Shown: positions 1-24,000 of the stretch, in pieces
How the letters are laid out: each line of letters opens with the position of its first letter
How positions within the stretch are numbered: the first letter of the stretch is position 1
Source of the DNA: an uncultured Acidimicrobiales bacterium
Lineage (GTDB): Bacteria; Actinomycetota; Acidimicrobiia; Acidimicrobiales; RAAP-2
Reading direction: 5' to 3'
Length of the DNA stretch: 24,000 nt
Assembly (NCBI GenBank): GCA_963806455.1
Contig: CAWDXZ010000007.1
Location: 151,367-175,366 of the forward strand
The notes under the pieces: model-generated
The model's input: only the letters and a program-made list of their open reading frames with translations
Databases searched by the model: none
Told to the model about the DNA's origin: nothing
Made by a program: the position numbers and the translations under genes

Positions 1-31
1 GCGTCACGCCGGGGAGAAGCGGAGGAGTCCG

Positions 32-538
32 GTGGCCCCGGGACCACACGACAGCATCGACACGGTGACGGACGGGGCGGCGTCCCGCGCCCCGGGGGCG
101 CCCACCCCGGTCCCGGTGGTCAGGGTCGACCCCGGGCTGCCCCTGCCCGGGTATGCCCGAAGCGGTGATGCCGGGGCCGACCTGGTGGCCCGCACCGATG
201 CCATGCTCGCCCCCCGGGGCGGTCGGGCCATGGTCCCCACCGGTGTGTCGCTGGCCCTCCCCGAGGGGTATGCCGGCTTCGTGCAACCCAGGAGTGGATT
301 GGCCCTGCGCCACGGGGTCACCTGCCTCAACACACCCGGGCTCATCGACTCTGGCTATCGCGACGAGCTGGCCGTCCTGTTGGTCAACACCGATCCAGAG
401 CTGCCCTATGAGGTCCGGCGGGGCGATCGCATCGCCCAGCTGGTGATCCAGAAGGTGGAGCGGGCGGACTTCGTCGAGGTCGAGCGACTGCCGGCCAGCG
501 AACGTGGCCTCGGCGGCTTCGGGTCCACTGGTCGCTAG
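32..538 (+). CDS. dut: dUTP diphosphatase (dUTPase)
   Basis: 168-aa ORF. GTG at 32 follows GGAGGAG (21-27). The translation carries trimeric dUTPase motifs ([35 protein letters not shown]-terminal GGFGSTG) and resembles actinobacterial Dut along its whole length. No frame breaks. Confidence 0.93.
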
Positions 539-541
539 GAG

Positions 542-2080
542 GTGGAACGGCTGAGCGGACTGGACGGAGCCTTCCTGTCGTTCGAGTCCCCGACCATCCA
601 CCTCCACATCCTCGGTGCCCTGATCTTCGACCCGTCCGAGGTCGAAGGAGGAGTCGACTTCTGGCGGGTCCGCGACATGGTGGCCGACCGTCTGCACCTG
701 GTTCCGCCCTTCCGGAAGCGGATCGTGGAGGTGCCATTCGGGCTGCAACACCCTTCGATCGTCGACGATCCCGACTTCGACATCGACTACCACGTGCGCC
801 GGGTGGGCCTGCCCGCGCCCGGCGGCCTCGCCGAGCTGGCCGAGCTCGTGGCCGACATCGCCTCCCGCCCCCTCGACCGTCGGCGACCCTTGTGGGAGTT
901 CCACGTGGTCGACGGGCTGGCCCAGGGACGCCTGGCCCTGGTGCCCAAGGTGCACCACTCGATCATCGACGGGGTGTCCGGAGCGGAGATCCTCGCCGCG
1001 TTCTTCGACCTCTCGCCCGAGCCGGCGCCTCGCCGGCTGTTCGGCGGGGCGATGGGGTCCCGCCGGGCCGTTCGGACCCACCGGGGGACCCGGCCACCGG
1101 ACGAACCGGGACGGGCGGAGGCGGGGGAGACCGGCTTCGACCCGGGGTGGGCCGCCGATCCCCTGCCGGGCGAGATGGCAAGGTGGCGCGGGGTGTTGGC
1201 GTCGTTGCCCGCCCAGGCTGACGCACTGGTGCGCACGGCGTCGCGGACGGTGCAGGTAGCCCGAGGTCTCAGCCGGCACAATCGCGAGACGGCCCGCGAC
1301 GTACCCCCTTCGCCGTTCGAGGCGCCCGCCACTTCGATCAACCGGGCCATCTCGTCCCACCGGCGGGTGGCCTGGGCCGAATTGCCGATGAGCGATGTGC
1401 GGCGCATCCGGGAGATCCTCGGGGGGACGGCCAACGACGTGGTGCTCACCGTGGCCGCCGGCGCCATGCGCCGGTTCTTCGACGGCCGGGGAGAGGACCC
1501 GGGGAGCTCTCTGGTCGCGCTGGTGCCGGTCTCGGTCCGGTCCGAAACGGAGCGGGACGCGCTGGGGAATCGCCTGTCGGCCATGCTCGTCTCCCTTGCC
1601 ACGGGGGTGGCGGACGAAGCGGATCGCCTCCGGCACATCCAAGAGGACGTCCGATCGGCCAAGGAGCAGAGCCGTTTTCTCGGATCGGACGTGTTCGCCG
1701 GCTGGGCCCAGGCCGCGCTCCCCGCCGTGGCTTCGCGCATCACCAGGCTGGCGGCCAATCTGCGTCTGTTCGACCGCGTGCCTCCGGTGTTCAACCTCAT
1801 CGTCTCCAATGTGCCCGGCCCGGATTTCCCCCTCTATCTGGCCGGAGCCCGTCTGGTGTCGATGTACCCGCTCGGGCCGATCATCGAGGGTGCCGGGGTG
1901 AACATCACGGTCTTCTCCTACATGGACACCATGTACGTCGGGGTACAGGGCTGTTGGGACCTCGTCCCGGATATCGCCGCCATCGCTCAGGGGATGGCCG
2001 ACTCGCTCCGGGCGCTGGTCGCTGCCACCAACCGCCTGGCCCGGCCGGTGCCCTGGTGGCATGCGGAGTTGCCGGCTTGA
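542..2080 (+). CDS. wax ester synthase / diacylglycerol O-acyltransferase (WS/DGAT) family protein
   Basis: 512-aa ORF starting at GTG 542, directly after the dut stop (536-538) in the same frame. It has the HHSIIDGVSG (HHxxxDG) active-site motif, the N-terminal LSGLDGAFL and the C-terminal NVPGP...LYLAG motifs typical of WS/DGAT. No frame breaks. Confidence 0.88.
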   Translation: MERLSGLDGAFLSFESPTIHLHILGALIFDPSEVEGGVDFWRVRDMVADRLHLVPPFRKRIVEVPFGLQHPSIVDDPDFDIDYHVRRVGLPAPGGLAELAELVADIASRPLDRRRPLWEFHVVDGLAQGRLALVPKVHHSIIDGVSGAEILAAFFDLSPEPAPRRLFGGAMGSRRAVRTHRGTRPPDEPGRAEAGETGFDPGWAADPLPGEMARWRGVLASLPAQADALVRTASRTVQVARGLSRHNRETARDVPPSPFEAPATSINRAISSHRRVAWAELPMSDVRRIREILGGTANDVVLTVAAGAMRRFFDGRGEDPGSSLVALVPVSVRSETERDALGNRLSAMLVSLATGVADEADRLRHIQEDVRSAKEQSRFLGSDVFAGWAQAALPAVASRITRLAANLRLFDRVPPVFNLIVSNVPGPDFPLYLAGARLVSMYPLGPIIEGAGVNITVFSYMDTMYVGVQGCWDLVPDIAAIAQGMADSLRALVAATNRLARPVPWWHAELPA

Positions 2081-2210
2081 GGACGCACTCATGAGCACCG
2101 TACAGCTCTGGCCAGACCCGAAGACGCGCCCGGGCTTGGGGTCGAATGGCGGTGGATGACGACGCCGACCGGGGTCCGGCTGCGGCCGACTGCTAGGATG
2201 CTCGCTCTAC

Positions 2211-2283
2211 GCGGACGTGGCTCAGTTGGTAGAGCATCACCTTGCCAAGGTGAGGGTCGCGGGTTCGAGTCCCGTCGTCCGCT
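2211..2283 (+). tRNA. tRNA-Gly (anticodon GCC)
   Basis: 73-nt cloverleaf read by hand. Acceptor GCGGACG/CGTCCGC. D arm GCTCAGTTGGTAGAGC. Anticodon stem TCACC/GGTGA with loop TTGCCAA (GCC). T arm GCGGG-TTCGAGT-CCCGT. Discriminator T. CCA is not encoded. It marks the switch from housekeeping to accessory genes. Confidence 0.9.
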
Positions 2284-2681
2284 CTCGCCGAAGTCGCAGG
2301 TCATCGGCGGTTGTAGCGGTTGAAATCGGGCTGTGTCTGTCGGTCGTCTGATCCCGGTGTACCACATCCGCACCACATTTTTCTGCGATTTTTCGGCGAG
2401 CGGCCGTTGACCCTCACATTTTGCGTGTGATGCTCAACCGCTTGGTTTCCTAGCGACCAACACCGCCAGGCGTTCCAACATTCTTTGGTTTGCCCGAGCT
2501 GACAGTTGGCGCTCTGGGTGGCTTTGGTTCGTGGGGGCCGGGCTACCCGCTACGAGGGTGATCACGAGTTCGAAGTCGCTGGTCGGCCCTACGAGAAATT
2601 CTTAGTTCGGTCAGGCCCCAGCTGCGTCACATCTCTATGGGACCGCTTTCCGTCTAGCCGCGGCCCAGGAAGGAGGGCCAC

Positions 2682-2987
2682 GTGTCGAACGTGACCCCGT
2701 CAGAGATGCACCACCACGAGCACGCCGTTGAGGTAATCGTACGGAGCCCCGCCGGGACCCCGCACCCCTTCAGCTTCGGGTTCGACGAGCTTGGGGCGCA
2801 GGCCGCCGCCACGGCGATCGCCTACTTCGTGGGCAAGCACGAGATCGAGCCCGGGGACTACGCCCTCGAGCTCGTCCGTGACGGGGTTGCCACCCCGATC
2901 GCCGACACGGCACGGCTCAGCGACTACGACCTGCACAACGGTGACGAGCTGCGGCTCATCCCCGAGCAGCCCCAGGTCGACGGGTGA
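2682..2987 (+). CDS. ubiquitin-like (beta-grasp type) protein with free C-terminal Gly, BilA-like
   Basis: 101-aa ORF. GTG 2682 lies 5 nt after GGAGG (2672-2676). The protein ends ...LRLIPEQPQVDG-stop. Its stop overlaps the next start (GTGA, 2984-2987). It is the first gene of a Ubl-E2-JAB-E1 array. The fold assignment is inferred from size, terminal Gly and context, not from a search. Confidence 0.68.
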   Translation: MSNVTPSEMHHHEHAVEVIVRSPAGTPHPFSFGFDELGAQAAATAIAYFVGKHEIEPGDYALELVRDGVATPIADTARLSDYDLHNGDELRLIPEQPQVDG

Positions 2988-3400
2988 GCCTGCATCCGGC
3001 CCTACTGGTCGAGATGCTGGAAGAGGAGGTGTCGGTCGCCCGGGTTCGCCTGGGCGACCGCATCGCCGGGCTCGACATCGTCGGCACCGACATCATCTGC
3101 ACGCTGGAGGAGACCAGCGTGGGAACGGTATACCTGCGCTTCGCTGCGGCGGACTACGACGCGGAACCCATGAGCTTCGCCGTCGTCACCGAGAGCGGCG
3201 AGATCGCCGAGACAGCGAAGTGGCCAGGCCAGCTGTTCCACTCCATCCATCCCTCGCTCGAGCGCGCCATGGCGTGCGTCGCAGGGGACCTACGAGTATC
3301 ACAGCTTCCCGGGCACACGGCCGACCGCTGGGACGCCCATCGGCGCACGCTGCGCTTCCCCCATCTTCTGGACCACATCGTCACCAAGGCAGGCAAGTGA
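2984..3400 (+). CDS. E2-like ubiquitin-conjugating enzyme homologue (Prok-E2 / BilB-like)
   Basis: 138-aa ORF coupled to both neighbours. It contains FHSIHP(89-90)SLERAMAC(98)VAG. The HP-to-Cys spacing resembles the E2 HPN...Cys active site, with the Cys codon TGC at 3275-3277. It sits between the Ubl and JAB genes. Confidence 0.66.
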   Translation: MSLHPALLVEMLEEEVSVARVRLGDRIAGLDIVGTDIICTLEETSVGTVYLRFAAADYDAEPMSFAVVTESGEIAETAKWPGQLFHSIHPSLERAMACVAGDLRVSQLPGHTADRWDAHRRTLRFPHLLDHIVTKAGK

Positions 3401-3847
3401 TGCTCACCATCCCCATCGTCCATCCTCGTCGAGGCCCGTACGTTCTTCGAGGACCGCGGCGCGCTCGGGTGCGAAGGCACCGCCATGATCGCCGGCACCG
3501 ACGGCGTCGCCACCAAGCTCGTCATCCCCGAGCAGCACGCCAACCCCGTTCCCTATTGCTCGGTCGAGGTGACCCGGCAGGGCAAGAGCGAGCTCGCACT
3601 CGCCCTCGGCCCCGACGACCGCTACGTGGCGCGCATCCACAGCCACCCCGCCCTGGCCTTCCACAGCCCGACCGACGACGCCAACCCGGCCATCACCTAC
3701 CCCGGCGCACTGTCCATCGTCGTCCCCTTCTTCGGGCTCGGCCTTCGACGCGGTCTCGACGCCTGCGCCGTGCTAGTTCGCCGCGACCGGCGGTGGCTCG
3801 AGGTCCCCGCCGGCCCGGACCGCAACGACTTGGTGGTGGCACGGTGA
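3400..3847 (+). CDS. JAB/MPN (JAMM) isopeptidase, BilC-like; 5' end frame-disrupted
   Basis: ORF 3485-3847 carries the JAMM-like HSHPALAFHSPTDD, with H-x-H...S-x-x-D spacing one residue shorter than canonical. The same frame upstream reads ...ILVEARTFFEDRGALGCEGTAMIAG, which would supply the JAMM Glu, but has no canonical start. The coupled ATG at 3400 (TGATG with the E2 stop) is in another frame (MLTIPIV...). One +1 shift at about 3403-3425 is therefore needed. The stop overlaps the E1 start (GTGA 3844-3847). Confidence 0.72.
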
Positions 3848-5403
3848 GCGACCCGCGCCTTTCCTTCGGGCTCGGCGTCGTCATCGGCGCCGGCGACGCT
3901 GTTCTCGAAGCCCTCGACGGTCTCCGCCCAGTGATCCGGGTTGGAGTTGATGTCGACGCCCGTGCTGCGACGGCTGTGGCGGCGCTCTACTCGATGCTGC
4001 TCCGGCTCTTCCCCCACACCGTCCTCGAAGGCGACGCCACCCTCGGCGCCAATCCCTGGGGTGCGACCAGGCTCGGCGAACTCGTGGGCGTGCTCGCTGC
4101 GGCGCGGCCGACTCCGAGCCGGGGGCCCGACCGGGACTTCATCGTCGGCGTTGGCGCCGTCGTCGGTGGCGCCCAGCTGTGGATGGGTGGGGACGACTGG
4201 ACGGCGGACATCGGCCCGAGCCCCCGGGCCATCCGCGGCGGCCGGTTCGGCCTAGGTCTCCAGGCCGCGGCCGCCATGGTTGCGTCGGAGATCGCCAAGG
4301 TGGCGCTGGGTCCCCTCGGGATGCGCCACTACTCATCTCGGTGACGGCGTGGTCTGGAACCTGGCCGACTACCGCCGACGCCCGGCCCCCGACATGCCGC
4401 AGCACCGGACCGCTGCGCTGGACGTCGTGTTCTTCGGCACCGGCTCGGTGGGGTCGAGCGCGGCGGGAGTCCTCACGTGCATCGACGAACTGCACCGGGC
4501 ACGCAGTCCTCGTGGACGGCGACACCTTCGACCCGACGCGCAACACCTACCGCTACCCGACCTCCCTCGGCACGGAGACGGGACCAAAGGCCAGCTGGGT
4601 CAAGGACCTGCTCGTCGCCCGGGGCTGGACTGCCGACGATGTCGTCGGGTCGGCCTCGGACTGGGTGCGCTCGCAGCCCGCCCCGGGGTTCACCGGCATC
4701 GTCGTGTCCTCAGTGGACCGGCCCGACAGTCGCCTGCAGGTGGCCGACGCCATGGCAGCCACGACCCTGAGCGTTGGCGTCGACGGCCTGGCTCTGCACA
4801 TCCAGCGCGAGCACGTCTTCGACGACTTCGCCTGCCCCTACTGCGACTTCGTCTCCCTGGAGCCGCCCATGGGCCGGATCGACTCGTTGGCCGAGCTGCT
4901 CAAGCTCCCCCAGCCCCGAGTGGCACAGCTCCTGGTCGACGGCGACATGCTCACCGCGGCCAGACATCGCCATGGTGGTCGACGCCGGCAGGATCCGCGC
5001 CGAGCGCTCCGAAGAGCTGGTCGGCCGGCGCATCGAAGACCTCATCCGGCGGACGTACGCCGAGATCTCGGTACCCGACGTGGCCGGAGCTCCAACCGCG
5101 GTCAGCGCCGCATACGTCTCGTGGATGGGCGGCATCCTGGTCGCGGCCGAACTGACCAAGGCGGCCATTGGGCTGTCGATGGTGGACCGCCGCCTCGACC
5201 TGGATCTCTCGGGTATCCCGCTCGAGGGAGTTCGGCGTCGGCTTCGTGACACGAGCGGAAACTGCATCTGCGCTTCGCCGCAGCGGTGGCGTTGGGCGAC
5301 AAGACTGTACGGAGAGCGATGGAACTCGACGACCAACAGCGGGCGGGACTCGCGGCCGGAACCCCAGACTGGGCCGCCATCTACATCGGCTGCCGGACGG
5401 TGA
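3844..5403 (+). pseudogene. E1-like (ThiF/MoeB/UBA family) adenylating enzyme, BilD-like; three frame breaks
   Basis: The protein reads across frames 1>2>3>1, with breaks at about 4320-4345, 4490-4500 and 4960. The N-terminal roughly 165 aa is a degenerate Rossmann-like region. GTGSVG nucleotide loop lies at 4436-4453, then LVDGDTFDPTRNTYRY, CPYC (4833-4844), AVSAAYVSWMGGILVAAELTKA and CIC (5263-5271). The 3' end at 5403 is uncertain and overlaps the sigma gene start. Confidence 0.75.
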
Positions 5404-5932
5404 TGTGGCGGGCAGCCTGGCAGGTGCTCGGGCCCGATCACCACTCCACCTTGGGCACTTCCGCGGATGCGATCGTTCACGACACCATGGCGGAGCTGAT
5501 GGAGAAGTCCAACGAACGCGGCATCTCGGCCATCCCACCCGACGTGAAGAGCATCGATGCGTTCTTGTGGACGGCCACCCGGCGGCGCGCCCTGCCGCGT
5601 GGTCGAGCGCTCCCGACGCAAAGAGATGAAGCCGTTCCCCGAGCCCGGGGATCCGGGTGAACCTGCGGAGTTGAAGACGACCATCGAAGCATTTGAGGAC
5701 GCCCTGATCCTTGAGCAACTCGACTCCCATCTCCACAAGCTCACCGACAACGAGCGTCGAGCGTTCATCGGGTACTACAAGCAGGGCCGAACCTACGACG
5801 ACATCGGTGCTGAGCTCGGATGTCACTGACAGGGGGGCCTCCAAGCTGTGCGCGAGAGCCGTCCGTAAGCTGACCGCTGCGGCGGGCATCGAGGTGCACG
5901 AGGACCTGGAGGAGGAAGGAACAGATGGCTGA
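5286..5932 (+). pseudogene. sigma-70 family (ECF-like) RNA polymerase sigma factor; two frame breaks
   Basis: A region-2-like segment (...DAFLWTATRRRAL) in frame 3 continues as VVERSRRKE... in frame 1. This leads to the region-4 HTH LTDNERRAFIGYYKQGRTYDDIGAELG and then, in frame 2, VTDRGASKLCARAVRKL. Breaks lie at about 5585-5600 and 5818-5826. The start is either GTG 5286 or ATG 5319. The stop overlaps the next ATG (ATGGCTGA, 5925-5932). Confidence 0.62.
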
Positions 5933-6608
5933 CGACATCGTCGAAGGCCAGATCACAGAGCTCATCGAGTCCTACGTCGCCCACCTTGACGGAGCGGGAC
6001 CGGCACCTTCTCTCGACGGGCTCGATGCCGCCACTCAGCGTGAGGCCCGCAAAGCCTTTCGTGCCGTTGATGCCGCGTGGCGTAGCGACATCGAGATCCC
6101 TCCGCTTGAGGAGGATCCAGTCGCCCTCGCCTTGGGCTTCGTGCCCCGTCGCGACGCCGGAATCGTTCGTCGTCATCTCCGGCAAGTTGGTGAAGAGGGC
6201 GCGCCAGGGGCAGCGGGCTCAAGACGAGCGACGTTGCAAACCTCCTGAAGTCGGTGGGGCTGCCGGCCGCAGACCAGAAGTGGCTGGGCCGGCTCGAACG
6301 GGCACCCGTGCAAGAGGTCGCACTTGACGTCGCCACGGGACTCGCCAAGGTGCTGGGTGTCTCGCCCGACGCCATTCGCTGGCGCAGGACAAGGACGTCG
6401 GCCCATTCGCGGAGTGGCTGTATTCGGACGAGTTCGACGCAGCTGTTCGCCGCGTGGGTTGACGAACAAGCAGGTCGAGACGCTTCCCGTGGACCTCGCA
6501 CCCCGAGCACGGAGGGAGCTCCTCGCTGCGGCCCGCCGGAGCGACGGTGATGGAGGACCGGCCCTATGGGTGCAGATGCTCAGGTCCGTTCTCGACGAGT
6601 TGTCCTGA
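5925..6608 (+). pseudogene. XRE-family helix-turn-helix protein; about four frame breaks
   Basis: The HTH core reads ISGKLVKRAR..GSGLKTSDVANLLKSVGLPAADQKWLGRLERAPVQEVALDVATGLAKVLGVSPDAI. The full protein can only be read by switching frames 3>1>2>1>3 at about 6150-6170, 6208-6212, 6370-6376 and 6452-6458. It lies immediately upstream of an ImmA-type peptidase, the classic HTH/ImmA pairing. Confidence 0.55.
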
Positions 6609-6611
6609 GCC

Positions 6612-7654
6612 ATGCCCCGGTCTCTGCGCTCCGAGCCAACGAGCCCGAGGCGATGGGCTGATCGGCTGGTCGGTGCCCTCGACGCCGGGGTGCGTGATCG
6701 CCATCGCCAACGATCCGCGGCGCGCCATCGAGGAACACCTCGGTCTGCGGGTGGTCGAACAGGGGACCCTTGGCGAGCGCGGCAATGGCGGGTGGTGCGA
6801 TGGGCTGTCGATCCTCGACGAGGGCGTCATCTTCTTTGCCCCGACAGTGAACTCGAAGAGGGCGAACTTCACCCTCTGCCACGAAGTGGCGCACTACCTC
6901 GTCGAAGAGCACACGGACTCCGAGACGTTGGATTGGGTGGCAGATCAGGCGGATCCCGACCAGGTCATCGAGCACGTCTGCGACCTTGTCGCCTCCCGGC
7001 TATTGGTGCCCGACGCCATGGTTGCCGCCGTTCTCGAAGACGTCGGCCCCGGCGGCCCGGCGGTGGCCGAGCTGTTCGCCCAATCCGAGGCGTCCCGTGA
7101 AGTATGCGCGATCGCTCTGGCCGATCGACTGGGTTGCGATGGCTTCATCGCACTGATCAACCGGGACGAGGATGTCGTCACATTCGCCTCGCGTGCCCAC
7201 GAGGGCCGGCCCTATCCACCGCGCCGGGCTGCTGTGCCGTCAGGGCATCCGCTGCTGCGACTCTCAGATCGGCGAGTCGGCCACGGCCGAGGCGTGGTGG
7301 CCCTGGCCGGACGGTTCCCTACAGCCCTTCTACCAGAGCGCGCTGCGTGACGGTCGTTGGGTCTATGCCGTCCTCGCCGCCCACGACCTGTGGCAGGTGA
7401 CGCAGTTTCATCCCGCTCCCGCAGAGCGACCCACGGTGACGGTGCCGGAGGGAAGGCTTACATGTCCTTGTGGATACAGGGGCGCAGCCCGGGGGTTCCC
7501 GTGTTCGACCTGTCACAAGATCACATGTCCGGAGTGCCACGAGTGCGACTGCGACCGCAAGGAGCGCATCGCCCGGAAGCCGTGCAAGCGATGCACTGTG
7601 AGCGTCCCCGTGGCCCAGCTTGACGAGGACGGGTACTGCACGGGGTGCCAATAA
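6612..7654 (+). pseudogene. ImmA/IrrE-family (DUF955) zinc metallopeptidase with C-terminal Cys-rich zinc-ribbon-like domain; two frame breaks
   Basis: HEXXH motif in FTLCHEVAHYLVEEH. ATG 6612 lies 3 nt after the HTH gene stop. Frame 3>1 at about 6683-6690 (a GGGG run) and frame 1>2 somewhere in 7200-7265. The last 65 aa (7457-7654) contain 12 Cys arranged as six C-x(1-2)-C pairs. Confidence 0.7.
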
Positions 7655-8419
7655 CGCATCAAGGCGGACTGCTCTACTTGCGCAACGGATGGCACAGTCG
7701 ATCAAGTTGAGCTTGGGTGTAGAAAGCTGTCCCAATGAATCGATTTCAGGGGTCACAGTGTGGTGCATGATCCGGCCAAGGACCCGTCGGTCGCGGTGCG
7801 ATCCGCGATCGGAAGCAACTGAAGCATGGACTATCTTCGCCATGGCCTCTGCCGGTTCCGTCGGCTCGTACTCGGGGTATACCAGACCTTGGAGCACGTC
7901 TAGTGCCCGGATGTCGATTCCCTTTTCGATGATCGGGATGATAGGAACCCGTGGTCCTTCGCTATGCCGATCTCACGTACACCAAGTTCGTGCTCGTCGA
8001 CGTGATGAGCACGACAAACGCCTTACTCCGGTAAGTCGCCGCTCGGGCCTTTTCGGCGAGGAGCACTCCAGGCTGGGGGTTCCTTGGCGAGGTAGACGGT
8101 GATGCCAAGCACCTCAATCTGACGGGCTACCAGCTAGATGTGAGGCTTGTCGGTAGTTGAATGGCTGAAAATGCCTCGAGATGTGGCACGAGCGGCACCT
8201 GGCCCGGAGTGTTGCTGAACGTCAGCGGGGGCCACTTCTCAGGGGGCGTGACCAAGTGTGCGCGGTCATCGTTCAATTGTACGAGAAGGGTGTGCCGTGA
8301 GGCCGCTCAACGGTTTCGAGTGCCTTACGATCATTTTCGGCGCCCCTGTTGGTTCGAGAATTCCATCCGGAGCGACGACCACCCACCTTCTAGTGGAATG
8401 AACGAGCGACGGCTGACAG

Positions 8420-9760
8420 CTACACGCGCACGATGCGTTCGAGATCCTCGAGTTGTCGCCAGAGCTCGACGTGGGCCAGCCATCCGGCGAACTGGTCGTC
8501 CTCCGATCCGACCGGTCGTTCCTCTGTGTCGTGCTTGTGAGATGCGAGTGCGTCCCCCACCCCATCTCGCGAGACGAGGATGACTCCGAGTTGGTGGCGA
8601 CTGGTCATGACGCTGAGCCTGCCGGGCGCGAGCTCGAACATCGTGGGCTCCGGGATACCGGACAGTGTGTGCTTGGCCACCATGATCGGGCGTTGCAGGC
8701 CCTGCCAGACCTCGGCGGTGTTGGTCACCGTGTCGGGTCCAATGCCCAATCGACGGAGCCGCGACCGGACCTGCTCGTTGCTGGCAACGTGGGGATCGAC
8801 GTATCCCACATCCGCATCCGATAGCTGGCGGACACCGACCCAATCGGGTAACCGCTCGAGCATCCGCGCGATCAGGTGAGCCGAGAGTTCAGCCAGCTCG
8901 GGGTCGGACTCCGACAAGTCCCGGACCGAAGGGGGGAGCACGACGGCCACCATGCTGGCCCCCGCGGCAATGAGGTCGAGGACGGGATCGACTGGGTCAC
9001 CCATGCCCACGAGGCCGAAGGACAGACGGCGCTCCTCCGGATCCGGACCCGAGCGGAACGGTAGGTTCGGGTAGAAGGCGGGTTGGACAAGATTGACAGT
9101 GTCCTGCGGGAACCGCCATGTGGCCGGGAGGATCTCGTGCGGCAGGCCTGGGTGGCGGCGCAGCATTTCCCGGGGTGCGGCCCAATGGACCTTGTGGCGG
9201 GCAGCCTCGTAGCGTGCGAGGTCGCCACGGACCAGTGGACGCAACTGCCCAGGGTCCCCGACGAGCAAGCTCCGTGGTGCGAGGTGCAACAGCAGCATCA
9301 CGTCCTTGTAGGGCACCTGGTAGGCCTCGTCGCAGACGAGTAGGTCGAACTCGCCCTCCTCGAGCTGGGGCACCATTATCGAGGCCTTGCGCACCGTCAT
9401 TACGGTGATGGACCGATCACCGGGAAGATCGGCTGCCCGGGTGCCGAGCGTGATCTGCGGAGCACCGACAAACTCGGGTGGTGGTGGTCGCTCGGCCGAG
9501 TGGATGAGGGTGATGGGCACGGGGTAATCCCTGGCAAGTCGTCGGACGAGGTCGTAGACCTGCTCGTTCTGGAACGCAACGACGAGCGCCCTCGAACCTC
9601 CATCGGCGGCAACGGCGGCAACCATTTCCACCAAGTCGGTCTTCCCGGCGCCTGGGGGGCTGTCAACCACAACGGCATGGTGGTTCTCATGCAGCACGAG
9701 TTCGAGGATGCGGCGGCGAGCGTCCTCGTCCGCCTGGGCGATGGTCGGGGCGTCGATCAT
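8420..9760 (-). CDS. SF1 helicase-like ATPase (DNA2/Upf1- or RecD-like core, about 446 aa)
   Basis: Intact 446-aa ORF. Walker A SPPGAGKT (GAGKT at 9638-9652), Walker B/motif II LLVCDEAYQ, motif III VGDPGQL, then WRFP, QGLQRP and TSRH near the C-terminus. The ATG overlaps the upstream stop (ATGA, 9757-9760). It is the last gene of a four-gene operon. Confidence 0.85.
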   Translation of the reverse strand: MIDAPTIAQADEDARRRILELVLHENHHAVVVDSPPGAGKTDLVEMVAAVAADGGSRALVVAFQNEQVYDLVRRLARDYPVPITLIHSAERPPPPEFVGAPQITLGTRAADLPGDRSITVMTVRKASIMVPQLEEGEFDLLVCDEAYQVPYKDVMLLLHLAPRSLLVGDPGQLRPLVRGDLARYEAARHKVHWAAPREMLRRHPGLPHEILPATWRFPQDTVNLVQPAFYPNLPFRSGPDPEERRLSFGLVGMGDPVDPVLDLIAAGASMVAVVLPPSVRDLSESDPELAELSAHLIARMLERLPDWVGVRQLSDADVGYVDPHVASNEQVRSRLRRLGIGPDTVTNTAEVWQGLQRPIMVAKHTLSGIPEPTMFELAPGRLSVMTSRHQLGVILVSRDGVGDALASHKHDTEERPVGSEDDQFAGWLAHVELWRQLEDLERIVRV

Positions 9761-11169
9761 GGGCGTCGAAGCCTCCGTGCGCGGGCTAGGAGGTCGTCGG
9801 CAGGTGGTGGTACAGCCGGTTGCGGCGGCAGATCGTCCGCGAAGACGAGCGGCGTGTTGGCCGTCTGCATGGTTCGTCGGGCTCTGCCCATCTGCACACT
9901 GAAGTCAATGGGTGAGCTGTCGGTGAGCTCCAGGTCCATCCCCAACCTCCAACGATCGACGGTGCGGACCCCCGTCGAGACGTCGAAGGTCAAGAGCCGG
10001 TCGTCGCCGTCCTCGTTCTCGTCGATCAGGCGCAGATCGACGCTGTCCGTGATGGCGTGGAGCCGAGTGCCACGGCGGAGACGGAGCACTGGCTGGTCGG
10101 TACGGACGACCACGCTGCAGGGTCGGAACTTGGGCCGCCTGCCCCAGGTCACCGACTCGAGCGTGCCGGCGACGATCCGACCCTTGGAGCGGGCTACGCG
10201 ACGGGCGAAGCCGTCACCTCGGACGACGACATCCTCGGCCACATCGGCCGCATGCTCATTCTCGTCGACCATCCGGGCGAGAGCGGGCGCCCGGCTGGGG
10301 GGCGCCACCGGATTGGTGATCCGGTAGGCGAGCCGCTCCTTGCTCGCGGCGACGAGGGTCTCGATGCCAGGGAGTGGGGTGAGCGGCAGATCGAAGATGG
10401 CCCGGCGACACGCCATTAGCAGGTCCCACTCCGCTCGCGCCCCGCCACGCAGGAGCTCCTCGATCTCGGCCCGCGCTCGGGCAGCGGCCGCGTCGCGGCC
10501 TTTTGCGGTCCGCCGGAGTGCCTCGACGCGGTCGTCCACTTCACGCACGAGGACCCCACTGGCCGGCACGAGAGCACGCGCCTGGGCGGTCTCGAGGGCC
10601 GTACGGCCGTCGTCGGGCTCGACCCAGGCCAAGAGCGCCCCGAGGTGACCGTCCTCGACAGGTGACTGACCCGTGACCACGTGCTCACGCAGCACGTCGG
10701 CGCCCACCGCGACGGCTTGTTGGCCCTCGAAGCGAGCCTCCGTGGCGATGGTGATGCAGTGCCGACCCAGGGTACGCAGCTCCTCGGAGGCCTCACGGTT
10801 GGTCCGATAGCGGTGACCGAAGACCTCCATCAGGCTGAGGGCGCTCCCGTGGGGCAACCACACCCGGGGGAGTTCGTCGGCCGTGACCTGGTCGCGTAGG
10901 TACTGATCGAGCGAGACGGCCATGCGCTCGAGGCCCTCGACGTCGCGCGACAGCGGGTTCCAGCGCACCACCACGTCCGGCTCCTCACCGATGACACCGA
11001 AGGCGACAGACTGGAGGACTTCCTCGCTCACCATCTTGATCGGCGCGATCCCGAAAGCACGCGGGGGATCGTCGGCCAACCGGCGCGTCTCGACGACGGG
11101 CACGGCGCGGTCCTCTCGTCGGGCCACGAGGCGGGCCACCACGGTGGCGGTCTGGAGGGCCGAGGTCAT
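9757..11169 (-). CDS. hypothetical protein (470 aa), third gene of the nuclease-helicase cassette
   Basis: Intact ORF with ATGA overlaps at both ends (11166-11169 and 9757-9760). Codon usage matches its neighbours. I could recognise no catalytic or nucleotide-binding motif. It has a central Ala/Arg-rich helical-looking stretch (RRTAKGRDAAAARARAEIEELLRGG). Confidence 0.75.
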   Translation of the reverse strand: MTSALQTATVVARLVARREDRAVPVVETRRLADDPPRAFGIAPIKMVSEEVLQSVAFGVIGEEPDVVVRWNPLSRDVEGLERMAVSLDQYLRDQVTADELPRVWLPHGSALSLMEVFGHRYRTNREASEELRTLGRHCITIATEARFEGQQAVAVGADVLREHVVTGQSPVEDGHLGALLAWVEPDDGRTALETAQARALVPASGVLVREVDDRVEALRRTAKGRDAAAARARAEIEELLRGGARAEWDLLMACRRAIFDLPLTPLPGIETLVAASKERLAYRITNPVAPPSRAPALARMVDENEHAADVAEDVVVRGDGFARRVARSKGRIVAGTLESVTWGRRPKFRPCSVVVRTDQPVLRLRRGTRLHAITDSVDLRLIDENEDGDDRLLTFDVSTGVRTVDRWRLGMDLELTDSSPIDFSVQMGRARRTMQTANTPLVFADDLPPQPAVPPPADDLLARARRLRRP

Positions 11170-12236
11170 GCCAGTCGCCGCCGGAGTTCGACGGGCTGGA
11201 TCCCGACCAGGGGCGCCGCTTCCAACAGGGAACCGAGCAGGGCCTCCTCGTCATCGGTGGCCGGCTCGACCTCGCCCACGACCAGGGCTCGGACGTAGTC
11301 GAGATCCATTCCAGAGAGGAGCCGGCTGGCGGTGTCGCCGAGGAGGGCGGGCGTCTGGCCCGAGCGCTCGAAGCAGTGGGCGGCCATGACGCAGGACTGG
11401 TGGCAACCCTCGGTGGGGTGGATGGCCAGGTCGTCGACCAGGTTGGCCAGGTTCCCGCCCCCTTCGCGCTCGAGTTCGTCGAGGCGCTGGCGGACCCGAT
11501 CGATGACCTCGAGTGCTCGTCGGAGCTCCAGGATGGCACCGTCGAGGGCCTCCTCAGGCGGGTCGGCGGCCCGCAGGCCGAACGGGGTTGCCATCACGAA
11601 GATGGCCGTGTTCGAGACCCGGTCGCCAAGCCCGACCAACGTCGCCTCGGCTCGGAAGGCCAGGATCTGGGCGGCGGCCTGCCGGCGGGTCAGATCGAGG
11701 TCGGCCGGGTCGGCGATGTTGTCGCGGACGATGAAGGACTTCTCCTCACCGGGCTTGAAGAAGCCGGTCCGAGGATCGAGGACGGCGAAATCCGGGCTGA
11801 CGTACTCGAAGCAGCCCGGCGAGCCGGTCGGGAGGCACAGTTGCGGCTGGATCACGATGTCGGGCACCGCCCGACCGTGCGCCAGGTCGTCGAGGACCCG
11901 CCGGGTCCTGGTCAGCCGGACGGCACGCATGGTGTTGACCGGCCCCGGCACCTCGTCGGCGAAGTTACGAACCACCATCGTGTCGGGATCGCGCCCGACC
12001 AGCGGGCCGATGACGCGACGCAGCTCGGCGGCGTTGTTCTCGTGCAGGTGGGATTCGAACTTCGAGCCGCGACGGCGGGCGGCCACCCGTTCGCCGTATT
12101 CCTTCGGGTACTCCTCACCGGTGACGGCCCGGTAGAAATCGGGCTCGCGTACCCGTCGGACGGCCATGGCGGCCTGCAGGTCGCATTCGGGGTTCTTCGA
12201 GACCCTCACCAGGCCGCGGGTTCCTGAGAGGGTCAC
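11166..12236 (-). CDS. Cas4/RecB-like PD-(D/E)XK nuclease with putative 4-Cys (Fe-S) cluster
   Basis: GTG at 12236 overlaps the upstream stop (GTGA, 12233-12236), giving a 356-aa product. The longer 413-aa ORF in the track is an Arg/Pro-rich 5' extension. Nuclease motifs are GSKFE, SPD(149)FAVLD, GE(164)EK(166)SF (11739-11747) and RRQAAAQILAF (QxxxY-like). Cys18 plus C278-x3-C282-x5-C288 (11373-11405) mimic the Cas4/AddB cluster layout. Confidence 0.7.
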   Translation of the reverse strand: MTLSGTRGLVRVSKNPECDLQAAMAVRRVREPDFYRAVTGEEYPKEYGERVAARRRGSKFESHLHENNAAELRRVIGPLVGRDPDTMVVRNFADEVPGPVNTMRAVRLTRTRRVLDDLAHGRAVPDIVIQPQLCLPTGSPGCFEYVSPDFAVLDPRTGFFKPGEEKSFIVRDNIADPADLDLTRRQAAAQILAFRAEATLVGLGDRVSNTAIFVMATPFGLRAADPPEEALDGAILELRRALEVIDRVRQRLDELEREGGGNLANLVDDLAIHPTEGCHQSCVMAAHCFERSGQTPALLGDTASRLLSGMDLDYVRALVVGEVEPATDDEEALLGSLLEAAPLVGIQPVELRRRLA

Positions 12237-13003
12237 GACCCCGTCGCCTTTTCGCCCGGGGGGAGCAGGATCAGCGTCGAATCGGGGACGCCGAAGAGTC
12301 GACCGTGGTCGTCGAGACGTGCTGAGAGCTGGTCGGCGGCGACCTCGCGGTTGGTGCGATCCGTGGGCAGGAGCTCGTCGAGGAGCATCTCGGCAGCCAG
12401 GCGCCAAGTCTCGAGATCGAACTTGCCACGGCGCACCTCGAGGCCCGGCACGTCGCGGGCGTGGTCGGCGGCGAGGATGGCCATCATCTCGGGATCGACG
12501 ACGCGCTCATTGCCGCCGGCGATCCGACACAGGGCTGCCGTCATGTGGAGGTGCTGCACCCTCCCGGTCGTCGGCGCCACGACCCGCTCGGAGAGTGGCC
12601 AATCAGAACGCCCCCACAGGCGTTTGATCGCCTCCCCCCGGTCAGCCACCAGACCGTGACAAAGCCATACCGGCCGATGCCGGCCCTTGCCGAAAGCCGA
12701 AGCCTCGTCGTTGCTGAGAGATCCGAAACGGGTGGAGCTCAACTTGCGGCCGTAACGGGCTTGGGCGAAGAGCGCGAGCTCCCGCGAGAAGGCCATGGTC
12801 CCGAGGTCGGCGAGACTGTCGAGTAGGAGGTTCCGAACGGGAACCTGCCGCTTGGTTCCTCTGGCTGGCTCGTTCGGGCCTGCTGGAGCACTCGCCCTTC
12901 CGGACCCCGAGGCAAGGCGGGCGTCGATCTCCGCCAATTGTTGCGCCAGGCGGGCCCTCTCCCTCTCGAGCTCGACTTTCTCTTCATTGGCGAACTTGTC
13001 CAT
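12233..13003 (-). CDS. hypothetical protein (256 aa), first gene of the nuclease-helicase cassette
   Basis: Intact ORF starting at ATG 13003 with no Shine-Dalgarno sequence. The N-terminus looks coiled-coil (EEKVELERERARLAQQLAEIDARL), followed by a Gly/Pro/Ala linker and a roughly 190-aa domain with no motif I recognise. Its stop is coupled to the nuclease start. Confidence 0.7.
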   Translation of the reverse strand: MDKFANEEKVELERERARLAQQLAEIDARLASGSGRASAPAGPNEPARGTKRQVPVRNLLLDSLADLGTMAFSRELALFAQARYGRKLSSTRFGSLSNDEASAFGKGRHRPVWLCHGLVADRGEAIKRLWGRSDWPLSERVVAPTTGRVQHLHMTAALCRIAGGNERVVDPEMMAILAADHARDVPGLEVRRGKFDLETWRLAAEMLLDELLPTDRTNREVAADQLSARLDDHGRLFGVPDSTLILLPPGEKATGS

Positions 13004-13009
13004 TCACAA

Positions 13010-13038
13010 AATCTATCAAGTTCAATAGCCTACGGCAA
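13010..13038 (-). promoter_or_regulatory. candidate sigma-70-type promoter giving a leaderless transcript of the four-gene cassette
   Basis: The minus strand reads TTGCCG (13033-13038), then 17 nt, then TAGATT (13010-13015), then 6 nt, then ATG (13003). There is no SD. The geometry fits actinobacterial leaderless mRNAs. This is pattern-based only. Confidence 0.33.
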
Positions 13039-13183
13039 TAGGTTTCTATAAGGCGTTGCGACGTTCGACGGTGAATGAGCGGCGAGCGATCCCCGCAACG
13101 CCGCTGACCAGGTCGGACGCTCACCTGCTGACCGGAACGTGCGTCTGCGCTCCGGGAGTTACACCCGTGTAGTTTGTCGACCA

Positions 13184-14337
13184 ATGGGAACGGGCTGGAG
13201 AGTGGCGGGGCTATTCGCGGGTATCGGCGGGATCGAGCTCGGACTGGAGCGAGCAGGGATGCATACCAAGGTGCTCTGCGAGCGCTGGGAGCCGGCCCGT
13301 GCCGTCCTCGAACACAGGTTCCCCGGCGTCCGACTGACCAACGACGTTCGTGAGCTGAAGAAGCTCCCAGCCGTGGATCTCGTGGCCGCCGGCTTCCGTG
13401 TACGGATCTCTCGCAAGCCGGACAGATGAAAGGCATCACCGGAGCGGCATCCGGACTGGTCGGAGAGGTCTTCCGGCTACTCGAGGGCCGACGAGTGCCG
13501 TGGGTCCTCCTGGAGAACGTTCGCAACATGCTGGTTCTCGATGGTGGCAGAGCGATGAGCTTCCTCGTCTCGGAGCTGGAGGCGCTCGGCTATCGCTGGG
13601 CGTACCGTCTAGTCGACTCGCGCTTCACGGGGGTCCCGCAGCGCAGGCAACGGGTGATCCTCGTTGCGACGACCGAAGGCGACCCCCGAGAAGTGCTCTT
13701 CGCCGACGACGCCGGGGATCCTGGCGACTCATGGTTCGAGTCGGACGTCCACGGCTTCTACTGGACGGAGGGCCTCAAGGGTCTGGGTTGGGCTCGTGAC
13801 GCGGTCCCCACGCTGAAGGGGGGATCGACGATCGGGATCCCCTCGCCACCGGCCATCTGGAACCCCCACGCACCCGCTGGCCAGCGGATCATCGTCCCTT
13901 CGGTGACTGAGGCCGAGCAGATGCAGGGCTTCGAGGTGGGATGGACGGCGCCATCGGACTTGGTCTCGGGCCGCAAAGGGACGCGTTGGAAGCTCGTGGG
14001 GAATGCGGTGACCGTCGGGGTCTCCGAATGGGTCGGGGATCGACTTCGGTCACCGGGTCGTTTCGAGGGACAGGCCCGACCGCTCGATGGATCCGATCCG
14101 TGGCCGAAGGCGGCATGGGGCGTCAACGGCGAACGGTGGGCGGTCGAGGTGTCCATGTGGCCGACCAACGAGCCGTATCGCCATCTCGGAGACGTCGTCG
14201 ACCTGGACGACGTGGTGCCACTGTCCCTGCGGGCCGCTGCGGGGTTCTACGAGCGGGCTATGCGCAGCTCACTGCGGTTCGACGAGCGATTCCTGGACGA
14301 CGTCGCCTCCCACATCGACGTCGTGACGGCGGCCTGA
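13184..14337 (+). pseudogene. DNA (cytosine-5)-methyltransferase; single frame break inside the catalytic PC motif
   Basis: Motif I LFAGIGGIELGL. In frame 2 the protein reads VAAGF and then runs off. Frame 1 reads PCTDLSQAG..., then ENV, QRRQRV and GNAVTVGV. GGCTTCCGTGT at 13391-13401 lacks one C of the expected GFPC codons, so the break is at about 13396. The start is ATG 13184 or GTG 13139. Confidence 0.85.
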
Positions 14338-14790
14338 GGACCTCGATCGGACAGCCGCCTCCACCCGTTCGGCAGCAGCACTCGGCATTTCGTGTTCCCA
14401 GACCCGGACGACCAGCCACCCCGCCGTATCCAATTCAATGTCGGTGTCCCGGTCCCGCCGCACGTTCGCCTCGAGCTTGTCGATCCACCAGGCCCGGTTG
14501 GCCTTGGGGACGGTCCCGTGTTCGGGGCACCGGTGCCAGAAACAGCCGTCGACGAAGACGGCCACCCTGGATCGAGGGAATGCAATGTCGACCCGGCGTC
14601 GCCGCCCGGTGATCCCGATGTCCACCCGGTAACGCAGCCCCCTCGCCCACAGCTCGGAGCGAAGAGCCCGTTCGGGCAATGTGTCCCGGCGCCGCTGGGT
14701 CTTCATCCTGCGTTCGGTATCGGGACTGGAGGCGCTCGGGCGACTGCGCTGCCTCGCTTCTCGTGATCCCATCCCTCGGTCGCGTTCCAT
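14269..14790 (-). CDS. vsr: very-short-patch repair endonuclease
   Basis: DTLPERALRSELWARGLRYR...VDIAFPRSRVAVFVDGCFWHRCPEHG...NRAWWIDKLEANVRRDRD...GWLVVRVWEHE matches the Vsr family by eye. I place the start at ATG 14790 because the ORF's upstream extension looks spurious. Its 3' end overlaps the convergent C5-MTase gene by 69 nt. Confidence 0.85.
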   Translation of the reverse strand: MERDRGMGSREARQRSRPSASSPDTERRMKTQRRRDTLPERALRSELWARGLRYRVDIGITGRRRRVDIAFPRSRVAVFVDGCFWHRCPEHGTVPKANRAWWIDKLEANVRRDRDTDIELDTAGWLVVRVWEHEMPSAAAERVEAAVRSRSSGRRHDVDVGGDVVQESLVEPQ

Positions 14791-14880
14791 CCTTTCGTAG
14801 TCTCTCGCGGTGGAGGTCCTTCGCAGGAGGAACGACGAGGTCGTGGCCAGCGCTAACGTCTCCAACGACTGGGTGGCCGC

Positions 14881-15741
14881 ATGATGGACGGTCCCCGGGT
14901 TCTCTGCAGGACGATGACGGTGCCCTCCATCACTGACGAGCACGGGAACTCATGGCAGTACCACTCCCGCAGTGACCGGCACTCGAAGGTGGCGTGCTGG
15001 GCGACATTGTTCGACCTCCTCCAGCAGTCGGCACTGCTCCGTCGTCATGTCGAGAACGGCACGGTCGCCTTCGGCGTGAACCACGGGTTCACCGACTTCC
15101 GAACCCGCCGAAAGAAGAAGCTCGACTTGGTGATCCACCGACCTGGCACCCAGATCGGGATCAAGAGCGGTCGGTCTTTCGGCGAGCTGGGTCAGGGTCT
15201 CTCCGTCGAGCTCCACAGAGACGAACAAGCGCGCTTGGACTCACTTCCCGATCTCGTGGAAGCGCCAGTGGGTTCGGTCCTGATGGCACTTGAGGCGAAG
15301 GCTTGTATGACCAAGCATCGTGGGTCGGGCCCTCGTCTCTACGACGAACTCAACAGTTCTCACCTGACCGTGCACGGGGCGGCCGACCAGGCCATAGCGG
15401 TCGCCTTCGTCATGATCAACGAAGCCGACTCCTTCGTGAGCCCGGACTCCAATCGACGATCACTCGGAGCCGACGATCCACCGCCCAAGGTCACTCTGCT
15501 GCGACAGCCAAAGGCAACCGAGTTCGTCGTCGCAAAGGTTGGCGAGCTGCCCACCAGGACGAGGCCAGGACACGAAGGCTACGACGCGATCGGGATCGTC
15601 GTGGTCGAGTGTCGTAACGACGGGAGTGAAATCACCGTCGTCACGGGTCCTCCCGCACCGGCGCCCAACGACCTGTTCTCCTACGAATCGATGATCCGGC
15701 GGATCGTCCATCAGTACGACTTCCTCAACTCAAATCTCTAG
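14881..15741 (+). CDS. putative type II restriction endonuclease (PD-(D/E)XK)
   Basis: Intact 286-aa ORF divergent from vsr. It has a textbook PD-x13-EAK motif: SLPD(124)LVEAPVGSVLMALE(138)AK(140) at 15247-15300. It is an orphan sequence next to the C5-MTase and Vsr. The start is ATG 14881 or 14914. The function is inferred from motif and context only. Confidence 0.55.
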   Translation: MMDGPRVLCRTMTVPSITDEHGNSWQYHSRSDRHSKVACWATLFDLLQQSALLRRHVENGTVAFGVNHGFTDFRTRRKKKLDLVIHRPGTQIGIKSGRSFGELGQGLSVELHRDEQARLDSLPDLVEAPVGSVLMALEAKACMTKHRGSGPRLYDELNSSHLTVHGAADQAIAVAFVMINEADSFVSPDSNRRSLGADDPPPKVTLLRQPKATEFVVAKVGELPTRTRPGHEGYDAIGIVVVECRNDGSEITVVTGPPAPAPNDLFSYESMIRRIVHQYDFLNSNL

Positions 15742-16003
15742 TCCTGGCGTTGACGCGCTCGTTCCTCCTTCTCCTCGAACTGAAAGAGGGCTGGCTCGGG
15801 CCGACTGCGGCCTGCGCCTTCGTCTAGCTGCCCCGTTGGGTCATTAGGGCGGCTACGGCGAGACTTCGACCACCTCGGCCGCCATCGGCATCCTCAGCCT
15901 GAGCCTTCCGCCATGTTGGTTTGAGCCCTGTGGATGCCGGCAGCTGATCCAAGCATCAGGATTTCGTGATCGTCCAGTTGCTGATCTCAGTCCGAGCGTC
16001 CTT

Positions 16004-16855
16004 TCATTGCGCTTCAATAGGTTGGTTAGCAATCCCAAGAATCACCTCTGGCTGTGTATGGACACCATGAGCGACAACCGTCGATACCCTGGAACTCGCT
16101 GACATTCCCGGTTTGGCGAATGTCAACGTGACGGCGTTGGAACTGTCTGGGCAGACTGACGCAAGTTGCTGACCGAGATCCGTCGCGAATGAGATCTCTG
16201 CGGCACATCCGTATGCGGCAGGGAGTGTGCTTGGCCACAACCATGTGTGTGTAAGACGCATCGCCTGAAGCCAAGCCGCGGTCTCCGCTTCAGTGAGCTC
16301 CACAACGGCCTGAGAAATCTGCGACATTCCGGTTGGATGCTTGACCTGCCTGACCGTCGTGATCGTCCCACTGGGTGTGAAGATCAGCTGGAAGTCACCG
16401 TTGAAGAGGTCGTATCTCTGGGTGCCGGTGATCACTACATGGTTCTTGAGGAGCGTGGCGGCATACGCCTCGCGATTGCCATCCACCAGGAAGATCTCAG
16501 CCTCGCCACTGCTGGTCGTGATCGCCAGACTCATGGCACGCCCGGACTCCGAGCCGACATCGTAAGCCACTGTCTGTCCATTTGGCTCCACTACGACTTC
16601 TGGTGGTCCCCAACATCCGGCGAAGCCTCCGCCCACCCCGGTACCGGGGCCCACCCATACCCTCACAAACCCGTCATAGATCTTGCCCTCAGTTCCGTAA
16701 CCGGGCTGCTGTGACACTTCTTTGCCACAGATCGCGTAGTACCCGCTCGAGCCAAGTGATTCGGGAGAGGGATTGGGAGCGAGTTGCGGGAACATGACGA
16801 TGGGCGCGGAGGCCGAATGTACCGAAGGCGCCGGTTCTGTGAATACAGCTGTCAC
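16004..16855 (-). CDS. hypothetical protein (283 aa)
   Basis: Intact ORF in an AT-richer segment. GTG 16855 overlaps the stop of the upstream membrane-protein gene (GTGA 16852-16855). No signal peptide or recognisable motif. Confidence 0.6.
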   Translation of the reverse strand: MTAVFTEPAPSVHSASAPIVMFPQLAPNPSPESLGSSGYYAICGKEVSQQPGYGTEGKIYDGFVRVWVGPGTGVGGGFAGCWGPPEVVVEPNGQTVAYDVGSESGRAMSLAITTSSGEAEIFLVDGNREAYAATLLKNHVVITGTQRYDLFNGDFQLIFTPSGTITTVRQVKHPTGMSQISQAVVELTEAETAAWLQAMRLTHTWLWPSTLPAAYGCAAEISFATDLGQQLASVCPDSSNAVTLTFAKPGMSASSRVSTVVAHGVHTQPEVILGIANQPIEAQ

Positions 16856-17460
16856 GCTGAGACTGTCGCGATCCCACTGCTAATGATTGGAAGGACACAG
16901 GATACGGACGCGATTGCTGCGATCGTTGCCTTGGCAGCAACCGTCAGGAAGGGCCATCTCCTCAAGTCAGACCTCTTACAGAGGTAGATGAAGAAGCGCT
17001 CTTGGAGCGGGACGATGTCGTTCCCGGTTAGGGTTTCTACTCTCTTCCAGTTCAAGAATATGAACCCGCCGAGCGACATCAAGCTGAGGACGAATGTACC
17101 GGTTAGGGCTACAAGCCGGAAAAGACCTGTCGGGTAGGGGAGGAGGAGCAGGTCGACAGTGACCAGACCCACGATGGTCACAGTCCCCTCGAGAATGACC
17201 CACTTGCAGAGGTCGGGACACTCCTTCAGTTGGTGAGTGAACCAGCTCATTGTGGCGCGCGACACCGTGCACAAAAGCATCATCACGGCGGAAGCGCAGG
17301 CGAGAGCGAAGAAGATGCTGTAGCCACCTGTGAGGTGGCTGCCTTGTAGGGATTTGTCTCTGAGAGCAAGCCAAGGTCCCAATGCGATGAGGACCGCGGC
17401 GACAACGAAGAAGAGAGGAATACCTTGTCGAATGCGACGAACTCGATAACCGATCTGCAC
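16852..17460 (-). CDS. multi-pass membrane protein (202 aa), possibly 5'-extended
   Basis: It has several long hydrophobic segments (IPLFFVVAAVLIALGPWLAL, YSIFFALACASAVMMLLC, TVTIVGLVTVDLLLL, FRLVALTGTFVLSLMSLGGFIFL). Upstream, another frame (to about 17700) encodes two more TM helices (ILIVAGGGVAGLLVA, AFALVMTFAAVWVVLLL). One frame shift near 17535 would join them through an acidic linker. Confidence 0.62.
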   Translation of the reverse strand: MQIGYRVRRIRQGIPLFFVVAAVLIALGPWLALRDKSLQGSHLTGGYSIFFALACASAVMMLLCTVSRATMSWFTHQLKECPDLCKWVILEGTVTIVGLVTVDLLLLPYPTGLFRLVALTGTFVLSLMSLGGFIFLNWKRVETLTGNDIVPLQERFFIYLCKRSDLRRWPFLTVAAKATIAAIASVSCVLPIISSGIATVSA

Positions 17461-17957
17461 TCGAACCGGGGCACCGAACGTGGGTTCTGCCTCGTCGGGG
17501 CCCTCCGACTCGCCATCGGGCGGGGATTTCGGTTCGACAGCAACAGCACTACCCAGACTGCGGCGAAGGTCATCACCAGAGCGAAGGCGCCTTGGCCGTA
17601 TTTACCCTGGGCAACGAGGAGGCCCGCCACACCCCCGCCCGCCACAATCAGGATCTGGCCGACAATCGGCCCTGGCGCCGGTCTGGACCGGCGTCGGTGG
17701 GAATGCGCAGGTCTGCGGTCACGCCCTCTCACCCAGGCCTCCCTCGGTCCACCGCTCCGGCTCGCGTGCGAGTTAGGTTGACCTGCGCCCCTCGTTAGCG
17801 TGTTGCGTGTATCTCCTCTGGCCGGCGGACGGTGGTTCTGTCAGACGCTAGGCCCATTACTCAGCGACCACAACTGGTTTGTCAGTATTGATCACTTATG
17901 CTGACTGTGAAATCATGAGCAATCCATGTGACCGAATGATCACGAAGGAGGTGCGCG

Positions 17958-18831
17958 GTGTCTCGAGGTGGTCGTGAAGCCAAGTTTCCGACGCTTTGGC
18001 AACTCGAGGCCCTCCGAGCTGCAGCTCAAGCAGACAACTGGCAAGATGCAATTGACGATCTAGGTGTTCAGACCAAGCACGAGATCATGCGAGCGGTTGA
18101 TCGATTGCAGCAGCATCTCGGCCTACGCCGTGGCCTTCTGATGGATCGAGAAAATCGGCCTCATGTGCCAGACGATCTCTATCAAGTCGTAGGTGCGGTC
18201 GAAGCCGCCTTAACGCAATGGAAAGCGGCGGGTGCGAGAGAGCCGAGGGCTTCGAGAACGCGTTGGACATTCGTCTCGACGGCTACTGGAGTCACATCGA
18301 GAATTTTGCAGCCCGATCTATCGTTGACTTCAAGCTGGCTGACAAGACAACCGAGAGCAAGGTGACGATCGAGTCGTCTCCTGGCTTTGGAGCCAAGCGC
18401 GCAACAGTGGCGGTACTGGGATGACGAAAGAGCTATTGACGGAGAGCCCTCGTGTGGAACGCGGACGATGGCCCCGACGACGATCGGGAGGACACGCGGC
18501 TGAAGAAGCTTGCCGCTTTATCGATGGGCGTTACTCGCAGTAATCCCACAAGGTCATCAACTGGAGAGAAAAGGTCAAGAACAGGGCTATTCGACCTCGA
18601 TGCACTTGAGCCGTTCGAGCTGGCAGCCTCGCCGTGAGGGCACCGATCACGGGACCGATCAGCAACCGACAGTCGCCTTCACAGTCATTCAATGTTCGAT
18701 TTGTCAGTGAAGAGCCGGCAGCGTTGCTGGCGCTTGCTGAGAGTGGGAAGGTCATACCGATCCTCGCTTCCGATACGAAGATGCCGGTCGGCCCCGGCTC
18801 GGTGATAAGCCAATGCGCATCGATCGAATAG
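17958..18831 (+). pseudogene. LysR-family transcriptional regulator, heavily frame-disrupted
   Basis: GTG 17958 lies 6 nt after GAAGGAGG. N-terminal LysR-type HTH (LWQLEALRAAAQADNWQDAIDDLGVQTKHEIMRAVDRLQQHLGLR). Substrate-binding-domain-like pieces follow, scattered over all three frames (LDIRLDGYW..., LFDLDALEPFELAA..., EEPAALLALAESGKVIPILAS). It is divergent from the membrane-protein operon. Confidence 0.55.
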
Positions 18832-18995
18832 CGTCGCTGCCTCGAAAATGGGTCTACAATCCGCAAGACACCAAGCGAGATACTGTGCGGTGCTTACCGC
18901 TTCGATCGGCGCGACAGTAGGACAGAGGACGGCGAAGAAACTGAGGAAGCATCAGTTATCCGCCAGTTTGGTGAACGGCTTCAACGCGATGCCGC

Positions 18996-20182
18996 TCACC
19001 TGAACTCGCTCGTCCAGCAATGGGACAATCTCCTACCCCAGAGGCAAAACGAGCTACGGCCGGAGTGCGACAACCTCAGCTGTGCATCGGAGCATCTCGC
19101 AGCTTGAGCGTCCCGCCAGGTGGCGTCGAGGCCGTCCCGCAGCCGCTCGTCGAGCGTGGGCAGCAGGTGCCCGTAGCGGTCGAAGGTGAGCTGGATGGTC
19201 GAGTGCCCGAGTCGCTCCTGGATCTCCTTGGGATGCGCGCCCTGGGCGATCAGCAGCGCCGCGCAGGTGTGGCGGAGGTCGTGGAACCGGAGTGCTGGCG
19301 GCAGTCCGGCCCGGTCCACCGCCGGCTTGTAGTGGCGAGGGTAGAAGCTGCGTCGGAGCGGTCCCCCGTTGAGCAGCGCGTGAAGACGTAGCCGTCCTCG
19401 GACGGGAATCGTGGCCAGGTGCTCGGCCAAGAGTCTCGGCCAGGAACCGGGGAATCGACACCGTACGGGACTTGCCCGTCTTGGTCGGCCCGGTTCGCAC
19501 CGTGCCGTTCACCTCGGTCAGCGCCTCGATGACGTCGATCGTGCCCCGGAGCAGGTCGAGCCGAGGAATCCGGAGCCCGGCCAGCTCGCCCCACCGCATG
19601 CCGGTGTAGGCGGCGGTGTAGATGAGCACCCGGTAGCGGTCGTCGATGGACTCGGCCAGGCGGCGGACCTCCTCCGGGGTGAGGAAGCACTGCTCGGTGT
19701 GGCTGGTCTGGCGGGGCAGGCGGATGCCCCGGCACGGCGTCCGGGGGATGACGCCGTCGGTCTCCGCCGTGGCGAAGATCCGGGAGAGCACCCGGTAGAT
19801 GCCCGCCACGGTTGACGGCGCCAGGCCCTTTTCGACCAGGTCGGCGACGAAGACCCGGACGTCGGCCGGTTCGATCCGCCCGATCTGCCAGGTCCCGAAC
19901 GCCGGGAGGATGTGGCATTCGAGATTCGAGTCGACATTGTTCAGGGTGCCCGGGCGAAGATGGGCGAGCGACGCTCGCCACCGGGCGGTGTAGCCGGAGA
20001 AGCGGACCTTGGCCAGGGAGGGGTCGGTCCAGGTGCCCTTGGGCCAGGTCGGTCTCGACCGTCCCGAGATAGGCCCGCGCCTCGGCCTTGGACGGGAACG
20101 TCCGGGTGCGCTGGCGCCCGGAGCGGTCCCGGTAGCGGGCCTGCCAACCGGTGCCCCGGGCGTCCTTCCTTACCGAGCCCAT
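18996..20182 (-). pseudogene. int: tyrosine recombinase (phage/ICE integrase); at least four frame breaks
   Basis: ATG 20182 follows GGAGGAG. The N-terminus reads MGSVRKDARGTGWQARYRD...DLAQG, then after a shift at about 20033 TWTDPSLAKVRFSGYTARW... It has a core-binding domain and a catalytic domain with MRWGELAGL, HDLRHTCAALL, LGHSTIQLTFDRYGHL (R..HxxR..Y). Further breaks lie at about 19437, 19409 and 19383. Confidence 0.85.
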
Positions 20183-20193
20183 GGAGGCTCCTC

Positions 20194-20465
20194 CTACGGA
20201 CCGGCCGGCGGACGGCGATGCCGAGCGAGCGGGTGGACCGGCGGGGCTCGACCCGGCAGGACTCGATGAAGGCGTCGAGATCGGCGGCCGAGAAGCGCAG
20301 GAGCCGGCCGACCTTGAAGTAGGGGACCCGGCGCTCGGTCACCAGGCGCCGCATGTAGCGCTCGGTGACGTTCAGGTAGCTGGCCGCTTCCGTGCAGGGT
20401 GAGCGGGCGTCCGTGCGTTGGCGCGGGCTCGTCCGCCGGCTGCCGGTGGCGTCGGTCTGCGGCAC
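20194..20465 (-). CDS. xis: excisionase / MerR-like HTH_17 DNA-binding protein; 3' end uncertain
   Basis: GTG 20465 lies 10 nt after GAGGAGG. The HTH reads TEAASYLNVTERYMRRLVTERRVPYFKVGRLLRFSAADLDAFIES. It lies directly upstream of int. The frame as given never stops before int. A stop (TAG, 20194-20196) is reached only after a one-base shift in the C-run near 20240. Confidence 0.6.
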
Positions 20466-20579
20466 TGCCTGGTCACCTCCTCGGGCGCTCGATCCCCGTC
20501 CGGGGTGCACACCACACCTCCACGTTCGGCCCGGATCAAGTCGACCCGGCGGACCGTCGGCCCCTTCCCTCGGATCCCT

Positions 20580-21426
20580 GGTCACGGGCGCCTTCCGCAG
20601 GACCAGCAGGTCCTCGTGGGCAATGGCCAGCAGCGGCGTGCCCGCCGCCCGGGCCTTGCGGACCTGGTCCAGCTGGAAGAACGAGACCCGCGGGACCAGC
20701 CTGTCGTCACGCAGCCCGGCGAGCAGGGCCACGTTGCGCTCGTAGGGGATGAGTCCGGCGGCCTCGCCCACAGGCGAGGACGGCGGCAGGCAGGTCGACG
20801 AGCTCCCCGCCCTGGCGCCAGGGGCGGGCGGTCACGACCACGAAGCCTCCCGGGCGGAGCAGTCGGGCACATCCCGGCAGGATCGTCGGTGAAGCCGCCG
20901 AGCAGGTTCTCGGTGCTCTGGTGGGCGAGGTTGCCCGGATCCCGGGAGTAACGATCATGGCTCTTCGCCAGGCCCTGCCCGGCTCGGACCCGGACCTGGC
21001 CGTGCAAGCGATGCCCCATAGGGGGGTGAGGTCACCACCAGCGCGACCAGACCCCGCACCGCGGGATCGACGATGGCCTCCAGCGAGCGGGCATCGCCGG
21101 TGACCACCTCGCCGTGGCCGGTCGCGCCCTGGTCTCGGGCCAGCTCGACATTGGCCCGAGCCAGGTCGGCCCAGGGCTCCTCGTACTCGACCCCGATGGC
21201 ATCACGGCCGAGGTGGACGGCTTCGACCAGCGTCGTCCCGATCCCGCACATGGGGTCGAGGACGAGATCGCCCGGCCTGGTGTAGGTGGCGATGGCCCGT
21301 TGGGCGATGGCCGGGAGCATCTTGGCCGGATGGGTGCCCGAGAGCTCCAGGTACCGACCCGATCGCTGGGCTCGTGCCGTGCGTTGGGCGACCGGCCAGA
21401 CGGACAGCGGTAGGTCAGTCGGCCAT
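20580..21426 (-). pseudogene. N4/N6 DNA methyltransferase (copy 1), several frame breaks
   Basis: The protein reads LPLSVWPVAQ...HPAKMLPAIAQRAIATYTRPGDLVLDPMCGIGTTLVEA...ALVVTSPPYG. After shifts it continues ...NLAHQSTENLLGGF / ILPGCARLLRPGGFVVVTARPW / GLIPYERNVALL...LLAIAHEDLLVLRK. Both ends are approximate. Confidence 0.68.
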
Positions 21427-22326
21427 GGGCGGCCTCCGACTCCGATGGGCTTCCGCAGGACGGACACGTCGTCGTGGACGACGAGGTGGGCGGGCTCGCC
21501 CGCGATCGCCGGCCTTGCGGATGGCGGTCCGCTGCCCGAACGACGGTCGGGCAACGAGCGAGCCGTCACCGGATGGCGGCATGGAGGGCGACGACGTGCT
21601 GGAGATAGGTGAAGCCGACCGGCCCGGGCGAGGGACACGGTGCGTGCCGGCGAGGTCGAACATCGCTCCCTGTCTCCGTCGGATTCTTGGTGACCACGAC
21701 GAGCAGCCCGCCGGGACGGAGCACCTCGAAGCAGGCGGCGTAGATCGTCCGCCATCGCCTCCGGCGGAGGCGTCGCCTCGGACGTCGCCGAGGTTGGCTC
21801 GCGACGGCGAGTGGTTGCCGGCGCGAGTCGGACGCGGGCTTCCGCCTTGGCTCCGCTGACGGTTGTCCAGGTTGCCGGCTCCGACCGGCACCGGGCGGCG
21901 AGGTGCAGACCAGATCGACGCTGCCCGCGACGTCAGCGAGCAGCTGCGGGAGCGCCCTGGCGTCGCCGGTCCGGACCCGGACAAGGTGACGCTGGTCCTC
22001 GGGCAGAACGTGGCGGAGGTTCTTCTTGGCGAGGCCCGACCCACTGGCCGCTCGGTCTCGATGCCGATGGCCCGCCGCCCGAGGGCGGCGGCCTCGACGA
22101 GGGTGGTGCCGATCCCGCACATGGGATCGACGACGAGGTCACCGGGCTTCGAGTACTCCTCGATGATGCGCCGGGCGAGCGCGGGGAGCATCGTGGCCGG
22201 GTGCTCGGCGCACTCGGCCAGGTACCGCCCGATCGCTGGCTCGTGGGCCGGGATCTGGCCGACCGGCCAGATGGCGAGCGGCACATTCGGTGCCGGGGGC
22301 TGGCGCTTGGAAGTTGTGGTGGTCAT
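21415..22326 (-). pseudogene. N4/N6 DNA methyltransferase (copy 2, paralogue of copy 1), several frame breaks
   Basis: The protein reads MTTTTSKRQPPAPNVPLAIWPVGQ...HPATMLPALARRIIEEYSKPGDLVVDPMCGIGTTLVEA. After shifts it continues ...VDLVCTSPP, IYAACFEVLRPGGLLVVVTKN, GFTYLQHVVALHAAIRDGSLVARPSFGQ and EPAHLVVHDDVSVLRKP. Its layout is colinear with copy 1. Confidence 0.68.
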
Positions 22327-22656
22327 GGGTGGCCCACGACCGGAGAAGCGTCACTAGAGAACGGGGCAATGCGGCCTGTTTTGTGACAAATGTCCAGAGA
22401 TCCGTGGTCGAGGAATCTCGGCCGGAGGCTCGATCATTTCCTCGAGATCGCCGGGCGGGACGACGGTAGGACTTCGGAGGCGAGTGAGTCCGTCCTCACC
22501 GTTCGTGCCGAGCTTCCGGAGTAGGGGAGAGGAGCCACGACGACCGACCCGGAGGAGAATTCTCCAGCGGATCACCGAGGTTCCGGGCCGATGACGAGAC
22601 GCCGACAGCAACGACCCGACTCGACCACCGAGTGGTGCTGAGCTGGACCTTTCCCA

Positions 22657-22757
22657 CTACCCCGCGAATACCCCACAACTACCCCGCGTTTGCTCCACGC
22701 CAGGGACAGCTCGGATGCGCTGCCTTCTGGGGGAGTTCTGGGGCATTCGCGGGGTAG
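22657..22757. repeat. three copies of CTACCCCGCG (two direct, one inverted) in the ICE intergenic region
   Basis: CTACCCCGCGAAT at 22657-22669, CTACCCCGCG at 22679-22688, and the exact reverse complement ATTCGCGGGGTAG at 22745-22757. They lie between the divergent MTase copy 2 and the sigma-like gene, so they are possible operator sites. Confidence 0.4.
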
Positions 22758-22800
22758 GGAGGGCGCTTCATGGCAGCTCCACCGCACAAAGGAGCAGCCC

Positions 22801-23578
22801 ATGACTCACCAGCGCCGCGCCGCTCGCCACTCGCCCTTCGACACCTTGGAGAGGACCTTCTGACTCCTCTGTTCGGGCCCCTCGCCGCTGGCCCTCGACG
22901 GGAGGGCGCTTCGACGGTCTTCCCGGACCGGCCCCTCCCGCTCGACGAGCTCAAGTCGGTCCTGCTCCATCCCTCGGCGTCCTTCGATCCTCCGGGACGC
23001 CGTCGTCGGCGAGCTGGTCGATCGGGCCCAGCACGAGGGGGACGTGGATGGTCGGCCTGGCCGGCGTGCTCCTCCCCGGGCTCCGCCGCCGTGCTGGCCG
23101 CTCGTCGCAGGCCTGCCCGGACAAGGCCGCCGACATCGAGTCCGAGATGCTGGCCTCCTTCGTGGCGGCGGTCGGTCGGGTCGCACCCGGGCGGCCCCGC
23201 CTGGCCGCCCACCTGACCTGGCTGGCTCACGGCGGGGCCAAGGAGCTGGTGCGAACCGAGATGGCCGAGCGGGCCAGGCCCGCCATCCGTCCCGTCTCGG
23301 CCGCCCCGCCGCGCCCGTGGGGCCATCCCGACCTGGTGCTGGCCGGAAGGCCGTCGAGCACGGGGTGCTCTGTGCCGAGGACGCCGAGCTGATCGGCGCC
23401 ACCCGGATCGGCGGACTTGTCGTTGGAGCGAGCTGGCCGCCGACGCTCGGGATCAGCTACGCCGCGGCCCGCAAGCGCCGGGTCCGGGCCGAGTCGGCCC
23501 TCGTCGAATGGATCACGAGCGACGACTATCCCATCGTCGACTTTGTCCCAAAAGAGGCCAAACCACCCCGTTCTCTAG
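22801..23578 (+). pseudogene. sigma-factor-like / HTH regulatory protein of the ICE, many frame breaks
   Basis: ATG 22801 lies 6 nt after AAAGGAG. Readable pieces occur in all three frames: ILRDAVVGELVDRAQHEGD; WMVGLAGVLLPGLRRRAG...ADIESEMLASFVAAVGRVAPGRPRLAAHLTWLAHGGAKELVRTEMAERAR; KAVEHGVLCAEDAELIGATRIGGL...GISYAAARKRRVRAESALVEWI (a region-4-like HTH). The end is uncertain. Confidence 0.5.
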
Positions 23579-23661
23579 GTGGGGATCGTCCCCGGCGGGG
23601 CCGGCCACGGGAGCGGCGACCGGAGCAGCGTCGCCTCGGACCCTTCGACCAGGAGGTGAGA

Positions 23662-24000
23662 GTGCCCAGCCCGCACCCGACCGGCTCCGCCGGGACGATT
23701 CCCACGAACTCGACCGACCGACCGACCCGTCGAAACCGGTCCCACCGACCCAAGGAGGCCGCCACGTCACATCTCACTCCCATCGTTCGCCGATCGCTCC
23801 GACGCGGCTGCCGATCATCGCCCTGGTGGCGGTCGCCCTCGCCGTGGTGCTCGCACCGCCGGCCGTCGCCGCCACCGGCGCGCCGACGCTGACCGGGGTC
23901 ATCGACAACCTGCGCAACTGGCTCGTGGGCATCCTCGCCACCGTGGCCACGCTGTTCCTCACCATCGGTGGGCTGCGGTACCTGACGGCGGGCGGTGATC
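23662..24000 (+). CDS. TrbC/VirB2-like conjugative pilin-type membrane protein (partial, runs off the window; one frame break)
   Basis: GTG 23662 lies 5 nt after AGGAGG. After a shift near 23795-23808 the frame reads RLPIIALVAVALAVVLAPPAVAATGAPTLTGVIDNLRNWLVGILATVATLFLTIGGLRYLTAGGD. That is a signal/TM segment followed by a second hydrophobic helix, as in VirB2/TrbC family proteins of actinobacterial T4SS-type ICEs. Confidence 0.5.

What the first reader, a model, noticed from the sequence alone, without database searches (positions are those of the whole stretch)
2682..5403. Bil-type ubiquitin-like conjugation operon (Ubl-E2-JAB-E1) as first cargo beside tRNA-Gly
Four co-directional genes have coupled stops and starts: GTGA at 2984-2987, TGATG at 3398-3402 and GTGA at 3844-3847.

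- A 101-aa protein ends ...QVDG-stop, giving a ready-made C-terminal Gly.
- A 138-aa protein has HP...C98 spaced as in the E2 active site.
- A JAMM-type protein carries GCEG...HSHPALAFHSPTDD.
- A ThiF/E1-like protein carries GTGSVG (4436-4453), CPYC (4833-4844) and CIC (5263-5271).

The order equals BilA-BilB-BilC-BilD of the bacterial ISG15-like (Bil) antiphage system. It also matches the Ubl/E2/E1/JAB operons predicted earlier by comparative genomics. The class is known. A single-domain-Ubl actinobacterial version with extra downstream regulators is, to my knowledge, not characterised.
Basis: partly seen in the sequence, partly recalled or inferred. Interest (0 to 1): 0.7.

Follow-up and report, generated by a model that had tools for sequence, protein, structure and literature searches.

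The report
Actinobacterial Bil-like ubiquitin-tagging operon, frame-broken
This is a bacterial ubiquitin-like protein-tagging operon related to the known Bil anti-phage systems; it belongs to an undescribed actinobacterial seven-gene version whose activating enzyme has a tyrosine where the catalytic cysteine normally sits, and the copy in this window is broken by 17 small insertions and deletions that are probably assembly errors.

Summary
All motifs and coupled stops and starts are at the stated coordinates. Only the Ubl (2682-2987) is clean. The E2 ORF has a scrambled active-site loop, the JAB gene needs one frame correction and the E1 three; its three cited motifs lie in three different frames.

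The Bil reading holds at family level. Profiles built from intact homologues hit the Ensifer aridi Type II Bil structures:
- E1 to BilD, E=5e-35, near full length.
- JAB to BilC, E=1e-16.
- E2 to BilB, the best hit by both sequence and fold.

The Ubl profile and model match ubiquitin, and PQVDG is invariant.

1. Single-domain Ubls are normal in Type II Bil.
2. CPYC and CIC are zinc ligands. The catalytic-Cys column holds Tyr in this family (98 of 110 relatives), with a Cys-bearing E2.
3. The "downstream regulators" are part of the unit. About 30 loci, nearly all Actinomycetota, keep Ubl-E2-JAB-E1-ECF sigma-XRE HTH-IrrE/CapP-like protease on mobile elements.

The 17 indels are private to this contig. 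Another long contig has different ones and short-read contigs have none. dN/dS is unchanged and there are no stop codons, so artefact is likelier than decay.

Verdict: new variant of a known kind.

The parts
2211..2284 (+). tRNA-Gly (GCC). Sequence shared with related cassettes starts about 160 nt downstream of it.
   Evidence: ARAGORN. No copy of the tRNA 3' end occurs elsewhere in the window.
2444..2681 (+). Conserved non-coding leader of the cassette, a candidate promoter/operator. It ends in the ribosome-binding site GGAAGGAGG.
   Evidence: DNA homology with L037 starts at window 2444. The block TTCTTAGTTCGG...CATCTCTATGGGACCGC is shared with L002, and partly with L003 and L007. Its function is inferred, not tested.
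2682..2987 (+). Ubl (BilA-like). 101 aa, single beta-grasp domain, ends PQVDG-stop. This is the only cassette gene without an indel.
   Evidence: ORF. PQVDG is invariant in 21 homologues, and 5 of them carry 4-7 residue tails after the Gly. The profile hits ubiquitin at E about 2e-5. The AF2 model has pLDDT 77 and a bb-a-bb-a-b topology, and its best PDB matches are ubiquitin, SUMO and ISG15 at probability 1.0.
2984..3400 (+). E2 (BilB/CEHH-like), 138 aa, with Cys98 and His111. The window copy has a scrambled segment at 3280-3310 that destroys the Glu and the first His of the C-x5-E-x-H-x4-H motif.
   Evidence: C98 and H111 are invariant in 21 and in 14 homologues. The best PDB sequence hit is 8tyz_C BilB over the Cys-His motif. 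The best fold hit is 8tyz_C, probability 0.96, TM 0.48. The indels are at 3280 (+1) and 3310 (-1).
3400..3847 (+). JAB/JAMM peptidase (BilC-like), about 148 aa when repaired. It is broken by one extra base at 3416. The catalytic Glu is in GCEG (3467-3478), and the metal motif is HSHPALAFHSPTDD (3638-3679).
   Evidence: The family profile hits 8tyx_B DUB(BilC) at E=1.2e-16 over the full length. E25, H80, H82, S89 and D92 are invariant. The frame break is shown.
3844..5403 (+). E1 (BilD-like), 518 aa when repaired, with an inactive adenylation domain, an active adenylation domain and a helical insertion. It is broken at about 4335, 4495 and 4960. The nucleotide loop is GTGSVG (4436-4453). The Zn ligands are CPYC (4833-4844) and CIC (5263-5271). 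A Tyr codon at 5056-5058 sits in the column of the BilD catalytic Cys.
   Evidence: tblastn with the intact P0001. The profile hits 8tyz_A BilD at E=5e-35 over residues 27-497. The only invariant Cys residues are the four Zn ligands. The C417 column holds Tyr in 98 of 110 sequences and Cys in 10. The adenylation residues R236 and D291 are invariant.
5319..5932 (+). ECF-type sigma-70 family factor (gene 5). It overlaps the E1 3' end and is broken at 5595, 5665, 5683 and 5820.
   Evidence: Intact homologues exceed the curated cutoff of TIGR02937 sigma70-ECF, scoring 48-72 bits against 42.9. They also hit Sigma70_r4. Synteny is shown and the indels.
5925..6608 (+). XRE-family helix-turn-helix protein (gene 6, about 226 aa) with extra N- and C-terminal domains. 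It is the candidate repressor and protease substrate. It is broken at 6159, 6212, 6375, 6446 and 6479.
   Evidence: HTH_31 is a weak hit. The profile hits the XRE regulator 9sf2 at E=7e-4, 7t5u at E=0.1, and SinR and the 434 repressor weakly. Synteny is shown.
6612..7654 (+). IrrE/CapP-like M78 metallopeptidase (HEVAH motif) with a C-terminal zinc-ribbon region of about 12 conserved Cys (gene 7, about 346 aa). It is broken at 6697 and 7270.
   Evidence: The profile hits IrrE (3dte, 8slm) at E about 1e-20 across the peptidase and the following domain, and CapP (7t5t) at E=6e-4. Peptidase_M78 is above its cutoff. The Cys residues are invariant.

Best explanation
The locus is a copy of a conserved seven-gene cassette carried on mobile elements of Actinomycetota. 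Its first four genes form a ubiquitin-like conjugation pathway related to Type II Bil (formerly CEHH/6C).

Likely mechanism:
1. The Ubl already ends in Gly101. In relatives that carry a short tail after the Gly, the JAB peptidase exposes it.
2. The E1 adenylates that Gly with ATP.
3. The Ubl passes to Cys98 of the E2, which has His111 beside it. The E2 then attaches the Ubl to lysines of a target, with no E3.
4. The JAB peptidase also removes Ubl from conjugates.

Unlike the characterised Bil systems, the mobile helical domain of the E1 carries a conserved Tyr where the catalytic Cys should be. Either a Ubl~Tyr oxyester forms, as shown for Bub E1, or the E2 Cys attacks the adenylate directly.

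Genes 5-7 are an ECF sigma factor, an XRE repressor-like protein and an IrrE/CapP-like metalloprotease. They probably make expression stress- or infection-inducible: the protease would cleave the repressor and the sigma factor would drive transcription.

By analogy the purpose is defence of the host or element against phage or competing elements.

In this window, 17 private 1-2 bp indels break six of the seven genes. This is most likely an assembly artefact; if real, the cassette is dead.

Shown here: homology, architecture, conserved residues, synteny, mobile-element context and the indel pattern.
Inferred: every catalytic step, the regulatory logic, the target and the biological role.
For: Homology to Type II Bil proteins, from profiles of intact homologues against the PDB:
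- BilD, E=5e-35, near full length.
- BilC, E=1.2e-16.
- BilB, top and only hit below 0.1.
- The E2 model's best fold match is BilB.
- The Ubl profile hits ubiquitin and its model is a beta-grasp.

Conserved functional residues:
- Ubl PQVDG.
- E2 C98 and H111, with C-x5-E-x-H-x4-H in the close subfamily, the same spacing as BilB C138/E144/H146/H151 (PMC10557695).
- JAB E...HSH...S..D.
- E1 GxGSVGS loop, R236 (equivalent to BilD R246), D291 and the four Zn Cys.

Tyr in place of the catalytic Cys:
- HMMER aligns C417 to the Y-A motif with posterior at least 0.9.
- An independent L-INS-i alignment puts Tyr in the C417 column in 98 of 110 sequences.
- The helical insertion has no conserved Cys.
- Tyr-type E1 operons keep a Cys-bearing E2.
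- Bub E1 Tyr370 is catalytic (PMC11601596).

Seven-gene synteny holds across roughly 30 loci.

Mobile-element and defence context:
- T4SS and relaxase genes.
- Rhodococcus opacus plasmid pHG203.
- Integrases and tRNAs.
- NACHT, SIR2_2 and restriction-modification neighbours.

Indels are probably artefacts:
- They are private to the window.
- The long ENA contig L037 has about ten different private indels.
- Short-read contigs are intact.
- After repair there are no internal stops, and dN/dS is 0.29 against a baseline of 0.24.
- Insertions outnumber deletions 15 to 2.
Against: - No experiment exists for any member of this clade. Conjugation, targets and anti-phage activity are all extrapolated.
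- Direct library HMM hits are weak: PADLOC BilC 4e-7 and BilD 1.8e-6, with none for BilA or BilB. Pfam DUF2604 and Y4jH-like, which mark canonical Type II Bil, do not hit.
- The E2 fold match is modest (TM 0.48, pLDDT 73).
- Three divergent E1 family members (P0101, P0103, P0104) have neither Tyr nor Cys at the site. This weakens the case for Tyr as an obligatory nucleophile.
- The Glu and first His of CEHH are not conserved in the Pseudonocardiales branch.
- The indels cluster in some island genes, while a 4-kb three-gene block (8420-12407) and the chromosomal flank are intact. Uniform sequencing error would not do this, so real decay is not excluded.
- The sequencing platform of the source contig is unknown.
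Confidence: 0.72

Rival explanations
1. The cassette in this genome is a genuinely decayed pseudo-operon inside a dying integrated element. The indels are real mutations and the locus does nothing.
For: - Six of seven genes are frame-broken.
- The island's integrase (18996-20182), two methylase genes (20955-22326) and the 5' end of the C5-methylase (before 13426) also look frame-broken.
- Flanking chromosomal genes and the block 8420-12407 are intact. This patchiness fits gene-specific decay better than uniform error.
- The public record itself carries the broken ORFs.
Against: - After removing the indels there is no internal stop codon in about 4 kb.
- dN/dS against L001 is 0.29, against 0.24 between two intact relatives. 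The 17 indels would therefore have accumulated with almost no neutral substitutions.
- Fifteen of the 17 are insertions, opposite to the usual bacterial deletion bias (general knowledge).
- A second long contig of the same element has a different private set of indels, and short-read contigs have none.
Confidence: 0.27
2. The cassette is not an anti-phage system. It would be a regulatory or maintenance module of conjugative or integrative elements, tagging element or host proteins with the Ubl in response to stress, for example to control transfer, excision or entry exclusion.
For: - It always travels with its own ECF sigma factor, XRE protein and IrrE-like protease. Characterised Bil systems do not need these.
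- It sits next to T4SS, relaxase and Tad genes, on a plasmid, or next to integrases.
- Bub operons, which share a tyrosine at the E1 catalytic position, have given no phage protection so far (PMC11601596).
Against: - The closest characterised relatives (Type I and II Bil) are anti-phage (10.1101/2023.09.04.556158, PMC10557695).
- CapH/CapP-type regulators are typical of defence systems (PMC10557695, PMC11601596).
- Neighbours include NACHT, SIR2_2 and restriction-modification genes.
- Defence systems are commonly cargo of mobile elements, so the context does not discriminate.
Confidence: 0.25
3. It is a sulfur-carrier pathway of the ThiS/MoaD-ThiF/MoeB type with a JAB peptidase, like the actinobacterial CysO-Mec-MoeZ cysteine pathway, and not a protein-conjugation system.
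For: - It has a beta-grasp protein ending in Gly, an adenylating E1-like enzyme without a catalytic Cys, and a JAB peptidase. This is the same parts list as the operon classes with ThiS/MoaD, an E1-like enzyme and JAB in PMC1779556 (Table 1, rows 4c and 4d).
- Lack of an E1 Cys is normal for MoeB/ThiF-type enzymes.
Against: - An E2-like protein with invariant Cys and His is always present.
- The E1 has the two-domain architecture plus helical insertion of BilD, not a ThiF homodimer or a rhodanese fusion.
- The Ubl profile matches ubiquitin itself.
- No cysteine synthase, MoaE, ThiG or rhodanese gene is linked.
- The context is mobile elements, not biosynthetic operons.
Confidence: 0.02
4. It is a Bub (6E/DUF6527) operon rather than a Bil relative.
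For: A tyrosine sits at the E1 catalytic position, as in BubCD Y370 (PMC11601596). One relative (L020) has Ubl and E2 in a single ORF, like BubAB.
Against: - No DUF6527/BubE gene is present.
- E1 and JAB are separate proteins, and E2 and E1 are not fused.
- The E2 has Cys, not Ser.
- The E1 has the IAD-AAD-insertion architecture of BilD rather than a homodimeric UBA5/ThiF-like domain.
- All best PDB hits are Bil proteins.
Confidence: 0.02

Closest known systems
Type II BilABCD (formerly CEHH/6C), Ensifer aridi TW10 (PDB 8TYZ, 8TZ0, 8TYX; PMC10557695)
   Same: - Gene order Ubl-E2-JAB-E1.
- Single beta-grasp Ubl with a conserved Gly, sometimes followed by a short tail.
- E2 with the Cys...His (CEHH-spaced) motif and no E3.
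- BilC-like JAB peptidase.
- E1 with inactive and active adenylation domains, a helical insertion and a four-Cys Zn site.
- Occasional linkage to an XRE plus M78 regulator pair.
   Different: - The E1 catalytic Cys417 column holds Tyr.
- The Ubl ends DG rather than GG.
- The proteins are too diverged to hit Pfam DUF2604 or Y4jH-like, or PADLOC BilA or BilB.
- The regulators lie downstream and co-directional, not upstream and divergent, and are joined by an ECF sigma factor.
- The protease is closer to IrrE and carries a Cys-rich zinc-ribbon tail.
- The hosts are Actinomycetota rather than mainly Rhizobiaceae.
Type I BilABCD, Collimonas sp. OK412 (10.1101/2023.09.04.556158)
   Same: Same four functions in the same order, a C-terminal Gly on the Ubl, and an E2 catalytic Cys. 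It has proven anti-phage activity through Ubl conjugation to a phage tail protein.
   Different: The Type I Ubl has two beta-grasp domains. Its E1 uses Cys385 and forms a DTT-sensitive thioester. It has no linked sigma, XRE or protease genes. The PADLOC BilD model matches only the N-terminal two thirds of this family's E1, weakly.
Bub operons (6E/DUF6527), Citrobacter and E. coli (PMC11601596)
   Same: The E1 lacks a catalytic Cys and has an invariant Tyr that is required for transfer. They are frequently linked to CapH/CapP regulators and located in tRNA-inserted mobile elements.
   Different: Bub has fused proteins (Ubl-E2, JAB-E1 or E2-E1), a Ser-based E2, a homodimeric minimal E1 and the BubE serine protease. 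None of these is present here.
IrrE/DdrO of Deinococcus and CapP/CapH of CBASS and other defence systems (PDB 3DTE, 8SLM, 7T5T, 7T5U)
   Same: An M78 metalloprotease with an HExxH motif and a following domain, paired with an XRE-family HTH protein. In the known systems the protease cleaves the repressor after DNA damage.
   Different: Here the pair is embedded at the 3' end of the operon it presumably controls. The HTH protein has large extra N- and C-terminal domains. The protease has a Cys-rich zinc-ribbon tail of about 75 residues. An ECF sigma factor is added. Cleavage has not been tested.

Membership tests
Bil (BilABCD), Type II in particular | Four co-directional genes in the order Ubl, E2, JAB peptidase, E1 | tested here: met
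   The window ORFs and frames follow this order. The same order is found in about 30 related loci.
Bil (BilABCD), Type II in particular | E1 homologous to BilD, with an inactive adenylation domain, an active adenylation domain and an inserted helical (CYS) domain | tested here: met
   The family profile matches 8tyz_A residues 27-497 at E=5e-35 in a single stretch. The window gene aligns end to end with the intact family member P0001 once frames are repaired.
Bil (BilABCD), Type II in particular | Catalytic cysteine in the E1 CYS domain (C417 in E. aridi, C385 in Collimonas) | tested here: not met
   The column holds Tyr in this family, and in 98 of 110 BilD-like representatives overall; Cys occurs in 10. 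No conserved Cys lies in the insertion. The window has a TAC codon at 5056-5058.
Bil (BilABCD), Type II in particular | Structural Zn site of four Cys in the E1 (crossover-loop CxxC plus C-terminal CxC) | tested here: met
   C330, C333, C473 and C475 are invariant in 45 sequences and align with BilD C340, C343, C491 and C493.
Bil (BilABCD), Type II in particular | E2 (BilB/CEHH) with a catalytic Cys and an adjacent conserved His | tested here: met
   C98 and H111 are invariant. The motif C-x5-E-x-H-x4-H has the same spacing as BilB. BilB is the best PDB hit by sequence and by fold. In the window copy the Glu and first His are lost to the 3280/3310 frame scramble.
Bil (BilABCD), Type II in particular | JAB/JAMM peptidase homologous to BilC with an intact metal site | tested here: met
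   The family profile hits 8tyx_B at E=1.2e-16. The E, HxH, S and D residues are invariant. The window gene is frame-broken at 3416.
Bil (BilABCD), Type II in particular | Beta-grasp Ubl with a conserved C-terminal Gly, with or without a short tail | tested here: met
   PQVDG is invariant, and five of 21 sequences have tails. The profile hits ubiquitin. The AF2 model is a beta-grasp.
Bil (BilABCD), Type II in particular | Recognition by existing Bil models (PADLOC BilA-D; Pfam DUF2604, Y4jH-like, BilD_N) | tested here: inconclusive
   BilC scores 4e-7 and BilD 1.8e-6 (best family member 5e-15). BilA and BilB give no hit, and Pfam gives only Prok-JAB below its cutoff. A canonical Cys-type operon does carry those Pfam families.
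Bil (BilABCD), Type II in particular | Ubl-lysine conjugation and anti-phage activity | not testable with these tools
   This needs biochemistry and phage assays.
Bub (6E/DUF6527) | A BubE (DUF6527) serine protease, fused Ubl-E2, JAB-E1 or E2-E1 proteins, and an E2 with catalytic Ser | tested here: not met
   There is no such gene or fusion in the cassette. The E2 has an invariant Cys. Only the Tyr in the E1 is shared.
CapH/CapP (DdrO/IrrE-type) regulator pair | An M78 metalloprotease with HExxH next to an XRE-family HTH protein | tested here: met
   Gene 7 hits IrrE at E about 1e-20 and CapP at 6e-4, and H90, E91 and H94 are invariant. Gene 6 has an XRE HTH (E=7e-4). Cleavage and DNA binding were not tested.
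ECF sigma factors | Sigma-70 regions 2 and 4 in a protein of about 180-200 aa | tested here: met
   Five of five homologues tested score above the curated cutoff of TIGR02937 sigma70-ECF. The window copy is frame-broken.

The most novel reading that the evidence does not exclude
A large, undescribed branch of Bil-like pathways, including this actinobacterial seven-gene clade, activates its Ubl through a tyrosine on the E1's mobile domain. The resulting oxyester would hand the Ubl to a cysteine on the E2. This hybrid chemistry would lie between the all-thioester Bil and eukaryotic pathways and the all-oxyester Bub pathway. In Actinomycetota the pathway would also be wired to its own ECF sigma factor and a DdrO/IrrE-type proteolytic switch on conjugative and integrative elements.
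Probability: 0.35. Interest if true: 0.8.

Novelty: new variant of a known kind. Interest (0 to 1): 0.6.

Why it matters
Bacterial ubiquitin-like conjugation is a young field with only three characterised groups: Type I Bil, Type II Bil and Bub. All characterised Bil E1 enzymes use a catalytic cysteine. Tyrosine-based transfer has been reported only for Bub and was described as distinct from all other pathways.

In the search run here, most BilD-like E1 representatives carry Tyr at that position while keeping a Cys-bearing E2. If that holds, tyrosine-based activation is widespread, and mixed oxyester-to-thioester relays become directly testable with a few point mutants.

The actinobacterial cassette adds a self-contained sigma factor, repressor and protease circuit. 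It offers a model for how such pathways are switched on, in a phylum where no Bil-like system has been studied (as far as the searchable literature shows).

There is also a practical lesson. Current defence-system HMMs would miss this clade, and frame-broken long contigs can hide it.

Tried and rejected
- Direct Pfam, PADLOC and NCBIfam scans of the window proteins gave only weak JAB and E1 hits and nothing for the Ubl or E2. Profiles built from homologues were needed.
- The word-indexed homologue search found only 11 Ubl and 14 E2 relatives, so the alignments behind the structure predictions were shallow. Model confidence is moderate (pLDDT 77 and 73).
- I looked for an attR copy of the tRNA-Gly 3' end to define the island. 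None is present in the window.
- I tried to identify the source organism by exact protein look-up. The record is an unnamed NCBI/ENA contig of 190,177 bp. The species-representative genome collection does not contain it.
- I looked for a shared sequence motif or homopolymer context at the indel sites. None was obvious.
- Supplementary tables of the Bil and Bub papers are not held. I therefore could not check whether actinobacterial or Tyr-type operons were already listed.
- Rejected readings: a CBASS Cap2/Cap3 type (no fused E1-E2, no cyclase), Bub, and a sulfur-carrier pathway (see rival explanations).

Full report
**1. What is in the sequence**

- GTGA is at 2984-2987, TGATG at 3398-3402 and GTGA at 3844-3847.
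- The 101-aa ORF 2682-2987 ends QVDG-stop.
- The 138-aa ORF 2984-3400 has His89-Pro90 and Cys98.
- GCEG is at 3467-3478 and HSHPALAFHSPTDD at 3638-3679.
- GTGSVG, CPYC and CIC are at 4436-4453, 4833-4844 and 5263-5271.
- A tRNA-Gly(GCC) lies at 2211-2284.
- G+C drops from about 71% to 58-69% across roughly 2.3-19 kb.

The four genes are not four open reading frames.
- The three E1 motifs are in three different frames.
- The JAB body is out of frame with its ATG at 3400, and the first in-frame start (3485) lies after the catalytic Glu.
- The E2 ORF reads CVAGDLRVSQLPGH where all homologues read CVQGTYEYHSFPGH.

**2. The genes are intact elsewhere and form a seven-gene unit**

A conceptual repair of the E1 found 111 homologues. 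The best is a 518-aa protein from an Acidimicrobiales MAG, 93% identical.

Contigs carrying these homologues, plus 26 loci recovered from species-representative genomes, show the same co-directional order:
- Ubl (about 101 aa)
- E2 (138 aa)
- JAB (about 149 aa)
- E1 (about 518 aa)
- a sigma-like protein (175-200 aa)
- a protein of about 226 aa
- a protein of about 346 aa

This order recurs in nearly every case. The hosts are Acidimicrobiia, Amycolatopsis, Saccharothrix, Actinosynnema, Pedococcus, Allobranchiibius, Nocardioides, an Acidothermaceae genome, Rhodococcus opacus plasmid pHG203 and one Chloroflexi MAG. A few loci (L009, L011, L020, L028) replace genes 6-7 with one longer protein.

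In the window the last three genes occupy 5319-5932, 5925-6608 and 6612-7654 and are also frame-broken.

**3. Identity of the first four genes**

Library HMMs scored against the window proteins are weak:
- Prok-JAB scores 21.7 bits, below its cutoff of 25.
- PADLOC BilC scores 4e-7 and BilD 1.8e-6.
- The Ubl and E2 give no hit.

Profiles built from the homologues are decisive.
- The E1 profile matches E1(BilD) of Ensifer aridi (8tyz_A) at E=5e-35 across residues 27-497. The next hits (MccB) are at 5e-4.
- The JAB profile matches DUB(BilC) (8tyx_B) at E=1.2e-16 over its full length, with the Glu, His-x-His, Ser and Asp of the JAMM site invariant.
- The E2 profile's only hit below 0.1 is E2(BilB) (8tyz_C), aligned over PFaCvqGtyeYyahpsHladrWDahR against PFLCMAGVREYHDNPAHSGDPWLLHR.
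- An AlphaFold model of an intact E2 homologue (pLDDT 73) has 8tyz_C as its best PDB fold match (probability 0.96, TM 0.48), with UbcH5c further down the list.
- In the close subfamily the E2 motif is C-x5-E-x-H-x4-H, the same spacing as BilB C138/E144/H146/H151 described by Chambers et al. (PMC10557695). Cys98 and His111 are invariant. The Glu and first His vary in the Pseudonocardiales branch.
- The Ubl profile matches single ubiquitin chains at E of 2e-5 to 1e-3 over the whole fold.
- The model of the window's own Ubl (pLDDT 77; 80-87 in the core) has the beta-beta-alpha-beta-beta-alpha-beta order of ubiquitin. Its best PDB matches are ubiquitin variants, SUMO, ISG15 and Hub1, all at probability 1.0.
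- PQVDG is invariant in 20 of 21 homologues (one has PQSDG). Five sequences carry 4-7 extra residues after the Gly. This is the pattern reported for Bil Ubls, where the JAB peptidase trims such tails.

**4. Where the locus departs from characterised Bil systems**

(a) *The E1 has no catalytic cysteine.*
- The only invariant cysteines in 45 family members are C330/C333 (CPYC) and C473/C475 (CxC). These align with BilD C340/C343/C491/C493, the structural zinc site (PMC10557695).
- BilD's catalytic Cys417 aligns with a near-invariant Tyr-Ala pair, with HMMER posterior at least 0.9.
- A whole-library profile search returned 1,758 relatives, 204 of them at E of 1e-30 or better.
- I aligned the 109 full-length proteins among the best 150 hits, plus the BilD fragment, with hmmalign and independently with MAFFT L-INS-i.
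- The Cys417 column then holds Tyr in 98 sequences and Cys in 10, followed by Ala, Gly or Ser.
- Most family members have no Cys at all in the helical insertion.
- Tyr-type E1 genes outside the actinobacterial clade (L032, L034, L036) also sit in Ubl-E2-JAB-E1 operons whose E2 keeps the Cys...His motif.
- A Cys-type relative (L035) carries the Pfam families DUF2604, Y4jH-like, Prok-JAB and BilD_N that mark canonical Type II Bil.
- Both characterised Bil E1 enzymes use Cys: C385 in Collimonas, forming a DTT-sensitive adduct (10.1101/2023.09.04.556158), and C417 in E. aridi (PMC10557695).
- A catalytic tyrosine in an E1 has been shown only for Bub (BubCD Y370). [quoted passage not shown]
- Full-text searches found no paper describing a Tyr-type Bil E1.
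- Caveat: three divergent family members have neither Tyr nor Cys at the site.

(b) *Genes 5-7 are part of the unit.*
- Gene 5 homologues pass the curated cutoff of the sigma70-ECF model.
- The gene 7 profile matches Deinococcus IrrE at E about 1e-20 across the M78 peptidase and the following domain, and CapP at 6e-4. HExxH is invariant, and the C-terminal tail has about 12 conserved cysteines.
- Gene 6 has a central XRE-type helix-turn-helix: a best hit at E=7e-4, with weak matches to 7t5u, SinR and the 434 repressor.
- Chambers et al. found CapH/CapP next to 15% of Type II Bil operons, but upstream and divergent in all but one case and without a sigma factor (PMC10557695).
- Iyer et al. (2006) listed class 6C only from alpha-proteobacteria (PMC1779556).

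(c) *A single-domain Ubl is not a distinguishing feature.* 78% of Type II Bil operons have one (PMC11601603).

**5. Context**

The cassette travels on mobile elements and beside defence-type genes:
- T4SS, relaxase and Tad genes (L003/L004).
- A Rhodococcus plasmid.
- tRNA genes within a few kb in four loci.
- An integrase directly beside a tRNA-Ala and a primase (L019), a NACHT-type NTPase (L013), SIR2_2 (L030), a C5 methylase (L025) and a transposase (L007).
- An integrase upstream and a Type I restriction system downstream (L037).

In the window the cassette follows tRNA-Gly. The island also holds:
- a helicase-led three-gene block,
- a C5 methylase with Vsr,
- a tyrosine integrase, an excisionase-like gene and two methylase genes.

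No second att copy is in the window.

**6. Are the frame breaks real?**

A four-way DNA alignment of the window, L037, L002 and L001 shows 17 indels private to the window.
- There are 15 insertion events: 3280, 3416, 4335, 4495, 4960, 5595, 5665 (2 bases), 5683, 5820, 6159, 6212, 6446, 6479, 6697 and 7270.
- There are 2 deletions: 3310 and 6375.

Evidence for artefact:
- L037, a 68.7-kb ENA contig named contig_1688, has about ten different private indels in the same genes.
- The short-read contigs L001 (SPAdes NODE), L002 (JGI) and L003 (k141) have none.
- With the indels removed, the window genes contain no internal stop codon. Their dN/dS against L001 is 0.29, close to the 0.24 between two intact relatives. 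The indels are therefore not accompanied by the neutral substitutions expected of an old pseudogene.
- The strong excess of insertions is the opposite of the usual bacterial deletion bias (general knowledge).

Evidence against artefact:
- The breaks are patchy. The chromosomal flank and the 4-kb block 8420-12407 are intact, while the integrase and methylases also look broken.
- The public record, an unnamed NCBI/ENA contig of 190,177 bp, carries the same broken ORFs.

I put assembly error at roughly 0.7 and real decay at roughly 0.3. Read-level data would settle it.

**7. Most likely mechanism**

Every step below is inferred unless stated otherwise.
1. The gene 6 XRE protein represses the operon from the conserved leader (2444-2681; conservation shown).
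2. Damage or infection activates the IrrE/CapP-like protease, which cleaves the repressor. The ECF sigma factor then amplifies transcription.
3. The Ubl is ready-made, or is trimmed by the JAB peptidase.
4. The E1 adenylates Gly101. The adenylation residues are conserved (shown).
5. Tyr404 on the mobile insertion takes the Ubl as an oxyester, or merely positions it, and passes it to E2 Cys98.
6. The E2 modifies lysines on a phage or element protein, and the JAB peptidase reverses off-target tagging.

**8. Verdict**

- The locus is a relative of Type II Bil but fails one defining feature, the E1 catalytic Cys.
- It belongs to a conserved actinobacterial seven-gene architecture that I could not find described.
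- It is a new variant of a known kind.
- The particular copy is unusable as written. The interest lies in the family it reveals.

Noticed in passing
window 8420-12407 (- strand): Three intact, translationally coupled genes: a 446-aa SF1-type helicase or NTPase (AAA_30, AAA_11, ResIII; weak local PADLOC hits to Mokosh MkoA and MkoC), followed by 470-aa and 413-aa proteins with no family hit. This is a candidate uncharacterised defence or element-maintenance module, and unlike its neighbours it has no frame breaks.
   Followed up: partly
window 13426-15741: A restriction-modification-like cluster. The Type II C5 cytosine methylase aligns only from profile position 85, so its 5' end is missing or frame-broken. 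A Vsr mismatch endonuclease lies on the opposite strand (14269-14943). A 286-aa ORF with no family hit (14881-15741) could be the nuclease.
   Followed up: partly
window 18996-22326: A tyrosine integrase is split over three overlapping frames (18996-20182, - strand). An excisionase-like HTH ORF lies in 19941-20771. Two tandem paralogous DNA methylase genes (20955-21755 and 21415-22326, with a 158-nt direct repeat at 73% identity) are also frame-broken. The far end of the island therefore looks as damaged as the Bil-like cassette.
   Followed up: no
window 15500-19000: The lowest-G+C stretch of the window (57-60% against about 71% in the flanks). It contains a 202-aa multi-pass membrane protein and a 283-aa protein with no family hits. 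It is probably separately acquired cargo.
   Followed up: no
window 22656-22698: Three overlapping 11-nt-spaced repeats (ACTACCCCGCG / AATACCCCACA / ACTACCCCGCG) in a non-coding stretch next to the methylase genes. They could be an iteron or a recombinase binding array.
   Followed up: no
window 2444-2681; L037 6930-7190; L002 about 1740-1860: The non-coding leader of the cassette is conserved at DNA level between elements that have different upstream neighbours (a tRNA here, an integrase in L037). It contains the block TTCTTAGTTCGG-N18-CGTCACATCTCTATGGGACCGC, a candidate promoter/operator for the linked sigma factor or repressor.
   Followed up: partly
L020 8843-9535: In one Acidimicrobiales MAG the Ubl and E2 are a single ORF (...CEPQVDG-MALHPVL...). 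This resembles the Ubl-E2 fusion of Type I Bub, which needs JAB cleavage. It could also be a lost stop codon.
   Followed up: no
L009, L011, L020, L028 (genes after the sigma factor): A variant of the cassette lacks the IrrE-like protease. Instead of the 226-aa HTH protein it has a longer 335-388-aa protein that shares only the N-terminal and HTH part.
   Followed up: no
L032, L034, L036 compared with L035: Ubl C-termini differ between the two E1 types in the few operons inspected. Tyr-type operons end in P-Q-(V)-D-G, SPDG or QPIDA. The one Cys-type operon inspected (L035) ends in GVGG. The residue before the terminal Gly (Asp versus Gly) may co-vary with the E1 nucleophile.
   Followed up: no
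L037 (ENA contig_1688) 6930-12153: A second long contig of the same element carries its own set of about ten private 1-2 bp indels in the Ubl, JAB, sigma and HTH genes. This suggests such cassettes are systematically mis-assembled, and therefore under-annotated, in this kind of assembly.
   Followed up: yes

What the first reader, a model, noticed from the sequence alone, without database searches (positions are those of the whole stretch)
3400..7654. Frame-riddled block next to frame-perfect blocks: about 12 single-base frame breaks in 4.2 kb
Reading the proteins by eye requires a frame switch at each of these approximate positions.
- JAB: 3403-3425.
- E1: 4320-4345, 4490-4500 and 4960.
- Sigma factor: 5585-5600 and 5818-5826.
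- XRE protein: 6150-6170, 6208-6212, 6370-6376 and 6452-6458.
- ImmA: 6683-6690 and 7200-7265.

Most breaks behave as one extra base, often at short homopolymers. In contrast, 32-3400 and 8420-13003 have none.

Two explanations are possible.
- The Bil/regulator module is a decaying pseudogene array while the four-gene cassette is kept by selection. That would be indirect evidence that the cassette is functional.
- The record is a mosaic of well-polished and poorly polished sequence, for example long-read gap fill. In that case all these genes may be intact in the organism.

Every functional claim in this region depends on which explanation holds.
Basis: seen in the sequence. Interest (0 to 1): 0.6.

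Follow-up and report, generated by a model that had tools for sequence, protein, structure and literature searches.

The report
Assembly insertion errors, not decaying genes
The frame breaks are really in the record, but they are almost certainly single-base errors of a patchy long-read metagenome assembly, so the defence and regulator genes here are probably intact in the organism.

Summary
Two intact syntenic loci from short-read assemblies (L011, 94% identical; L012, 81%) agree with each other and differ from the window at 18 single-base indels between 3280 and 7270. Sixteen are extra bases and two are missing bases.

The breaks are not at homopolymers.

The pseudogene reading fails:
- The window's own lineage has 30 synonymous and 13 non-synonymous changes (pN/pS 0.15).
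- It has no in-frame stop and no deletion longer than 1 nt.

The same error signature occurs elsewhere in this 8-contig MAG. The island's integrase has four single-base insertions. A housekeeping phoH-ybeY-era stretch on contig C1 is also broken, while the assembly holds a clean alternative copy of it on contig C8. A well-assembled congener shows no such clusters.

Verdict: consensus errors in a low-coverage or strain-variant segment (about 0.88). No conclusion about selection on the neighbouring cassette can be drawn. Earlier notes on this genome had flagged the JAB and methylase breaks.

The parts
2211..2284 (+). tRNA-Gly(GCC). It marks the border between housekeeping genes (dUTPase 32-538, WS/DGAT 542-2080) and the accessory island.
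   Evidence: ARAGORN; Pfam.
2682..2987 (+). Ubiquitin-like protein gene (BilA-like), 101 aa, ending in Gly. It has no indel against either relative.
   Evidence: tblastn gives 87% identity to the L012 Ubl over residues 1-101 in one frame. The three-way alignment shows no window-specific gap within the gene, 2682-2987.
2984..3400 (+). E2-like gene (BilB-like), 138 aa. The frame is open, but an extra base at 3280 and a missing base at 3310 put nine codons out of frame.
3400..3847 (+). JAB/JAMM deubiquitinase-like gene (BilC-like). The ATG at 3400 overlaps the E2 stop. One extra base at 3416 separates the start (MLTIP) from the rest of the protein.
   Evidence: Relatives 82-93% identical (alignment A1) start MLTIPxSILVEAR; most are 148 aa, one 149. 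Alignment. PADLOC BilC 4.4e-7 on the L012 protein. Pfam Prok-JAB.
3844..5403 (+). E1-like gene (BilD-like). Extra bases at 4335, 4495 and 4960 move the frame 1 to 2 to 3 to 1. All 518 residues of the intact relatives are covered.
   Evidence: tblastn HSPs cover residues 1-166, 157-217, 205-372 and 373-518. Alignment.
5403..5932 (+). Sigma-70 region 4 protein gene. Extra bases at 5595 and 5820 break the frame. Three extra bases at 5663, 5665 and 5683 are net in-frame.
   Evidence: Pfam Sigma70_r4 on the intact L011 protein, 2.7e-8.
5925..6608 (+). XRE/HTH protein gene (226 aa in relatives; CapH-like partner of the peptidase). Extra bases at 6159, 6212, 6446 and 6479; missing base at 6375.
   Evidence: Weak Pfam HTH_31 on the L012 protein.
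6612..7654 (+). ImmA/IrrE (Peptidase_M78, CapP-like) gene, 346 aa in L012. Extra bases at 6697 and 7270.
   Evidence: tblastn frames 3 to 1 to 2. Pfam Peptidase_M78 3.2e-7. PADLOC CapP 1.3e-16.
3280..7270 (.). The error-rich block: 18 single-base indels in 3991 nt, about one per 220 nt, of which 16 are insertions.
8420..13003 (-). No lasting frame switch was seen by HMM.
   Evidence: Pfam AAA_30/AAA_11 on the first ORF. No close comparator was examined here.
19054..20182 (-). Tyrosine integrase of the ICE-like block. It carries four window-specific single-base insertions (20043, 19434, 19409, 19380) against two intact 373-aa relatives. This is a second error-rich block.

Best explanation
**What it is.** The 3280-7270 block is a stretch of poor consensus in a long-read metagenome-assembled genome. 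The underlying DNA most likely encodes seven intact genes:
- a Bil-type operon (Ubl, E2, JAB, E1);
- a sigma-70 region 4 protein;
- an XRE/CapH-like repressor;
- an ImmA/CapP-like metallopeptidase.

**How it arose (inferred).** The assembler's contig path here follows a segment supported by few reads. The segment may be low coverage, or it may be the minor branch of a strain bubble. Random single-base insertions from raw reads therefore survived consensus and polishing. Neighbouring segments, supported by more reads, are clean.

**Shown:**
- the indels are specific to this record;
- they are almost all +1;
- they come without signs of relaxed selection;
- the same signature occurs in unrelated genes of the same assembly, including a housekeeping operon for which the assembly holds a clean alternative copy.

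**Inferred:**
- the cause (low depth and/or strain mixture);
- the sequencing platform;
- that the genes are intact in vivo.
For: 1. **Derived indels.** All 18 indels are absent from both L011 and L012, which agree with each other. Those two carry full-length ORFs of equal length: E1 518 aa, XRE 226 aa, JAB 148/149 aa. L011's twin contig is a SPAdes short-read node.
2. **Spectrum.** There are 16 insertions and 2 deletions, all of 1 nt (binomial P = 0.0013). None lies in a homopolymer of 3 or more.
3. **No decay signal.** Substitutions were polarised with L012 as outgroup over 1162 codons of JAB to ImmA-N.
   - The window lineage has 30 S and 13 N (pN/pS 0.15), with no in-frame stop.
   - The L011 lineage has 47 S and 64 N (pN/pS 0.48).
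   - Measured bacterial indel-to-substitution ratios are about 0.2 (regression in Fig. 3 of PMC4978911) and 0.35 at the high end (PMC8717266).
   - At those ratios, 18 real indels predict 38-66 non-synonymous changes. The Poisson probability of 13 or fewer is 3e-6 to 1e-15.
4. **Same signature in the integrase.** The island's integrase has four window-specific 1-nt insertions against two intact 373-aa relatives.
5. **Internal control.**
   - Contig C8 (13.6 kb) duplicates C1:778702-792269.
   - The two are near-identical over 778.7-785.5 kb.
   - All 38 indels lie in 785.5-792.3 kb, 37 of them from 786 kb on, where the copies diverge. In 25 of them C1 has the extra base.
   - phoH and ybeY are split across frames in C1, and era's G domain and KH domain lie in separate coding segments. 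phoH and ybeY are whole in C8.
6. **Distribution.**
   - The codon HMM finds 74 of 2564 4.5-kb windows with 4 or more frameshift-like junctions in this genome.
   - Three of the top eight clusters lie within 7 kb of contig ends.
   - There is a run of +1 shifts at C7:176-182 kb.
   - A 96%-complete congener shows none in 165 windows.
7. **Background.** Long-read consensus indels that break gene calls at low coverage are well documented (PMC9262707; 10.1101/2021.08.23.457338).
Against: - The inference is comparative only.
- No independent contig from the same population was found.
- The errors are not at homopolymers, which is the hallmark usually cited for Nanopore consensus errors (PMC9262707).
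- Five or six of the 16 insertions create an ATC/GAT triplet, against 0.7-1.0 expected (post hoc P about 3e-4). I cannot explain this bias, and it is not seen among the 25 C1 insertions.
- A degenerating mobile island could plausibly carry a broken integrase and broken regulators.
- Block edges inside genes (3280, 7270) are not predicted by any specific assembly model that I could test.
Confidence: 0.88

Rival explanations
1. True pseudogene array. The Bil-type operon and its three regulators were inactivated in this strain and are decaying by accumulated frameshift mutations, while flanking modules are kept by selection.
For: - The block lies on a composite accessory island next to tRNA-Gly.
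- Other genes on the island, the integrase and the C5 methylase, are also broken.
- Defence genes are often lost.
- No reads were available to exclude real mutations.
Against: - Window-lineage pN/pS is 0.15, with no nonsense codon in 1162 codons.
- Eighteen indels against at most 13 possibly neutral non-synonymous changes need an indel rate at or above the substitution rate. Measured ratios are about 0.2-0.35 (PMC4978911, PMC8717266).
- The spectrum is 16 insertions to 2 deletions, all 1 nt. Bacterial pseudogenes show a deletion bias and a range of indel sizes (PMC2817411, PMC6054270).
- The same signature is found in phoH and ybeY on C1, with era's domains also in separate segments, while intact phoH and ybeY sit on C8.
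Confidence: 0.08
2. Real but recent burst of +1 insertions from a local mutational process, for example error-prone repair synthesis across this segment. It would be too recent for substitutions to have accumulated.
For: - The spectrum consists almost only of insertions.
- There is an unexplained excess of insertions that create ATC/GAT.
- The substitution pattern is compatible with very recent inactivation.
Against: - I know of no process that makes about one +1 insertion per 220 nt over 4 kb without base substitutions.
- The same signature appears in at least two other separate blocks: the integrase and C1:786-792 kb. The codon HMM suggests a third at C7:176-182 kb, which was not checked against relatives.
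- The housekeeping block has a clean twin contig.
- The ATC bias is post hoc and was not replicated on C1.
Confidence: 0.03
3. Recoding. The breaks are read through by programmed ribosomal frameshifting or transcript slippage.
For: Most breaks go in one direction.
Against: - Close relatives encode the same proteins in single open frames, with no break at any of the sites.
- The 16 insertion contexts share no slippery motif.
- Thirteen recoding events in five genes have no precedent.
Confidence: 0.01

Closest known systems
Consensus indel errors in long-read (meta)genome assemblies that fragment gene calls (PMC9262707; proovframe preprint 10.1101/2021.08.23.457338; Kastor, PMC12007338)
   Same: - Single-base indels break otherwise conserved ORFs.
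- They are clustered where support is poor, at contig ends and in a strain bubble.
- Essential genes are affected too.
- Relatives from short-read assemblies are intact.
   Different: - The errors are insertions at non-homopolymer sites, not the homopolymer indels usually described for Nanopore consensus.
- The platform and read depth of this assembly are unknown to me.
Bacterial pseudogene decay (PMC2817411, PMC6054270, PMC2916853)
   Same: Several neighbouring accessory genes each have multiple frame breaks.
   Different: - There is no relaxed selection, no nonsense codon and no deletion bias.
- No indel is longer than 1 nt.
- The same pattern occurs in housekeeping genes that have a clean duplicate in the assembly.
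Bil (bacterial ISG15-like) anti-phage system BilABCD (10.1101/2023.09.04.556158; 10.1101/2023.09.26.559546), with CapH/CapP-type regulators as modelled in PADLOC
   Same: - The gene order is Ubl, E2, JAB, E1, with overlapping stops and starts.
- The Ubl ends in Gly.
- The JAB protein has the HSHP...D JAMM motif and matches PADLOC BilC.
- The downstream M78 peptidase matches PADLOC CapP.
   Different: - Only BilC of the four PADLOC Bil models matched, and weakly.
- A sigma-70 region 4 gene sits between the operon and the regulator pair.
- Function was not tested here, and this system is only the context of the finding.

Membership tests
Long-read assembly consensus errors | Frame breaks are short indels specific to this record and absent from close relatives. 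| tested here: met
   There are 18 one-base indels, absent from both L011 and L012.
Long-read assembly consensus errors | The sequence between the breaks still evolves under purifying selection and has no nonsense codons. | tested here: met
   Window lineage 30 S and 13 N, pN/pS 0.15, no stops.
Long-read assembly consensus errors | The same error type affects unrelated and essential genes in the same assembly. | tested here: met
   phoH and ybeY are split on C1, and era's domains lie in separate segments there; intact phoH and ybeY are on C8. The integrase carries 4 insertions.
Long-read assembly consensus errors | Raw reads or independent accurate reads disagree with the consensus at the sites. 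| not testable with these tools
No contig from the same population was found.
Long-read assembly consensus errors | Errors concentrate in homopolymers (the Nanopore hallmark). | tested here: not met
   Six of 16 inserted bases equal a neighbour, against 7.4 expected. None lies in a run of 3 or more.
True pseudogene array | Relaxed selection on the broken lineage (pN/pS approaching 1, nonsense codons). | tested here: not met
   pN/pS is 0.15 and there are no stops in 1162 codons.
True pseudogene array | Indel spectrum typical of bacterial decay (deletion bias, varied sizes). | tested here: not met
   The spectrum is 16 insertions to 2 deletions, all 1 nt. Reference patterns are in PMC2817411 and PMC6054270.
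True pseudogene array | The indels are fixed in the population's DNA. | not testable with these tools
   No reads were available.
Bil (BilABCD) system | Four-gene operon: Ubl, E2, JAB deubiquitinase, E1. | tested here: inconclusive
   - The order and sizes match in the window and in intact L011 and L012.
- PADLOC matches BilC only, at 4.4e-7. BilA, BilB and BilD gave no hit.
- Pfam Prok-JAB falls below its cut-off.
Programmed frameshifting | The break and a slippery site are conserved in relatives. | tested here: not met
   Relatives have single open frames at all sites.

The most novel reading that the evidence does not exclude
The insertions are real. In that case a minor strain's Bil-type defence operon and its sigma/CapH/CapP-like regulators were knocked out very recently by a locally acting process that is prone to +1 insertions. 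Its preference for creating ATC/GAT triplets would be a new mutational signature.
Probability: 0.04. Interest if true: 0.5.

Novelty: not a real feature. Interest (0 to 1): 0.1.

Why it matters
The value is practical.
- The Bil-type operon, the sigma factor and the CapH/CapP-like pair in this window should be treated as intact genes when their function is discussed.
- The contrast between 'riddled' and 'perfect' blocks says nothing about selection on the neighbouring four-gene cassette.
- Open frames in this record can hide errors. The E2 gene has nine scrambled residues without any frame break.
- Other broken genes in this MAG deserve the same suspicion. These include the integrase, the C5 methylase, the conjugation genes at C7:176-182 kb and the contig ends.
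- Pseudogene counts taken from such MAGs would be inflated.

Tried and rejected
- **DNA search of 40 relatives' genomes with the block.** Only spurious short matches were found, and there is no second copy in the window's own genome.
- **Search for an independent assembly of the same population.**
  - The metagenome and genome scans with the intact E1 returned only L011's twins and more distant loci.
  - An exact look-up of the window's Ubl protein found nothing on record.
- **Genome-wide insertion bias from the codon HMM.** No bias was seen (335 against 318). About 1 junction per 10 kb is method noise, as the congener control shows. The HMM was therefore used only to locate clusters.
- **Homopolymer association.** Rejected.
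- **Methylation-motif explanation for the ATC/GATC contexts.** Considered because the island carries three methylase genes. It was not replicated among the C1 insertions and is left unexplained.
- **Recoding.** Rejected because relatives lack the breaks.
Full report
**Setting**

The window is G000:C7:151367-175366. G000 is an 8-contig, 3.88-Mb, roughly 70% GC metagenome-assembled genome with completeness 92% and contamination 2.5%. Multi-copy IS elements are resolved at 99% identity or more. Many congeners have few contigs but modest completeness. Both points fit long-read assemblies, though this is an inference.

The intact syntenic relatives of this locus come from Acidimicrobiales or Acidimicrobiaceae MAGs.

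In the window, housekeeping genes (dUTPase, WS/DGAT) end at a tRNA-Gly at 2211-2284. Everything after that is accessory DNA.

Yes. A GC3 frame plot and stop-to-stop ORFs show the coding frame stepping repeatedly on the + strand between 3400 and 7650.

A search with the JAB frame found relatives up to 96% identical. Two of them sit on contigs that carry the whole locus with every gene intact:
- L011 is NCBI DAHVFF010000186.1, 94.3% identical to window 2783-6922. Its twin contig is a SPAdes node.
- L012 is JGI Ga0453630_0017301, 81% identical to window 2596-7657.

Both carry Ubl (101-107 aa), E2 (138), JAB (148/149), E1 (518), a sigma-70 region 4 protein (174/198), an XRE protein (226) and an M78 peptidase (346).

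A three-way alignment shows 18 single-base differences that are specific to the window. The two relatives agree with each other at all of them.
- Extra bases: 3280, 3416, 4335, 4495, 4960, 5595, 5663, 5665, 5683, 5820, 6159, 6212, 6446, 6479, 6697 and 7270.
- Missing bases: 3310 and 6375.

tblastn with the intact proteins gives the matching chain of frames and covers every residue of every protein. E1, for example, runs through frames 1, 2, 3 and back to 1. Nothing is deleted or truncated.

Three refinements apply:
- The three extra bases at 5663-5683 are net in-frame. They could be three more insertions or one real codon insertion.
An extra base at 3280 and a missing base at 3310 replace the conserved QGTYEYHSF with AGDLRVSQL without breaking the frame.

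The statement that breaks sit 'often at short homopolymers' does not hold. Six of 16 inserted bases equal a neighbouring base, against 7.4 expected from random placement. None lies in a run of three or more.

**Decay or artefact?**

Four lines of evidence bear on this.

1. *Spectrum.* There are sixteen insertions and two deletions, all of one base (binomial P = 0.0013). Bacterial pseudogenes show a bias towards deletions and a spread of indel sizes (PMC2817411, PMC6054270).

2. *Substitutions.* I used L012 as outgroup and assigned substitutions to lineages over 1162 gap-free codons of JAB, E1, sigma, XRE and the N-terminal part of ImmA.
   - The window lineage has 30 synonymous and 13 non-synonymous changes (pN/pS 0.15) and no in-frame stop.
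   - The XRE gene, with five indels, has 6 synonymous and 0 non-synonymous changes.
   - The intact L011 lineage has 47 synonymous and 64 non-synonymous changes (pN/pS 0.48).
   - Measured indel-to-substitution ratios in bacteria are about 0.2 by the regression in Fig. 3 of PMC4978911. An explicitly indel-rich species reaches 0.35 (PMC8717266).
   - Eighteen real indels would then come with 51-90 neutral substitutions, of which 38-66 would be non-synonymous. The probability of seeing 13 or fewer is 3e-6 to 1e-15.
   - The block therefore looks like a set of genes under purifying selection onto which single extra bases have been sprinkled.

3. *Other genes in the window.* The island's tyrosine integrase (19054-20182, minus strand) is split across frames. 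It carries four window-specific one-base insertions relative to two intact 373-aa relatives, L028 and L029. The C5 cytosine methylase is split at about 13426.

4. *The rest of the assembly.* I trained a codon-usage HMM on 968 long ORFs of this genome and decoded all contigs.
   - Most 4.5-kb windows have 0 or 1 frameshift-like junctions, but 74 of 2564 have four or more.
   - Three of the top eight clusters lie within 7 kb of contig ends (C2, C3, C6).
   - Two lie on C7 just beyond or inside the window. One of them is a run of about 17 successive +1 steps through conjugation genes at C7:176-182 kb.
   - In 300 kb of a 96%-complete, 3-contig congener, the same HMM gives about 1 junction per 10 kb, which is its noise level. 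No window there has more than three.

The most telling cluster is C1:786-792 kb.
- There phoH is split at Pfam profile position 92/97 and ybeY at 63/67. The G domain and the KH domain of era lie in separate coding segments.
- The small contig C8 holds full-length phoH and ybeY.
- C8 aligns end to end with C1:778702-792269 at 98.28% identity.
- The two copies are nearly identical over 778.7-785.5 kb. All 38 indels lie in 785.5-792.3 kb, 37 of them from 786 kb on, where the copies diverge by 1.3-5%. In 25 of them C1 has the extra base, again at non-homopolymer sites.
- The mismatches there are mostly third-position (113 synonymous against 65 non-synonymous).
- So the C1 segment is a real strain variant whose consensus is poor, and C8 is the clean branch of the same bubble.

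This shows directly that the assembly writes low-support strain-variant segments with exactly the error signature seen in the finding.

**Best explanation**

The block 3280-7270 is a poorly supported stretch of consensus, either low depth or the minor branch of a strain bubble. The seven genes are most likely intact in the organism. I put this at about 0.88.

The remaining doubt has three sources:
- No reads could be examined.
- No independent contig of the same population was found.
- One feature is unexplained. Five or six of the sixteen insertions create an ATC/GAT triplet, against 0.7-1.0 expected (post hoc P about 3e-4). This bias is absent from the 25 C1 insertions.

**What the genes are (context only)**

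The operon has the Bil order Ubl, E2, JAB, E1, with overlapping stops and starts.
- The Ubl ends in Gly.
- The JAB protein has the HSHP...D motif and matches PADLOC BilC at 4.4e-7.
- The other three Bil models did not match.

Downstream lie a sigma-70 region 4 protein, an HTH protein and an M78 peptidase. The peptidase matches PADLOC CapP at 1.3e-16. The arrangement is conserved in L011 and L012. Bil systems are described in 10.1101/2023.09.04.556158 and 10.1101/2023.09.26.559546. I did not test function.

**Verdict**

The pseudogene interpretation, and the inference it offered about selection on the four-gene cassette, are not supported. The finding is an assembly artefact of low intrinsic interest. 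It is a useful warning for every functional claim made on this record.

Noticed in passing
window 3280-3310: The E2-like gene stays open but carries a compensated +1/-1 pair. Nine residues that are identical in both relatives (QGTYEYHSF) read AGDLRVSQL. Open frames in this record can therefore still be wrong.
   Followed up: yes
window 19054-20182 (-): The tyrosine integrase of the ICE-like block has four window-specific single-base insertions (20043, 19434, 19409, 19380) against two intact 373-aa relatives. The neighbouring HTH_17 and two N6_N4 methylase genes also switch frames by HMM.
   Followed up: partly
window 13139-14334 (+): The C5 cytosine methylase is split between two ORFs at about 13426. 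Pfam DNA_methylase positions 2-69 lie in one ORF and 81-165 in the next. The HMM suggests a -1 shift here, not +1.
   Followed up: partly
G000 C8:1-13556 and C1:778702-792269 (L014 = C1:786500-793000): C8 is an alternative copy of a C1 segment, 98.28% identical. The divergent half of the C1 copy has 38 indels that split phoH and ybeY and separate era's domains, while C8 has long open coding segments and full-length phoH and ybeY. This looks like a strain bubble kept twice in the bin.
   Followed up: yes
L018 = G000 C7:175367-183000: Conjugation genes (TraC-like, TraG P-loop-like) just downstream of the window show a run of about 17 successive +1 frame steps by the codon HMM. This was not checked against relatives.
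   Followed up: partly
window 3416, 4335, 5683, 5820, 6697, 7270: Five or six of the 16 inserted bases create an ATC/GAT triplet, four of them ATCG. Random placement predicts 0.7-1.0 (post hoc P about 3e-4). The bias is not seen among the 25 insertions on C1 and remains unexplained.
   Followed up: partly
G000 C2:1-6500, C3:1-3200, C6:1-4300: Dense frame switching by the codon HMM within a few kb of three contig ends, in adenylate-cyclase/LuxR-type regulator genes and others. This fits poorly supported contig ends.
   Followed up: no
window 5403-7654; L011:2736-4251; L012:4496-6806: A sigma-70 region 4 gene, an HTH gene and a CapP-like M78 peptidase gene follow the Ubl-E2-JAB-E1 operon in the window and in both intact relatives.
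   Followed up: partly

What the first reader, a model, noticed from the sequence alone, without database searches (positions are those of the whole stretch)
5286..7654. Sigma factor + XRE HTH + ImmA/IrrE peptidase welded to the 3' end of the Ubl operon
The Ubl-E2-JAB-E1 set does not end with a terminator. The E1 3' end overlaps the sigma-factor start. The sigma stop overlaps the HTH start (ATGGCTGA, 5925-5932). The ImmA ATG follows the HTH stop by 3 nt. This gives seven genes with essentially no intergenic space.

HTH plus ImmA-like peptidase pairs are established damage-responsive switches. Examples are ImmR/ImmA, DdrO/IrrE, and CapH/CapP upstream of CBASS and other defence operons. Those pairs are normally divergent and upstream. 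Here the pair is downstream, co-transcribed and accompanied by its own ECF-like sigma factor. It could form a feed-forward regulatory module for a ubiquitin-like defence system. Alternatively it is an independent neighbouring cassette packed tightly by chance.
Basis: inference. Interest (0 to 1): 0.66.

Follow-up and report, generated by a model that had tools for sequence, protein, structure and literature searches.

The report
Ubiquitin-like defence operon with built-in sigma switch
A bacterial ubiquitin-like (Bil) defence operon carries its own three-gene controller (sigma factor, DNA-binding protein, protease) at its 3' end; this layout recurs in many actinobacteria, but the copy in this window is broken by at least 12 single-base frameshifts.

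Summary
Window 2682-7654 (+) holds seven co-directional, overlapping or abutting genes: bilA (Ubl), bilB (E2), bilC (JAB), bilD (E1), an ECF-type sigma factor, an XRE-HTH protein and an IrrE/CapP-like M78 peptidase. dN/dS against the closest relative is 0.20, so these are assembly errors or very recent decay.

The linkage is not chance. 34 of 40 informative Bil loci found through the E1 carry the trio directly downstream. In the peptidase tree the Bil-linked trios form one clade.

The trio is also a portable module. In a sister clade a strict ECF-type promoter, CTAAC-N17-CGACTAC, occurs twice per locus. One copy lies before the sigma gene. The other overlaps the peptidase stop codon and points into variable cargo: Type I Bil, Bub, CBASS, HerA. 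In the Bil clade a single related promoter sits upstream of bilA, so the Bil genes lie inside the sigma factor's autoregulatory loop.

CapH/CapP association with Bil, and an occasional accompanying sigma factor, are already published. I rate this a new variant of a known kind, of moderate interest.

The parts
2593..2605 (.). Small imperfect palindrome GAGAAATTCTTAG abutting the -35-like element. Candidate operator for the XRE protein.
   Evidence: Equivalent palindromes occupy the same position in relatives: L001 CACGAAATTTCTTG, L098 CAGGGAATTCCTTG, L008 CGGAAATCTTTCCG. Function is inferred.
2606..2638 (+). Candidate ECF-type promoter of the seven-gene operon: TTCGGT (2606-2611), 18 nt, CATCTCTAT (2630-2638).
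   Evidence: The TTCGG block is conserved in alignments of upstream regions from window, L001, L002, L005 and L086. A sister subclade has a crisp TTTCA[CT]-N15-CGTCTA at the same place. For the window itself this is only a candidate.
2682..2987 (+). bilA: ubiquitin-like protein, 101 aa, ending in PQVDG. Intact.
   Evidence: The family profile matches ubiquitin at E about 1e-6. The C-terminal Gly is invariant.
2984..3400 (+). bilB: E2-like protein, 138 aa. Intact.
   Evidence: The profile hits PDB 8tyz_C E2(BilB) at E = 0.002 across the catalytic Cys. Cys98 and His111 are invariant and 13 residues apart, as in BilB C138/H151.
3400..3847 (+). bilC: JAB/JAMM deubiquitinase-like protein with one frameshift near 3416-3419.
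   Evidence: Pfam Prok-JAB E = 1.9e-4. The L002 orthologue hits PADLOC BilC at 3.4e-9. The JAMM motif HSHPALAFHSPTD can be read in the sequence. The frame change shows.
3844..5403 (+). bilD: E1-like adenylating enzyme with three frameshifts near 4333, 4495 and 4960.
   Evidence: The family profile hits PDB 8tyz_A E1(BilD) at E = 8e-27 over nearly its full length. GxGSVGS, CPxC and CxC motifs are present. tblastn gives four HSPs in frames 1, 2, 3, 1.
5319..5932 (+). ECF-type sigma factor (alternative start GTG 5286) with two frameshifts near 5594 and 5817. It overlaps the bilD 3' end by 85 nt (118 nt from 5286).
   Evidence: Pfam Sigma70_r4 on the middle fragment. Orthologues score above the TIGR02937 sigma70-ECF cut-off. 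N-terminal alignment; frames.
5925..6608 (+). XRE-family HTH protein (CapH/DdrO-like) with an N-terminal extension. At least four frameshifts between 6156 and 6479.
   Evidence: The L003 orthologue has HTH_31 at 1.7e-8. The AF2 model's best, weak matches are DdrO, Stl, CapH-NTD and SinR. The conserved DPVAxxLGLVPD motif lies just before the HTH. Frames.
6612..7654 (+). ImmA/IrrE/CapP-like M78 metallopeptidase with an extra C-terminal Cys-rich (zinc-ribbon-like) domain. Two frameshifts near 6695 and 7270.
   Evidence: Pfam Peptidase_M78 at 1.9e-6. Intact 346-aa homologues reach 91% identity. HExxH and 12 Cys are conserved. The AF2 model (pLDDT 86) matches PprI/IrrE at E = 3e-16 and CapP at 1e-7. 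PADLOC capP at 2.7e-15.

Best explanation
The region is a seven-gene operon. A divergent, Type II-like BilABCD ubiquitin-like conjugation (anti-phage) system is fused at its 3' end to a three-gene controller: an ECF sigma factor, a CapH/DdrO-like XRE protein and an IrrE/CapP-like metallopeptidase.

**Proposed mechanism**
1. The operon is read from an ECF-type promoter upstream of bilA that its own sigma factor recognises. The Bil genes therefore sit inside a positive autoregulatory loop.
2. In the resting state the XRE protein holds the loop off, most simply by binding a palindrome abutting the -35 element.
3. A signal activates the peptidase. By analogy with PprI/IrrE and CapP, this signal is single-stranded DNA or DNA damage produced during phage infection.
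4. The peptidase cleaves the XRE protein. The sigma factor then drives a self-amplifying burst of Bil expression.

**Status of each step**
- Shown here by comparison: gene identities, tight linkage, co-inheritance, and a conserved ECF-type promoter at the operon head.
- Inferred: promoter-sigma pairing, repression by XRE, cleavage, and the nature of the signal.
- In this window the copy carries at least 12 frameshifts. These are probably assembly errors. If they are real, this copy is dead.
For: **Gene identities**
- E1 profile against PDB BilD: E = 8e-27.
- E2 against BilB: E = 0.002, with the Cys/His pair conserved.
- Ubl against ubiquitin, with a terminal Gly.
- bilC orthologue against PADLOC BilC: 3.4e-9.
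- Sigma orthologues against TIGR02937 sigma70-ECF: above cut-off.
- Peptidase against PADLOC capP: 2.7e-15, and fold matches to PprI-ssDNA (8sln, E = 3e-16) and CapP.

**Linkage**
- Intact seven-gene clusters with overlapping junctions occur in Cellulomonas soli, Amycolatopsis, Actinosynnema and many metagenomes.
- 34 of 40 E1-seeded loci have the trio downstream.
- Bil-linked peptidases form one clade.

**Promoters**
- In the sister clade, CTAAC-N17-CGACTAC gives 63 hits in 4.0 Mb, against roughly 2 expected by chance (my own estimate, uniform base composition).
- All 63 lie either before the sigma gene or at the ImmA stop, pointing into the cargo.
- In the Bil clade a single TTTCA[CT]-N15-CGTCTA lies 60-75 nt upstream of bilA (18 loci) and none lies before the sigma gene.
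- Palindromes abut the -35 element.

**Selection**
- dN/dS between window and L001 is 0.20, and below 0.55 in all 15 in-frame segments.

**Literature**
- CapH/CapP de-repress adjacent immune operons when ssDNA activates CapP.
- 15% of Type II Bil operons carry CapH/CapP.
Against: - No transcript, binding or cleavage data exist for this family.
- The window's own promoter is only a degenerate candidate: TTCGGT...CATCTCTAT.
- The XRE protein has its HTH in the middle rather than at the N-terminus, does not hit a PADLOC capH model, and gives only weak fold matches (E about 0.07).
- The peptidase has an extra Cys-rich domain of unknown role.
- The window copy has at least 12 frameshifts, so in this organism the system may be non-functional.
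- Operator-like palindromes vary in sequence and position between loci.
Confidence: 0.6

Rival explanations
1. Same seven-gene operon, but the XRE-domain protein acts mainly as an anti-sigma factor. It sequesters the ECF sigma factor through its N-terminal helical extension and/or C-terminal domain. The peptidase frees the sigma factor by cleaving the XRE protein. This would be a cytoplasmic, protease-gated ECF switch rather than operator-based repression.
For: - The gene order sigma, partner, protease mirrors the usual co-transcription of ECF sigma and anti-sigma genes (established ECF knowledge).
- The XRE protein has an N-terminal extension of about 85 aa that is absent from canonical CapH, whose HTH is N-terminal (PDB 7t5u).
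- Its most conserved element is a short linear motif, DPVAxxLGLVPD, in a low-confidence linker. That would fit a cleavage or docking site.
- An unrestrained autoregulated sigma factor needs a direct brake.
Against: - The fold search found no anti-sigma-domain-like match, only HTH repressors.
- The HTH is conserved, and palindromes lie next to the promoter.
- The N-terminal extension is missing in at least one family member (L085).
Confidence: 0.2
2. The trio is not a Bil regulator. It is the immunity/induction module of the integrative mobile element that carries the island (ImmR/ImmA-like, as in ICEBs1), or an independent neighbouring cassette. Its position next to Bil would then be incidental.
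For: - The locus lies in a mobile island: tRNA-Gly at 2211-2284, a split integrase at 18996-19809, and methylases.
- Relatives are flanked by relaxases, T4SS genes and integrases.
- In four loci a TrwC relaxase lies directly upstream of the trio.
Against: - 34 of 40 E1-seeded loci keep the trio directly after bilD, while the flanking genes differ.
- Bil-linked trios are monophyletic.
- Junctions overlap or abut.
- The only conserved promoter lies before bilA.
- In the sister clade the second promoter points into defence cargo, not into integrase or transfer genes.
Confidence: 0.07
3. In this particular genome the cluster is a decaying pseudogene array. The frameshifts are real mutations, so nothing here functions, whatever the intact family does.
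For: - At least 12 frame-disrupting indels fall in 5 kb, while three neighbouring ORFs of 413-470 aa (8420-12407) are intact.
- Other island genes (integrase, C5 methylase) are also split.
Against: - dN/dS is 0.20 in every segment, and the corrected frames contain no stop codons.
- All frame-disrupting differences from L001 are single-base insertions in the window, which looks more like a technical error signature than a natural mix of insertions and deletions.
- The closest relative L001, also a 'contig_N' metagenome assembly, carries different indels.
Confidence: 0.3

Closest known systems
Type II BilABCD (CEHH/6C) ubiquitin-like conjugation operons (Chambers et al., bioRxiv 10.1101/2023.09.26.559546; PDB 8TYZ/8TZ0)
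   Same: - Gene order Ubl-E2-JAB-E1.
- E1 homologous to BilD over its full length (E = 8e-27).
- E2 with a catalytic Cys and a His 13 residues downstream.
- Ubl ending at or just before a conserved Gly.
- JAMM-motif peptidase.
- Located in mobile or defence islands.
   Different: - A very divergent actinobacterial branch. Pfam has no ThiF or E2 hit, and only BilC hits the PADLOC Bil models, which here matched a canonical Type I operon.
- The published set is mostly Rhizobiaceae.
- In that set the regulator pair, when present, is upstream and divergent in all but one case. Here it is downstream and co-directional, and a sigma factor accompanies it.
CapH/CapP controllers of adjacent immune pathways (Lau et al., bioRxiv 10.1101/2022.04.27.489752)
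   Same: - XRE-HTH protein plus HExxH M78 peptidase with the IrrE-like fold.
- Associated with CBASS, Bil and Bub.
- The paper notes 24 CBASS systems in which capH/capP sit alongside a sigma-70-family sigma factor.
   Different: - The sigma-containing version was only mentioned, not analysed.
- Here the peptidase carries an extra Cys-rich C-terminal domain.
- The HTH protein has an N-terminal extension.
- The module has its own ECF-type promoters.
- In the Bil clade the cargo lies upstream, inside the same operon.
IrrE/PprI-DdrO of Deinococcus
   Same: The best structural match of the peptidase model is PprI bound to ssDNA (8sln_A, TM 0.73). DdrO is the top, though weak, match of the HTH protein.
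   Different: IrrE/DdrO control a chromosomal DNA-repair regulon. No sigma factor is involved, and the two genes are not in one operon with their targets.
ImmR/ImmA of ICEBs1 and related prophage or ICE immunity modules
   Same: Repressor plus anti-repressor metalloprotease on a mobile element, induced by DNA damage.
   Different: ImmR/ImmA regulate element excision and transfer and lie next to int. Here the conserved partner is a defence cargo and a sigma factor, not integrase or transfer genes.
DdvS/DdvA: ECF sigma and anti-sigma control of a CBASS-CRISPR defence island in Myxococcus (PMC11506125; title and abstract only)
   Same: An ECF sigma factor dedicated to switching on anti-phage systems.
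   Different: There the brake is a transmembrane anti-sigma factor. Here it is a cytoplasmic XRE protein paired with an IrrE-like protease.

Membership tests
Type II BilABCD | Gene order Ubl-E2-JAB(DUB)-E1 in one operon | tested here: met
   Window 2682-5403. The same order holds in all related loci.
Type II BilABCD | E1 homologous to BilD (IAD-AAD-CYS architecture, Rossmann motif, Zn-binding cysteines) | tested here: met
   Profile A3 against PDB 8tyz_A E1(BilD): E = 8.1e-27, profile positions 45-500 aligned to chain residues 53-510. GxGSVGS, CPxC and CxC are invariant.
Type II BilABCD | E2 (BilB) with a catalytic Cys and a conserved His 13 residues downstream | tested here: met
   Profile A4 against 8tyz_C: E = 0.002 across the Cys. 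C98 and H111 are invariant. The sequence-level support is weak.
Type II BilABCD | Ubl with a beta-grasp fold and a conserved C-terminal Gly, with or without a short tail | tested here: met
   The profile matches ubiquitin at about 1e-6. PQVDG is terminal in 9 of 11 sequences and followed by a tail in 2.
Type II BilABCD | Ubl-target conjugation and anti-phage activity | not testable with these tools
   Requires biochemistry and phage assays.
CapH/CapP | CapP: HExxH M78 peptidase with the IrrE-like three-domain fold | tested here: met
   HExxH is invariant. PADLOC capP 2.7e-15. Foldseek: PprI 3e-16, CapP 1e-7. An extra C-terminal Cys-rich domain is present.
CapH/CapP | CapH: XRE HTH at the N-terminus plus a C-terminal oligomerisation domain | tested here: inconclusive
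   The HTH is present (HTH_31 at 1.7e-8 in the L003 orthologue) but lies centrally, after an extension of about 85 aa. No PADLOC capH hit. Fold matches are weak.
CapH/CapP | Encoded upstream of and divergent from the regulated operon, sharing its promoter region | tested here: not met
   Here the pair is downstream, co-directional and overlapping. The canonical layout is described.
CapH/CapP | ssDNA-stimulated cleavage of CapH by CapP, de-repressing the operon | not testable with these tools
   Inferred by analogy only.
ECF (group 4) sigma factors | Only sigma-2 and sigma-4 domains, about 180-200 aa | tested here: met
   TIGR02937 scores 57-64 bits against a cut-off of 42.9. Pfam r2 and r4 hit on orthologues. 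The window fragment hits r4.
ECF (group 4) sigma factors | Autoregulated promoter with an AAC-type -35 and a CGT/CGA-type -10 | tested here: met
   - Sister clade: CTAAC-N17-CGACTAC upstream of the sigma gene in 31 of 36 loci.
- Bil clade: TTTCA[CT]-N15-CGTCTA upstream of bilA.
- For the window itself only a degenerate candidate exists.
- The sigma-promoter pairing is inferred.
ECF (group 4) sigma factors | Co-transcribed cognate anti-sigma factor | tested here: inconclusive
   The only candidate is the XRE protein. No anti-sigma-like fold was detected.
ImmR/ImmA (ICE or prophage immunity) | Adjacent to the integrase at the element end and controlling excision or transfer genes | tested here: not met
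   The conserved neighbours are the sigma factor plus defence cargo. Integrase and relaxase neighbours vary from locus to locus.

The most novel reading that the evidence does not exclude
The sigma/XRE/peptidase trio would be a self-contained, horizontally portable 'plug-in' transcription switch of a kind not yet described. It would consist of an ECF sigma factor whose brake is a CapH-like protein, acting as repressor, anti-sigma factor or both, and that brake would be destroyed by an IrrE-like, ssDNA-sensing protease. The module carries its own cognate promoters. It drives whichever defence cargo is attached: downstream via a second promoter overlapping the peptidase stop codon, or, in the Bil clade, inserted between promoter and sigma gene. 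This would be a new mode of ECF regulation and a general design rule for how actinobacterial mobile elements keep toxic immune systems silent yet inducible in any host.
Probability: 0.25. Interest if true: 0.75.

Novelty: new variant of a known kind. Interest (0 to 1): 0.55.

Why it matters
Ubiquitin-like (Bil, Bub) and CBASS systems can harm their host, so how they are kept off and then switched on is an open question. Published work covers repressor/protease pairs (CapH/CapP), WYL repressors and a kinase/STAS pair. The sigma-containing version was mentioned once and never analysed.

The comparative data here give a concrete wiring diagram that can be tested:
- A cognate ECF-type promoter motif.
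- Its two positions in the sister clade.
- The Bil genes placed inside the autoregulatory loop.
- Cultivable strains with intact clusters, such as Cellulomonas soli, Amycolatopsis, Actinosynnema and Microbacterium.

The data also extend BilABCD to a divergent actinobacterial branch that most domain models miss. The window also shows that raw-sequence reading can pass over a run of frameshifts.

Tried and rejected
- BLASTN of 2400-8200 against the plasmid and phage collections found no match.
- The 19-sequence ImmA alignment was too diverse for the genome scan. A 9-sequence subset worked.
- A GC3 filter for calling genes in related islands failed because the islands have lower GC. It was replaced by all-against-all ORF clustering.
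- A promoter-like string overlapping the window's ImmA stop (7649-7682, CAATAAC...CTCTAC) looked like the sister clade's second promoter. I rejected it: the spacing is off, and neither L001 nor any other Bil-linked locus conserves it.
- I searched for an att-type direct repeat of the tRNA-Gly 3' end inside the window. None was found.
- The sigma-70 promoter and intrinsic terminator scan of 2080-8500 found nothing.
- The fold search of the XRE model, looking for an anti-sigma-like domain, returned only weak HTH-repressor matches.
- The Streptomyces coelicolor GI-6 'self-contained ECF regulon' paper was checked and is unrelated: different anti-sigma factors, metabolic cargo.
- Reading the trio as a stand-alone operon (L085, 670-bp upstream gap) was revised once the second promoter pointing into downstream cargo was found.

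Full report
**1. What is in the sequence**

The window is high-GC (0.57-0.73). From 2682 to 7654 on the + strand, GC3 periodicity and three-frame translation show continuous coding.

The mechanical ORF list gives only fragments after 3400. tblastn with intact homologues resolves this. The proteins align along the window in successive frames:
- bilD in frames 1, 2, 3, 1.
- sigma in frames 3, 1, 2.
- ImmA in frames 3, 1, 2.
- The HTH protein in at least three pieces.

- bilA 2682-2987.
- bilB 2984-3400.
- bilC 3400-3847.
- bilD 3844-5403.
- sigma 5319 (or 5286) to 5932.
- HTH 5925-6608.
- ImmA 6612-7654.

Every junction overlaps or is 3 nt apart. No terminator-like or sigma-70-like site lies inside 2080-8500.

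**2. The frameshifts**

The closest relative is L001, an ENA metagenome contig. It is 88.9% identical over 2595-7653. The alignment shows 37 indels.

The indels that break frames in the window are all single-base insertions, and they are not in homopolymers. They lie near 3416, 4333, 4495, 4960, 5594, 5817, 6156, 6212, 6444, 6479, 6695 and 7270.

Codon-level comparison in the homologue-defined frames gives dN/dS = 0.20 overall, and below 0.55 in each of 15 segments. The corrected frames contain no stop codons.

L001 has its own, different indels. Elsewhere in the window the integrase and a C5 methylase are also split, yet three ORFs of 413-470 aa are intact.

I read the frameshifts as assembly errors, or at most very recent decay. 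I cannot decide between these without the reads.

**3. Identity of the first four genes**

Pfam is almost silent on them. Family profiles built from intact orthologues are clear:
- The E1 profile hits PDB 8TYZ chain A, E1(BilD), at E = 8e-27 over nearly its full length.
- The E2 profile hits BilB at E = 0.002 around the catalytic Cys. Cys98 and His111 are invariant and 13 residues apart, as described for BilB C138/H151.
- The Ubl profile matches ubiquitin and ends in an invariant PQVDG.
- The JAB protein carries HSHPALAFHSPTD, and its orthologue hits PADLOC BilC.

This is a divergent, Type II-like BilABCD system.

**4. Identity of the last three genes**

- *Sigma.* Orthologues exceed the TIGR02937 sigma70-ECF cut-off.
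- *HTH protein.* It has a weak HTH_31/HTH_3 domain in the middle, an N-terminal helical extension, and a strikingly conserved DPVAxxLGLVPD motif in a low-confidence linker. Its best, weak fold matches are DdrO, Stl, CapH-NTD and SinR.
- *Peptidase.* The family is typically 335-350 aa, with 132 representative clusters at E <= 1e-30.
  - HExxH and 12 C-terminal cysteines are conserved.
  - The AF2 model has pLDDT 86.
  - Its first ~255 residues match PprI/IrrE (8SLN with ssDNA, E = 3e-16, TM 0.73) and CapP (7T5T, E = 1e-7).
  - PADLOC calls it capP at 2.7e-15.

**5. Is the linkage real?**

*Forward test.* An ImmA-seeded scan of one genome per species returned 47 full-length family loci, all Actinomycetota. 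ORF clustering of these with four loci fetched earlier shows sigma, XRE and ImmA together in 49-51 of 51 loci. The Bil quartet lies upstream in 12 of them.

*Reverse test.* An E1-seeded metagenome scan gave 49 loci, or 41 after removing redundancy. Of 40 with enough sequence downstream, 34 carry the trio immediately after bilD.

*Exceptions.* One exception has a divergent upstream HTH-M78 fusion. Another has a different sigma-like gene after the E1.

*Phylogeny.* In a neighbour-joining tree of the peptidase, the Bil-linked trios form one large clade.

Flanking genes differ from locus to locus: conjugation genes, integrases, restriction-modification systems, transposases. The seven genes are therefore a co-inherited unit, not a chance neighbourhood.

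**6. The trio is a portable controller with its own promoters**

In the sister clade a strict motif, CTAAC-N17-CGACTAC, gives 63 hits in 4.0 Mb of fetched sequence. About 2 would be expected by chance on a uniform-composition estimate.

All 63 fall at two kinds of position:
- P1 lies 20-100 nt upstream of the sigma gene.
- P2 overlaps the ImmA stop codon (the TAA lies within CTAAC) and points into the next genes. In two loci the second copy is instead divergent, facing a SMODS/CBASS cyclase.

The cargo behind P2 includes:
- Type I BilABCD (PADLOC 4e-24 to 3e-113).
- Type II Bub (Multi_ubiq, DUF6791-ThiF, DUF6527).
- CBASS (patatin + CD-NTase + Cap2; Cap15).
- HerA.
- DUF3892.

In the Bil clade there is no conserved promoter after ImmA and none before the sigma gene. 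In one subclade (18 instances) a single TTTCA[CT]-N15-CGTCTA lies 60-75 nt upstream of bilA. It accounts for 18 of 23 hits in 4 Mb, and the remaining 5 are consistent with chance.

The window's own subclade has a less crisp equivalent: TTCGGT at 2606-2611 and CATCTCTAT at 2630-2638. A small palindrome at 2593-2605 precedes it and recurs in relatives.

The simplest reading is that Bil was captured between the sigma-dependent promoter and the sigma gene.

**7. Mechanism**

The mechanism is as given under best explanation: ECF-style positive autoregulation, held off by the XRE protein and released when the IrrE/CapP-like protease, activated by ssDNA or damage, cleaves it.
- *Shown by comparison:* composition, linkage and promoter conservation.
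- *Inferred:* the sigma-promoter pairing, the target of the XRE protein (DNA or sigma), the cleavage, and the signal.

The anti-sigma variant remains open (rival 1).

**8. Comparison with the literature**

- Chambers et al. report CapH/CapP next to 15% of Type II Bil operons, upstream and divergent in all but one case.
- The Bub paper reports CapH+CapP at 31% of Bub operons.
- Lau et al. note in one sentence that 24 CBASS systems carry a sigma-70-family sigma factor beside capH/capP. Examples include Bradyrhizobium.
- I found no paper that analyses the sigma-containing module, its promoters, or the downstream-fused Bil arrangement.

**9. Verdict**

- Observation: partly confirmed. The layout is right, but the genes are frameshifted.
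- Interpretation: supported.
- Novelty: a new variant of a known kind.
- Interest: moderate.

Noticed in passing
window 2211-2284 (+): A tRNA-Gly (GCC) lies between the chromosomal WS/DGAT gene (542-2080) and bilA. It is probably the integration site of the island that carries the cluster. No matching att repeat was found inside the window.
   Followed up: partly
window 18996-19809 (-): A tyrosine recombinase (Phage_integrase) is split across two overlapping ORFs by a frameshift. An HTH_17 (excisionase-like) ORF follows at 19941-20771.
   Followed up: partly
window 13426-14612 (+): A C-5 cytosine DNA methylase matches only Pfam profile positions 81-165 in one frame. It appears truncated or frameshifted.
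   Followed up: no
window 20955-22326 (-): Two N6/N4 DNA-methylase-like segments lie 871 nt apart. A 158-nt direct repeat at 73% identity (21175-21332 and 22046-22203) links them, suggesting tandemly duplicated methylase genes.
   Followed up: no
window 8420-12407 (-): Three intact, translationally coupled genes: a 446-aa AAA_30/AAA_11 helicase-like ATPase (weak PADLOC hits to Mokosh MkoA/MkoC) and proteins of 470 and 413 aa with no family hit. This may be another defence system next to Bil.
   Followed up: partly
window 2595-7653 versus L001 5998-11040: All frame-disrupting differences from the closest relative are single-base insertions in the window, outside homopolymers. That one-sided pattern looks technical rather than mutational.
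   Followed up: partly
L015-L051, about 5-45 nt downstream of the second promoter (P2): The leader of the cargo transcript starts with a conserved TGAGRG and forms a hairpin whose arms covary between loci (mean MFE z = -1.6, against -0.24 for the P1 leaders). It could be an RNA element or an operator.
   Followed up: partly
L015, L017, L023, L031 (+59..+226 after P2); ORFs of similar size at nearby offsets (+32 to +85) in L028, L029, L032, L034, L038, L041, L042, L046: A small ORF of about 51-56 aa is the first gene after P2 in many sister-clade loci. It was not characterised and not tested for homology between loci.
   Followed up: no
L105 2022-3224 (-): A Bil locus that lacks the downstream trio instead has a divergent upstream 400-aa HTH_31-Peptidase_M78 fusion. 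This is the canonical CapH-CapP position, in fused form.
   Followed up: partly
window 15500-19000: GC falls to 0.57-0.60, against 0.70-0.73 at the window ends, consistent with foreign (island) DNA. The ORFs there have no family hits.
   Followed up: no

What the first reader, a model, noticed from the sequence alone, without database searches (positions are those of the whole stretch)
8420..13038. Intact, translationally coupled four-gene nuclease-helicase cassette that fits no system I can name
**Layout.** Four minus-strand genes are chained by 4-nt overlaps: GTGA at 12233-12236, ATGA at 11166-11169 and ATGA at 9757-9760. A candidate leaderless promoter precedes them (TTGCCG-17-TAGATT-6-ATG).

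**Products.**
- A 256-aa protein with an N-terminal coiled-coil-like segment.
- A 356-aa Cas4/RecB-like PD-(D/E)XK nuclease with a 1+3 Cys layout.
- A 470-aa protein with no motif I recognise.
- A compact SF1 helicase (GAGKT, DEAYQ, GDPGQL).

**Context.** The cassette sits in a defence-island setting, between a Bil-type Ubl operon and an R-M trio, on an island next to a tRNA. It is the only long stretch of accessory DNA here without a single frame break (4.6 kb).

**Novelty.** This gene combination does not correspond to Hachiman, Gabija, DISARM, Druantia, Zorya, Dnd/Dpt/Ssp, Wadjet, Mokosh, Nhi or Ddm as I know them.

**Alternatives.**
- It could be a phage or ICE recombination/replication module (exonuclease plus helicase).
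- It could be one larger modification-linked system with the divergent C5-MTase 180 bp away.
Basis: partly seen in the sequence, partly recalled or inferred. Interest (0 to 1): 0.86.

Follow-up and report, generated by a model that had tools for sequence, protein, structure and literature searches.

The report
Methylase-linked split helicase-nuclease gene module
The four overlapping genes are real, intact and conserved as a unit, but in most genomes they travel with a cytosine DNA methylase and a Vsr mismatch nuclease on small integrating islands, so they most likely form an undescribed methylation-linked DNA-degrading defence module built around a Dna2-like nuclease-helicase split over three proteins.

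Summary
Four minus-strand genes sit at 12233-13003 (A), 11166-12236 (B), 9757-11169 (C) and 8420-9760 (D). They are joined by GTGA/ATGA/ATGA overlaps and have no internal stops.

- **B** is a Cas4/RecB-type PD-(D/E)XK nuclease with a 1+3 cysteine set.
- **D** is a Upf1/Dna2-like SF1B helicase core.
- **A and C** match no Pfam, NCBIfam, PADLOC or PHROG family.
- **C** has a C-terminal helical stalk and beta-barrel resembling the accessory module of Upf1-like helicases. Natural C-D fusions exist.

B-C-D therefore reads as a Dna2-like enzyme split into three genes.

The order A-B-C-D recurs in 43 distinct loci from several phyla. In 16 of 22 informative loci a C5 cytosine methylase and/or Vsr lies within 3 kb, and no conserved restriction enzyme accompanies them. 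In this window the methylase carries a 1-nt frameshift.

A distant A-less B'C'D' triplet, with no methylase or Vsr nearby, sits at a fixed chromosomal site in about 70 of 75 Streptomyces-type species loci.

Best reading (confidence 0.5): a methylation-linked, restriction-modification-like defence module. No named system matches.

The parts
13004..13038 (-). Candidate leaderless promoter: -35 TTGCCG (13038-13033), 17-nt spacer, -10 TAGATT (13015-13010), 6 nt, then the ATG of gene A. It contains a short direct repeat, CTATTG...CTATTGAA.
   Evidence: The sequence was read. The block is conserved with L089 (TTGACA-17-TAGAAA-6-ATG) while the flanking intergenic DNA is not. It is below the threshold of the generic promoter scan. 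Function is inferred.
12233..13003 (-). Gene A, 256 aa. It has a variable N-terminal coiled-coil-like helix and linker. A conserved domain of about 190 aa follows, with motifs TRFG..DE, KRLWxRSDWPL and APTTGR. It is present only in the mobile branch, which is also the only branch linked to the methylase and Vsr.
   Evidence: The family has 83 clusters and alignment A3 shows 16 invariant columns. There is no Pfam, PADLOC, NCBIfam, PHROG or PDB match. B-C-D follows it in every locus long enough to tell, except L118 and L121.
11166..12236 (-). Gene B, 356 aa. It is a Cas4/RecB-type PD-(D/E)XK nuclease with catalytic D149, E164 and K166. Four cysteines (C18 plus C278-x3-C282-x5-C288) have the layout of an iron-sulfur cluster.
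   Evidence: The AlphaFold model has pLDDT 91.9. Top Foldseek PDB matches are the Cas4-family protein ACE1, MGME1, lambda exonuclease, AdnAB, EXO5 and RecE, with probability up to 0.99 and E 4e-3 to 6e-2. The residues are conserved. No Pfam or PDB sequence-level match was found.
9757..11169 (-). Gene C, 470 aa, a new family. The N-terminal alpha/beta domain (about residues 1-225) has an unknown fold assignment. Long helices (227-328) and a beta-barrel (332-416) follow, resembling the stalk and 1B barrel of Upf1-like helicases. It is the presumed scaffold between nuclease and motor.
   Evidence: The AlphaFold model has pLDDT 90.6. No full-length PDB or BFVD match exists. Partial matches are to Sen1/SETX/Aquarius (probability 0.96-0.98, 167-185 columns for Sen1/SETX) and to translation-factor and HerA barrels. 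The superfamily has 596 representative clusters among 1.84 billion. Natural C-D fusions are P0239 and P0236.
8420..9760 (-). Gene D, 446 aa. It is a compact Upf1/Dna2-like SF1B helicase core with Walker A GAGKT (K40), DEAYQ, GDPGQL, and motifs V and VI. Walker A begins 35 residues from the N-terminus, so there is no N-terminal accessory domain.
   Evidence: Pfam AAA_30, AAA_11 and AAA_19 pass their cut-offs. The family profile's best PDB hits are IGHMBP2, DNA2, UPF1, NAM7 and SETX/Sen1 (1.6e-15 to 4e-11), while RecD2 scores only 9e-5. The single sequence's best hit is DNA2.
13139..14337 (+). C5 cytosine DNA methylase, divergent from gene A. It is interrupted by a 1-nt deletion in TTCC(C)G at about 13396-13398, just before the catalytic Pro-Cys motif. 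It reads as two ORFs, 13139-13429 and 13426-14337.
   Evidence: Pfam DNA_methylase hits both halves. Homologues lie next to the cassette in 13 of 22 informative loci.
14269..14943 (-). Vsr-type T:G mismatch endonuclease. The ORF as listed is 224 aa. The conserved part corresponds to roughly the last 155 aa, so the true start is probably near 14790.
   Evidence: Pfam Vsr scores E 2e-15. Homologues of 36-62% identity lie next to the cassette in many loci, usually ending within 10-250 bp of the end of gene D.
14881..15741 (+). It may be a PD-(D/E)XK restriction enzyme (LDLVI ... LEAKAC). It is not conserved next to other cassettes and is probably not part of the conserved module.
   Evidence: No Pfam, PADLOC or PDB hit was found. 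No homologue exists in any related locus. The motif reading is from the sequence only.

Best explanation
**Proposal.** The cassette is the effector half of a recurrent six-gene, cytosine-methylation-linked module, A-B-C-D plus a C5 methylase plus Vsr. It is carried on small integrative islands and most likely acts as a restriction-modification-like defence.

**What is shown.**
- The four genes are intact and translationally coupled.
- They are conserved in this order across phyla.
- B has a Cas4/RecB-type nuclease fold and an iron-sulfur-type cysteine set.
- D is a Upf1/Dna2-like SF1B motor that lacks accessory domains.
- C carries a stalk-plus-barrel like those accessory domains and is sometimes fused to D.
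- The methylase and Vsr are the only other genes that recur beside the cassette.

**What is inferred.**
- B, C and D assemble into one complex whose gene order mirrors the nuclease-barrel-stalk-helicase order of Dna2.
- The complex loads at a 5' end or nick and translocates 5'->3', as its helicase family does.
- It feeds the displaced strand to the nuclease.
- A, found only in the mobile branch that is linked to the methylase and Vsr, couples this engine to methylation status or to the methylase/Vsr proteins.
- 5-methylcytosine marks the host's own DNA.
- Vsr either repairs T:G mismatches caused by deamination of 5-methylcytosine or supplies the entry nick.

**Tolerance of methylase loss.** Intact cassettes persist without a methylase, and this window's methylase is frameshifted. 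Restriction therefore probably depends on the methylase for target recognition, as in Type I and Type III systems. Losing the methylase would then disarm the system rather than kill the cell.
For: **Gene structure.**

**Synteny.**
- A-B-C-D recurs in 43 distinct loci retrieved through A alone, through C or through B.
- The 4-nt overlaps recur in distant homologues.

**Folds and families.**
- B fold and motifs.
- D family.
- C model and partial matches to Sen1/SETX/Aquarius.
- C-D fusions.

**Link to the methylase and Vsr.**
- A methylase and/or Vsr lies within 3 kb in 16 of 22 informative loci. The figure is 0 of 75 for Streptomyces B'C'D' loci and 0 of 4 for A-less loci.
- The arrangements differ: convergent, divergent, upstream or downstream.
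- At least three methylase lineages are involved, so the linkage has been re-formed rather than only inherited.
- Methylase and Vsr identities co-vary with cassette identities (Mantel r 0.48, p 0.004 and r 0.36, p 0.004).

**No partner restriction enzyme.** Beyond the methylase lie integrases, AbiEii or metabolic genes. Some islands are just integrase + (HNH) + ABCD + Vsr + methylase.

**Neighbours typical of defence islands.** McrBC, SRA-HNH, EVE-HNH, AbiEii, GmrSD, CapP-like, BilC-like, SLFN-type helicase+MazG, integrases, and type IV secretion genes of a P. aeruginosa conjugative element.

**Published precedent for predicted defence systems.**
- Cas4-like nuclease fused to an SF1 helicase, next to Dcm and Vsr: PMC5704561.
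- MORC ATPases with helicases, cytosine methylases and Vsr: PMC2292703.
Against: - No experiment shows protection.
- Six of 22 informative loci have intact cassettes with no methylase or Vsr within 3 kb: L005, L007, L009, L010, L091 and L002.
- In this window the methylase is frameshifted while ABCD is intact. A classical restriction enzyme would not tolerate this, unless restriction needs the methylase or the frameshift is a sequencing error.
- The methylases belong to lineages only 25-30% identical, yet no cassette protein shows an obviously matching variable specificity domain.
- A modification-dependent HNH enzyme sits beside the module in five loci. That is awkward next to a 5-methylcytosine writer.
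- The B'C'D' branch in Streptomyces sits among housekeeping genes, so the core engine may be a repair enzyme.
- The structural matches are weak: all Foldseek E-values are above 1e-3 and TM-scores are low.
- Complex formation is not modelled.
- A has no structure model.
Confidence: 0.5

Rival explanations
1. A stand-alone four-gene nuclease-helicase defence system. ABCD senses and degrades invading DNA on its own. The methylase-Vsr pair is a frequent neighbour or co-traveller that is not needed for function.
For: - Intact ABCD occurs without any nearby methylase or Vsr in L005/L093, L007, L009, L010 and L091.
- ABCD remains intact next to a frameshifted methylase in this window.
- The methylase lineage is swapped between loci while ABCD is kept.
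- Single-protein nuclease-helicase defences are known, for example Nhi (from my own knowledge).
Against: - Adjacency in 16 of 22 loci, in several independent arrangements, is hard to explain by drift within defence islands. No other gene recurs in this way.
- Presence of A correlates with the methylase and Vsr. A-less loci never have them.
- Some islands carry nothing else but an integrase.
Confidence: 0.17
2. A self-contained methylation-plus-repair module. An orphan C5 methylase, useful to the mobile element for anti-restriction or epigenetic reasons, travels with Vsr and with ABCD. ABCD acts as the excision machinery. Vsr nicks 5' of the mismatched T. The 5'->3' SF1B motor then peels off the nicked strand, and the Cas4-like nuclease removes it, as Dna2 removes 5' flaps.
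For: - Vsr is usually the gene directly abutting D.
- The Dna2-like architecture suits a 5'-ended strand at a nick. The enzymology of Vsr and Dna2 is from my own knowledge.
- No partner restriction enzyme is present.
- The Streptomyces branch sits among housekeeping genes and so looks like repair genes.
- Methylase loss would be harmless, as observed here.
Against: - 4.6 kb of extra genes is a heavy price for a job that the host's DNA polymerase I normally does.
- Most Dcm-Vsr pairs lack ABCD.
- Intact ABCD persists where the methylase and Vsr are absent.
- The neighbours are overwhelmingly defence genes.
Confidence: 0.15
3. A general DNA-end-processing or repair complex, a mobile analogue of RecBCD/AddAB/AdnAB. 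It is related to the chromosomal Streptomyces B'C'D' operon and has no specific immune role, or only the generic one of degrading linear DNA made by neighbouring restriction enzymes.
For: - B'C'D' lies at a fixed chromosomal site between His-phosphatase/PAP2 and other housekeeping genes in 68-70 of 75 species loci.
- B' retains the catalytic residues, the QxxxY motif and the cysteines.
- B fold matches include the AdnAB nuclease domain.
Against: - The branch in this window is rare and patchy across phyla.
- It sits on integrative islands and a conjugative element next to defence genes.
- It has gained the extra gene A and the methylase/Vsr link, which the chromosomal branch lacks.
Confidence: 0.1
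4. A phage or ICE replication-recombination module (exonuclease plus helicase) that serves the mobile element itself.
For: - B resembles lambda exonuclease and RecE at fold level.
- The module lies on integrative elements and on a P. aeruginosa conjugative element.
- One IMG/VR contig carries it.
Against: - C has no match in 50,697 phage genomes or 72,556 plasmids.
- Only 1 locus was found in 2.9 million viral contigs, and that locus is integrase + ABCD + Vsr + methylase with no phage structural genes identified among the ORFs examined.
- No PHROG family matches A, B or C.
- No SSB, recombinase or replication initiator is associated with it.
Confidence: 0.04

Closest known systems
Dna2 (eukaryotes) and the bacterial Dna2-like enzyme Bad (Geobacillus; PMC7430649)
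   Same: - Both combine a Cas4/RecB-type PD-(D/E)XK nuclease bearing a 1+3 cysteine iron-sulfur signature with a Upf1-like SF1B helicase.
- The order nuclease - barrel/stalk - motor matches the gene order B-C-D.
- DNA2 is among the best PDB sequence matches of D.
   Different: - Here the parts are three separate, translationally coupled proteins.
- C has an additional N-terminal domain of about 225 aa with no assigned fold.
- The cysteine spacing is C-x3-C-x5-C rather than C-x2-C-x5-C.
- There is a fourth protein, A, and a link to a methylase and Vsr.
- Dna2 itself was not among the top 50 fold matches of B or C.
Predicted UvrD-Cas4 + Dcm + Vsr systems (Hudaiberdiev et al. 2017, PMC5704561)
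   Same: Both pair a Cas4-like nuclease and an SF1 helicase with a C5 cytosine methylase and Vsr in defence contexts.
   Different: - In those systems the helicase is a UvrD-type SF1A fused to the nuclease in one protein matching Pfam PDDEXK_1.
- Here the helicase is SF1B and the nuclease is a separate protein that Pfam does not recognise.
- Two extra proteins, A and C, are obligatory here.
Predicted MORC/paraMORC restriction-modification systems with cytosine methylase and Vsr (Iyer, Abhiman, Aravind 2008, PMC2292703)
   Same: Both are mobile operons that combine a cytosine methylase, a Vsr-superfamily endonuclease and a helicase, and are interpreted as R-M-like.
   Different: - No GHKL/MORC ATPase is present here.
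- The helicase is SF1B, not SF2.
- The nuclease is Cas4-like.
Type I and Type III restriction-modification; DISARM class 2
   Same: - All couple a methylase that marks self DNA with an ATP-driven translocase plus a PD-(D/E)XK nuclease.
- In Type I and III, losing the methylase is tolerated because it is needed for recognition.
- DISARM class 2 uses a C5 methylase.
   Different: - Those translocases are SF2, and Type I/III methylases are N6-adenine enzymes.
- No DISARM, Type I or Type III component model matches A, B or C.
- The methylase here is usually transcribed convergently to the cassette, not in the same operon.
Nhi, Hhe and Mokosh (defence proteins with Upf1-like helicases)
   Same: - All are Upf1-like SF1 helicases working with a nuclease in anti-phage defence.
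- Hhe carries a Vsr-like nuclease domain.
- D gives weak hits to the MkoA, MkoC and Hhe models over the Walker B/motif III region.
   Different: - Those are single large proteins or two-gene systems.
- The hits cover only 40-60 residues at E 1e-7 to 1e-4, far below family level.
- Nothing matches A, B or C.

Membership tests
Cas4/RecB-family PD-(D/E)XK nucleases (protein B) | PD-(D/E)XK fold related to Cas4, AddB, Exo5 and lambda exonuclease | tested here: met
   The AlphaFold model has pLDDT 91.9. Top Foldseek PDB matches are ACE1 (Cas4 family), MGME1, lambda exonuclease, AdnAB, EXO5 and RecE, with probability up to 0.99. E-values are only 4e-3 to 6e-2 and TM-scores 0.2-0.45.
Cas4/RecB-family PD-(D/E)XK nucleases (protein B) | Catalytic D ... 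(D/E)xK residues and a 1+3 cysteine set for an iron-sulfur cluster | tested here: met
   D149 and K166 are invariant, and E164 and C18 nearly so. C278, C282 and C288 are invariant in 49 sequences. All are retained in Streptomyces B', which also has QxxxY. Metal binding itself cannot be tested here.
Cas4/RecB-family PD-(D/E)XK nucleases (protein B) | Match to a curated sequence model (Pfam Cas_Cas4/PDDEXK_1, NCBIfam) | tested here: not met
   No Pfam, NCBIfam, PADLOC or PHROG hit at E<=1. A family-profile search against PDB sequences gave no nuclease hit. B is therefore a new sequence family within the fold class.
Upf1/Dna2-like SF1B helicases (protein D) | SF1 motifs I, II, III, V and VI, with closest relatives among Upf1-like enzymes | tested here: met
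   Pfam AAA_30, AAA_11 and AAA_19 score above their cut-offs. The family profile hits IGHMBP2, DNA2, UPF1, NAM7 and SETX/Sen1 at 1.6e-15 to 4e-11, and RecD2 only at 9e-5. The motifs are invariant.
Upf1/Dna2-like SF1B helicases (protein D) | Accessory stalk, 1B barrel and 1C domains on the same polypeptide | tested here: not met
   Walker A starts at residue 35 of D. A stalk-plus-barrel module is instead found at the C-terminus of the upstream protein C. C-D fusions occur.
Upf1/Dna2-like SF1B helicases (protein D) | 5'->3' translocation polarity | not testable with these tools
   Inferred from family membership only.
Dna2/Bad fused nuclease-helicases | Nuclease, barrel/stalk and helicase in one polypeptide | tested here: not met
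   There are three separate genes with 4-nt overlaps. The resemblance is in architecture and order, not in membership.
Named anti-phage systems in PADLOC-DB v2 (Hachiman, Gabija, Nhi, Mokosh, Hhe, MADS, DISARM, Druantia, Zorya, Wadjet, Dnd/Ssp and others) | Each component matches the system's protein models | tested here: not met
   A, B and C give no hit at E<=1. D gives only short P-loop or motif-level hits, with MkoA/MkoC at 2.6e-7 over about 50 residues. The database dates from 2023, so later systems are not covered. Literature searches found none.
Restriction-modification-like systems (broad sense) | A DNA methylase genetically linked to a nuclease-containing effector | tested here: met
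   A C5 methylase and/or Vsr lies within 3 kb in 16 of 22 informative loci, against 0 of 79 A-less loci (75 Streptomyces-type and 4 others). The methylases were confirmed by Pfam.
Restriction-modification-like systems (broad sense) | The effector discriminates methylated from unmethylated DNA | not testable with these tools
   This needs methylome data and restriction assays. The frameshifted methylase beside an intact cassette argues against a methylase-independent lethal restriction activity.
Phage/ICE recombination or replication modules | Conserved presence in phage or plasmid genomes alongside replication and recombination genes | tested here: not met
   C has no match in the plasmid or phage collections. 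One locus was found in IMG/VR, and it is an integrase island. No PHROG matches A, B or C.

The most novel reading that the evidence does not exclude
This would be a new class of restriction-modification system based on 5-methylcytosine. The site-specific components would be a C5 methylase and its matched Vsr-type nickase. The destructive component would be a three-protein, split Dna2-like helicase-nuclease, recruited through protein A.

In this reading Vsr, or the methylase-A complex, licenses entry at unprotected sites. The SF1B motor then drives processive 5'->3' degradation.

As a corollary, the A-less B'C'D' operon fixed in Streptomyces chromosomes would be a previously unrecognised DNA-end-processing or repair complex in a genus that lacks RecBCD.
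Probability: 0.2. Interest if true: 0.85.

Novelty: new variant of a known kind. Interest (0 to 1): 0.7.

Why it matters
- **New families.** A, B and C have no curated family in Pfam (2025 copy), NCBIfam (June 2026), PADLOC-DB (2023) or PHROGs. Yet they form a tightly conserved unit spread by horizontal transfer across Actinobacteria-like, Chloroflexi, Acidobacteria and Proteobacteria genomes, including a Pseudomonas aeruginosa conjugative element.
- **New immune logic.** If the methylation link is functional, it adds a 5-methylcytosine-based, helicase-driven system to the restriction-modification repertoire. It would also give a role to the many 'orphan' Dcm-Vsr pairs found on mobile elements.
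- **Helicase architecture.** The split Dna2-like layout is a natural experiment on how Upf1-like helicases use their stalk and barrel module. Here the module sits on a separate protein that is sometimes fused back to the motor.
- **Actinomycete genome maintenance.** The fixed chromosomal paralogue in Streptomyces points to an unstudied nuclease-helicase complex there.
- **Practical use.** The module is compact (about 6.5 kb with the methylase and Vsr). It has clear catalytic residues to mutate, and a P. aeruginosa version would be easy to test.

Tried and rejected
**Family and sequence searches**
- Pfam, PADLOC, NCBIfam and PHROG scans of all four proteins gave only generic P-loop/SF1 hits for D.
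- Scanning every member of the A and C alignments against Pfam showed no recurrent family.
- PDB sequence searches with family profiles of C, B and A gave only coiled-coil or low-complexity noise.

**Structure searches**
- The N-terminal domain of C therefore remains unassigned. Its strand and helix order fits either an RNase H-like or a PD-(D/E)XK-like core. Weak BFVD hits to RNase H and polymerases have probability 0.25-0.38.
- A profile-profile comparison of C with B aligned the two cores but was not significant (probability 0.2%). I do not claim that C is a dead nuclease.
- A profile-profile comparison of A with C found nothing.

**Other checks**
I kept it as a candidate only because of its conservation in L089.
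- Phage and plasmid collections gave no match for C. The recombination-module idea was rejected on that basis.
- The 286-aa ORF at 14881-15741 was tested as a conserved seventh gene or cognate restriction enzyme. It has no homologue at other loci and no database match.
- Literature searches for PLuB, Cas4-like + Streptomyces, and Dcm/Vsr + helicase defence found no description of this gene set.
- The exact-sequence look-up of the window's C protein on contigs found nothing. The cluster look-up gave no names for the window proteins. The Streptomyces homologues are named only 'hypothetical protein' or 'AAA family ATPase'.

Full report
**1. The observation**

- A at 12233-13003 (256 aa)
- B at 11166-12236 (356 aa, GTG start)
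- C at 9757-11169 (470 aa)
- D at 8420-9760 (446 aa)

The junctions read GTGA, ATGA and ATGA on the coding strand, and none of the genes has an internal stop. Third-position GC is 0.77-0.81 in these frames, as expected for real genes in a region of about 60-70% GC.

The mechanical ORF list extends B to a TTG at 12407. Homologues start MSLSGTRGL, which matches the GTG at 12236.

The proposed promoter string TTGCCG-17-TAGATT-6-ATG is present at 13038-13001. It scores 8 of 12 against the sigma-70 consensus and was not called by the generic scan. The same block, with the same spacing and the same distance to the ATG, is conserved in a related contig, L089, whose cassette proteins are 71-80% identical. 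There it reads TTGACA-17-TAGAAA-6-ATG, while the rest of the intergenic DNA has diverged. A leaderless promoter is therefore a reasonable but unproven inference.

**2. The proteins**

*D (helicase).*
- It passes the Pfam cut-offs for AAA_30, AAA_11 and AAA_19.
- A profile of 19 family members finds IGHMBP2, DNA2, UPF1, NAM7 and SETX/Sen1 in the PDB at 1.6e-15 to 4e-11. RecD2 scores only 9e-5.
- DNA2 is also the best hit of the single sequence.
- D is thus a Upf1/Dna2-like SF1B helicase core.
- Walker A (GAGKT, K40) begins 35 residues from the N-terminus, so D lacks the N-terminal stalk and barrel that these helicases normally carry.

*B (nuclease).*
- It has no hit in Pfam, NCBIfam, PADLOC or PHROGs, nor in PDB sequences.
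- Its AlphaFold model is confident (pLDDT 91.9).
- Its best Foldseek matches are all Cas4/RecB/lambda-exonuclease-type nucleases: the Cas4-family protein ACE1, MGME1, lambda exonuclease, AdnAB, human EXO5 and RecE. Probabilities reach 0.99, although E-values are 4e-3 to 6e-2 and TM-scores are low.
- D149 and K166 are invariant, and E164 and C18 nearly so. C278-x3-C282-x5-C288 are invariant in 49 homologues.
By sequence, B is a new family.

*C (scaffold).*
- It has no family anywhere.
- Its model is confident (pLDDT 90.6) but has no full-length structural neighbour in the PDB or among viral proteins.
- The C-terminal third is a small beta-barrel (332-416) preceded by long helices (227-328).
- Its matches are the barrels of translation factors and HerA. 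Over 167-185 columns it also matches Sen1 and SETX, and Aquarius appears with weaker, full-length alignments (probability 0.96-0.98 for Sen1/SETX). These belong to the same helicase family as D.
- The N-terminal domain of about 225 residues is unassigned.

*A.*
- It has a variable N-terminal helix that looks like a coiled coil, a low-complexity linker, and a well-conserved domain of about 190 residues with 16 invariant positions.
- It has no match to anything.

**3. Is it a unit?**

Each family is rare. At E<=0.001 the first search returned 42 clusters for C, 97 for B and 83 for A out of 5.8 billion. The C profile finds 596 representative clusters among 1.84 billion.

Contigs retrieved through C, through B, or through an A-only peptide pattern all show the same order A-B-C-D on one strand. 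Many have the same 4-nt overlaps. After removing duplicates there are 43 distinct A-containing loci. Every locus long enough to tell has B-C-D downstream, with two exceptions: one with a truncated C, and one with A alone near a contig end.

Two proteins in the collection are natural C-D fusions: P0239 (985 aa) and P0236 (one search found them; searches confirmed them).

The hosts span a high-GC actinobacterium-like genome (this window), Chloroflexi, a Pyrinomonadaceae acidobacterium, alphaproteobacteria and Pseudomonas aeruginosa.

**4. What travels with it**

This changed the picture. I clustered all ORFs from 22 well-flanked loci. Besides A, B, C and D, the only recurrent real genes are a C5 cytosine methylase (14 loci) and a Vsr endonuclease (13 loci). 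One clade has a 316-aa HNH protein as well. The other recurrent clusters are antisense shadow ORFs overlapping these genes.

Counting distinct informative loci, 16 of 22 have a C5 methylase and/or Vsr within 3 kb of the cassette. Three short contigs additionally end in a Vsr right next to the cassette.

The commonest layout is a methylase-Vsr operon that converges on the cassette, with Vsr ending 10-250 bp from the end of D. Other layouts exist:
- methylase next to D;
- a divergent Vsr/methylase pair downstream;
- methylase upstream and Vsr downstream;
- in this window, methylase and Vsr divergent from A.

The methylases fall into at least three lineages that are only 25-30% identical to one another. 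Methylase and Vsr identities co-vary with cassette identities (Mantel r 0.48, p 0.004; r 0.36, p 0.004). The link is therefore both old and repeatedly rebuilt.

What lies beyond the methylase is not a restriction enzyme. It is an integrase, AbiEii, an HD protein, a regulator or ordinary metabolic genes. Several islands consist of little more than integrase + ABCD + Vsr + methylase.

For comparison, none of the 75 Streptomyces-type loci and none of the four A-less loci has a methylase or Vsr.

The functional unit is therefore most likely six genes.

**5. The wider family**

A genome scan with the C profile gave at least 586 hits, mostly Streptomyces. In these genomes a distant triplet B'-C'-D' is again tightly coupled. 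B' is about 25-30% identical to B, C' about 30% over the N-terminal half, and D' about 35%. The flanking genes (a spermidine-synthase-like gene, a TPR protein, a histidine phosphatase, a PAP2 phosphatase and others) recur in 59-70 of the 75 species loci, with the nearest flanks in 68-70.

B' keeps the catalytic residues, a canonical QxxxY motif and the C-x3-C-x5-C cysteines. D' adds a Pfam AAA_12 hit. These proteins are annotated only as 'hypothetical protein' or 'AAA family ATPase'.

A third, very divergent triplet lies directly downstream of ABCD in L002.

B-C-D is thus an old three-protein engine with a chromosomal, housekeeping-looking branch. It also has a mobile branch, and only that branch carries A or is linked to the methylase and Vsr.

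**6. How it most likely works**

*Shown:* the fold and family assignments, the coupling, the C-D fusions, and the genomic associations.

*Inferred:*
- B, C and D form one complex. The gene order (nuclease, then a protein ending in stalk and barrel, then the motor) is collinear with the domain order of Dna2 and of the bacterial Dna2-like enzyme Bad (PMC7430649). The Dna2 domain order is from my own knowledge of its structure.
- C's C-terminal half supplies in trans the accessory module that D lacks.
- Such a complex would load on a 5' end or nick, move 5'->3', and cut the displaced strand.
- A correlates perfectly with the mobile, methylase-linked branch. It is the best candidate for coupling this engine to methylation status or to the methylase and Vsr.
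- The methylase would mark self DNA.
- Vsr would repair the T:G mismatches that 5-methylcytosine generates, which is its classical role. Alternatively it would provide the entry nick, as proposed for Vsr-family nucleases in predicted R-M systems (PMC2292703) and as seen for Vsr-like domains fused to defence helicases (10.1101/2025.09.15.676423).

Intact cassettes persist without a methylase. In this window the methylase has a 1-nt deletion just before its catalytic Pro-Cys motif. I therefore favour a Type I/III-like logic, in which restriction depends on the methylase for recognition and methylase loss disarms the system rather than killing the cell.

I put 0.5 on this methylation-linked defence reading. 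The rivals are:
- ABCD as a self-sufficient system (0.17);
- a methylation-plus-repair module in which ABCD excises the strand nicked by Vsr (0.15);
- a general end-processing or repair complex (0.10);
- a phage or ICE recombination module (0.04). This last is contradicted by the absence of C from 50,697 phages and 72,556 plasmids and by a single hit in IMG/VR.

**7. Comparison with what is known**

- No PADLOC model of a named system matches A, B or C.
- D's weak hits to MkoA, MkoC, Hhe and the NCBIfam 'PLuB' helicase cover only motif-level stretches, except a longer but weak PLuB stretch (E 4e-7).
- The closest enzymes are Dna2 and Bad, with the same parts and order but fused.
- The closest predicted systems are the UvrD-Cas4 + Dcm + Vsr loci of Hudaiberdiev et al. 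(PMC5704561) and the MORC + helicase + cytosine methylase + Vsr operons of Iyer et al..
- This module shares the logic of those systems but none of their proteins, apart from the methylase and Vsr.
- I found no paper describing this gene set. The search covers open-access text only.

**8. Context in this window**

- The island starts at tRNA-Gly (2211-2284).
- It contains a BilC-like fragment and a CapP-like M78 peptidase.
- The cassette, the frameshifted methylase, Vsr and an unassigned 286-aa ORF follow.
- Further on there is a truncated integrase, an excisionase-like HTH and N6/N4 methylase fragments.
- Many of these genes are broken, so either the island is decaying or the assembly carries indels.
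- The related contig L089 has the cassette at the same site, next to the WS/DGAT and dUTPase genes. It lacks the Bil/CapP segment and has Vsr but no methylase.

**9. Verdict**

The cassette belongs to a conserved, cross-phylum, six-gene module with three unassigned protein families and a split Dna2-like core.

It is less clean in another respect. It is not a stand-alone four-gene system, and its core engine also exists as a chromosomal operon that may be a repair enzyme.

- Novelty: new variant of a known kind (methylation-linked helicase-nuclease immunity).
- Interest: 0.7.

Noticed in passing
L012-L086 (e.g. L013:6553-10720, L025:6275-10753): A distant B'-C'-D' triplet with no gene A, methylase or Vsr sits at the same chromosomal position in Streptomyces-type genomes. 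It comprises a Cas4-like nuclease with QxxxY and C-x3-C-x5-C, a 520-530-aa C-like protein and an AAA_11/AAA_12 helicase. Its nearest flanks (spermidine-synthase-like, TPR, His-phosphatase and PAP2 genes) recur in 68-70 of 75 species loci. It is annotated only as hypothetical/AAA ATPase. It may be an unstudied DNA-processing complex of the genus.
   Followed up: partly
window 13390-13400: The C5 methylase is split by a single-base deletion in TTCC(C)G immediately upstream of the catalytic Pro-Cys motif (the sequence reads GF | PCTDLSQAG across two frames). This is either a real pseudogene next to an intact cassette or a homopolymer sequencing error.
   Followed up: partly
P0239 (985 aa) and P0236 (816 aa, cut by a contig end): These are natural fusions of C and D in one reading frame, with a linker of about 60 residues in P0239. 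They support physical association of the two proteins.
   Followed up: yes
L109:2183-3133, L112:8928-9878, L120:8873-9820, L122:8945-9919, L124:8953-9903: In one clade a 316-aa HNH protein lies about 60-100 bp upstream of gene A. It matches PDB 6yex ('HNH endonuclease') at E 2.9e-74. From memory, 6yex is the modification-dependent EVE-HNH enzyme VcaM4I. A reader of modified cytosine next to a 5-methylcytosine writer is unexpected. SRA-HNH (L002) and McrBC (L005) flank other cassettes that lack the methylase.
   Followed up: partly
L002:13661-17339: A second, very divergent B-C-D-like triplet (311 + 460 + 451 aa) lies directly downstream of the ABCD cassette in the same contig. Its C is slightly closer to the Streptomyces type (E 2e-8) than to the window type (E 0.005).
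   Followed up: partly
L001:3876-8712 and L004:3827-8649: The A-less B-C-D loci of Chloroflexi are transcribed divergently from a conserved trio. The trio is a sigma-70 region-4 protein, an HTH_31 protein and an M78 peptidase fused to a UvrD helicase and a PDDEXK_1 nuclease. The last is the UvrD-Cas4 type that Hudaiberdiev et al. described.
   Followed up: no
window 2658-7654: The segment between tRNA-Gly and the cassette holds a BilC-like fragment (3401-3847, E 4e-7) and a CapP-like M78 peptidase (6547-7350, E 1.2e-14). They sit among ORFs with broken frames. This segment is absent from the related contig L089, where the cassette lies next to the WS/DGAT gene.
   Followed up: partly
window 19054-22326: The far end of the island carries three things. 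There is an integrase ORF that matches only the first half of the integrase profile, and an HTH_17 excisionase-like ORF. There are also two overlapping ORFs that both match the same part of the N6/N4 DNA methylase profile. These look like more frame breaks or a duplication.
   Followed up: no
window 13016-13041 and L089:5340-5375: The conserved promoter block contains a short direct repeat, CTATTG(CCGTAGG)CTATTGAA. It overlaps the -35 element and is conserved in L089 as CTATTGACAGATGTTATTGAA. It may be an operator.
   Followed up: no
L010:3371-4705 and L010:9332-10780: The Mesorhizobium version of the module has an N4/N6-type (SPPY motif) methylase 1.3 kb upstream instead of a C5 methylase. 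Its D gene is split into two ORFs.
   Followed up: no
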